Part shown: positions 1-35,997 of the stretch, one piece after another
How positions within the stretch are numbered: position 1 is the stretch's first letter
Layout of the letters: each line of letters starts with the position of its first letter
Virus record (IMG/VR): IMGVR_UViG_3300025018_000324
Coordinates: 1-35,997 of that record
Direction: 5' to 3' (one strand)
Source: a virus
Lineage: Duplodnaviria; Caudoviricetes
DNA length: 35,997 nt
Position numbers and translations under genes: made by a program
Notes under the pieces: generated by a model
What the model saw: the letters and a program-made list of their open reading frames with translations, nothing else
The model's database searches: none
Told to the model about the DNA's origin: nothing

Positions 1-144
1 TGATGTTAACGCTTGCAAGCGGTAGTACCACCGCCCCTCCACGAGCGTCACAGGCTCACGGAGTCTGCCGTTGTGGTCGAGTAGAGCAAGCAGCTCATCG
101 CAGGTGTAGACCACGCGGCCCGCCTTTCGGTTGTTAGTGTTCAT
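1..144 (-). CDS. N-terminal part of a repeat (LRR-like) protein, runs off the window start
   Basis: Not in the ORF track. ATG at 144 with AAGGAGG 11 nt upstream; 48 open codons MNTNNRKAG...YRLQALTS to position 1. The end is in register with the 20-aa repeat of 35534-35995. Confidence 0.65.
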   Translation of the reverse strand, partial: MNTNNRKAGRVVYTCDELLALLDHNGRLREPVTLVEGRWYYRLQALTS

Positions 145-188
145 GGTGTCTCATGCCTCCTTGGTGTTAGCAGCAGAACGTAAGATTC

Positions 189-1136
189 TCACACTCTCTC
201 GTAGGCCCCTGCGAAGCCCCTTGCTGGGTCTCCGTAGGCATCCACGAGGCCTTCTTCGCGGGCCCAAGCCTGGAAGGCCGTCACCTGCTCGGGGTTGCCC
301 GAGCAGGTAAACTTCTTCCGGTTGTCAGGCACTCGAAAGGGCCCAGCGACGTAGCCAATACCGGACCTCGTACCGGCTTCCGGCAGCTCTGGCCATGCGG
401 GTTTTCGCCGCATGTCTGCCAGCCCTGCGAACAGGACCGGCGCCGCTCGGAGCGCTTGCGTAGTCTGCTCTATGTCGGCCATAACGGCCGACACAGGGCG
501 GTGCTGGAACACGGCGCGCTCGGTCGCGCGCCATGCCCCGAGCCCCTCTGGGTCCACGCAGGGGCATAGCCCCTGGTAGGCCGACCCCAGGCAGTGGTCG
601 GCCGCCGCCGTGTAGAGCACTCGCTGCTCGTCGAAGTCCCGTACCCACTCGGGAGGGATCGAGCGGGCCCACTGACCGCTTTTACCTGAAGGCCATGGTA
701 CCAGTCCTGTAACCATCTCTCCTGAGTCCGGATCCATGCTCGACCCGCCCCAGTCAAGCTCGATCCCAGCCTCCCCCCCGTCGGAGTAGAACACAGCGGC
801 GCCGAGCGCCGCGAGCACCTGGCCCACCGACGAGGCCGCGAAGAACCGATCAGGACCCTGGCCGAAGCCCGGATCCCCCGGACGGTGGTGATCGATCACC
901 ACCACCTCCTGGTCGATTGGGAGGGGGCTCGAAAACATGCACTCTACGAGTGCGAGCGGCGCGCCATTTAGCGGGGGCAGCCTATCCGCACTCGCGTTAT
1001 AGGCGTTGCCTGGGTGGACCCGGACGCCATCTTGGTCGAGTGCATATGCGTACTGACAACCAGCGGTTGCCAGCATGCTTTCGATTAGTTTCATTTCGGG
1101 GTCTGGGGCCCCGAGGATCCATTTACTTTTCCTCAT
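189..1136 (-). CDS. DHH-superfamily phosphoesterase-like protein (NrN-like)
   Basis: 315 aa with ordered motifs ILGAPDPEM, LVEC, VIDHH, SSVGQV, AAAD and C-terminal YGDPARGFAGAY. Confidence 0.6.
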   Translation of the reverse strand: MRKSKWILGAPDPEMKLIESMLATAGCQYAYALDQDGVRVHPGNAYNASADRLPPLNGAPLALVECMFSSPLPIDQEVVVIDHHRPGDPGFGQGPDRFFAASSVGQVLAALGAAVFYSDGGEAGIELDWGGSSMDPDSGEMVTGLVPWPSGKSGQWARSIPPEWVRDFDEQRVLYTAAADHCLGSAYQGLCPCVDPEGLGAWRATERAVFQHRPVSAVMADIEQTTQALRAAPVLFAGLADMRRKPAWPELPEAGTRSGIGYVAGPFRVPDNRKKFTCSGNPEQVTAFQAWAREEGLVDAYGDPARGFAGAYERV

Positions 1137-1139
1137 GCC

Positions 1140-2090
1140 CTAGAGCAAATCCTCCCCGGCCTCAATTGCGCTGGCCAGATCGTCAACTTCAATGGCGCTT
1201 AGGACGTCAATCTGTAATTTTCGCATGTGTAACGCGAGTCGCCGCAGAAACGCAACGTCCGCTAAAGTGCACGCCTTCTTTGTGGCCTCAGCCTTGGCCT
1301 CAGTGTCAGCTTGCGCCGACTTGCGCCGTTCCTCCTCTTCGCGGATCGAGGCCGCCTCGCGTTCCGCGGCATCCCGCTCGGCCTTGGCCTGCGCGGCTGC
1401 AGCTTGTTCCGCTGCGACGCGTGCGCGCAATGCCTCTTCCTCCTTTGCGAGTTCGGCGCGGCGCTTGGCAACCTCAGCTTCAACGAGTGCGCGGAGCCGG
1501 TCGGCTTCCTGTTTTGCGGCTTCACGCTCGGCCTCGAACGCAGCGCGCTCGGCTTCGATCTTCCGCTGCTCCTCGACGCGGGCCTGCCGGTCGGCTTCCT
1601 GTTTTGCGGCATTCAGCTCGGCCTCGAGGCGCCGCTCCTCGGCCAGCGCAGTCTGGCGCTCGAGCACGGCCACAAACTCGGCATCACTCATGTTCTTGAC
1701 GGTTTCAGGACTAAGCATGCTGAAGATGCCCAATTCGGTGAGAGCTGCCATGCGCTTGTCGAGTAGCTCCTTTTCACGCCGTGCGAGCTCCTCCGCTACC
1801 TTCTGCTCTTCGGCGATGAGGTGGGACTCAATGGGCTCGAGCATCCCAAACAGACGCTTTGCCTCCTCGTCCACGCGGCGGCAATACTCAAGGGCCTCAA
1901 CCTTTAACTCCTTGCGCCGCTTTTCGATGGTCACCCGCAGGGCCTTGACCTGTAGGCGGGACTCGCGAACGAGCGCTAATGCACTCCTGTCTTCTGGGCC
2001 GTTTGTGTGGAGCAGCAGGAACTGCTCGGACAGCGAGCGAATGGTTGCGTCGGCTACGTTGTAGGCGATCGGCGCTTGTGCCTGATTCAT
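1140..2090 (-). CDS. Coiled-coil phage protein of unknown function
   Basis: 316 aa, E/A/R/K-rich helical; IEKRRKELK...RVDEEAKRL...LEPIESHL segment; AAKQEADR occurs twice. Confidence 0.8.
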   Translation of the reverse strand: MNQAQAPIAYNVADATIRSLSEQFLLLHTNGPEDRSALALVRESRLQVKALRVTIEKRRKELKVEALEYCRRVDEEAKRLFGMLEPIESHLIAEEQKVAEELARREKELLDKRMAALTELGIFSMLSPETVKNMSDAEFVAVLERQTALAEERRLEAELNAAKQEADRQARVEEQRKIEAERAAFEAEREAAKQEADRLRALVEAEVAKRRAELAKEEEALRARVAAEQAAAAQAKAERDAAEREAASIREEEERRKSAQADTEAKAEATKKACTLADVAFLRRLALHMRKLQIDVLSAIEVDDLASAIEAGEDLL

Positions 2091-2110
2091 GTGGTGTGGT
2101 GGTTGGATGG

Positions 2111-2134
2111 GGCGCCGAGGAATCTCTCGGCGCC
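2111..2134 (-). promoter_or_regulatory. Leader hairpin (9-bp stem)
   Basis: ggcgccgag-N6-ctcggcgcc, 20 nt upstream of the ATG at 2090; no U-tract. Confidence 0.5.
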
Positions 2135-2165
2135 TGTGGTTAGTGGAATCGGTTAAAACTGCCGT

Positions 2166-2510
2166 CTACAGCGGCGTAAAGGTCAGCCGGATGCCCGCGC
2201 TTTTCCGGGAGCACCGTTCCTGCCTGGCGGTGAACCTAACGATGTGGCTGGGGCTGTCGTTCTCGAGCCTGCCGATGCGCTGTAGCGCATCGAGGGGAAC
2301 CTTGCAGCAGCTGCAAGCGTTGTCCCAGTCCATCGCATTGGCCGACAGCACGGTGAACTCGAGTTCGCACGGCGTGGGGATGTGCGCCACCCCCAGCCCA
2401 AGGAACCTCATTTCCCATGAGTACCGAACCTGGGCATAGGACCTGTAGTGCATGGTCTTCAGCTCGTTTAGGCCCGGCGGACGGCCCATGTCTCGGACCT
2501 CGAGGGTCAC
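2166..2510 (-). CDS. rusA: RusA-like Holliday junction resolvase
   Basis: PPGLN...DWDNACSCCKVPLDALQRIGRLENDS matches the RusA DxDN...K...DAL...G...D pattern. GTG at 2510 with AGGA upstream is preferred over the longer ORF start. Confidence 0.75.
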   Translation of the reverse strand: MTLEVRDMGRPPGLNELKTMHYRSYAQVRYSWEMRFLGLGVAHIPTPCELEFTVLSANAMDWDNACSCCKVPLDALQRIGRLENDSPSHIVRFTARQERCSRKSAGIRLTFTPL

Positions 2511-2587
2511 TCCACTTCCTTTAGCTGACGCTTGCCCAAGGATGTGGTCGGGGCGCGGGGCACCCAGGAGCGATGCCCCGCCTTCGG

Positions 2588-2716
2588 TCAGGTCAGCGTC
2601 GAGCCCACGGTCCCGTTGTCGAGACCCGTGCTCATCGCGCTCGTCGGGCGGCAGCTCGCAAGAGCTGCCGCCACCATCAGGGCCAGTGCAAGCACCAGCA
2701 ACTTCGTGCCCTTCAT
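2588..2716 (-). CDS. Small predicted lipoprotein (42 aa)
   Basis: GGAGG 6 nt before ATG; MKGTKLLVLALALMVAAALAS-C signal with lipobox LASC; G/C-ending codons favour this frame. Confidence 0.55.
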   Translation of the reverse strand: MKGTKLLVLALALMVAAALASCRPTSAMSTGLDNGTVGSTLT

Positions 2717-2785
2717 GTCGGGCCTCCGGGGTAACACCCTGAGCACCATGCCCAGGGGTGTGTTGAACCAGGTCGTCATAGCCAC

Positions 2786-3091
2786 TCATTGCTTGGCCCT
2801 CCGCCCGTCGGGGTCCACCTCGTACACTTGCGCTCCACCGCAGACCGTGCACTCAGCCATATCGATGGAGCAGGCTTTGTCTGCGTCCTCGTCACCGTAG
2901 ACGCAGAATCCGTCATGAATCCCGTCGATATAATCGGCCGCAGTGACGGCGCCGCCCTCGTGGGTCGCGCAGTAGGGCGCCTCTCCGCTCTCGTCGCAGA
3001 CCTCGCAGTTTACCAGGTTCGGACTCCGGTGGTCGTCACGTGGTTGCCGGTCGTCATAGGCCTGCTGCGCGGAAGCATATCCGTCGCTCAT
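2786..3091 (-). CDS. Small Cys-rich zinc-finger-like protein
   Basis: CEVCDESG and CTVCGG motifs; ATGA overlap with the upstream stop at 3088. Confidence 0.65.
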   Translation of the reverse strand: MSDGYASAQQAYDDRQPRDDHRSPNLVNCEVCDESGEAPYCATHEGGAVTAADYIDGIHDGFCVYGDEDADKACSIDMAECTVCGGAQVYEVDPDGRRAKQ

Positions 3092-3534
3092 GTCGTCATC
3101 CCTGTGTTCGTGGTTGTGGCGTCCTCGGTCTCGGTCGAGCATACTCCCGGGCAGTGGTGGCTGATCCTGGTATTGTCCAAAAACTTGCGACCTGCAGGAG
3201 CTACGACGTGATTGCGCGCCCGGTCTGATCCGGTGCGCCGGACTAGACCACGATTCACTAGGGCGATCAGATGCTCGAACACCGTGGCCGGTGACCGATC
3301 TAGGCTTTTGCTTAGTTCGGCGACAGTTGGTGGCACGCCGCCGGAGAGCCTTGTGGCGGAGTCGAGTTCTCGCAACACGGCGAGACTCCTGGGGGAGGGT
3401 GGCTTGCCCCGGAGAAGTTGGCGACCCTCGAGTTGGGCGAGGGCGCGAACGAGTTCTTTCCGCGTCGTTTTGTTCCCGCGGCCACGTAGCATTCGCTTGA
3501 GGAGCCGTCGTGCGAGTTGGTTGCTTCCGCTCAT
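3088..3534 (-). CDS. LexA-type winged-HTH DNA-binding protein without peptidase domain
   Basis: SPRSLAVL...GVPPTVAELS...SPATVFEHLIALVNRGLVRR...RAR resembles the LexA N-domain; ATGA coupling at 3531-3534. Confidence 0.75.
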   Translation of the reverse strand: MSGSNQLARRLLKRMLRGRGNKTTRKELVRALAQLEGRQLLRGKPPSPRSLAVLRELDSATRLSGGVPPTVAELSKSLDRSPATVFEHLIALVNRGLVRRTGSDRARNHVVAPAGRKFLDNTRISHHCPGVCSTETEDATTTNTGMTT

Positions 3535-3758
3535 GATTTGGTTGAGGCCGGTGTTGGCCTGGTTCGTGCTAGATTGTAAATGCGGTCGTACTCTCGTGCC
3601 GCGACCGTGGCCAGCGTCGAGGCGTTCAGCACGTCGCCGCGCAGATCGTCGTCTGTAGGCCGTGACTCGGAGAGTCGGCATGCGCGCACGTAGTGGTAGA
3701 ACGACTGACGTAGTTTCTCCTCCGAGTCGCGGAGTAGCTTGTCGGGTCCGGAGCTCAT
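3531..3758 (-). CDS. Hypothetical protein (75 aa)
   Basis: Fills the gap between dnaB and the HTH gene with 4-nt overlaps on both sides. Confidence 0.7.
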   Translation of the reverse strand: MSSGPDKLLRDSEEKLRQSFYHYVRACRLSESRPTDDDLRGDVLNASTLATVAAREYDRIYNLARTRPTPASTKS

Positions 3759-5101
3759 TGATCCTCCCCCATAAGGCTAAGTGGTATCATCTCTGGATCT
3801 GGCGGGTCGAAGTCTGTCAGGTGGAAGCAGGCTCGGTCGAAAAGCAGTGGAAGCGTGCAGCGCCCCGTGCTCCCGTGTCGGTTCTTAGCCACGCTCCAGC
3901 GGAGCCCGCCATGGCCGGTGTGGTCGATCTCCTCCGTCCAGAGCATAATTACTTGATCTGCATCCTGCTCGAGCGCCCCCGAGTCGCGCAAGTGGTGGAG
4001 CCCCGGCTCGCCATCCACCCCAGCTCGAGACAGCTGCGAGAGAGCAATCACGTTGACGCGGAGCTCTCGCGCAAGAGACTTTAGCCCGCGGCTGATCGTA
4101 GACACCTCCTCGACGCGGCCACGCTTCGAGCTCGCCTGGTCGGACATGAGCTGCAGGTAGTCCACGACGATAAAATCAACCCCCCCCATGTCGCTCGATG
4201 CCCGTCTGGCCATCGACCCGAGTCGCCCAACGGAAGTCCCGTAATCCTCAAATATCTGCAGCTTCCATCCGCTCATGCGGCCCGCGGCTCCAACCATGTC
4301 GCGGCGATCAGCGGCGTCGAGGTAGCCGCTTCGAAGGTGGTAGCCACTCACGTGGGACTCGCGTGACAGGACGCGCTGAGCGATCTGCTCCGTGGACATC
4401 TCCATGCTCACGAAGAGGACCTTAGCGCCGCCGCTACATAGGTTCGCGGCCACGTTAAGGGCAAACACCGTTTTCCCCACACCAGGGCGGGCCGCAATCA
4501 GCGTGAGCTCACCGGGCCGGAGACCGGCGGTCATGTGGTCGATCGCGTGGTAGCCGATCTTCCAGCCTTTCTGCCGCTCGTGCTGCGGCCGATCAAGCGC
4601 GGTGAAGACCTCAGTCATCAGGTCTTCGATGGACCCGCCCACCGCCCCACCGAGAACCTGTCTGCCGACTGAGAATATGGCGGATTCCAGACCGGCCAGC
4701 AACGCGTCGAGCGCCGCGGACTTGTTGACGGACAGCCCACGCGCCTGCGAGAGACCGTCCTCGCAGACGGCCATGATGGCCCGACGCGTGCTATCACGGC
4801 GAATTATGCTCGCGTGGTGTGCGATGTGGGCCGTTGACGTAACGGCCGACATCAGCTCCATAATCCCGGACTCTCCGCCAAACCAGTCGAGCTTCCCGTC
4901 CGTTCGGAGCTGCGTGACGATGGAAACTATGTCGACCGGGGCCGGGTCACGGGCCAACTTGTAGACCGTCCCTACGAGCACACCGAGGCGTTTGTCGGGG
5001 AAGTCCTCCGGCCTAGCTATGGCCTCCACCGTGGCGGCTTTGCCAGGACACAGCAGAAGGGCGCCCACGAAGGCGCTCTGTGCCTCCTGCACCACGGTCA
5101 T
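3755..5101 (-). CDS. dnaB: Replicative DNA helicase DnaB
   Basis: Walker A AARPGVGKT, SMEMS, VVDYLQLM, ALSQLSR, LRDSGALEQDAD, AKNRHG; N-terminal DnaB domain present. Confidence 0.97.
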   Translation of the reverse strand: MTVVQEAQSAFVGALLLCPGKAATVEAIARPEDFPDKRLGVLVGTVYKLARDPAPVDIVSIVTQLRTDGKLDWFGGESGIMELMSAVTSTAHIAHHASIIRRDSTRRAIMAVCEDGLSQARGLSVNKSAALDALLAGLESAIFSVGRQVLGGAVGGSIEDLMTEVFTALDRPQHERQKGWKIGYHAIDHMTAGLRPGELTLIAARPGVGKTVFALNVAANLCSGGAKVLFVSMEMSTEQIAQRVLSRESHVSGYHLRSGYLDAADRRDMVGAAGRMSGWKLQIFEDYGTSVGRLGSMARRASSDMGGVDFIVVDYLQLMSDQASSKRGRVEEVSTISRGLKSLARELRVNVIALSQLSRAGVDGEPGLHHLRDSGALEQDADQVIMLWTEEIDHTGHGGLRWSVAKNRHGSTGRCTLPLLFDRACFHLTDFDPPDPEMIPLSLMGEDQ

Positions 5102-5739
5102 TCGGGAGCCCCTAGGCCGACACGCCCGAGGAAATTAGCGAGGTACTGCGCGTAATCAACCGCGGCGTTGCCCCCTCGCACGATGCAGAGCCCCGGAATC
5201 AGCCGCTCACCCGGACGGAGAGCGTTCGTTTGTGGCCGTTTACGGCCTTTCTCTTTTCTCTTATTCCCAATAGAGGAAGGTTTGCGCCACTGATGCGACA
5301 TTGCCTTCACCAGACCCTCGCGGCACTTTGCCACGACGGCCTTGATCGTCACCCCCTCCCCGCTGAGACAGCGGCCATCCTCGTCTAGGACCCCTCCCGG
5401 GCACCGGAAGGCCCCGCGGGAAAACTCGTGGGGGATGGCGAGCCTCCGGGTTCCGCCGCCGTTCCAGCGCGCCCAGAGGCTTGCCCTGGCGGTCGTGAGC
5501 AGACCGGCCCGCACGAGTGCCTTTTCCCACCTCTGGATTGTCCGGGTCGTGACAGCGAAGCGCTCGGCGAGATCCGACTGCAAGACCCAGGTATACCGAC
5601 GGTCCTTCCCGCAGGCCCGGACCAACTCCTCGAAGAGGAGGCGCGCGCCGAACGGGACTCGGAGTTCCCGCATTGCGTCGGCAAAAACCGATGATTGGTA
5701 GAACGCGCGGGAGTTTCTGGTACTATAGGCATCAGACAT
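5098..5739 (-). CDS. Winged-HTH protein, probable replication initiator
   Basis: QSDLAERFAVTTRTIQRWEKALVRAGLL HTH directly upstream of dnaB. Start at ATG 5739 or GTG 5865. Confidence 0.7.
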   Translation of the reverse strand: MSDAYSTRNSRAFYQSSVFADAMRELRVPFGARLLFEELVRACGKDRRYTWVLQSDLAERFAVTTRTIQRWEKALVRAGLLTTARASLWARWNGGGTRRLAIPHEFSRGAFRCPGGVLDEDGRCLSGEGVTIKAVVAKCREGLVKAMSHQWRKPSSIGNKRKEKGRKRPQTNALRPGERLIPGLCIVRGGNAAVDYAQYLANFLGRVGLGAPE

Positions 5740-5861
5740 GGTTGTTCTGTGGTTGGGCAACCGGTTTATGGCAGGCACCTCACACAGCGCACGTGACGTG
5801 CCTGCCGACTTATTCACTCGGTGGCCGACCGCCGACCGCCGAGGCAGCCCCTGGCTTTTAC

Positions 5862-6596
5862 TCACAGGGTTGCCTCGGTAGGGTAGAGACCGGCAAATGG
5901 GTTGCCCTCGTCCTCGACCTCGACCTCGACCTCGACGGGGGCTTCGACGCTGACCGAGAACTGCGCGTCCTCGGCCTCGACGGGGTCCAGCCTTTGGGTA
6001 GAGCCGCGCAGGATTGCGTCGACGGTCGCGGTGGCTTCCGCCGAGGCGGAAGCCGGGTAGTGGGCCATGTCCTGCAGTTCTTCCACGGAAAGCATTCCCA
6101 TGGTGACTTCGGGACAGGACAGCCGGATGAGGAAGGCTGCTGCCCGGTAGGCCAGCATGAGCGCTGGGGTCTTCTGGTAGGCGTCGTTCGAGGTCCAGCC
6201 CGCATTTTTAGCAAGCTCCATCGACACGGGAATGGATTCGACGATGCCTCCGTCTTCGGCCAGTTTTGCCCAGGCGGTCACGGTGAGCGCATTTCCAGTG
6301 CCCTCGTAACGAAACCGGATCGGCCCACGAAAGACGCCTGATCGGTTCGCGAGGGCGATCAGGAATTTGGACGAATACCCCGGAGTCCCTTTAACCACGA
6401 ACACGTTCTGGAGTGCGCTCTGTGGGTCGCACCCAAGGGTTTCTGCCTGGTGTAGGACTATGGCGATGTCCGCTGGTTTCCCGCGGAACTGCTTCGGGCA
6501 TAGGTCGGAGGTCGACAGAGCCTTAGCGAGGCCCCACCGGTCGGCCTTTTTCCGCTCGTAGAGCGTTACGTCCGGCTGTTCTTTCTTGGCGTCCAT
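5862..6596 (-). CDS. recT: RecT/Red-beta-like single-strand annealing protein
   Basis: SDLCPKQFRGKPADI...LGCDPQSALQNVFVVKGTP...MLAYRAAAF, acidic tail, adjacent to an exonuclease; GAGG before ATG 6596. Confidence 0.8.
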   Translation of the reverse strand: MDAKKEQPDVTLYERKKADRWGLAKALSTSDLCPKQFRGKPADIAIVLHQAETLGCDPQSALQNVFVVKGTPGYSSKFLIALANRSGVFRGPIRFRYEGTGNALTVTAWAKLAEDGGIVESIPVSMELAKNAGWTSNDAYQKTPALMLAYRAAAFLIRLSCPEVTMGMLSVEELQDMAHYPASASAEATATVDAILRGSTQRLDPVEAEDAQFSVSVEAPVEVEVEVEDEGNPFAGLYPTEATL

Positions 6597-6597
6597 G

Positions 6598-7419
6598 TTA
6601 TTCCTCGGTAAGTGCCCACATGGGCAGGGAAACAGTCTCGATACCACGCCCTGAGTATCCCGGCCACTCGCCGGAATCGAGGCATTGGCGGTAGGTTTTG
6701 GCAGCTCGAAGGATTTCGAGCTCGCCATGGTGGACGGCGACGTCGTCGAGCTTGATCACTCGCACGAACTCGGCCTTGTTCTCGGAGCGCATCATCTCGT
6801 CCGATGTCTCGACGACAACGAACAGAAACGCTTTGGGCTCGAGCCCCGCCGCGGCGGCAGCTCGGAGGTAGAAGGCCGCTTGGCGGTGATAGCTCAGTTT
6901 GGGCACGCTCCGGTGGAACTCCCAGGCGTTACGGCTCGTTTTCAGATCCACCGCGATCCCGGCATTTGCGAACACGTCTAGGCGAGCTTTCGCGGGACAC
7001 CCGTCGAGGTCGAATAAGATGGTGAGCTCTCGACGGCCTCGAAGCAGTCCCGATTCGGCCAGCTGCCTGTTGGTGAGGACCGCGATTGCGGCCCCGTCGG
7101 CCAGGCGCCGCTCGTCCGCGTTCAGCACTAGCGCCCCAGGTTTCATTTCTCCGGTGAACCGCGCCCAGGCCGCCTTGCCGGCGGTGGTACGCCTGTCGAC
7201 CACGGGGGCAACCGGGAGCATTGCCGCCACCTTTTCTGGCTCCAGCACCAGCATGTGGACGGCGGTACCGACCCTCATGGCTGAGCTCTGCTCGCCCCAC
7301 TCGTGAGCCCGGAGGTGGGCAGGCGTCTTCCCGAGTAGTACCGCCGCTTGGGAGTTGGATAATCCCGGGAGCGCGAGGTACTCCGCAAAGGGCATGTTTT
7401 CAATGATTTTGGATCTCAT
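6598..7419 (-). CDS. PD-(D/E)xK exonuclease, RecE/exonuclease VIII-like (DUF3799-type)
   Basis: EYLALPGLSNS, GTAVHMLVLEP, KARLD, VDLKT, YHRQAAFY, WPGY. Confidence 0.9.
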   Translation of the reverse strand: MRSKIIENMPFAEYLALPGLSNSQAAVLLGKTPAHLRAHEWGEQSSAMRVGTAVHMLVLEPEKVAAMLPVAPVVDRRTTAGKAAWARFTGEMKPGALVLNADERRLADGAAIAVLTNRQLAESGLLRGRRELTILFDLDGCPAKARLDVFANAGIAVDLKTSRNAWEFHRSVPKLSYHRQAAFYLRAAAAAGLEPKAFLFVVVETSDEMMRSENKAEFVRVIKLDDVAVHHGELEILRAAKTYRQCLDSGEWPGYSGRGIETVSLPMWALTEE

Positions 7420-7434
7420 GTGGTGTTTCTGTTG

Positions 7435-7497
7435 AAAAAAGCGGCAAGGGGGCCTCGGAAAAGGACGCGGCAACCCCCTCGCCAAACCCTTGCCGCG
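7435..7497 (-). terminator. Terminator/attenuator-like structure
   Basis: Minus strand GCGGCAAGGG...CCCTTGCCGC followed by T6, with alternative internal pairings. Confidence 0.6.
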
Positions 7498-7515
7498 CCC
7501 GACGGGTGGGCTGGG

Positions 7516-7713
7516 TTAGAGGCGCTTACGCGGCTCGTTGATCCCCTCGATGGTGCAGTTGGCCGCAACCATCGTTGCAAGGCCGAGGAAAATACAGCAG
7601 AGGCCGGCCATGATGGCGCCGGCGCACACGGCTACGGAGACACCATCAGAGGCCCGACAGGCGAGCACAAGGCCGACGAGAAACACGACGGCGAGGGCGG
7701 CCAGCAGCTTCAC
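7516..7713 (-). CDS. Small two-TM membrane protein
   Basis: 65 aa with two hydrophobic stretches; GGAGG upstream; GTGA overlap with the previous stop. Confidence 0.65.
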   Translation of the reverse strand: MKLLAALAVVFLVGLVLACRASDGVSVAVCAGAIMAGLCCIFLGLATMVAANCTIEGINEPRKRL

Positions 7714-7883
7714 TGTGCCGCCTCCAGGTAGACCTCGAGTCCACAGGGCTGGTCTGGCGCGGCTGCAAAGTACGCTCGCACCTCGTCGGCAACCCCGGTA
7801 GCTGGCTGAAAAACGGCGTAGAGCAGGCCATCTCCGGGGTCCAGACCTACCTCCAGTAGCCGGTATCCCGTCAACGCGGACAA
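7710..7883 (-). CDS. Hypothetical small protein (start uncertain)
   Basis: Protein-like 3' end of ORF 7710-8324 (LTGYRLLEVGLDPGDGLLYAVF...); stop coupled to the next gene. Confidence 0.4.
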   Translation of the reverse strand: MSALTGYRLLEVGLDPGDGLLYAVFQPATGVADEVRAYFAAAPDQPCGLEVYLEAAQ

Positions 7884-7953
7884 TGCGACGACAGCAATCG
7901 ACCGGCGAGGTTCGCCCCGCTTAGGCGTCGCATGTAGCCTAGCGGTGGAAAGG

Positions 7954-8586
7954 TTATTTAGCCTCACGGTCAACTGCCTCCTCAGGCGCGAGCGCCTGTT
8001 CGACGTACACGCCGCTCCAATATACGCCGGAACCGTCCCGGTCGGAATCTCCTGACCATTCGAGGACGAGCCCAGCGGCGGCGAACCGGGACGCAGTGCC
8101 TTCCCCCCAGACGCGATCGAGGGCGTCCAATACGTCCTCCTCCTCCTCGTCGAGGCTATCCTCAACACCGAAGTAGACGTAGGTGCCGTGGTTCTCCATC
8201 TTCGGCGCGTCGTCGCCGAGCAGCCGCCGGACTGCGTCGGCGACGGGCTCGGGCGCGGGCGCGGGATCGGGCACGGGATCGGGCACGGCCGTCGGTATGG
8301 GCGCGGGCGCGCCCGCCCGCACAACGCGTACGCCTAGCCAGTAGGCGCCCGTGCGCCCGTCGCGGTCGGAGTCCCCGGACCATTCGACCGCGAGCCCCGC
8401 GGCCGTGAACCGGTCCGCCGTACCGGCGCCCCAGACGCAATCGAGGGCGTCCAATACGTCCGGACCGGACTGGTTGTCCTGGACGCGGAAATAGGCCGCG
8501 TCCTCCGGGTAGTCGCCGAGTAGCGCGTCGTCGCCGAGCAGCCGCCGGATCGTGTCGCTTATCGTGGTCGTGGTCTCGTTCGTCAT
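7954..8586 (-). CDS. Acidic early protein with two tandem duplicated domains
   Basis: RRLLGDDA...DVLDALDxVWGxGTAxRFxAAGLxxEWSGDSDRDG occurs twice, joined by a Pro/Ala linker; ATG at 8586. Confidence 0.8.
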   Translation of the reverse strand: MTNETTTTISDTIRRLLGDDALLGDYPEDAAYFRVQDNQSGPDVLDALDCVWGAGTADRFTAAGLAVEWSGDSDRDGRTGAYWLGVRVVRAGAPAPIPTAVPDPVPDPAPAPEPVADAVRRLLGDDAPKMENHGTYVYFGVEDSLDEEEEDVLDALDRVWGEGTASRFAAAGLVLEWSGDSDRDGSGVYWSGVYVEQALAPEEAVDREAK

Positions 8587-8628
8587 GTCGTGGTTGTGGT
8601 TGTGGTCGGCACCAGCGCCGACAGCCAC

Positions 8629-8657
8629 ATCTTCGGCGGAACGCGGCGGAAGCGCAA
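8629..8657 (-). promoter_or_regulatory. Sigma70-like leftward promoter candidate
   Basis: TTGCGC-N17-GAAGAT on the minus strand; TTCCGCCG repeated with a 10-bp period across the spacer. Confidence 0.45.
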
Positions 8658-8841
8658 GCACCAAATGCCGCCCGAACGCAGAAAGGCCGAGGCAGCGGCG
8701 TATCTGCGGCAACTGTAAGGGGTTACGTCTGCCGAGAAAAGTCGGGAAGTTATTAAGCCGTGAGCGCGGGCGGGTTACGGACCTCGGTCAGCTGATGGCA
8801 CCTGCAGAGCGCGCAACTCATGGTAGAATAGGGACTTGCGT

Positions 8842-9207
8842 TCAGTTGGGACGGCCTGGAGACCACCCGGCGAGAGCCACCTCGACCGCGTCGCGGAAGC
8901 GCGGTGCTGTGCGCAGTCCGGCCTCAAGCTCGACGCCCAGCTCGAGCGCCCCGCCCAGCGACAAGCGCCGGTCGACGCGCGCCAGGCAAGCGGCGTGCGA
9001 AGGCCGCCGCTCGAGGAACAGGCTCGCTGCCGCGAGGCCCGCGCACAGGATCCCGACGGGCCAGGCCGCGAGCTGCGTCTCGGCGCGCGCAACGAGCACG
9101 GTGAACAGGCCCGCGAGCAAGCCGCCGAGGCTCGCCTCCACGAGCGCGTTCGCCAACCCGCCGCAGTACGCGAGCCGCGCGGCGCCGCTCGGGCTCAGTT
9201 GGCGCAC
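8842..9207 (-). pseudogene. 5' fragment of a bacterial-type membrane protein gene
   Basis: GAGGA-N7-GTG start, two TM segments, then RRPS...ARVDRRLSLGGAL; nearly all codons end in G/C; stop abuts the 29-bp site ending at 8840. Confidence 0.55.
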
Positions 9208-9217
9208 CAGGGCGTCC

Positions 9218-9312
9218 TCAACGCACGGTCGCTTCGAGCGAGCGGTCCGGCTCGTGTAGCGACGCGCGGAAGCGCTCCGGCAGCGACTCGAGCTGCACGT
9301 GCGGCGGAGGCG
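9218..9312 (-). pseudogene. 3' fragment of an upstream gene without its start
   Basis: APPPHVQLESLPERFRASLHEPDRSLEATVR-TGA with G/C-ending codons; the frame is closed upstream by a TAG inside the 9311-9339 site. Confidence 0.45.
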
Positions 9313-9357
9313 CAAGTGCCTATATATCAAGTGGTTATGTCACGGACGGCCTCTCCG

Positions 9358-9436
9358 CCTTTACTAAATCCTTAGCTAAATCCTTAGCTAAATCTAAGTT
9401 AACGGGGCCCGATTAGTAAAGGGTTTAGTAAAGGGT
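9358..9436. repeat. Two opposed AT-rich 12-bp tandem arrays
   Basis: (ctaaatccttag)x2 plus ctaaatctaag at 9364-9398; (ttagtaaagggt)x2 at 9413-9436; the units match about 9/12 as reverse complements. Confidence 0.85.
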
Positions 9437-9680
9437 TCGGACGACTGCCGGTCGCTCGCGCGATCCTCGCGGCTGCGGTCTATGCCGATGTTAGGTATCT
9501 TATCGCAATGGGCTAAGACGCCTAAACTGTGACCGGGGTCCCGGTCGTCGATAGCACCGATTACGATCTGCCGCAGCGCCGCCGAACCGTCCTGCTCGCA
9601 TCCATCGCCTAGCCGAAGTCCGAGAAGTGTCACTTGCACTAGTGCTAGTGTCTGATAATGTGCTCCAATAAGAGGCACTC

Positions 9681-11072
9681 ATGGCTCACACCTACGACTT
9701 ATCGAGCACGCTCTCGCCCAACTGGACCGCGATGTGGGACTTGGCTTGGTTCGGTATCCCCGCCAGCGACCCAAAGCCTGGGCCCGACTGGACTTACGGT
9801 AATTGGGACCTCGCAAATTTCCACGAGATTAACCCCGCGGCCTATCCGGGAGTTCCGTACGCCACGCACGACCCGGCCGCCTGTGCGCCCTACTACGGCT
9901 TCGGCGACCACCGCCAAGTCGCGAGCTACTTTCGCCCGCTCGTTGGGCCATATAGCTCCAGCGGCCAAGACGCGGAAAGTCGGGCGAAGCGCGACCTCGA
10001 CCTCGGGCTGTTGCGGCGTCCGTCGGACCCGCGAGCGCGACTCGACGCGTGGATTGTGGAATTGTACACACTCGGCTACACGTCGCAGGCCGGTTATGCG
10101 GGCGGAGACGCCGGTTACGACGCCGTTGCCGACTACCGGTGGCAGGCGCTGCTGTCGGCCATGGAGCGCGCTACAGCGGCAGGGCTGGCGTCCTGCGTGA
10201 CCGGCGCGCTAAATTTGAGCCGCGTATTTACCCCGCCCCAGACCCCGGACCCATATCCGACGACACAGGCCAAGATGGATGCCACCGTCGCCGACTTAGT
10301 CACCATCGTGGACGCTATCCTGGCGTCTGCCGCTGGCCTCCAGATCGGCGGTCGCGCGCTACTCTTCGTTTGGGTCGGAAACGACGTACTCTTTACTCCA
10401 GGGGAACTCGAGACCGTGTTCGAGACTGCCCGCACAACCACGGGGAATGATTTCTATGTGGTCGCGCCAAGAAACTCGGGCGCGACCACTCCGTTGGCGT
10501 GGGCCGATGGAATTCACCCATGGTCCGGAAACAACGAATGGGCGCTCGCTGTCGGGGGCACCACGCGGGCGAAATCCGCGGACTGGACCGCGAAGAGGCA
10601 CGACCCCTGGATCGCGCAATTGCCGAGCTACCCAGGGCGCGTCGTTATGGGGAGTGTGTTCCCAGGTTTCGAGGACTGGGCGAAAGGGTTTGGCCAAGAT
10701 TTGGACCGCGATATTCCTAGGTCCGAAGATTTGGTGCTCGGCCAATTTGATTACTTCGGCTCTGCCCCTGGCCTGACTGGCTATCTCGCCCAGACCTGGA
10801 ACGACTTCCCCGAGGGCTCGAATTGGGAGCCACACGTCTCGACGGCCGCCGCAGAGCTCGAGTGGTTGACGGAAGGGTTTGCGTCCCTGTTTGGCGAGTC
10901 CTTGGTGGCGGCCGAGACCGCTGCTTTACGCGCCATGTGGACGGGCTACGGCGTGTCGCGTGCTTGCACGCCGCCGAGCGCTGGCGGTGGCCCCAGGATG
11001 TCGGGCCCGCGGCACGAATCCCCCACCTACTCGCCGTCCAGAAATTCACCGACCGCTGGCAAAGGAGCCTAA
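9681..11072 (+). CDS. Glycoside hydrolase, GH71/GH99-like TIM barrel
   Basis: RPLVGPYSS, GRALLFVW, SVFPGFED, QTWNDFPEGSNWEP motifs; GAGG RBS. Confidence 0.7.
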   Translation: MAHTYDLSSTLSPNWTAMWDLAWFGIPASDPKPGPDWTYGNWDLANFHEINPAAYPGVPYATHDPAACAPYYGFGDHRQVASYFRPLVGPYSSSGQDAESRAKRDLDLGLLRRPSDPRARLDAWIVELYTLGYTSQAGYAGGDAGYDAVADYRWQALLSAMERATAAGLASCVTGALNLSRVFTPPQTPDPYPTTQAKMDATVADLVTIVDAILASAAGLQIGGRALLFVWVGNDVLFTPGELETVFETARTTTGNDFYVVAPRNSGATTPLAWADGIHPWSGNNEWALAVGGTTRAKSADWTAKRHDPWIAQLPSYPGRVVMGSVFPGFEDWAKGFGQDLDRDIPRSEDLVLGQFDYFGSAPGLTGYLAQTWNDFPEGSNWEPHVSTAAAELEWLTEGFASLFGESLVAAETAALRAMWTGYGVSRACTPPSAGGGPRMSGPRHESPTYSPSRNSPTAGKGA

Positions 11073-11500
11073 TGGAACTCGCGCACGTAACGCTAATGGA
11101 GGGGGAAACTCTGTGGTTGGTCGCTCGCCCGACGACGCCGGCCAACGCCACGCTATACCGGGCGCAGGTGTCGGCGGCCACGCTGCAGCTTTTCGGCCCC
11201 GACTCGGACACCGCGCTAGTCACGCGCACGCTCGCGCTGACGGCCGACCCTGGCTCTGCGGACTACGCCCAATGTATGTTTTCTGCGCTCCAGACTGACG
11301 AGTGGTGGGGCCTGGGTGGGGGCTACACGTTTTGGACCCTTTTGCGCCCGTCGGATTACCCGATGCAGGGCGGGCAGGTCTACCGCGTCGAGGTCTCCCT
11401 ATCCGCCGGGCACACTACGCCAACATGGCCACTAATTGACGACTACGGCGACATTAAGCTCCTATGGGTGGTTGCCGTTAAATCGGCGGTGAGCGCTTGA
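11072..11500 (+). CDS. Beta-rich hypothetical protein, possible virion attachment/Ig-like domain
   Basis: AAGGAG RBS and TAATG overlap at 11072; MELAHVTLMEGET...GQVYRVEVSL. Confidence 0.65.
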   Translation: MELAHVTLMEGETLWLVARPTTPANATLYRAQVSAATLQLFGPDSDTALVTRTLALTADPGSADYAQCMFSALQTDEWWGLGGGYTFWTLLRPSDYPMQGGQVYRVEVSLSAGHTTPTWPLIDDYGDIKLLWVVAVKSAVSA

Positions 11501-11916
11501 AGCCAAGCCCCAAGGCCGCGCTCGCCATATTCCGGTCGCTGCTCGAGAAAGACGACTATGAGGGCTGGAAGCGCGTGGTTGTCTCGACGATACAGATCGC
11601 GCTTGCGGACGGGTTCTTGCGCGCGAACAACGGCTCGATCGTTCTGGACGCGATGACCGGGCAGCCTATCTTCGACGAGGCCCGGCTGCACCCCGATTGT
11701 GCTCGGGCCCAAGCCGCAATCCGCGACTATATGCTCGGCAAGCCGCAAGAGAACGTCGCGCTAGAAGTCTCTAACAGGACCACGATCGAGCCCACCCCAG
11801 AGGCCCTCGCCCTCATGGGGCTGCGCATGGCCAAGTTCTCCCGCGAGCGCGATGACGGGACGACCGAGCTAGTGGAGGTCACCGCCATAACCCCGGGGGG
11901 CGGGGATGGCGTCTGA
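11497..11916 (+). CDS. terS: Probable terminase small subunit
   Basis: 139 aa helical protein directly upstream of TerL; IRDYMLGKP motif. Confidence 0.6.
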   Translation: MKPSPKAALAIFRSLLEKDDYEGWKRVVVSTIQIALADGFLRANNGSIVLDAMTGQPIFDEARLHPDCARAQAAIRDYMLGKPQENVALEVSNRTTIEPTPEALALMGLRMAKFSRERDDGTTELVEVTAITPGGGDGV

Positions 11917-13489
11917 ATCACCTCCCATGGAGGTGAAGATCCGCCTCTCGGCAAACGCCGCGCGGCTGATGCGCTCGCGGGCACCGGCGATTCTGTACGA
12001 GGGGCCTGCTCGCACGGGCAAGTCGTTCACGCTTGTAACCTACGCTCGGCTTCTCTGTGAGTGGTTTCCGGGCGTCAAGATACTTTTTGTGCGACAGACG
12101 CGGAAGAGCCTGAACCACTCGATTCTTACGCTGTGGGAAGATGTCCTCGGTCCCGATCACCCTGCGATCAAACCGCCGAAGACCACGCGAAACCGTGATG
12201 AATACTGCTTCCCTTACGCAGAGCAAGAGATCGACGGGGCCCAATATCGCGGCGTCTCTGAGGTCCACCTGATCGGGATGGACAATCCGGAACGGCTGAT
12301 GAGTACGGAATATGACGTCATATTCGTATTCGAGGCCACCGAGTTGACCCTCAGGGCTTGGTCACTCGCGCAATCGCGCTTGTCGCGCGGACACCTTCCG
12401 TGGAACTTCATGGTGGCCGACTGCAACCCGGCTTCGGCGACGCATTGGCTTAACCTCATGGCGGATGAGCGGGCTATGATCGGCGACGCCGAGACGGACC
12501 GGCCCAAGATGCTGCGGATTCGCACGAAACTACAGGATAACCCCAAGTTCTGGGACGCGTCTCGCGGCGCCTGGACTCCTCAGGGCAACGCCTACAACCG
12601 AGTCCTGGACAACCTCCCACCCGTGGAACGCGCACGGCTCCGCGACGGGCTCTGGGTGTCCCAATCCGGGCAGGTATATGCAAATTGGGACCCCGACAAG
12701 CACGTCGTCCAGGGTAAGCTCGAGCTGCGGGACGTCCATGGCACAAAGCGTTGGTGGCTCACGGCCCTCGATCTGCAGGGTCTCGAGCGCGTGTTCGCGG
12801 ACCGCCGCGTTGCCTGGTTCGGGATTGCTGTCGACTGGGGGTATCTTCCGGACCCCGGATCGGCCGCGCTCTACGCCTTCGACGACCGCGGAAGGGCCTT
12901 CGTTTGCGAGGAGTGGCACGTCACCAAGAAAGGGTTAGACTGGTGGGCTCAGAAGATCTTGTGGTGGCAAAAAAAGTACGACGTACGGGCGATTGTCTGC
13001 GATACGCCGCAAGAAAAGGTAGATGCGCTGAACGTGATGCTGCATGGAAAGCTGAACAGCCAGGGCGATCCGATTGCGCAGGTTGCGAAGAAAGGGCCCG
13101 GTTCGATCATGGCTGGAATCGACATCGTGCGTTTTGCTCTCGACGACGACGAAGAGGGCGAGCCCCGGCTTCGCTACCTCGCTACCGCCTCCCAGATGGA
13201 GGACCCGTATCTCCGCGAGGTTATGGCCCCGACTGGCGGTGTAAAAGAATACCCTGGTTACATCTATGCGCCTCGCGAGGACGGGAGGCCGAACAAGGAG
13301 CTTCCCGTCGACCGGAACAATCATGCCCTCGACCGCGATCGCTACATGGCGACCTACGCTTGGGGCAACGCCCACAAAGCAAGAGTCGAGCCCGCCGAGC
13401 CGCCTACTCCGCTCGACATCGACATCGAGTTTGACCTCGCTCAACTTCGGCGCGATCAGCGCCAGAAATCCCGGAGACCCAGAGTATGA
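11906..13489 (+). CDS. terL: Terminase large subunit
   Basis: Walker A GPARTGKS, Walker B VIFVFEATE, DCNP, DNP, nuclease VDWG and NNHALDRDRY. Confidence 0.95.
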   Translation: MASESPPMEVKIRLSANAARLMRSRAPAILYEGPARTGKSFTLVTYARLLCEWFPGVKILFVRQTRKSLNHSILTLWEDVLGPDHPAIKPPKTTRNRDEYCFPYAEQEIDGAQYRGVSEVHLIGMDNPERLMSTEYDVIFVFEATELTLRAWSLAQSRLSRGHLPWNFMVADCNPASATHWLNLMADERAMIGDAETDRPKMLRIRTKLQDNPKFWDASRGAWTPQGNAYNRVLDNLPPVERARLRDGLWVSQSGQVYANWDPDKHVVQGKLELRDVHGTKRWWLTALDLQGLERVFADRRVAWFGIAVDWGYLPDPGSAALYAFDDRGRAFVCEEWHVTKKGLDWWAQKILWWQKKYDVRAIVCDTPQEKVDALNVMLHGKLNSQGDPIAQVAKKGPGSIMAGIDIVRFALDDDEEGEPRLRYLATASQMEDPYLREVMAPTGGVKEYPGYIYAPREDGRPNKELPVDRNNHALDRDRYMATYAWGNAHKARVEPAEPPTPLDIDIEFDLAQLRRDQRQKSRRPRV

Positions 13490-15288
13490 AGCCCTTCTAT
13501 GACAGTGCCGTTAACCGCTGGGAAGCGATGATTCGCGACCAGAACGCCGACTCGGCGGGAAGGAGCCGCCTCAAAGATGTCCAGTTCTCGCTTGAGTCAC
13601 TCGATCGAGCGCCGACCAACACGGTGTGGGAATACATCACTCTGATGCTGCCCCAACTTGTATGGACTAACCCAGCGATCTCAGTGTCCTCGTACATCCC
13701 AGGTCGAGCCCGATATAACACGGTCGGGCAAAAGTATGCCCTCGAGGCGCTCATGAGGCAACAGGGGTGGGCCCGTATTTGGGCGCAGGTCTTCTGCGAT
13801 GCCCTGGCTTGGCGTGGCGTCACGATGGTAACCACCGAGCGCAACCTTGCGCCTCGGTATATGGACGGACTCGACCTCGTCGACTGGGAGGGGAAGAAAC
13901 GTCGAGTGGAGTCCAAGACCACAATGCTTTCGATTCCGAAACTGGTATACATCCACCCCGAGGACTTTTTCATCGACTCCGAGGTGCGGACGCGCGACCA
14001 GGCTCGTCGCATGGGGCACCGCTGGACGGACTCGCGCGCGCGTCTCCTGAGGCTGGCCGAGGATGATAAGACGTGGAACCGCGACGCGATTAGAGGCGCT
14101 CAAAAGGGCAGCGCCCTGGATGACGACCTGGTAGTCCTTGAGCAAATGTACGTCCCCAACTACTTCGACCCCGTTGCCCTCGACGCCTACGACGGCGACG
14201 AGAAGCCTGGCGAGGACGAGCTGCACCATGGGACGCTCTACACGATGATCAAGGGCTCGAGCGGTGGCATCGATGCCCAGTCTCCTCGCGTCTACCGCGG
14301 CCCAGCGAGTGGTCCGTACGAGCTGTACGAGTGCATCCCTCAGCCAGGGAAAAGGGTCAATGGGGCTCCCCTCGGCGTCTGCTGGCCCCAGATCGACCTC
14401 GATGGCCGGGTCGGCGAGGCACTCAACCGTTCCGGCGAGTCCTATAAGCGGCAGGTGATCGCCACGGCAGCTATTGCCGAGGCGTTGATCAATAACGAAA
14501 ACGACGCTGTGGTGAGCGTCAACATCGCCTCGGAGGCGATGCAGGGCGGCATCCGCGAGATCGAGGTCGGGGGCCCATCAGAGCAGCTGATTCGCGCGTA
14601 CGCGATGACGCGAGACAGCCTCAACCGGACGCTCGGCCTCTCGGACTCACAGCGAGGTTTCGCCCAGAAGGACACGACGGCCACCGCCGAGAGTATCGCG
14701 GACAAGTCGATGGACGTGAAAATCGCCGGCATCCGTGCCCCACTACACGCGTCAGCCGAGCGTCAGATCGCGGTGGCCAACTGGCACATCGAGCACGACG
14801 ATGAGTTCCTGATCGCGTTGCCGGACGAAGCGCGCATCAGGGGCCTGGAGATGCTGCAGGAGGGCGGCTTGCCCCTCACGGACGAAATGATGCGTGAAGA
14901 CGACGGGGCTATCACGATCTGGCAGGGAGGCGACGCCCTCAAGGAAGCACCGATCAGCCCGTTTGACGCCCAGACTGTCCGCATCGAGGCCATGACCATG
15001 GAGCGAACCAGCGAGGCTATGCAGCAGCGGCGAGCACTCCAATCCGCGGAGCTAACGGGCAAGGCCCTCGAGATGCTCGCCATGAACCCAGGGTTCGATG
15101 CCCGTGGCTGGCTCGAGGACATGGGACAGCGCATGAACCTTCCCGGCCTCGGCAAGTACTTGCCGAGCAAACCGCAGCCAGGAGCCCCAGGAGCCCCAGG
15201 AGCCCCAGGAGCCCCAGTTAGCGACCCAGGGCCAGGAGGCTTCCCTGGGAACCAAAGCGGCGCCATGGCGGCGCAGGGGGCCATTTAG
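13486..15288 (+). CDS. Portal protein
   Basis: 600 aa after TerL; IHPEDFFID, LGLSDSQRG...TTATAE motif typical of podovirus portals. Confidence 0.85.
   Translation: MKPFYDSAVNRWEAMIRDQNADSAGRSRLKDVQFSLESLDRAPTNTVWEYITLMLPQLVWTNPAISVSSYIPGRARYNTVGQKYALEALMRQQGWARIWAQVFCDALAWRGVTMVTTERNLAPRYMDGLDLVDWEGKKRRVESKTTMLSIPKLVYIHPEDFFIDSEVRTRDQARRMGHRWTDSRARLLRLAEDDKTWNRDAIRGAQKGSALDDDLVVLEQMYVPNYFDPVALDAYDGDEKPGEDELHHGTLYTMIKGSSGGIDAQSPRVYRGPASGPYELYECIPQPGKRVNGAPLGVCWPQIDLDGRVGEALNRSGESYKRQVIATAAIAEALINNENDAVVSVNIASEAMQGGIREIEVGGPSEQLIRAYAMTRDSLNRTLGLSDSQRGFAQKDTTATAESIADKSMDVKIAGIRAPLHASAERQIAVANWHIEHDDEFLIALPDEARIRGLEMLQEGGLPLTDEMMREDDGAITIWQGGDALKEAPISPFDAQTVRIEAMTMERTSEAMQQRRALQSAELTGKALEMLAMNPGFDARGWLEDMGQRMNLPGLGKYLPSKPQPGAPGAPGAPGAPVSDPGPGGFPGNQSGAMAAQGAI
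15178..15217 (+). repeat. 9-bp tandem repeat (ccaggagcc)x4
   Basis: Encodes PGAPGAPGAP in the portal C-terminal tail. Confidence 0.9.
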
Positions 15289-15627
15289 GTGGTGCTCTAC
15301 GACTTCGAGGGCGAGGACGGCCAGAGCGAGACGCTTGCGTATCCGATGGGGGCTTCTCCACCGATTGGCGCGACCATCACGCACGAAGGCCGCAGGTTAA
15401 CTCGCGTCGCCTCCAGAATGCAGGCGCCAATCGTCCGGGCAAGTGTGGCCCACGTCTCCCGGATTCTCCCAACATGGCAGCCGGGGGCCAGCGCCTACAC
15501 AAAGGAAGGCTACGCAATCATCGAATCCCAGGCCGATATCGACCGGATCGAGAAGGCGAATCCAGGCATGCACTGGTCCCGCGACGTATTTGACGAGCCC
15601 GAGGCGAACGCTCAGGGCAACGACTAA
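15289..15627 (+). CDS. FmdB-like small protein lacking zinc-ribbon cysteines
   Basis: LYDFEGEDG...E...M start pattern; located between portal and scaffold. Confidence 0.55.
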   Translation: MVLYDFEGEDGQSETLAYPMGASPPIGATITHEGRRLTRVASRMQAPIVRASVAHVSRILPTWQPGASAYTKEGYAIIESQADIDRIEKANPGMHWSRDVFDEPEANAQGND

Positions 15628-15647
15628 CCCCGAGGCATAGGAACAAC

Positions 15648-16604
15648 ATGAGCGACACCCAAGAGCCCCCGACCCCCGAAGAGACGTTCAACGCGCACTT
15701 TGACACCGCGTGGAATCGCAGTATGGGGGGCGCCGAGGAACCGGCAGAGGAAGAAAATCGGGCAGAAGAATCCGGCGGTTTTTCAGGAAATCCGCTGGAC
15801 GCGGCGTCTGATAATGTGCAGGATGCGGGCGTTGAAAACCCTGGCGTGTTCGATCCGAAGTCGATGGCGACTGCCTACGACGAGATCCACCGCGCCGGCC
15901 TCGACTCCCTCCTCGCGGGTAAGGGCGAGGCTGAGATCCTCGCGTTCGGCAAGGAGCTTGGGGTAGCCCGAGCGCAACGCGACCGCGAGTTCTCTGCGAG
16001 GCAGACTCAAAAGCCCGCCCACGGTGGCAATTTGGGGGCTGCTGTGGACCCTGTGGACGCCGAGGCACCCGATGGCGACGGTGCTTCAGCTGAAGCGGGT
16101 TCCTCCGCAGAGCTTCCAGACTTTACCCCACTGGTGGAAGAGTTCGGAGAAGACGCCGCCCGTCCGATTATCGACGCCATCGAGGCGCTCTCCCGCGACA
16201 ACGCGGCGCTGCGATCTCGGTTTGAGGCCCAGGAGCAGGAGCGCCAACTCGCTCCGGTTCTCAAGCAGGCCGAGATGATCTTGGACGGTCTGGTGCGATC
16301 GCACCAGGATCTTTCCAAACCCGAATCTCGTGAAAAGGTGATTGTGGCCGCCAACAAGCTGGCGCTCGCATATCCGGAGAAGTACGGCGCCCTCCCCATC
16401 GGCGAGGAGCGCTTGTCCGCAATCCTGAAGGATGCAGCCCTGCTAGAACTCGGCCCAGCCACCTCGAGCGAGAAGCCCGCCACCCCGCGTCGAAAGGCTC
16501 AGGCGCCCGCTGGAAACAGCAACCGAACTACGACCCCAAAAGGAAGCACCCTAAATGATGGGTTTGACCGTGCATGGGAGAAAAACTTCGGCCGCGGCAC
16601 CTGA
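15648..16604 (+). CDS. Probable capsid scaffolding protein
   Basis: Acidic, disordered/coiled 318 aa directly before the capsid gene; F-D-x-A-W motif at both termini. Confidence 0.75.
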   Translation: MSDTQEPPTPEETFNAHFDTAWNRSMGGAEEPAEEENRAEESGGFSGNPLDAASDNVQDAGVENPGVFDPKSMATAYDEIHRAGLDSLLAGKGEAEILAFGKELGVARAQRDREFSARQTQKPAHGGNLGAAVDPVDAEAPDGDGASAEAGSSAELPDFTPLVEEFGEDAARPIIDAIEALSRDNAALRSRFEAQEQERQLAPVLKQAEMILDGLVRSHQDLSKPESREKVIVAANKLALAYPEKYGALPIGEERLSAILKDAALLELGPATSSEKPATPRRKAQAPAGNSNRTTTPKGSTLNDGFDRAWEKNFGRGT

Positions 16605-16650
16605 GGCTCAAGGCCGTGGGCGGGATCACTTTCTACCACATAGGTAACAC

Positions 16651-17832
16651 ATGGCTGGTCTTACAGACCTCTTCGCGGACACCGTCCGCGAGACGAGCGA
16701 AACCGCGCTCGGCGGCAACAAGGGGTACCTCAACCTTGTTCAAGCCGCACGCTACACCAACAACTTCCTTATCGGCGGCAAGACCGAAGAGGAGCTGCTC
16801 CATACGGGGCAGACCATCCGGCGCACGCTCTACCTGTCCCCAGAAAATGTGGGCAAGCGCTTCGGCGGTGCGGGTCTCCGGTTCAACTGGGAGAACCGCC
16901 AGATCGGCACCAAGGTCACCACGCAGATGTCGTTCTACGCCAACTACCTGGCGTGGGACGAGCTCGAGCTCGACCTGAACGCTGACTCAACGATGGGCAA
17001 GGAGTACATCCGCGCCAAGTTCAACGACATCCTGAGAGGGAAGTTCCAAAACCTCGCTCAGACCACTGCGACACAGTTTGAGAACGAGAACTGGGCGCCT
17101 GGAAACCAGGCGGCCATGCGAACCAACTTCACGGCCCCGATGTCGATTCCGTACTACATTACGGAACAGGACGACTTCATCCCGTTGGATTCCACTGGCG
17201 CAGCACTGTCCGACGTGCTGGGCCTTTCGCCCGTCACCTATCCGAATTTCGCAAACCAGCGCGTTACCTACTCGACGGTAGGCGGCGACGCACCTGATGG
17301 CAGCGACATGGTTGGTGCTTTGCTCCATGCGAGCAACCTCGCTACCTTTGAGCCGCTTCCGATGAACCCGGAGCACGGCGTCGATGCGACCGCGCCAAAC
17401 GTCGTGTTCTGTTCGGACAGCGGCCTGCGCTACCTGACGGGCTCCTTCCGGCAGGGGCAAGATCGTTGGGGGTCCCGTGAGCTCGGTTACGGCATGGTCC
17501 TCGGGAATATGTATTTCCGCAACATCTCGGCCTTGGGCTCTGCACTTCTGTACGAGCCTAACGGCGGCGGTGCTTTGGTCGCTGAAACCACGGCCAGCAC
17601 GGGCGGCGTCTCCGGCGCGACGGGCGTCACGGGTCCGCGCTTCTATGGAGTCACCAAAAACGTCATGCAGCCGCTCTTCATGCGGGACCGCTACATGGAG
17701 CCCGGTGAAGTTACAAACCTCACGTCTGCAGGTGCTCCGAACGAGTACGTGCAGGTCTTCAAGACGTACAACCAGCTTGTGTGCTGCGACCGCAGCAAGC
17801 TGTTCATCGTCTCTCCCTCCGCCGCACTCTAG
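16651..17832 (+). CDS. Major capsid protein
   Basis: 393 aa, position after scaffold; GQTIRRTL, NQLVCCDRSK C-terminus; strong codon bias. Confidence 0.85.
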   Translation: MAGLTDLFADTVRETSETALGGNKGYLNLVQAARYTNNFLIGGKTEEELLHTGQTIRRTLYLSPENVGKRFGGAGLRFNWENRQIGTKVTTQMSFYANYLAWDELELDLNADSTMGKEYIRAKFNDILRGKFQNLAQTTATQFENENWAPGNQAAMRTNFTAPMSIPYYITEQDDFIPLDSTGAALSDVLGLSPVTYPNFANQRVTYSTVGGDAPDGSDMVGALLHASNLATFEPLPMNPEHGVDATAPNVVFCSDSGLRYLTGSFRQGQDRWGSRELGYGMVLGNMYFRNISALGSALLYEPNGGGALVAETTASTGGVSGATGVTGPRFYGVTKNVMQPLFMRDRYMEPGEVTNLTSAGAPNEYVQVFKTYNQLVCCDRSKLFIVSPSAAL

Positions 17833-17844
17833 GAGCCAACTAAC

Positions 17845-18303
17845 ATGAGCTGTACTTGGGACACCCTACCGGGTAACTACGGCGCGGCCCCCCGCGTCAT
17901 CGACTACCACTTCCTCTGCCACGGTGCGATCACCTATGGGCTGATCTACACCCTCGACCTGGAGACGGCGATCGCGGCCACCGGTTACATGGCCACCACA
18001 ACTGCCGGTCCGGTGGATAGCGCGACGGACGCCGTTCGCGTGGTGGCCTTGGAAACCGTTTCTTCGGCCCAGGCGACTGCCGGCTACCGCGGAAAATTCC
18101 GGCTGCAGGGTCCGGTCGAAGTGGTTGCGGTCGGTGCTGGCATCGCCAAGGAGGTCGCCGTTGCGAGCGACGCATCCGGTAATGCCATTGCTGCCATCAC
18201 GGGCGACACGGTTCTTGGCAACTCGTTGGCCGCGCTTGGTGCCAGCGCCACCGGAACCATCTGGTTCTACGGGGCGGCGATGGGCGAATCGGCTATCGTC
18301 TGA
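17845..18303 (+). CDS. Capsid cement/decoration protein (DUF2190-like)
   Basis: 152 aa, Ala/Gly/Thr-rich, after the capsid gene; VVALET...LQGPVEV...SDASGNA...VLGNSL. Confidence 0.65.
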   Translation: MSCTWDTLPGNYGAAPRVIDYHFLCHGAITYGLIYTLDLETAIAATGYMATTTAGPVDSATDAVRVVALETVSSAQATAGYRGKFRLQGPVEVVAVGAGIAKEVAVASDASGNAIAAITGDTVLGNSLAALGASATGTIWFYGAAMGESAIV

Positions 18304-18321
18304 TCTCGCCTCGACTAGCTC

Positions 18322-18348
18322 CCCCGGCGTCCTTCGCGGACGCCGGGG
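18322..18348 (+). terminator. Strong 11-bp hairpin after capsid genes, no U-tract
   Basis: ccccggcgtcc-ttcgc-ggacgccgggg. Confidence 0.6.
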
Positions 18349-18380
18349 CGGGCTTCCACTAACTTCTCACCCAAAACGTC

Positions 18381-19355
18381 ATGTCCCTCACCGCCCGCAG
18401 AGCTATCGAGTACGTGACGCAGATCCTGGGCGGCTCGGTCTCCGACGAGATCAGCGCCCTCGCAGTGCTGAATGAGGCCGGCGAGCTGCTCGAGGGGTCG
18501 AGAGAGTGGGCCTATCTCGTCCGCTCAACTGGAGACCTCCACTTTCGTCCGACGGTCACGGGCTCGGCCGCGAGTTTCGGCTACGCGACCGGCCTGCTAA
18601 CCCTGGTGGGCGGCTTCTCGGCCTACACGTATGTCCCCGGCGATACCGTCAGCATCGACATTGCGGGTACGACCTTCGGGACGTACCACATCAATTCGAA
18701 GGCCAGCGCTGACGCGCTGACAATCCAGCACACGCTGTCCGCGGACATTCCGGCGGTACTAAACTTCACAGTCCACACCTCGAGGATCCAGCTCTCCACG
18801 GAGGTCGGGCGCATTCTGAACGTCTATGGGACCGACGGATTCACGCGCACCGCGTTTGCGTCCACGGCGTCGGAACTCATGCGGATCGACACGCTTGCCC
18901 TCGTCCAAAACAGCTTCGTCACGGGATACGCGCTCCAGTATAACCAGGCAACGCCAGCCTCTCAGCCGGTCCCTACGCTCCTCCTGTGGCCGCAGCCGAG
19001 TGTCCAGGAGTACGACGCGCTTTCCGTAGTCTATCTGCGCAACTGGCCAGAACTGACGAGCGATGCCGACATCGTTCCGATCCCTGCCTACATGGAGGGG
19101 CTCTATTTCCAGTTCGTCCGCGCTGTGGCCGCAGGGTACGACGCCGGTGAGTCGGTTTCGCAGCGGATGGAAGCGGCGGCCAAAGCTGTGGCCGTTGTAA
19201 TGAACGGTCCTCAGTATCAAATCGCCGCGAACCGCGACGCCGCGGGTCAAAGCAAGATCGGGACCATCGCCAAGACGGCGGTCAGGTCGCAGTCTCGGGC
19301 CGCCGGATATGACCCGATTGGCGGAACTCCTACAGACAACCTTTTCACCACCTGA
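18381..19355 (+). CDS. Head-tail adaptor-like protein with inserted beta domain
   Basis: LNEAG...WAYL N-terminus and LLLWPQP...VYLR...L..D.D..PIP C-terminus. Confidence 0.7.
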   Translation: MSLTARRAIEYVTQILGGSVSDEISALAVLNEAGELLEGSREWAYLVRSTGDLHFRPTVTGSAASFGYATGLLTLVGGFSAYTYVPGDTVSIDIAGTTFGTYHINSKASADALTIQHTLSADIPAVLNFTVHTSRIQLSTEVGRILNVYGTDGFTRTAFASTASELMRIDTLALVQNSFVTGYALQYNQATPASQPVPTLLLWPQPSVQEYDALSVVYLRNWPELTSDADIVPIPAYMEGLYFQFVRAVAAGYDAGESVSQRMEAAAKAVAVVMNGPQYQIAANRDAAGQSKIGTIAKTAVRSQSRAAGYDPIGGTPTDNLFTT

Positions 19356-19363
19356 GGTAACTA

Positions 19364-19759
19364 ATGGCCCTGCATTCACAAGCACACGGTTCGATTCTGC
19401 CGCCACTTGAGCGTAAGGCGTACACACTCAATGCTAACGCTGCCCTGACAGCTGCCTACCCGTATGACGGCTGGGGCTCGAATGGAGCCGTGTCGGGCTC
19501 TGCTATCTGGGCTGGTCTGACGGCGGGAACGTTCGAGGTTGTGATCGAATCGATATTCTTCCGCTCAAACACTACGATGGTGGAGATCACTGAGATTGGC
19601 GGAGCACCGCCAGAAGTGTTCCGATTTGCGTCCGCATCAGGCTTTTCCCTTCAGTTCTTAGACGTCAAGATCGCTTGCCGTGACGGGTTTGCCGTGTCAA
19701 GCATGGGCACAGATGGGTGTATCATCACGTTCCGCGTCCACAAGTACGCGCAGGGCTAG
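19364..19759 (+). CDS. Small beta-rich structural protein
   Basis: 131 aa, GAGGT RBS, in the structural operon. Confidence 0.7.
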   Translation: MALHSQAHGSILPPLERKAYTLNANAALTAAYPYDGWGSNGAVSGSAIWAGLTAGTFEVVIESIFFRSNTTMVEITEIGGAPPEVFRFASASGFSLQFLDVKIACRDGFAVSSMGTDGCIITFRVHKYAQG

Positions 19760-19765
19760 GCGGAG

Positions 19766-20173
19766 ATGTTTCCGGCATCCGGAAGCTATACGGTTGTGTC
19801 CGTTGCGGCAGCGACTACAGACCCACGGTTTCCCGCCGACGGGAAAGGTCTAGCTACCACGGGGACACTTGCCTCTGGTGCCGCAGATGCCTCTTTCGTG
19901 CGATTCGCCGACGAGAGTATTATAACCTTCGTCACCTGCCCATCGCCCTCCGCTGGCTACCACATCCTGAAGTTATATCACGGTGACGGCACCCTAGCAG
20001 CGGAGTACCACGGTGTAGGATCGAGCGCATCTGCACAGGACTCCTTTGACGTCGGACCTGACGGGATTCGCCTAACGGGCAATTGGTACTTCCTAAACAC
20101 GTTGTCGGCAGGCAGCACGCTCGGAAGGTGGACGATCGGCTTCAAGGTGATTACCGGGAGTGTCCCCAGATGA
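19766..20173 (+). CDS. Small beta-rich structural protein, possible paralogue of the upstream gene
   Basis: 135 aa; shares YT...AA.T...P.DG.G and terminal I.F(R/K)V with 19364-19759. Confidence 0.7.
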   Translation: MFPASGSYTVVSVAAATTDPRFPADGKGLATTGTLASGAADASFVRFADESIITFVTCPSPSAGYHILKLYHGDGTLAAEYHGVGSSASAQDSFDVGPDGIRLTGNWYFLNTLSAGSTLGRWTIGFKVITGSVPR

Positions 20174-23100
20174 CGAGCACGCCACTTCCCTACCCGCGTC
20201 GTGGGCTTGACGAGAACCGATCGCACGAGCAGCAACCGCTCGAGACTACGGGCGAGATGCTCAACATGCGACCAGTTGACCCCACCAATGGTCGCACCAG
20301 GGGCGCACAACGCGCTGGGATGCGCAAGCACATCGAGACGGCGCTAGGATCCGCGGTGCGCGTCGTCAGGGCGGCCGTGTACGAGTCTAAGGCCGTGGCC
20401 TACGAGGCACTCCAGGGCGACCTAGATACCGACCCAGACCTGGAGCTGATATCGGAAGAGTGGGCCACAAAGACAAAAGCCTACAAGTCCGTTTTGAACG
20501 TCGAGACGGACTTGTCCGGGAACGTCTACGCGATCTCGGGGAACACTGTCGAGAAGCGCAACCCCGACAAGGCGCTCCTGTGGACCTTCGCCGTCCCGCT
20601 TGCAGACTCTAAGTTTACGATCGGCCCACTCGTGATTGATGAGGTTGGCGGAGTATACGTAGCTGTTGACGGTGGCGACGCGAAGCCTAAGGGGGCGGCG
20701 GTATACAAGATCGAGCAGCAGCAGATCGCCAACAGCTTTGACACGGAGCCCGTGCTGGCGTGGACCTGGACGCTTGACCTGTGGTGCCGCGAGCTCGCGC
20801 TCCACAGTGGCACCCTAAAGATGCTGGTTCAGGACAATCTAGCGCATATCTCCAAGGTGAGAACCCTGGTGAACGTGAACCTCGCCATCCCAGACGAGAT
20901 CGCGCCCATCGTTGTGCCCTATCCGTCTACTTGCATGGCGGTGAAGGCCGATGGCAGCGTGGTAACAGGTCACCCGGCGCTTGAAGGGCGCGACACGAAT
21001 CCGCTGTTTCCCGGCATTGGAGTTCCGCTCGAGCAGTGGAACCTCGGGAACCTAAGCGAAGACGACGCTGTAGTCTGGGCCGACCTGCGCGCAGAAGACA
21101 TCGTGGGTGACGATGGAGACATGGTGACTGCCTGGTTCGACGTCTCGGGCAATGGTCGCAATCTATACGAAGGCCATTATCCAAACGGACAGAAAAATCC
21201 GGTACCGCCTCCAACGATCCGGAAGGTTGGAAGCACGGGCACGCCGTCGGTCTACTTTAATGGAATGCAAGGCCTGTTCTCACTCCCTGGTGGCGGGACC
21301 GATGCCCAGCGTGATAACTGCCTAAGCCTTGTCCCAAACCACGGCGATGGCGCATTCTGCATTTTTATTCTGTGCCGACCGGAAACGAGTAAGGCCACGG
21401 ACGAGATAGACGGGGTGGACGCGAGTATCGACGCCACACGGTGGCTGTTCGGTCAACTGCACCACTCGAAGTTCCAAGGCGACGCCACAGGCAGCTTCGA
21501 CACTGGATACACAGAGGCGCATCGCACCTCGATCTTCGTTAATTCGAAGGTCCTGACGACCCCCACGGCAACGACGGCCTACACATGGTCGGGCGTCCAC
21601 GATCAGGCGTGGGGGGAGCACGCTCCTGGATACCTACGAGCAATCACCTCGAGTACGGGCGCCACGTCAATCGCTTACACCGACGCTACGGGTGGTGACG
21701 ACGAGCTGCTGCCGGCGAACCGCGGGGCTGGGACGGCGGGCTGGCCAATCCAGGGCCAGTTCGATGACCCGGCGGCCGATTCACCGGGTGAGGGACTGTG
21801 TCTCATCACGATGATGAACTGTGGTGGTCTAAACGAGTACAAGATCGCCGTTGATGGGGTCTATCTGACCGGAGTCTCCTTCACGGCCACCTCGGGGACA
21901 CCATTCGCGAGTCTAGATATTGGCGAGCCGGTCCACCTCTGGATTGATGGAAACGACGTCGCAATGGTCGTGTTCTCGGGCACGGTATTGACCTATACCT
22001 CTGGGTCAGCCCCGAGTGCCACGTACACCGACTGTTATCTGGTTCGCGACCGCAACCTCCAGACCCGATCCCTCCTCCGGATCAACGGGAACCCTATTGA
22101 CCGCTGGGAGGCTCTGCCACTATCGTTTGCCGGGGCCAGTGGTGCACTCGGAGTAAGAACGGCCGAGTACGACACCAACATTACGTCGAACCCTACCGGT
22201 GTCGGCGTTCACCTAGACGAGCCTAACGTCAAGGGTTTCAAGGGTGAGATCATGCGGATTCTTGTCGTTGGGCGCAGGAAGAAGAATGGTGACCGCATAC
22301 TCTTGGGAAGCAGCTACTACCACGAGTATCCCACCGTCCTAAGCCACCCTTTCTACGCGAACAACCAGATGAGTGGTGAGTCGGATGCCACCTGGGTTAG
22401 CGCTGGAAGTAACGTCGCCTCTACGACGATGGAGAAGATCGAGGGCTACATCATGCACGGCGCAGGGCTGCACAAGAAGCTTCCCACGACGGGCTATCCG
22501 CACGCTCACGCAGTCCCGTACACGAGCATCTCGGGCTACTACGATCTTCCCTTGTTTGACACACTCGCGCAGACGGGCCAGGCGTGGCTACCAAACAAGC
22601 GCCAAGACGCCGCGATGTGGGCCAAGCACGACTCTTCGGGGAAGATGCTCTGGTGCCTGCTAGCGTCTGGAATCTACGGCAACGGGGACGGCACGCTATT
22701 TAGCGAGGACTACTTTGGTGCCGGTCCATCTGGGTCAATCGGCGTATCCGCTGCTCCGTGCACGGGTGGCATTGTCGAGACGTCGACCGGCGATCTCTAC
22801 ATAGCTGGTCCCGGCGAGGGATCGAACGCCGACGAGTTTGCACTCGGCATCATCTATGACAAGCCAGAATCGGACCGCCAGCCTGGCCTTACCGTGGTCG
22901 GGTTCTGGTCGGCAGTCGGTGTCCCCGATGAGTTCCGGATCGGCTTTGAGGTTGACAAGACAATCAGGCTCAAGCGCGATGAGTTCGACACCCTCTATGT
23001 CCCGATGCCTTCCGGAACAACTTACGGCGGAGTCGCCGCCAAGGACGCGATCCGCGTCTTTGGCCGTGCCGACCCCGATGATCCGATGGAGTTTCTGTTC

Positions 23101-23187
23101 CGCTTGACCACTCTCGGCGGTACCGACAAGTACCAGGCCGCCAACGCGGTCGCCCTTCCACCGACAAACCCAATCTACACCACTTGA
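20170..23187 (+). CDS. Tail nozzle-like protein, N-terminal part, with inserted LamG/lectin-like domain
   Basis: ATGA-coupled start at 20170; LPYPRRGLD...NMRP...RGAQRAG nozzle-like start; propeller-like strands; WADLRAED...VTAWFDVSGNGRNL to EKIEGYI insert. Confidence 0.65.
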   Translation: MTSTPLPYPRRGLDENRSHEQQPLETTGEMLNMRPVDPTNGRTRGAQRAGMRKHIETALGSAVRVVRAAVYESKAVAYEALQGDLDTDPDLELISEEWATKTKAYKSVLNVETDLSGNVYAISGNTVEKRNPDKALLWTFAVPLADSKFTIGPLVIDEVGGVYVAVDGGDAKPKGAAVYKIEQQQIANSFDTEPVLAWTWTLDLWCRELALHSGTLKMLVQDNLAHISKVRTLVNVNLAIPDEIAPIVVPYPSTCMAVKADGSVVTGHPALEGRDTNPLFPGIGVPLEQWNLGNLSEDDAVVWADLRAEDIVGDDGDMVTAWFDVSGNGRNLYEGHYPNGQKNPVPPPTIRKVGSTGTPSVYFNGMQGLFSLPGGGTDAQRDNCLSLVPNHGDGAFCIFILCRPETSKATDEIDGVDASIDATRWLFGQLHHSKFQGDATGSFDTGYTEAHRTSIFVNSKVLTTPTATTAYTWSGVHDQAWGEHAPGYLRAITSSTGATSIAYTDATGGDDELLPANRGAGTAGWPIQGQFDDPAADSPGEGLCLITMMNCGGLNEYKIAVDGVYLTGVSFTATSGTPFASLDIGEPVHLWIDGNDVAMVVFSGTVLTYTSGSAPSATYTDCYLVRDRNLQTRSLLRINGNPIDRWEALPLSFAGASGALGVRTAEYDTNITSNPTGVGVHLDEPNVKGFKGEIMRILVVGRRKKNGDRILLGSSYYHEYPTVLSHPFYANNQMSGESDATWVSAGSNVASTTMEKIEGYIMHGAGLHKKLPTTGYPHAHAVPYTSISGYYDLPLFDTLAQTGQAWLPNKRQDAAMWAKHDSSGKMLWCLLASGIYGNGDGTLFSEDYFGAGPSGSIGVSAAPCTGGIVETSTGDLYIAGPGEGSNADEFALGIIYDKPESDRQPGLTVVGFWSAVGVPDEFRIGFEVDKTIRLKRDEFDTLYVPMPSGTTYGGVAAKDAIRVFGRADPDDPMEFLFRLTTLGGTDKYQAANAVALPPTNPIYTT

Positions 23188-23191
23188 GCTA

Positions 23192-24130
23192 ATGGCCGAC
23201 AATACAACACTTCCTGGAACGGGCGACATTATCGCCGCTGACGACGTCGGCGGGGCGAAGCACCAGCAAGTCAAAATCGAGTTCGGCGCGAACGGCACGG
23301 CCACGCCAGTCGATGCCTCGAACCCACTGCCCGTGACTGCTGAGCTGACCGGAACGCAAAACAACTACTTCCTCGAGGCGCTGCGCGGCAACGTTAGTGG
23401 CGCGTCGGCGATCGCCGGGTTTGGCTCTTCGAGTGCGATCGGGACGAGTCTGACGGTGATCGCTTCAGCCCAGACCTATCAGACTCCGGTGGCCAACACG
23501 GCCCTCGAGATGGTGTCCAGTGACAACACGAACGATATCCCCGCGGGCTCGGGGGCCCGTAAGGTGACGGTCTACGGAATCGTCGACACCGCCGGGGTCT
23601 GGGCTGAGGCATCCGAAGAAGTAACGCTCAACGGAACAACGGCGGTGGCCCTTGCGACGTCTTTCATCCGTGTCCACAACATGGAGGTCACCGAAGCCGG
23701 GGGGTATGCCACAGTCGCGGTGGCGAGCCATTCGTCTACAATTACGCTTCGAGTTGCAGGCGCTGGAGCAACCTGGGCGACAATTATTCCAGACGGCACG
23801 TTCGGCCTTGGCCAGTCGGCCACCGGTGCCTACTCGATTCCTTCCTCCAAGGTTGGGTATGTCCTCGTCACTAGCATCGCCGTCGAGGCAACCAAGCCGG
23901 CTACGGTAGTCATGTTTTCCCGCGAGAACGCCAACGACTACGCCACGCCCTACTCGGGCGTCATGCGACTCCACCCGATCGGATACGGAATTGCCGACGT
24001 TATTCAGCGTGCGGCAGAGATTCCACGCGGGCCTTTCACCGGTCCGTGCGACATCGGTTTCCTCGGCAAGCTCGCGACTGGCACTGGGGGCGTCGCGGTT
24101 AGCTTCGAGATCATCCTGTTCGACGTGTAG
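23192..24130 (+). CDS. Virion fibre/decoration-like protein
   Basis: MADN...VDASNPLPVT N-terminus and GARKVTVYG...EEVTLNGTTAV beta domain. Confidence 0.7.
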   Translation: MADNTTLPGTGDIIAADDVGGAKHQQVKIEFGANGTATPVDASNPLPVTAELTGTQNNYFLEALRGNVSGASAIAGFGSSSAIGTSLTVIASAQTYQTPVANTALEMVSSDNTNDIPAGSGARKVTVYGIVDTAGVWAEASEEVTLNGTTAVALATSFIRVHNMEVTEAGGYATVAVASHSSTITLRVAGAGATWATIIPDGTFGLGQSATGAYSIPSSKVGYVLVTSIAVEATKPATVVMFSRENANDYATPYSGVMRLHPIGYGIADVIQRAAEIPRGPFTGPCDIGFLGKLATGTGGVAVSFEIILFDV

Positions 24131-24138
24131 CTATACCC

Positions 24139-25653
24139 ATGACTCTCCTCCTGCTTTTCTCTACCGCTGGTAGTGCGACGCTTGGTGTCGTCACCGCCGA
24201 CTTTGTCTATGGAGCCGGAATCAAGCGAGCGGAGTTCGTCTATCTCGGATTGGAGGACACGGACAACGACGTGCAGCCGGCGAAGGTGGAGGGGCTGGCT
24301 AAGTATCGAATTGCTAGCGCGACGAGCACGGGAGTCCAGGGGAGAACGCGCGTGATGCTGGGGCTAGCGAGTGGAGTTCTGAACGTATGGGAGCTCTCCG
24401 CCTGGACTTCGTACTCGCTCAACACGGACGCGCACCTCTCAAACAACGCGGCCTACTACTGGGCGTTCACCTTTCAGCAGAAGGAATACTTCGGCGACGG
24501 CATTAGCCAGATCGTGTACGACCCACGACTCAACACGCTGGTCGAGTGGGAGAGCGGAGGCTCGGGCGCCATGCCGGAGAAGTGCGCCCTCGCCGCCGTG
24601 TACCGTGGCCGAGTCGTCTTGGCTCGCCCCGCAGATAACCCGACGCTTTGGTACATGAGCGCGATGGATGACGCAGGAAACTGGGACTTCTACCCTGCTA
24701 CCCCGTCGGCAGACCAGGCCGTTTTTGGCAGCCTCACGACGGCGACAAAGACGCCAGACATCATCAACACGTTGATCCCGTTTAAGGACGACTACATGCT
24801 GTTTGGCTGTGACAAAAGCATCTGGATCCTACGCGGTGACCCAGCGGGTGGTGGCGAGTTCGATCGCATTACGGACACTATCGGGATGGCCTTCGGCGCA
24901 CCATGGTGCAAAGACCCAACGGGTATTCTGTACTTCTTCGGCTCCAAGGGCGGCGTCTACCGGATGATCGGTGACTCGCAGCCGCAACACTTGTCAGATG
25001 CTCTAGACGGCCAAGACGTTAGTATCCAAGCGCGGCTCCGAGACGTTGACTTCGGTAGCTTCCGGATCGAACTCGTCTGGGACTTTGAACGCCAAGGCCT
25101 GATCGTGCTCCAGATCCCGTTTGCCGAGGATGCGGCTGCTACGCCGCTGTCTTGGTTTTGGGACGTCAAAAACAACGCGTGGTGCGAGGACCAGCCGGGG
25201 TCTACGGTGCTCCAGCCCTATGCGGTGTGGACGGCAGACGGCGACCAGGCTGCTGATAGACGCGTTCTCTATGGATGCTACGACGGGTTTATCCGAGAGC
25301 TCGACAGCGCCGCGCTGGACGATGACGGTGTGGCAATTGACAGCTATGTCACCATCGGACCAATTGCGGCCGGCGGTGACTCAGAGATAGTTCTGAACCG
25401 CCTACGGGCGATCCTGGCATCTGAACACTCGGGATGCGACTTCGCCGTTTACTCGAGCGACGATCCCGCGCAAAAAGGGAGCGTCGTTAAAAGTGGCAGA
25501 TTTGGGCCAGGCATGAACCCGAGGCTCTCTGTTAACCGCCGCGGCGCCTTCATGTGGGTACGCTTGCGGAACCCGTTTGCAGCGCAGAGGTGGGCGCTTG
25601 AGGAGTTGCAGGCCGATGTCGTGAAAGCCGGGATGCGGAGGGTGCGGGCATGA
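24139..25653 (+). CDS. Tail nozzle-like protein, C-terminal part (P22 gp10/T7 gp12-like role)
   Basis: YRGRVVLA...WYMSAMDDAGNWD, MLFGCDKSIW, GILYFFGSKGGVY, RRGAFMWVRL...WALE. Confidence 0.75.
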   Translation: MTLLLLFSTAGSATLGVVTADFVYGAGIKRAEFVYLGLEDTDNDVQPAKVEGLAKYRIASATSTGVQGRTRVMLGLASGVLNVWELSAWTSYSLNTDAHLSNNAAYYWAFTFQQKEYFGDGISQIVYDPRLNTLVEWESGGSGAMPEKCALAAVYRGRVVLARPADNPTLWYMSAMDDAGNWDFYPATPSADQAVFGSLTTATKTPDIINTLIPFKDDYMLFGCDKSIWILRGDPAGGGEFDRITDTIGMAFGAPWCKDPTGILYFFGSKGGVYRMIGDSQPQHLSDALDGQDVSIQARLRDVDFGSFRIELVWDFERQGLIVLQIPFAEDAAATPLSWFWDVKNNAWCEDQPGSTVLQPYAVWTADGDQAADRRVLYGCYDGFIRELDSAALDDDGVAIDSYVTIGPIAAGGDSEIVLNRLRAILASEHSGCDFAVYSSDDPAQKGSVVKSGRFGPGMNPRLSVNRRGAFMWVRLRNPFAAQRWALEELQADVVKAGMRRVRA

Positions 25654-25862
25654 GCGGAAACCTCAAGCGACCAAACCGGACGAGGACCCAGGACGCCCAG
25701 CGTGTGCGGCGCTCGAGCTCGCAGTTCGACGCATTCAAGCGGCAGAAGCCGGACATCTTTGATCTACACTATCGCCTTGTTGCGGCAGAGGCTTCCAACA
25801 GCGACACTCTTACACGGCTGGAAGCAGCCGAAGCGGCCTTGAAGAAGGCAGGACTACTCTAA
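25650..25862 (+). CDS. Small coiled-coil protein
   Basis: 70 aa, overlaps neighbours at both ends (ATGA, TAATG). Confidence 0.65.
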   Translation: MSGNLKRPNRTRTQDAQRVRRSSSQFDAFKRQKPDIFDLHYRLVAAEASNSDTLTRLEAAEAALKKAGLL

Positions 25863-26419
25863 TGGCAGGCTTCTTGGAATCACTCCTCCTGGGCACCGAG
25901 AACGAGGCCCAGAAGAAGAACGAAGCGAGCACGGTTAGCAACATGGCCGCGCTTGCCACGCAGTATGGGTTTGGCCAGAGCCAGCTCTTCAAGGGTCTAG
26001 CCGCACTCAACAAGGGCTACACGAATGCCCAAGGCATCCTGGCCAAACAAGGACAGACGGCAACGAACCAGATCCTCGCGTCGAAGAAACAGACGGACGC
26101 GACAAACGCCCAGAGCCTCGTGAGCAAGGGCCTGTTCAACACGAGCATTCAAGGAAACCTGGCCAATCAATCCCAGGCCATGACGGCACAGGCTCTTGGC
26201 GGGCTCGCTGAAGCGTTGGGGACACAGCAGGCAAACCTAGCCGTCGGCCAGGCAAACGCACAGCAGGGGGCATACCAGTCCCTCGCGCAGTTCGCAGTGA
26301 ACAAGGTGGCAATGCAGGCGAACTTGACCCCGCAGTATCAGGGCACCCCTGGGGCTCTCGGCGGGCTGGCTGGCGGTTTCGCTCAGGCGTATGGCACGAA
26401 GCTCGGGGAAAAACTCTAA
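25862..26419 (+). CDS. Probable ejection/pilot protein
   Basis: Gln/Ala/Asn-rich with Gly-rich C-terminus; position after nozzle. Confidence 0.65.
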   Translation: MAGFLESLLLGTENEAQKKNEASTVSNMAALATQYGFGQSQLFKGLAALNKGYTNAQGILAKQGQTATNQILASKKQTDATNAQSLVSKGLFNTSIQGNLANQSQAMTAQALGGLAEALGTQQANLAVGQANAQQGAYQSLAQFAVNKVAMQANLTPQYQGTPGALGGLAGGFAQAYGTKLGEKL

Positions 26420-27879
26420 TGGGGATCACGATCAAGCTTCCCGGGCCGAGTGGCGCCGCTACGGTAGGCCAAGCGGTAGGGGCTGGGTTTGCCGGCGGTA
26501 TACAGCAGGGCCAGGCGCAACAGCGCGTTGACCAACTCAAGCAGGAGGAGCTTACTCGTCAACAGGCCGACGCCGACGCGATCATACAGGCCATCGGGGA
26601 CACGGTTGACACGGAGTTCCAGAACGAGGCGGCGCTAGTCCCCGACACGATCACCCCAAGGGGTCGATATGGGCTGAGCCACCAGGGCATAAGCTCCAAG
26701 GCGGGACTCTTGGGGCAGTCGATGGAGAACCCGGACGACCGGAAGATCCGGGTCGAACAGGAGCGCCTGAAGCGCCTGATTCTGAACACGAAGAGCGTGG
26801 ATGCCGCGAAGGTGCTTGCCGAGTCGGGTGACCGTCGGCTCCTTGGGCTACGGCGAGGGCGGGCCATGTCAACCCTGAACTCATCCATCGAAGCGTCGGT
26901 TGGTGCGGGTCTCCTAACCCCCGATGACGCCAGGCACTATGCGCTCGCGCTGGACAGCGGACAGGATCCGCTCGCCGTCCTGGACGCGTGGAATACCGAT
27001 AAGTCACATCGGCTCGAGATCCAGAGAATCGGGCGCCTCAAGCAAGCAAAACTGATCCGCATGGCCGCGATGGCCGAGGACGCTGGTGCGCGAGTGGGCA
27101 CTGCCACGGACGCCAATGACCGAGCATGGTGGACCGACCAGCAGGAACGTCTCCAAAGCTATGCCGAGGACGTTGCCGCCGCTTATGCGACCGACCCGGA
27201 AGGCTTCGACATGAGCCGCGCCTATCAGGCCGCGATGGACATCAAGAACGCCCTGAACCCACATCAAGAGGCGCGTGTGATGGAGCGGATTGCATCCCGC
27301 GAGGAAACTCAGAAGCAGGAGGGCCGAATGAGCCTCCAGCGGGCGCGATCAGTCTCCGACGAAGTGCAGGCTGCGCAGAAGCTCGTTGCTAGCGCCGTTA
27401 GCGCGAATGCTAGAGCGCAAGCACAGCAGGTCTACGACGGTGCGCTGGCCAAACAAAAGGCGTTTTGGGACGAGGTGGACGGGTCCGCGGGCCAAGGAAT
27501 CCCCCTCGTCGTAGCTCCGGGGCAGGAGTACGCATACCAATCCGATGGTAATCAGATGGTTAGGGACAAGGATCAGCAGCCAACTATCGCGGATCCGAAG
27601 GCAGTCCTCGCTAACCAAGTCCGTGACGCTGTAATGCTGTCCATTGGGCGCATACAGAACGACGGATACGCCACGGTCGACGAGATGAAGACGGACGCGG
27701 TCGAACTCGTCAAGGCAACCTATGCCGCTGCTGGCGTCTCTAGCATGGCTGAACTCGATGCCAAGTTCCCCAATGCTGCCGCGAACCTCGCGGCGCTGAA
27801 CGAGGCGATCAAGGCGAAGACCGCGCCTGAGACCATCCAACAGCAGACGAAGTTCCATCTTCCTTTGATCAAGAAGTAG
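26419..27879 (+). CDS. Probable internal virion/ejection protein
   Basis: 486 aa helical; GQAVGAGFAGG N-terminus. Confidence 0.65.
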   Translation: MGITIKLPGPSGAATVGQAVGAGFAGGIQQGQAQQRVDQLKQEELTRQQADADAIIQAIGDTVDTEFQNEAALVPDTITPRGRYGLSHQGISSKAGLLGQSMENPDDRKIRVEQERLKRLILNTKSVDAAKVLAESGDRRLLGLRRGRAMSTLNSSIEASVGAGLLTPDDARHYALALDSGQDPLAVLDAWNTDKSHRLEIQRIGRLKQAKLIRMAAMAEDAGARVGTATDANDRAWWTDQQERLQSYAEDVAAAYATDPEGFDMSRAYQAAMDIKNALNPHQEARVMERIASREETQKQEGRMSLQRARSVSDEVQAAQKLVASAVSANARAQAQQVYDGALAKQKAFWDEVDGSAGQGIPLVVAPGQEYAYQSDGNQMVRDKDQQPTIADPKAVLANQVRDAVMLSIGRIQNDGYATVDEMKTDAVELVKATYAAAGVSSMAELDAKFPNAAANLAALNEAIKAKTAPETIQQQTKFHLPLIKK

Positions 27880-27882
27880 GAC

Positions 27883-30800
27883 ATGGTTCTCGACGACACG
27901 GCGCTGGATCACATCCTCACGGAATCCGACATCGCTAAGATCCGGGCTGAGTCCCTGGCGAAGCGCAACATCGGGCTTGATGAATATGGGGACGGTGCAC
28001 CCGATCTAGTCCAGAACGGTCCACCTGCGCGCATTCAGACTAGCGTAGATGCGGAGTGGGCCTCGCTCATGTCTGGAGTCGATGGGATACGGCCAACCAA
28101 GTTTGACCCTAAAGGGTTCCGCACGGCCTCCGAGAGAACAGCGGAGCGTCGAGCTAACATGGGCGCGCTAGAGTCTTCGGCGGCCAATGTTTACAATTTT
28201 GCGCAACAGCTGACCACAGGGGTCGCGGAGGTGGCAGCCGCCGTGCCTGAGCTCGCAGGACAAGTGGCCGAATTTGCTACGGGATCCAGCAAGCCCTCAG
28301 CGGCGATAATGGAGTCAGCTCTAAAGAAGGATCGCGAAGGCAAGCCGCTCACCGGCGAAGAAGCTCAAGCCGTGGCCTGGGAGCCAAACTTCTTGCGATC
28401 GCTCAGCTCGAGCATCCGAAAAATCGCGGAGTACGACGACCGAATGCTAGACGGGGACGGACAGCCGCTTCAGGCCCAATCCTTTTTAGCCGGTGCATTC
28501 TCACAGGGCCTTGGTTCCGCGGCGGGCTTCATGGGTGGTGGTGCCGCGCTAAAAGCCGCAGGTGTCGGGAGCGACTTGCTCGCAATCGGCGGCCTCGGGG
28601 CTATCGCGGAAGGGCAGTCCATGTACCGAGAGGCCGAGGATGCGGGGGCGACTCCGCAACAGAAGGCTATCGCCATGCTGATCGGGATGGGGGCAGGATC
28701 GACAGAAGTCGTTGGTGCATCCGGCATTATTATGCGGCTCAACAAGGCGGCAGGCGGCTCCCTGATGAGGTCGTTATCAGACCCCGGCCTGATCCCTAAG
28801 ATCATGGCTGAAGGTGGCGAAGAGGCTGGACAGGAGTTCGTCCAGCAGCTGGTTGAGGATGCGGGGCGGCAGTATCTCGCCAAGTACGGCGAAAACAAGA
28901 CGTGGAACGAGATGACGGCTATGGCGTTCCAGCAGGGCGCTCTTCCAGCCTTCCTTGTGGGTGGCCTACTCGGCGCCGGCGCCGCGGTAGATCTGGCGAG
29001 TACTCAAAAACAGGCAACAAAGAAGGTTGCCGCGGACATCGGTGAGACTGGAGCCCGGGATCTTGGTCAGGCTATCGAAGCAGAGCCGCAACAGTCCGTT
29101 CCGAAGAAGACCCCAGAGCAGGCAATCGAGTTCTTCCGCGAAGGCAACATCGACACGCTCGAGAAGCAGCTGAAAGCCACGAAGACCCCCGATGGTCGGT
29201 CCGAGCTCGAGGCGAGGATCCAGGCTGTGCGCGACATGAAGTTTCGCACCCTTGGCGAGCAGGTTGAGGGGGTCGGAGTCCACCCCGAGGAGGCCGCCCT
29301 AGTCGGTACCCTGACGACGCTCCAGGAGGCGGGCGCGAAGACTCCAGACGTTCTTGTGGCCGACTCGGCTAACCCGCTTCCCATGCAGGGTATGAGCCTC
29401 GGTGGGCAGATCGTGATTGACGGGTCTCAAGCCGGTGATGTCCTTCGCGGCGTGATTTTCCACGAGGCGTTCCATCATGCGGTTCCCGTGGGCTCCAAGC
29501 CGATGAAGGCCCTAGTGCTGACCGCGAGGGAACAGTTTCCGGAGTTGATGCAGCGTCTGCGCGTCGAGTATCTGCGCCGCTACACCAGGCAAACGGATGA
29601 GCCCCCGTTCGCCGAGTACGAGGGGGAGGAGCGTCTTGCCCGCGAGTTCGAGGAGGCGTTTGCTATCGGCGCGGAGTTGATGCCGGACCTGATCCAGGAG
29701 GTACTTGGCGACTCCGAGACGTTCAGCGAGGAGAACTTCGCCAAGAACTCCGGCCTGCGTGGGCTCCTACAGGCGATCCGCGACTTTGTGGTTTCAGCCC
29801 TAAACAAGTTGCCAAAAGTCAACCTCACTTCTCGGGTCGACAAGGAACGTGCAGCGCTCGTCAGGGAGCTATCCGGAGACCTGTCGACGTTCGATCCAAA
29901 GCAGCTACAGGCCTTCGCAGAGGCGCTGTCAGCGGCATATCGCAGTGCCGAGCCTGTCGCGTTTGCCAAGGCGGTGCAGAAGATCACGGTGGGCGACGTG
30001 TTGGCTAGAGGGCAGACGGACTTCTACAGCGCCGAGCGCGGGGAGGCGTTCTTCGACGAACAGGCGGCGATACGCGAAGAGGCAATCCAAGAGTTGATAA
30101 GCATCGGGACGCCACGCGCCGACGCCGAGAGGAAGGTCGATGTGATGTACTCGGTTGCGGACTCTGACGCAAATTCGACGATCTTCTTGAGCTCAAGGTT
30201 CGGCGCCCGTGTCGAGTCGGTGCTGGCCGATAATTTGATCCATTTGCGGAACCTCCAGGCGACGCTCGAAGTGCCAGAGGGGGGCAACTGGGATAGAGAG
30301 GACACGCGTTCATCTGGCCTGCTGATGCACGCGGTGAACGAGTTCCAAGAGCAGTTTGTTACCCCGCTCGTCCGAGCCATGTCGGACGGGAACATCTCGA
30401 TTGAGGCGGTGCACCTATACCTCGCGGCTCTGACATCGCTCGAGCGCAACGAAACGCTCATCAAGCGCGATCAAGCAGCCGACCCAAAAGACCGCAAGCA
30501 CTTCGGCAGGGAAGTCAACCCGGGCGCATGGCTGCGAGAGTCCGAGGCAAACGCGATCATCAAGGCCTCGCTCAGCGGCGAGAAGGCCAAGTACTTCAGG
30601 CGGGTCCGTAGGCTGAACGCGGCCATGCACGAGTCCAAGCTAAAGCTCATCGAAAGGTCCGGGCTCGAGCCGCAGGAGGTCATCGACAAAACGCGAGCCT
30701 TAGGATGGAAAAACTACTCCCCGATGAAGACTCTCATGCGAGGGCGGCCAGGCATCTCCCGTGGTCGTGGTTTCTCTATCAACGGAAAAACGGTCGCCCG

Positions 30801-32796
30801 TATGACTGGGCGCCGCACGGAGCCAGATAACGTCCTGATTGCTGGCGTGATGGACTACATCTCAGTCCTGACGCGGGTGGAAAAAAACCGCGTGATAACC
30901 TCACTCGCCAAATTGGTAGAGGCTAACCCAGACCCGACCCTGTGGGAGATTGTGAAGGGATCACTAGCGGACGTCCGCATGACGGGTCAAGACGAGATCG
31001 AAGCTGGTGAGGAGGCCAATATCTACCGCGCACTGTGGGACGCTCGGATCCCAACCGCTGACTCAGCGGTGGGCTTCATGAGGGACGGCAAACAGAACTA
31101 CATCGTATTCCACCCGCGGGGTAAGCACCTAGCCGACGCGCTCACGGGGGCAAACCTCTTTAGCGTGGGCAGCTTACTGCGCCCGTTTGGGACCATCAAC
31201 CGCTATTACGCCGCCGCAAACACGTCGTGGTCCCTGAACTTCATCGTAGACAACTTCCGCAGGGATGCAATGCTCGGCGGGATCAGGATTGCTTTAGACC
31301 TGAGTGTGAAGGACGCGGCGAAGGTCGTGTCGAGCGCGCCGGCGGCGGTCCGTGCACTACTCACAGGCAAGGGTGGGCAAGCCGCGCTCGTCGAGGCATA
31401 CGTCGCATCTGGAGCCAAGACGGGGCACTTCTGGGGTGGCGACTTCGCCGAACAGCGACGTGGGCTCGAAAGGCAGCTCAAGCGCGCTCAGGCCGCTACG
31501 GGATTAATCGACCGCACCGGCCGCGGCTTCTCAGCTCTTGTTGGTCTGGTGTCTCACGTGAACGACGCCATAGAGAACGGAATTCGATTCGCCTACTGGC
31601 AGCACCTCGTTCGTGACGGCATGTCGCATGAGGACGCGGCGGTGAAGACCAAGGAGTTGACGATCAACTTCAACAAGCGCGGTCGGCTTGCACCGATTCT
31701 TGGTCCTCTATACCTGTTCTTCAATGCGTCCATGCGCGGCTCCGTCGCGATCCGCGACATGGTGAGGGAGCATCCACGCAAGATCGTCGGCGGTCTATTC
31801 TCGCTTGGCGTCTTTCTCGACCTCCTGAACTACATGTTGTCCGGTGACGACGACGACGGGGAAAACGCGTGGGATGCGCGCGGCGAGTTCGAGAAGGACC
31901 GCTACCTGATGGTCCCCGATGGAAGCGGCGGGTTTCTCAAACTATGGTCCATGCCTTACGGGCTGAACGCGTTCGTGACGATGGGGCGCCAGTTTTCGAT
32001 GATGCTACGCGGCGCGGCAAGCCCAGGCGGCGCGCTATCCGCCGCGATGGCTTCGGCTATCGACTCGTTCAACCCGCTCGGAGGGTCGGGCGGAGAACTC
32101 GACAAGGCGATGGGGCATATGGTCTCACCGACCGCGTTCGACCCGTTCCTCGATGTTGCCATGAACGACAACTTTGCGGGGCGCAGGATCTATAACGATT
32201 TTGCTGACTCGAACGTAAAGGCCGACGCATACACTGGTTGGGAATCAACCTCGGGGTTCTGGCATGGCATGGCGCAGGAACTCAATGCGCTCGGCGGGGG
32301 GGATCGGATCAGGTCTGGAGGCAATCTGGACGTTCATCCGGAAACGCTGCGCCACCTGTGGAAACAAATCGGAGGCGGAATTTGGCGCGACGCTACCAAT
32401 ATGACCGACGCCTTCTCGTCGCTTGTATCTGGAGACTTCGTTGAAGCTTTCAACATTGCCCCAGTCACGAGCAAGTTCCACACGAGCGAGTACCACGAAA
32501 AGTTCCTAAGTTCCTACTACGACAACATAGCGGCGATTGATCAGGCCGCGAAGGTCGCTGGCACGGAAGACCTCAAGCTCAATCGGGAAGAGCGTGCGCT
32601 TGCCAACCTCGAGGGTGAACGCAAGAGAATCACACGGTACGTCAAGGCCATGAATACGGCCATAGACCAGGCAGATGATCCCGCCGAAGCGGAGTCGCTC
32701 ACGCTCGAGCTCAAGACCGAGGTTCGCGCTTTCAACCGGGCCATATCGGACGCGCGCAAAACGGCCAGAGAGGCCAACACCCACCAAAAGAAATGA
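27883..32796 (+). CDS. Large internal virion/polyvalent protein with HExxH and LPD38-like domains
   Basis: 1637 aa; Gly-rich hydrophobic helices, IFHEAFHH...EEAFA, then ENGIRF...TINFNKRG...LYLFFNASMRG...PYG...NDNFAGRRI. Confidence 0.8.
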   Translation: MVLDDTALDHILTESDIAKIRAESLAKRNIGLDEYGDGAPDLVQNGPPARIQTSVDAEWASLMSGVDGIRPTKFDPKGFRTASERTAERRANMGALESSAANVYNFAQQLTTGVAEVAAAVPELAGQVAEFATGSSKPSAAIMESALKKDREGKPLTGEEAQAVAWEPNFLRSLSSSIRKIAEYDDRMLDGDGQPLQAQSFLAGAFSQGLGSAAGFMGGGAALKAAGVGSDLLAIGGLGAIAEGQSMYREAEDAGATPQQKAIAMLIGMGAGSTEVVGASGIIMRLNKAAGGSLMRSLSDPGLIPKIMAEGGEEAGQEFVQQLVEDAGRQYLAKYGENKTWNEMTAMAFQQGALPAFLVGGLLGAGAAVDLASTQKQATKKVAADIGETGARDLGQAIEAEPQQSVPKKTPEQAIEFFREGNIDTLEKQLKATKTPDGRSELEARIQAVRDMKFRTLGEQVEGVGVHPEEAALVGTLTTLQEAGAKTPDVLVADSANPLPMQGMSLGGQIVIDGSQAGDVLRGVIFHEAFHHAVPVGSKPMKALVLTAREQFPELMQRLRVEYLRRYTRQTDEPPFAEYEGEERLAREFEEAFAIGAELMPDLIQEVLGDSETFSEENFAKNSGLRGLLQAIRDFVVSALNKLPKVNLTSRVDKERAALVRELSGDLSTFDPKQLQAFAEALSAAYRSAEPVAFAKAVQKITVGDVLARGQTDFYSAERGEAFFDEQAAIREEAIQELISIGTPRADAERKVDVMYSVADSDANSTIFLSSRFGARVESVLADNLIHLRNLQATLEVPEGGNWDREDTRSSGLLMHAVNEFQEQFVTPLVRAMSDGNISIEAVHLYLAALTSLERNETLIKRDQAADPKDRKHFGREVNPGAWLRESEANAIIKASLSGEKAKYFRRVRRLNAAMHESKLKLIERSGLEPQEVIDKTRALGWKNYSPMKTLMRGRPGISRGRGFSINGKTVARMTGRRTEPDNVLIAGVMDYISVLTRVEKNRVITSLAKLVEANPDPTLWEIVKGSLADVRMTGQDEIEAGEEANIYRALWDARIPTADSAVGFMRDGKQNYIVFHPRGKHLADALTGANLFSVGSLLRPFGTINRYYAAANTSWSLNFIVDNFRRDAMLGGIRIALDLSVKDAAKVVSSAPAAVRALLTGKGGQAALVEAYVASGAKTGHFWGGDFAEQRRGLERQLKRAQAATGLIDRTGRGFSALVGLVSHVNDAIENGIRFAYWQHLVRDGMSHEDAAVKTKELTINFNKRGRLAPILGPLYLFFNASMRGSVAIRDMVREHPRKIVGGLFSLGVFLDLLNYMLSGDDDDGENAWDARGEFEKDRYLMVPDGSGGFLKLWSMPYGLNAFVTMGRQFSMMLRGAASPGGALSAAMASAIDSFNPLGGSGGELDKAMGHMVSPTAFDPFLDVAMNDNFAGRRIYNDFADSNVKADAYTGWESTSGFWHGMAQELNALGGGDRIRSGGNLDVHPETLRHLWKQIGGGIWRDATNMTDAFSSLVSGDFVEAFNIAPVTSKFHTSEYHEKFLSSYYDNIAAIDQAAKVAGTEDLKLNREERALANLEGERKRITRYVKAMNTAIDQADDPAEAESLTLELKTEVRAFNRAISDARKTAREANTHQKK

Positions 32797-33068
32797 ACGA
32801 GAAACTTATTGAGAACCTCACCAAGGTCGCACAAGCCGGGGGCCTAGCTTTGGCCCTTGTCGCCATCTTCATGTTGAAGAGCATCGAGGGCAACATTGTG
32901 ACCCGCGACGGTCTAGATTCCGCGATCGTCCCAATTTCGGGAAAGTTGGAGTATTTAGGAGACCGGTTTACACGCCTCGAGACACGCCTCGACAAACTGG
33001 ACTCTCGTGAGTCTCGGATCGCGGTTCTCGAGGCGCAGATGAACGAACTCAAACACAACGTGAAATAG
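32793..33068 (+). CDS. Single-TM coiled-coil protein (holin-like candidate)
   Basis: GGLALALVAIFML TM followed by heptads ending RIAVLEAQ. Confidence 0.6.
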   Translation: MNEKLIENLTKVAQAGGLALALVAIFMLKSIEGNIVTRDGLDSAIVPISGKLEYLGDRFTRLETRLDKLDSRESRIAVLEAQMNELKHNVK

Positions 33069-33071
33069 CCT

Positions 33072-33347
33072 ATGCGCTGGCTCGCAGTTTCGTCGGGGGT
33101 CTCCCTCCTAGTTGCACTTGTAACGCTGGCGATGGTCGCCCGCGTTGACGGGCGGGTCATGCTGCCCAATCACCTCGTAACCCTTCACCAGGAGGACAAA
33201 ATGACCACGATCACCTCAAGCTGGGCATCAAGCGGCACCACGCACACCGTAACAACCACCAAGGGCAACACCGAGACGGAGGCCGCGTTCCTTGAGCGGC
33301 ACCGCGCGGCGGTTGAGGCGGCGCTTCTCATCTACCCGAAGGACTGA
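33072..33347 (+). CDS. Small protein with N-terminal hydrophobic segment; alternative start at 33201
   Basis: 91-aa ORF; AGGAGG-N5-ATG at 33201. Confidence 0.6.
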   Translation: MRWLAVSSGVSLLVALVTLAMVARVDGRVMLPNHLVTLHQEDKMTTITSSWASSGTTHTVTTTKGNTETEAAFLERHRAAVEAALLIYPKD

Positions 33348-33350
33348 CCC

Positions 33351-33518
33351 ATGGAGCTCACCAAGCGCAAGGTGTACGGCCTAGCGGGCCTGTTCCTCGC
33401 CTCGGCTGGCACGTGTCTCGCCGCGGAACTGCACATTGCCGCCGCTTCTCTGGCGGTAGCTGCAGCACTCGTGGCGATTGCGGCTGGGCAGATTACCTCG
33501 CCTAGAGGCCCGCGATGA
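33351..33518 (+). CDS. 55-aa two-TM protein (holin-like candidate)
   Basis: Not in the ORF track: MELTKRKVYGLAGLFLASAGTCLAAELHIAAASLAVAAALVAIAAGQITSPRGPR; AAGGA RBS; ATGA overlap with the next gene. Confidence 0.65.
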   Translation: MELTKRKVYGLAGLFLASAGTCLAAELHIAAASLAVAAALVAIAAGQITSPRGPR

Positions 33519-33937
33519 ATCGAGGCCTTGCCGCCCTCCTCCTGTTGTTGGTTGGTTGCGCCTCCTTCGCGGCTCTCGGGAGAGCAGTCGAGAGGGCGGC
33601 GTACCCAACTGCGGGGGCAGTTACTGGGGCGGCTCTTGGGGGGCCGCCCGGGGCGGCGGCAGGAGCGGCGGCAGGGCACCTACTCGGAGGGGCCGTACTG
33701 CAAGAGCGGATTGCCCAAAATGGTACAGCACCGCCCACCACCATGGCGCTGGGCGGCGGGGTCAGGGTCCAGACTACCTACTTTGGCCTTAGCCTCGCTA
33801 GTTGGCTCGCGGTGGCCGTAGCAGGGCTGTTGTTCCGGTTTCTTCCGTGGCTCCCGGGAGTTCTCTACCGATGGTTCAGAGACGTGCTCGATCAGCGTGA
33901 AAACAACGGGCAAGAGAAAACCCCGCCGCCCGGATAA
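33515..33937 (+). CDS. Glycine-zipper lipoprotein with C-terminal TM (u-spanin-like topology)
   Basis: Lipobox LVGC, GAVTGAALGGPPGAAAGAAAG, TM LASWLAVAVAGLLF. Confidence 0.65.
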   Translation: MNRGLAALLLLLVGCASFAALGRAVERAAYPTAGAVTGAALGGPPGAAAGAAAGHLLGGAVLQERIAQNGTAPPTTMALGGGVRVQTTYFGLSLASWLAVAVAGLLFRFLPWLPGVLYRWFRDVLDQRENNGQEKTPPPG

Positions 33938-33950
33938 TTAGGCGGCGGGG
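33912..33950 (-). terminator. Intrinsic terminator at the convergence of the two arms
   Basis: ccccgccgcc-N10-ggcggcgggg followed on the minus strand by TTTTCTCTT; a second bulged hairpin lies at 33952-33990. Confidence 0.7.
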
Positions 33951-33988
33951 CGAGCAGCGAGTCCCGGTGTGGGAGGACAGACTCGCGC

Positions 33989-34216
33989 TCATCTGTCTCT
34001 ATACTTGGAGTACAGGGACTCCAAGCGCCGATTATAGGCCGGACCGTCCCACTTTAGTGCTTGTTTCAGGCAGTCCCTCACTTTTGGGGAGCAGTACTTC
34101 CGAGCCCTGAACCGCGTCATGCTCTCTAGCTCGCCGCCCCGGTATCGTTGGCGCTGAATGATACGCTTGCATTGCTCGCACACTATCAGCGGGTCAAACT
34201 CTGGACGATGTGTCAT
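33989..34216 (-). CDS. Small Cys-containing (zinc-binding-like) protein
   Basis: CEQC...RKYCS...C; ATG at 34216 just after the stop of the upstream gene. Confidence 0.65.
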   Translation of the reverse strand: MTHRPEFDPLIVCEQCKRIIQRQRYRGGELESMTRFRARKYCSPKVRDCLKQALKWDGPAYNRRLESLYSKYRDR

Positions 34217-34224
34217 TCTGTAGC

Positions 34225-35484
34225 TTACGCCGAGGCGCTGATTTGGTCCACGGTCTTGTGCTTCACGCCGTCGATGAAGACCCAGATCGGGGCGTTGATG
34301 GAATGGACATTTTTGACAGACCACTCATCCGCACCGTTGATATCGATGCGAGCGTTCGATCCGGGGGGGACGTCAATCACCCCAGTGGACAGGCTGACGC
34401 TTGCGCACCCATCGAAGAGCATTGCCTGCTGAGGCGACTTCGCCGAACGGAAAAAGAAACGATTTAGGGTTGCCGACCTCTTATATGGATCGCCAGTTCC
34501 GGCGTAGCCCTCAACGAGTAAGAAGCCACGGCTAGAGGACTGCAGCCAGTTGTCGATCAGCATGTCATCCATCCGGACGTGACTCCTGGCGGCAAACAAC
34601 GAGTGGTTGAACGAGGCCCGCCCAGTGCCCGGCTGACTTACGTTGAAGGCGCTGACTCGGCGATAGACAATATCCTTCCCCGCCGTCATGTCGGCCGCCA
34701 TATCCGGCGTCTCATGGCTGTAGTCTGTGTTGGGGTTCGGACTCTTGAACTTGTCGCGCTGGACAAGCTGGGTCGCCTGTCCCTGGCAGTTGATAAATGC
34801 CATGTCCTCGAAGATGACGAGATGGCCTCCCGTGTCGCCACCGTTCATTCCGCAGAGGCTAAGGTATAGCCCATGCTCGTCCTGGATGTCTCGAACCACT
34901 CCGTCAATGAAGGCCACGTCTGACCGCAACCCGTGAAGCCTCGCACCCCAACGCCGGTTGCGCTCGATGGCGAAGTGCTCGAAGGCAACACCATCGAGGT
35001 ATTTGTAGACTCCCTGGACGGGCATGGTGAGCAGCGTCGTTTGTGTATAGGCGTTCACTAGATCTCCGTCCACGGCTACGCCCTGTAGAAGCGTGTCCAG
35101 GACGAGCTGCCCACTTGTAATGTGCCAGGTGTCCTTCCAGGCGCCTTGTCCATATAGGCTCACGTTCCCGTATGCCTGGGCCCCCCCATGTAGGCTCACG
35201 TTCCCGTATACGTGGGCCCCCCCATGACGGGTAGGGCATACGCTGAGAACCGACGCGGCAATGGCCTCGATTCCGTCGGTCCCTGGGGCCTCTGGGGCCT
35301 CTGGGGCCTCTGGGGCCTCTGGGGCCTCTGGCTGGGCGATGGGGGCAGATTCGGCTAGTTCAGCTCGGCGGATCAGTTCGGCGACGTTGGCGATCCGGAG
35401 CTCGCGATTGTTCTGGTCCTGGATGTCGGACAGGTAGAAGTCGCGCAGGATGCTACTCAGGGGTTTGCTAGATAGATCGGGCAT
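34225..35484 (-). CDS. Predicted right-handed beta-helix (pectin lyase-like fold) protein
   Basis: Repeated beta-coil pattern (VRDIQDEHGLYL, IFEDMAFINC, IVYRRVSAFN); short N-terminal helix and (APE)n linker. Confidence 0.6.
   Translation of the reverse strand: MPDLSSKPLSSILRDFYLSDIQDQNNRELRIANVAELIRRAELAESAPIAQPEAPEAPEAPEAPEAPGTDGIEAIAASVLSVCPTRHGGAHVYGNVSLHGGAQAYGNVSLYGQGAWKDTWHITSGQLVLDTLLQGVAVDGDLVNAYTQTTLLTMPVQGVYKYLDGVAFEHFAIERNRRWGARLHGLRSDVAFIDGVVRDIQDEHGLYLSLCGMNGGDTGGHLVIFEDMAFINCQGQATQLVQRDKFKSPNPNTDYSHETPDMAADMTAGKDIVYRRVSAFNVSQPGTGRASFNHSLFAARSHVRMDDMLIDNWLQSSSRGFLLVEGYAGTGDPYKRSATLNRFFFRSAKSPQQAMLFDGCASVSLSTGVIDVPPGSNARIDINGADEWSVKNVHSINAPIWVFIDGVKHKTVDQISASA
35155..35226 (-). 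repeat. 36-bp tandem duplication
   Basis: Encodes HGGAHVYGNVSL / HGGAQAYGNVSL. Confidence 0.85.
35283..35331 (-). repeat. 9-bp tandem repeat x5
   Basis: (ctggggcct)x5 on the plus strand, encoding PEAPEAPEA on the minus strand. Confidence 0.9.
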
Positions 35485-35533
35485 GTGGATTCAATAGGTA
35501 GAAGTGTGTGTTAGTCGATGTAGCACGCTCTGT

Positions 35534-35995
35534 TCACGATGCGGTGCGTATGGCGGTTAGGCGATCCTGCATTGGTTCCGACAAGTCGCGCAACTTGCAA
35601 CCTTCGCCCATCACTAAGTCCTCGATATCCGCAACGGAACTTAGGCCATGGAGTGCGCAGCCCTCGCCCATCGTTACGCGCTTGATTGCACGCACCGAAG
35701 AAAGGCCCCAAAGCTGGCAACCAGCAGCTAGCGTTAGGTCCTGGAGAACCGGTAATGCCGACAAACCGGAAAACCAACAGCGCTCAGCCATCGTCAGGCC
35801 CTCGAGCGACGTCAGCGACGATAGACCCAATAGAGTGCAGCCATTACCCATCGTTACGCCCTCAAGCGCCGTCACCGAAGAAAGTCCGGAGAGTGTGCAT
35901 CGCTCGGCAAGCGTCAGGCCCTCGAGCGTAGTCACCGACGACAAGTTATAAAGCTCGCATCCAGCAGCCAGCGTAACGTCATGGAGGTTATTCAC
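35534..35995 (-). CDS. C-terminal part of a 20-aa repeat (LRR-like) protein
   Basis: Seven 60-bp repeats, consensus VxxLEGLT(L/M)xxxCxLxGLSS; open at the window end. Confidence 0.8.
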   Translation of the reverse strand: MNNLHDVTLAAGCELYNLSSVTTLEGLTLAERCTLSGLSSVTALEGVTMGNGCTLLGLSSLTSLEGLTMAERCWFSGLSALPVLQDLTLAAGCQLWGLSSVRAIKRVTMGEGCALHGLSSVADIEDLVMGEGCKLRDLSEPMQDRLTAIRTAS

Positions 35996-35997
35996 CG

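What the first reader, a model, noticed from the sequence alone, without database searches (positions are those of the whole stretch)
189..1136. Phage-encoded NrN-like DHH phosphodiesterase: candidate eraser of immune signalling nucleotides
Seen: motif order LGxxDxEMxxIxxxL / LVE / IDHH / SSxxQVxxxLG / AAxD / Gly-aromatic C-terminus. Established: NrN is a DHH-family enzyme encoded next to CorA in some type III CRISPR loci (e.g. Bacteroides fragilis) and degrades the SAM-AMP messenger. From memory, not from a search, NrN proteins show a similar motif series (LGGHDLEM, IDHH, SxLEQV, AAND). Inference: a stand-alone copy among phage accessory genes could be an anti-type III CRISPR or other anti-defence phosphodiesterase.
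Basis: partly seen in the sequence, partly recalled or inferred. Interest (0 to 1): 0.75.

Follow-up and report, generated by a model that had tools for sequence, protein, structure and literature searches.

The report
NrN-related phosphodiesterase of phages and plasmids
This phage gene encodes an enzyme whose predicted structure is closest to NrN, the CRISPR enzyme that destroys the alarm molecule SAM-AMP, but it belongs to a separate, unnamed family carried by phages and large plasmids that likely cuts a different small nucleotide, probably to blunt host defences.

Summary
A 315-aa ORF (189-1136, minus strand) carries every motif listed. Its AlphaFold model is closest to B. fragilis NrN (Z 12.9; next 8.3). 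The NrN residues mutated in papers and crystal structures (E21, D85-H86-H87, D119) are kept as E14, D82-H83-H84 and D180.

It is not NrN itself. It misses PADLOC's NrN model and falls in a separate clade of about 1,600 clusters. The clade occurs on phages, megaplasmids (including pQBR57) and scattered chromosomes. CorA or Cas10 lay in 0 of 107 family loci, against 37 of 41 NrN loci. Several NrN-invariant positions differ, and phage members carry a hypervariable insert.

Best reading (0.45): a counter-defence phosphodiesterase of mobile elements, acting on a short linear nucleotide or AMP conjugate. A SAM-AMP-specific anti-CRISPR is possible but weakly supported (0.12). Nucleotide salvage is the main rival (0.28). 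No activity was tested.

Viral DHH enzymes that degrade immune nucleotides are already in print; my literature searches found no paper on this clade. This scan noted the same family before on other DNA.

The parts
189..1136 (-). Gene for a 315-aa DHH/DHHA1 phosphodiesterase (P0001) of an unnamed NrN-related clade
1092..1115 (-). Motif I, L8-M15 (D12-x-E14), equal to NrN D19-x-E21
939..947 (-). Motif II, V64-E65-C66; E65 equals the NrN giEL glutamate, C66 is family-specific
885..893 (-). DHH motif D82-H83-H84, equal to NrN D85-H86-H87
834..884 (-). Family-specific loop after DHH (RPGDPGFG...): 16-17 aa in the family, 7-9 aa in NrN
621..800 (-). Hypervariable insert (about residues 113-172, low pLDDT at 122-152), long mainly in phage and metagenome members
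561..605 (-). Motif IV, A178-P192: D180 equals NrN D119, followed by family-specific H181, C182 and C191
201..236 (-). DHHA1-lobe motif YGDPARGFAGAY, counterpart of the NrN YGGG..GF.G hairpin; invariant R306
1140..2090 (-). Upstream gene of unknown function (316 aa, charged and Ala-rich); its stop is 3 nt before the DHH start codon, so the two are likely coupled
2166..7419 (-). Context: same-strand recombination and replication block (RecE-like, RecT, replication initiator, DnaB, RusA-like) that the DHH gene follows
1..144 (-). Downstream ORF running off the record end; it adjoins a multi-copy leucine-rich-repeat-like gene region also seen at 35534-35995

Best explanation
The gene encodes a protein with a predicted DHH/DHHA1 phosphodiesterase fold and a complete NrN-type catalytic set, belonging to a mobile-element clade distinct from NrN, and it likely hydrolyses a short linear nucleotide or AMP-conjugate alarm signal early in infection to blunt a host nucleotide-signalling defence that is probably not limited to SAM-AMP/CorA CRISPR. 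Shown here: the ORF, the conserved residues, homology to NrN, the separate clade, and the spread on phages and plasmids away from corA and cas10. Predicted: the fold. Inferred from DHH-family knowledge: metal ions held by D12, E14, E65, D82, H83 and D180 activate water, and the DHHA1 lobe (R306, Y301-G310) closes over a small substrate and cleaves its phosphodiester bond. Inferred from gene position: early expression with the replication block. Untested: the substrate and the counter-defence role.
For: Fold: model pLDDT 88.5. Foldseek top hit NrN 9lq9, E 1e-4. VIA Z 12.9, rmsd 4.0, 218 aligned, next PggH 8.3. An insert-free member gives Z 12.6, rmsd 4.4, 210 aligned, next 8.6. Profile-profile match to NrN: probability 98.1 and 98.9%. 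Catalytic residues are conserved in viral, Rhodanobacter-clade and CPR subsets. Mobile-element bias: 50 viral loci; 13 plasmid records; 1 of 151 sampled genomes of one carrier's family, that one being the carrier itself; viral and genome rows interleaved on the tree. No fixed partner gene: the largest recurring neighbour cluster was in 7 of the 95 loci. The closest enzyme degrades an immune signal and spares pApA and cOA (PMC10600005). Other viral DHH enzymes counter 3'3'-cGAMP: a mimivirus enzyme in vitro, a phage enzyme in a cell reporter with a poor control (bioRxiv 2026.07.21.739742). Phage members carry a 17-158-aa variable insert, compatible with conflict-driven change. One phage carries Csx16, a cA4 ring-nuclease family, 2.2 kb downstream. 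On two Pseudomonas megaplasmids the gene abuts a DUF4942 gene, one with a weak methyltransferase match.
Against: No activity data. Clustering with known anti-defence genes is not shown: the AcrIII-1 family was in 0 of 48 viral records and Csx16 in 1 of 48, with no base rate. Several neighbours point to nucleotide or DNA housekeeping instead: dUTPase, ribonucleotide reductase, uracil-DNA glycosylase, exonuclease and polymerase. Chromosomal copies in Rhodanobacteraceae and CPR bacteria sit among metabolic genes. The mimivirus DHH enzyme was dispensable in its own host, so in vitro breadth need not mean an anti-defence role. Host and expression of this phage are unknown.
Confidence: 0.45

Rival explanations
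1. Nucleotide salvage or clean-up enzyme. It works like a nanoRNase or deoxydinuclease (or pAp phosphatase), turning di- and oligonucleotides left by host DNA/RNA breakdown and recombination into mononucleotides for replication of the element.
For: In this phage it follows the RecE/RecT/DnaB/RusA block. Plasmid neighbours include dut, nrdAB, ung and an exonuclease (4 of 6 plasmid regions read). Genome neighbours include a dCMP-deaminase-like and a HIT gene. Other structural matches are PggH, RecJ, NrnA and a PAP phosphatase. Mobile-element-linked deoxydinucleases exist in another fold (PMC11706625 abstract).
Against: NrN is clearly closer than any nanoRNase (Z 12.9 versus 8.3 for PggH and 6.4 or less for Bacillus NrnA), and NrN does not cut pApA. 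The GGGH motif of NrnA-like enzymes (PMC9779919) is replaced by GDPARG. This rival partly overlaps the best explanation, because 5'-phosphorylated deoxydinucleotides activate ApeA (bioRxiv 2026.01.26.701840).
Confidence: 0.28
2. SAM-AMP-specific anti-CRISPR. [quoted passage not shown]
For: Closest solved relative is NrN, including its SAM-AMP and SAH-AMP complexes (Z 11.3-11.6). 22 of 37 columns that are at least 90% conserved in NrN keep the same commonest residue in the family, including R134, R138 and D180 (L142 numbering) beyond the metal ligands. A phage SAM-AMP lyase has been described as a candidate Acr (PMC12255297). Absence of corA near a phage gene is expected under this reading too.
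Against: 15 of the 37 columns differ, among them W37, L65, N112, D137 and G223; which of them touch SAM is unknown to me. The family is large (1,624 clusters), whereas CorA was found in 53 type III loci in a survey of complete genomes (PMC11229360). Chromosomal carriers mostly show no Cas10-like gene: strong matches in 4 of 44, 0 of the 14 CPR-sized genomes and 1 of the 16 in the Rhodanobacter clade, all incomplete MAGs. [quoted passage not shown] A phage with an NrN-proper gene exists (L236) and is a better candidate.
Confidence: 0.12
3. De-nucleotidylase. It removes an AMP/NMP adduct that a host toxin or nucleotidyltransferase puts on a macromolecule or metabolite, or turns over a signal made by the element itself.
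For: SAM-AMP is chemically an AMP adduct. Two non-CRISPR NrN-proper genes of CPR-like loci lie just upstream of nucleotidyltransferase-type genes (L133, L158). One carrier contig also encodes a minimal CRISPR polymerase 7 kb away (L058).
Against: No recurring nucleotidyltransferase or cyclase partner among the nearest neighbours scanned for the family loci. The two examples concern NrN-proper, not this clade.
Confidence: 0.1
4. Non-catalytic nucleotide sponge, or a metal- or redox-regulated binder built on the NrN scaffold.
For: Three cysteines and a histidine (C66, H181, C182, C191) next to metal ligands in sequence are near-invariant in the family and absent from NrN.
Against: All putative catalytic residues are conserved across the family, which argues for catalysis.
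Confidence: 0.05

Closest known systems
NrN, SAM-AMP phosphodiesterase of CorA-type type III CRISPR (B. fragilis; PDB 9LQ9, 9LQA, 9LQB, 9LQC; PMC10600005; PADLOC PDLC01149 DHH_CorA)
   Same: Compact DHH + DHHA1 fold (best structural match over residues 3-315). Same unusual D-x-E motif I and Glu motif II. DHH, motif IV Asp, S-S-x-x-Q helix and linker arginines are kept.
   Different: Separate clade on a long branch; 16% structural identity; no hit to the NrN model. Not beside corA or cas10. Has a 17-aa loop after DHH, HC..AAY.G.CP in place of ND.GYI, GDPARG in place of GGG, and a variable insert. Found mainly on mobile elements.
Viral DHH-DHHA1 phosphodiesterases that counter cGAMP (mimivirus Euk-DHH-1B/R106, phage Ph-DHH-3B; bioRxiv 10.64898/2026.07.21.739742; predicted for jumbo phages in PMC7824862)
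   Same: Virus-encoded DHH-fold enzyme proposed to destroy immune nucleotides.
   Different: Those were found with CdnP as query, and NrN is not mentioned in that text. This model matches other viral DHH structures only weakly (best E 1.5e-3, TM 0.36). I could not check whether this clade is in their supplementary tables.
AcrIIIB4, phage SAM-AMP lyase (PMC12255297)
   Different: PII-fold lyase with demonstrated SAM-AMP activity and close likeness to its CRISPR counterpart. P0001 is a distant hydrolase relative with no activity data.
NrnA / PggH / GdpP / CdnP-type DHH-DHHA1 dinucleases
   Same: Same superfamily and predicted metal-dependent chemistry on short substrates.
   Different: Lower structural scores (Z 4.7-8.6), no Pfam DHH or DHHA1 match, and no GGGH motif.

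Membership tests
DHH/DHHA1 phosphoesterase superfamily | N-terminal DHH lobe plus C-terminal DHHA1 lobe | tested here: met
   Model matches NrN, PggH, RecJ, Cdc45, NrnA and GdpP over residues 1-315; second member likewise
DHH/DHHA1 phosphoesterase superfamily | Acidic motifs I, II and IV plus the DHH motif | tested here: met
   D12/E14, E65, D82-H83-H84 and D180 conserved in 75-79 of 79 family rows and in all three subsets
DHH/DHHA1 phosphoesterase superfamily | Match to Pfam DHH (PF01368) or DHHA1 (PF02272) | tested here: not met
   No Pfam family at E 0.01. NrN-proper proteins also give none, so this does not exclude membership
DHH/DHHA1 phosphoesterase superfamily | Metal-dependent phosphoesterase activity | not testable with these tools
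   Needs purified protein
NrN (CRISPR-associated SAM-AMP phosphodiesterase) | Detectable homology to NrN | tested here: met
   hhalign 98.1-98.9%, E 7.8e-14 and 2.2e-17; family HMM hits 9lq9 at E 2.1e-4
NrN (CRISPR-associated SAM-AMP phosphodiesterase) | Residues mutated in NrN studies (E21, D85, H86, H87, D119) | tested here: met
   E14, D82, H83, H84, D180
NrN (CRISPR-associated SAM-AMP phosphodiesterase) | Falls within the NrN clade / scores on the NrN model | tested here: not met
   80 family rows and 56 NrN rows on opposite sides of one branch, SH-aLRT 100, quick unrooted tree. No PADLOC DHH_CorA hit at E 0.1 against 2.5e-75 for a true NrN
NrN (CRISPR-associated SAM-AMP phosphodiesterase) | Encoded next to or fused with corA in a type III CRISPR locus | tested here: not met
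   CorA 0 of 107 and Cas10 0 of 107 family loci (one short mCpol aside), against 37 of 41 NrN-motif loci of 5 kb or more with CorA and/or Cas10
NrN (CRISPR-associated SAM-AMP phosphodiesterase) | Conserved SAM-AMP binding pocket | tested here: inconclusive
   22 of 37 NrN-conserved columns kept, 15 changed. Coordinates and the structure paper were not available, so contacts could not be mapped
NrN (CRISPR-associated SAM-AMP phosphodiesterase) | Specific hydrolysis of SAM-AMP to SAM + AMP | not testable with these tools
   Biochemical assay needed
Viral signal-degrading anti-defence enzymes (AcrIII-1, Acb1, Apyc1, AcrIIIB4 kind) | Encoded by mobile elements as a stand-alone gene | tested here: met
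Viral signal-degrading anti-defence enzymes (AcrIII-1, Acb1, Apyc1, AcrIIIB4 kind) | Clustering with known anti-defence genes | tested here: inconclusive
   Csx16 in 1 of 48 records and PF08960 in 0 of 48, no base rate. DNA methyltransferases among the two nearest neighbours of 5 of 44 viral loci scanned
Viral signal-degrading anti-defence enzymes (AcrIII-1, Acb1, Apyc1, AcrIIIB4 kind) | Degrades an immune messenger and rescues infection | not testable with these tools
   Experiment needed
NrnA-type nanoRNase | GGGH motif in DHHA1 (PMC9779919) | tested here: not met
   The equivalent stretch reads YGDPARGFAG

The most novel reading that the evidence does not exclude
This clade is a widespread counter-defence enzyme of phages and megaplasmids against linear AMP-conjugate or dinucleotide alarm signals of the SAM-AMP kind. 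Its size (about 1,600 clusters at 50% identity, on small phages, jumbo phages and megaplasmids) would mean such signals are used by defence systems far beyond the rare CorA-type CRISPR loci. The variable insert in phage members would be a swappable module under arms-race selection, and the enzyme would be bait for finding an unknown messenger.
Probability: 0.2. Interest if true: 0.85.

Novelty: new variant of a known kind. Interest (0 to 1): 0.5.

Why it matters
NrN is so far known only as a CRISPR accessory enzyme for SAM-AMP, and its role in immunity is unexplained. A large, unannotated mobile-element relative with an intact active site is a direct candidate for a new class of signal-erasing anti-defence enzymes. 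Finding its substrate could reveal a nucleotide messenger not yet described. The family is testable now: a homologue lies on the laboratory megaplasmid pQBR57 (PQBR57_RS01895), and the published nrn-replacement assay reads out SAM-AMP turnover. If it proves to be a salvage dinuclease, it still names about 1,600 clusters of hypothetical proteins.

Tried and rejected
Pfam, PHROGs, NCBIfam and PADLOC gave no family for P0001. Single-sequence phmmer against the PDB gave nothing; only profiles reached NrN.

tblastn against 50,697 GenBank phage records found no member with three family queries and no NrN with two queries.

Motif scans for NrN in viral contigs gave two chance matches, L097 and L218. 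The alignment-based scan found one real gene, L236.

I looked for what fills this gene's slot in related phages. Only fragments of the same phage, or short records around the terminase, came back, so accessory status in this lineage is untested.

Idea that Rhodanobacter copies form a conserved stress regulon (hemerythrin and aminotransferase neighbours in 5 loci each): dropped. No shared upstream motif was visible by eye and synteny is loose.

No RNA holder was listed for the stretch. No sigma-70-like promoter was found in 1-9700. Neither says anything about expression.

The free-standing ORF resembling the insert (L058:9657-9986) had no other homologue at its own length or longer and no informative Atlas hit. 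It may be a remnant of another family gene and not a donor.

No complex prediction was run, because no binding is claimed.

Full report
Observation. The window is a 35,997-base virus record with terminase, DnaB, RecT, a RecE-like exonuclease, a RusA-like resolvase and an LPD38 protein. The gene follows a same-strand recombination and replication block and starts 3 nt after the stop of a 316-aa unknown gene. Its codon-position GC is like that of six other genes tested. A contig from another run covers it almost unchanged.

Family. No Pfam, PHROG or PADLOC model matches P0001, and no NCBIfam model matches it or recurs among its homologues. Yet 1,071 of 7,997 scored candidates were homologues. 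A profile of 120 sequences found 1,624 representatives at E 0.001 or better among 1.84 billion, 1,109 of them at 1e-30; the weakest may include true NrN. The best ESM Atlas clusters are unnamed, and the top two are mostly viral. DNA context came from 50 viral loci (55 of 135 pattern matches), 45 genome loci (45 of 503), a second viral scan (55 loci, mostly the same records, adding phages up to 402 kb) and 13 plasmid records, six of which I read. Some loci are near-duplicates, so counts overstate independence.

Fold. The AlphaFold model (pLDDT 88.5, pTM 0.84) matches NrN first by Foldseek (9lq9, E 1e-4, TM 0.48) and by VIA-align against 48,161 chains (Z 12.9, rmsd 4.0, 218 aligned; PggH next at 8.3). 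The ligand-bound NrN structures follow at Z 11.3-11.6. An insert-free member (pLDDT 97) gives the same order (Z 12.6, rmsd 4.4, 210 aligned; next 8.6). Sequence profiles agree: hhalign 98.1% and 98.9%, covering the DHH lobe and linker, and the broader family HMM finds NrN at E 2.1e-4.

Active site. I fetched true NrN proteins by a motif scan of metagenomes: 115 ORFs with the motif, 94 with DHH. One matches the PDB NrN sequence over its N-terminal part and gives D19, E21, D85, H86, H87 and D119. D85/H86/H87 is the published dead mutant (PMC10600005), and E21A and D119A are the crystallised ligand complexes (titles). P0001 has D12, E14, D82, H83, H84 and D180 at these places, plus E65 for the NrN motif II glutamate. 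Of 37 columns at least 90% conserved in 54 NrN rows, 22 keep the same commonest residue in 79 family rows and 15 differ. Caveats: the motif I columns are invariant in NrN by selection, two of the 22 are kept only by plurality, and Q141/G142 look shifted by one residue. The family adds a 16-17-aa loop after DHH (7-9 in NrN), C66, H181, C182, C191 and R306. The segment between the S-S-x-G-Q helix and motif IV is 17-23 aa in 45 of 55 measurable NrN, 16-34 in 6 of 6 plasmid members and 23-33 in 16 of 16 Rhodanobacter-clade members. It is 17-118 aa (median 61) in 37 of 41 viral loci and 17-158 (median 65) in 221 of 230 metagenomic proteins; P0001 has 71.

Membership. On a quick maximum-likelihood tree of 136 rows, all 56 NrN rows and all 80 family rows lie on opposite sides of one long branch (about 2.5 changes per column, SH-aLRT 100; unrooted). 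Fifteen of the 95 loci were left out because no full-length protein was called. Viral and genome rows are interleaved within the family. PADLOC's DHH_CorA model scores a true NrN at 2.5e-75, the pQBR57 member at 5.5e-6 and P0001 not at all. Six-frame searches of 107 family loci (1.64 Mb) found no CorA and no Cas10 apart from one short mCpol, while 37 of 41 NrN-motif loci of 5 kb or more had one or both. The profiles were built from those NrN loci and cover mainly the B. fragilis-type CorA, so the positive side is partly circular. The protein works like an NrN-type enzyme but is not a member of the CRISPR NrN family.

Distribution and neighbours. No partner gene recurs: the largest neighbour cluster was in 7 of 95 loci. 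Neighbour scans took up to two genes on each side: 148 proteins from 43 of the 45 genome loci, 150 from 44 of the 50 viral loci, and 133 in a follow-up Pfam scan. Viral neighbours were mostly unknown or replication, recombination and methyltransferase genes. Chromosomal copies in Rhodanobacteraceae and CPR bacteria sat among metabolic genes, but only 1 of 151 sampled genomes of one carrier's family had the gene, so it is not core. Among 44 carrier genomes, 6 had a Cas10-palm match over the cut-off: 4 strong (not checked one by one), one the mCpol, one borderline. None was in the 14 CPR-sized genomes. All are incomplete MAGs, and the model also rings in E. coli. Plasmid neighbours were a DUF4942 gene (2 of 6), dUTPase, ribonucleotide reductase, uracil-DNA glycosylase and an exonuclease. 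NrN-proper was found in one viral locus (1 of 15 pattern matches) against about 50 for this family; the patterns differ, so the ratio is rough. Known signal-degrading genes were rare in family-bearing viral records: Csx16 1 of 48, AcrIII-1 family 0 of 48 (47 family records plus L236; no control set).

Mechanism. Inferred from DHH-family chemistry: the acidic motifs and DHH bind divalent metal, the DHHA1 lobe closes on a small substrate, and a phosphodiester is hydrolysed. NrN cleaves SAM-AMP but not pApA or cOA (PMC10600005), so relatives can be narrow specialists, and the altered positions suggest a different substrate here. A stand-alone, intact, widely exchanged enzyme on phages and megaplasmids, with a fast-changing insert in phages, fits counter-defence best (0.45). 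Salvage of di- and oligonucleotides is the main rival (0.28); it blurs into counter-defence because deoxydinucleotides activate ApeA and tRNA-derived dinucleotides act as messengers. A SAM-AMP-specific anti-CRISPR is not excluded (0.12). CorA was in 53 type III loci in a complete-genome survey, most chromosomal carriers show no Cas10, and a phage with an NrN-proper gene (L236) is a closer candidate. De-nucleotidylation (0.10) and a non-catalytic role (0.05) remain.

Prior knowledge. DHH enzymes of jumbo phages were predicted to counter nucleotide signals (PMC7824862, passages). A 2026 preprint shows that a mimivirus DHH degrades 3'3'-cGAMP and other messengers and that a phage DHH blocks STING activation, while the mimivirus gene was dispensable in amoebae (10.64898/2026.07.21.739742: abstract, DHH passages and one methods section). 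It has no mention of NrN. Its supplements are closed, and its database includes megaphages, so overlap with this clade cannot be ruled out. Other papers seen: PMC10600005, PMC12255297, PMC11229360, PMC13294483, PMC9779919, PMC12409355, PMC13692257 and 10.64898/2026.01.26.701840 as passages; PMC11706625 as abstract; PMC8544851 and PMC11974786 as listings only. Seven searches listed no paper on a phage or plasmid NrN-related family, and none on the NrN structures; the library lacks most subscription papers. Acb1, Apyc1 and AcrIII-1 as signal-degrading enzymes are partly recalled; Acb1 appears and viral ring nucleases. Earlier notes of this scan describe the same family in other genomes, and the CPR fusion. 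I read them after forming my view (stated); they agree but are not independent evidence. Two further notes, on NrN-like domains in non-CRISPR defence loci, are unchecked leads for the novel case.

Verdict. Real gene, correct fold call, over-specific functional guess. It is a new variant of a known kind: an unnamed mobile-element clade related to NrN with an open substrate. Interest 0.5; the most novel reading has probability 0.2 and would merit 0.85.

Noticed in passing
L236:10007-10798 (IMG/VR record, 50 kb): An AT-rich phage carries an NrN-proper gene (NrN profile E 7.6e-52; PADLOC DHH_CorA E 4e-35) between its terminase and Gp157/ERF recombination genes, with no CorA or Cas10 in the locus. 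It is a better candidate for a SAM-AMP anti-CRISPR than the window's gene.
   Followed up: partly
L095:9245-10834; L082:8944-10849: CPR bacteria carry an NrN-proper domain fused to (529 aa) or directly upstream of a member of this family, near a TrmB-type regulator and a helicase, without cas genes.
   Followed up: partly
window 1-174 and 35534-35997: Both record ends lie in a multi-copy region of leucine-rich-repeat-like genes: contig depth is several times that of unique DNA and there are many variant contigs. The DHH gene is therefore probably followed by an array of variable repeat genes at which the assembly broke.
   Followed up: partly
L058:9657-9986: A free-standing 109-aa ORF just upstream of a family gene is homologous to the variable insert of P0003 and seven other members (E 1e-9 to 1e-21), and weakly to that of P0001.
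   Followed up: yes
P0001 versus P0003: Mosaic identity: 79/112 in the N-part, 33/60 in the insert and 127/139 in the C-part, suggesting recombination within the gene.
   Followed up: no
L058:17892-18410: A minimal CRISPR polymerase (mCpol, Pfam E 1e-16) on a phage-like contig, 7 kb from a family gene.
   Followed up: no
L011:5973-6620: Phage-encoded Csx16 (Cas_VVA1548) domain behind an N-terminal extension, 2.2 kb downstream of a family gene.
   Followed up: partly
L102, L115, L127, L136, L151: An NrN subgroup lies directly after RAMP-rich type III operons with no B. fragilis-type CorA detected in the fetched DNA; several contigs end near the gene.
   Followed up: no
L105, L133, L158: Stand-alone NrN-proper genes among housekeeping genes with no CRISPR; two lie just upstream of nucleotidyltransferase-type genes.
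   Followed up: partly
L026, L033, L038, L041, L045: Several viral members are split or interrupted in the called frames. Whether by introns, frameshifts or assembly error was not checked.
   Followed up: no
window 27883-32796: 1,637-aa protein with an LPD38 large-polyvalent-protein domain, probably injected with the DNA.
   Followed up: no
window 8033-8557, 35150-35331, 9358-9434: A 105-nt direct repeat 324 nt apart inside the 7954-8628 gene; 36-nt and 9-nt tandem repeats in the 419-aa gene; an AT-rich 22-nt inverted repeat at the switch between the leftward and rightward gene blocks.
   Followed up: no

Follow-up and report, generated by a model that had tools for sequence, protein, structure and literature searches.

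The DNA analysed here, referred to below as the window, is the whole virus record of a groundwater phage, and a second assembly of the same phage measures 36,286 bp. Its genes are arranged in a leftward operon, which encodes RecE, RecT, a replication initiator, DnaB, a LexA-type HTH protein and RusA, and a rightward operon, which carries the terminase, a portal-like gene and large virion genes. The two operons are separated by a 1.1-kb gap, in which lie a segment of host-derived DNA, here called the arm, and two 29-bp sites (Table 1). The first early gene (7954-8586, minus strand) encodes an acidic 210-aa protein with two tandem repeats (105-nt copies 83% identical), for which no family was found, and contigs in sequencing runs X3 and X7 hint that this gene has variants or related copies. 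In the right part of the window, a 1637-aa protein with an LPD38 large polyvalent domain (27883-32796, plus strand) is likely an ejected virion protein. No family was found for a 419-aa ORF with 9-nt and 36-nt tandem repeats (34225-35484, minus strand), or for a leucine-rich-repeat-like ORF at the contig end (35534-35997, minus strand).

Table 1. Positions of the features discussed in the text, numbered from the first letter of the window.
Feature	Position	Strand	Remarks
Phage genome	1-35,997		whole virus record, classed linear, completeness rating 100%
RusA-like Holliday junction resolvase	2166..2582	-	phrog_1682, E 7e-10
LexA-type HTH protein, within replication operon	3088..3534	-	PF01726, E 3.5e-7
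RecT-like single-strand annealing gene	5862..6728	-	phrog_561, E 1e-59; PF03837
RecE/exonuclease VIII-like gene	6598..7485	-	phrog_412, E 3e-60
Left site, 29 bp	8812..8840	+	YAA-N4-TT-N7-AA-N4-TTR geometry with 2 mismatches; extended -10-like hexamer inside
Non-host linker, 25 bp	8841..8865	-	gives truncated gene B 7 codons and a stop
Host-derived homology arm, 438 bp	8866..9303	-	at least 99.3% identity to a probable Planctomycetota chromosome
Gene B 5' part, 342 bp (114 codons)	8866..9207	-	99% identical to the N-terminus of P0001/P0007
Gene A 3' end, 86 bp with TGA	9218..9303	-	whole gene present in contig L107
Non-host linker, 7 bp, arm to right site	9304..9310	.	host/phage divergence at 9303
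Right site, 29 bp	9311..9339	-	inverted relative to left site; unique perfect WATCAANNNNTTR at 9325-9337
Eroded relic of KwaA-like and Dcm methylase cassette	9355..9609	.	collinear 39-69 bp blocks, 87-100% identical to contig L108

The arm is made up of the end of one host gene (gene A, 86 bp), a 10-bp spacer and the start of the next (gene B, 342 bp), and the RBS-like GAGG of gene B overlaps the gene A stop. Its ends are defined by contigs that leave the phage sequence at exactly these points: contigs of X3 and X6 and the metagenome contig L107 depart from the phage at 9303, and contigs of X4 and X8 at 8866, in each case continuing the host reading frame, so that the arm is 438 bp long. An earlier sequence-only reading had described a host segment of about 470 bp between the two sites; its host origin was borne out, while its length was not. 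The two frames reported in that reading, a 121-aa ORF (8842-9207, minus strand), whose last seven codons and stop are supplied by the left linker, and a start-less frame upstream of it, are both present in the window. Their codons do end mostly in G or C, with GC3 values of 0.91 and 0.86, respectively, above the 0.71-0.82 of ten phage genes and comparable with 0.92 in the whole host gene A. The longest perfect run shared by the arm and the chromosome is 185 bp.

Over its first 114 residues the 121-aa ORF is 99% identical to a 303-aa protein (P0001) and it diverges afterwards, and the cluster to which it belongs has four truncated and two full-length members. The ORF is thus a truncated form of P0001, and its interpretation as a full-length phage gene was ruled out. 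Gene B encodes this 303-aa predicted membrane protein, and gene A, complete in L107, encodes a 285-aa YdjY-domain protein (NF040466, E 9e-23); both genes are therefore longer in the host than in the phage, as had been foreseen for a capture from a two-gene junction. The same truncated 121-aa ORF (P0004) also occurs on a contig of 57,049 bp, 21 kb longer than the phage, which could be an integrated prophage or a mis-join with a co-occurring 57,035-bp contig of X2.

Among 109 homologs of gene A, both of the two that carry an organism label are from Planctomycetota, and in four other cases the longest contigs of the A and B homologs are equal in size (138583, 10234, 8406 and 79475 bp), which suggests that A and B form a conserved chromosomal pair. 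The host is probably a Planctomycetota bacterium. In the atlas, P0001 lies near unnamed clusters in which the commonest phyla are Pseudomonadota and Planctomycetota, and the gene left of the sites gave no result there. Metagenomes scanned at the protein level with the 121-aa ORF gave no match, and neither did a GTDB scan with alignment A1, by which the host genome was not found; the same alignment matched none of 101 genomes in the phylum to which G003 belongs.

The junctions between arm and phage were followed in 8 of the 24 public runs listed (X1-X8), which had been found with a query consisting mostly of phage sequence, and all junction data are short-read contigs, unable to phase a 438-bp repeat. 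Both phage junctions are crossed without any difference by one contig of X2 (rec3, depth 147) and one of X1 (rec1, depth 9.6), either of which may be the window's own source; contigs L105 and L106 likewise run through both, and contigs of X3 and X5 each bridge one. An assembly chimera, which had been listed as an alternative, is ruled out by these four crossing contigs. Besides the window, six contigs among the matches listed span the arm with both flanks. Four of them have phage DNA on both sides (X1 rec1, X2 rec3, L105, L106), one joins gene A through the arm to the phage left flank (L107, with 942 bp of host DNA), and one joins gene B through the arm to the phage right flank (X4 rec10, with 230 bp of host DNA), whereas none of these six has host DNA on both sides. 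A scan with one arm-internal 28-mer, which is unbiased towards the phage, returned three contigs, none of which was the empty host locus.

In L107 gene A is whole and gene B is truncated, and in X4 rec10 gene B runs on for at least 230 bp. These are the reciprocal hybrids expected from one crossover, found as unphased contigs in different data sets, and the two hybrid junctions were not seen together in any single run among the eight. Host-side continuation of the arm was found in four of the eight runs (X3, X4, X6 and X8), all of which also contain phage DNA beyond the arm. Contig depth, which is not copy number and has a floor near 2, was about 6.2 for the host branch against 6.3-7.0 for the phage in X3, 5.4 against 3.3 in X4, 3.2 against 2-4 in X6 and 4.3 against 2.5 in X8; the arm contig of X3 has a depth of 6.3, which is not doubled. 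In X4 the phage-left contig ends at 8818 with no gene A branch listed, and in X3 no gene B branch occurs among the matches listed. Because free phage and uninfected host would give the same four-branch graph, the hybrid contigs may be graph artefacts, and with two branches lost at a depth of 3-6 they could arise in the absence of integration.

Three positions in the arm are variable (9051, 9210 and 9255), where host-side contigs carry G, A and G, and the window and L106 carry T, G and T. In L105, the host alleles are found at all three positions between phage flanks, and of the 12 differences that it shows across 18,562 bp, three are in the arm (binomial p 0.0025). L107 carries T, A and G, with the phage allele beside the phage flank and the host alleles beside gene A, a haplotype that fits one crossover, as its alleles switch once, between 9051 and 9210. 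X4 rec10 (T, A, T) and X3 rec7, at the phage-left end (G, G, T), have haplotypes that are incompatible with one crossover and look like collapsed bubbles, so that the host alleles in L105 may reflect consensus mixing too. The window's arm has two coding differences, each of which alters an amino acid, so that this copy is not kept for its protein.

The two inverted sites proposed in the sequence-only reading are real, with 12 of 13 bases agreeing in their inner arms and 18 of 29 overall. Their consensus occurs only at these two places in the window and in none of 100 shuffles; a 12/13 inverted match within 60-nt flanks anchored at the host breakpoints arose in 3 of 5000 shuffles, and in a genome-wide scan of 1772 real flank pairs with a spacing of 438 nt, the two matches were both at this locus. 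An unanchored test of 8700-9400, in which self-palindromes were counted, gave six matches against a shuffled mean of 4.2, which is not significant. A 9-bp direct repeat lies beside both sites (8849-8857 and 9344-9352), and a 7-bp inverted repeat brackets the right one (9303-9309 and 9353-9359).

The role given to the sites in that reading, as attachment sites or cassette ends, fared less well. They are set off from the host DNA by 25 bp on the left and 7 bp on the right, and at the host breakpoints, both within reading frames, no counterpart site is present, so that the arm was not excised from the chromosome by them as a cassette. In addition, of 103 viral loci with the motif, none has a second 12/13 arm within 900 bp under the narrow pattern used. 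The sequence WATCAANNNNTTR is the IHF consensus, and a symmetric 3-4-2-7-2-4-3 geometry is common to IHF sites and lambda-type core sites. This consensus is found in perfect form once in the genome, in the right site, and the left site is not within one mismatch of it; the left site fits the symmetric form only, with two mismatches, and 15 other places also have two or fewer. Judged from these sequence features, it is likely that the two sites belong to the divergent control region of the phage and are bound there by a host IHF-type protein, and that no crossover takes place at them.

An inverted pair of sites around cargo, as in pdif-type modules, is present here. A canonical 11-6-11 dif site was rejected, as the sites do not stand out at the 6-bp spacing, where they share 10-12 of 22 arm bases with two published dif sites, and the right site, at 11-12 of 22, is equalled by 75-212 genome places. 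With a 9-bp spacer the right site reaches 15 of 22, which is the best or tied-best score in the genome against two published dif sequences. The central seven bases of the left and right sites agree at three positions. In the accessible part of the source, dif prediction failed for the one Planctomycete tested, Rhodopirellula (PMC3025954). No sigma-70 promoter was called in 8500-9800 and no terminator was called; Rfam gave no family and one match below gathering, and the folding of 8790-9370 is not unusual (z 0.47). The site motif has eight matches in GTDB, of which three are intergenic, one is at a transposase end and the remaining four look like chance coding matches. A looser motif showed no enrichment over its reversed control in five genomes (16 vs 34 matches), and none of 24 ORFs neighbouring bacterial motif matches is a tyrosine recombinase. 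Look-alikes of the motif elsewhere occur singly. One of these, a look-alike of the left site in an unrelated phage (L006, 2872-2900), is located between the terminase and the next gene, just before the gene start, and overlaps an extended -10-like sequence.

Next to the arm lies the eroded relic of a KwaA-like and Dcm methylase cassette, which is intact in a 72-kb viral contig (L108, 1217-3818), beside a KwaA-like gene. The blocks retained correspond to a repeat array, the end of a small gene, the methylase promoter and 66 bp of Dcm coding sequence; what takes up about 1,280 bp in L108 is reduced to about 230 bp in the window, about 1 kb having been lost via three deletions. The relic blocks recur on other contigs of X2, X3, X4 and X5. 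This likeness points to DNA exchange between two unrelated phages, which probably share a host. The array (window 9362-9435, L108 2784-3053) consists of short direct and inverted repeats of the TTAG[CT]AAA type; it is common to both phages, is duplicated in L108 and is iteron-, operator- or element-end-like. With an eroded foreign cassette adjoining the arm, the region is one that collects foreign DNA, and the simplest view is that this gap takes up and loses DNA over time and that the arm is its most recent acquisition.

All copies of the phage that were seen belong to one species, are more than 99.9% identical and carry the arm (the window, L105, L106, X1, X2 and X3). Viral scans with the terminase, RecE, a 463-aa gene and the arm returned identical fragments or distant phages only; the control region was matched by none of the loci from these scans, which held no relative with another insert, and the contig of the nearest relative (63% in the terminase) does not contain the region. 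Cultured phages gave no match, and plasmids gave short weak matches only. With a single species of such identity and no relative covering the region, the uneroded state of the arm can mean youth or use.

Profile matches were obtained for the RecE-, RecT-, RusA- and LexA-type HTH genes, all four of which had been named in the sequence-only reading. The same reading had recognised no integrase, and the searches agree: tyrosine integrase, resolvase and large serine recombinase profiles (PF00589, PF00239, PF07508) gave 0 matches at E<=1 in six frames over the whole record, and none of the 37 and 16 ORFs compared with Pfam/PHROG is an integrase. If the 36,286-bp assembly is circular, at most 289 bp are absent from the window, which leaves too little room for an integrase gene. 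No CI-type repressor (HTH_3) was found above the cut-off, the one sub-threshold match (5518-5580) lying within the replication initiator, and no ParA was found above the cut-off, the sub-threshold AAA_31 match being the DnaB P-loop. The LexA-type HTH protein is the sole repressor candidate seen. In the absence of a CI-type repressor or ParA above the cut-off, a stable silent state would have no evident control.

The explanation that we favour, to which we give about an even chance, is that the captured arm serves as an accidental attachment arm, through which the phage inserts by homologous recombination. In this system, host DNA would have been captured recently through illegitimate recombination, landing between the two sites, and part of the phage population would enter the chromosome by one RecA- or RecET-driven crossover in the arm, with no integrase involved and with host RecA assumed. 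One crossover of this kind (Campbell geometry) yields a whole gene A, a truncated gene B, the phage, an orphan end of gene A and a whole gene B, so that with a fragment made of the end of A and the start of B neither coding sequence is broken; it also duplicates the arm and separates gene B from a promoter upstream of gene A. The reverse crossover would free the phage and shuffle alleles. For the homology-arm integration put forward in the sequence-only reading, both predicted junctions exist as unphased contigs (L107 and X4 rec10). We infer that the hybrid contigs represent real molecules and that a recombinase of the RecA or RecET kind acts on the arm, and it seems probable that some of the population, at least, does integrate; in the accessible part of one source, integration need not mean stable lysogeny (PMC8776855). 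An accidental attachment site is more likely than an evolved system, given the eroded foreign cassette next door and the two coding differences that both change residues.

The hybrid contigs could instead be graph paths through a shared repeat, in which case the arm would be an inert relic of a one-time capture in a phage that is now lytic or a carrier. Such a capture could have come about through illegitimate RecET recombination, or an ancestor whose integrase was lost afterwards could have excised aberrantly. The joint absence of repressor, ParA and integrase fits a relic, as do the eroded foreign DNA beside the arm, the mixed haplotypes that need several switches and the occurrence of the phage alone at depth 147 in X2; by a rough estimate, a random 438-bp piece would cross a gene junction in about 1 of 3 or 4 cases. 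There is also a precedent in phi80, which carries host yecD and, in the accessible part of the report, recombines at only 6e-7 per phage (PMC3945230). Even so, we hold a relic to be unlikely, with an appreciable minority chance, as host-arm-host contigs make up 0 of the 6 spanning contigs among the matches listed while both reciprocal junction types are present, phage DNA accompanies the host flank in 4 of 4 runs at similar depth, and the L107 haplotype fits one crossover. The same hybrid-junction contigs would be expected if the arm had been selected for integrase-free lysogeny, that is, kept since both host genes stay whole, with most host cells being lysogens that are sometimes induced. The arm is placed between divergent operons, the usual place of integrase and repressor in temperate phages, it is uneroded while the neighbouring cassette has lost about 1 kb, and every phage copy seen carries it. 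However, these copies represent one phage species at more than 99.9% identity, the nearest relative (63% in the terminase) lacks the region in its contig, no silencing mechanism was found and a recent capture explains the uneroded arm equally well, and we consider such selection quite doubtful.

It is likewise doubtful, if slightly less so, that the captured two-gene junction has replaced integrase and repressor and provides homologous-recombination lysogeny of a Planctomycetota host with both genes intact. If this were true, integration would itself be the switch, separating the operon for early replication from the sequences to the right of the arm, host gene B would be put under phage control, and any RecET phage could gain a harmless attachment site by acquiring such a junction. 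A very improbable explanation is that the sites are crossover sites of a host Xer-like tyrosine recombinase, which would make the arm an exchangeable or invertible cassette or the sites an IMEX-type attachment site. The inverted pair has its like arms facing inward, as in pdif modules, the 9+7+9 geometry fits lambda-type core sites, and the right site agrees with dif at 15 of 22 bases when a 9-bp spacer is allowed. The failed Rhodopirellula prediction, as given in the accessible part of the source, leaves the form of the host dif site unconstrained (PMC3025954). Against this, the sites do not stand out at the canonical 6-bp spacing and their centres agree at 3 of 7 bases; they are separated by 25 and 7 bp from the host DNA, whose breakpoints are siteless, and the cargo holds no whole gene. 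Furthermore, no strand-changing joint was seen at the sites in eight runs (in contigs, rare forms are lost), a 12/13 partner arm is present at 0 of 103 viral loci, and there is no tyrosine recombinase among the 24 ORFs by bacterial motifs.

Insertion through an accidental arm would have practical consequences. Integrase presence is the routine basis of lifestyle calls, so that such a phage, if integrating, would be miscalled lytic, and a prophage with 438-bp flanking repeats breaks short-read assemblies and would be missed. If true, it would show how new attachment sites can evolve directly, and it offers a search image in the form of phage segments near-identical to the junction between the end of one host gene and the start of the next. 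Even if it is no more than a relic, the arm points to the host group of an uncultured phage.

Minimal pairing lengths of 31-34 bp for RecA and 23-27 bp for Red-beta are quoted in the accessible part of one report, and the 438-bp arm is far above these lengths, long enough by this measure for Campbell-type integration (PMC3945230). Genes for a general recombination pathway (RecE, RecT and RusA) are present in the phage. The closest likeness in that report is phi80, in which 300 bp of host yecD near attP, at 96% identity, recombines via RecA and the phage RecT; as here, a phage genome carries a stretch of a host core gene, a few hundred bases long, at high identity, while what the accessible part scores is rare marker capture and not integration (PMC3945230). 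The present phage differs from phi80 in its two-gene arm, its identity of at least 99.3% and its hybrid junction contigs. No integrase was found in it, whereas phi80 has its own. In the accessible parts of the open-access literature, no natural phage was found that integrates by way of a captured junction arm.

As described in the accessible parts of two sources, IMEX elements, which use the host XerC/D, resemble this locus in being integrase-less elements with an inverted pair of short pseudo-palindromic sites (PMC6744903, PMC5666396). The same likeness holds for pdif modules. The locus differs from both in that dif spacing is absent, the chromosomal target seen lies in coding DNA instead of at dif, and exchanged cargo was not encountered. 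In HP1 and in phage 21/e14 in icd, a gene-replacing attP block keeps the target gene whole, by means of a phage tyrosine integrase and a short core. These phages likewise carry host gene sequence, and the prophage ends here would be long direct repeats; in contrast to them, no integrase was found here and the block combines the end of one gene with the start of the next, so on its sequence the phage does not appear to be a member of the integrase-attP systems. The geometry proposed for our phage is that of int-defective lambda dgal-type phages and suicide vectors, in which a RecA-type crossover gives a cointegrate with direct repeats and is reversible. While those are laboratory or helper-dependent systems, the arm described here is carried by a natural phage with a full head, tail and replication gene set, which is abundant in at least one sample (X2, depth 147).
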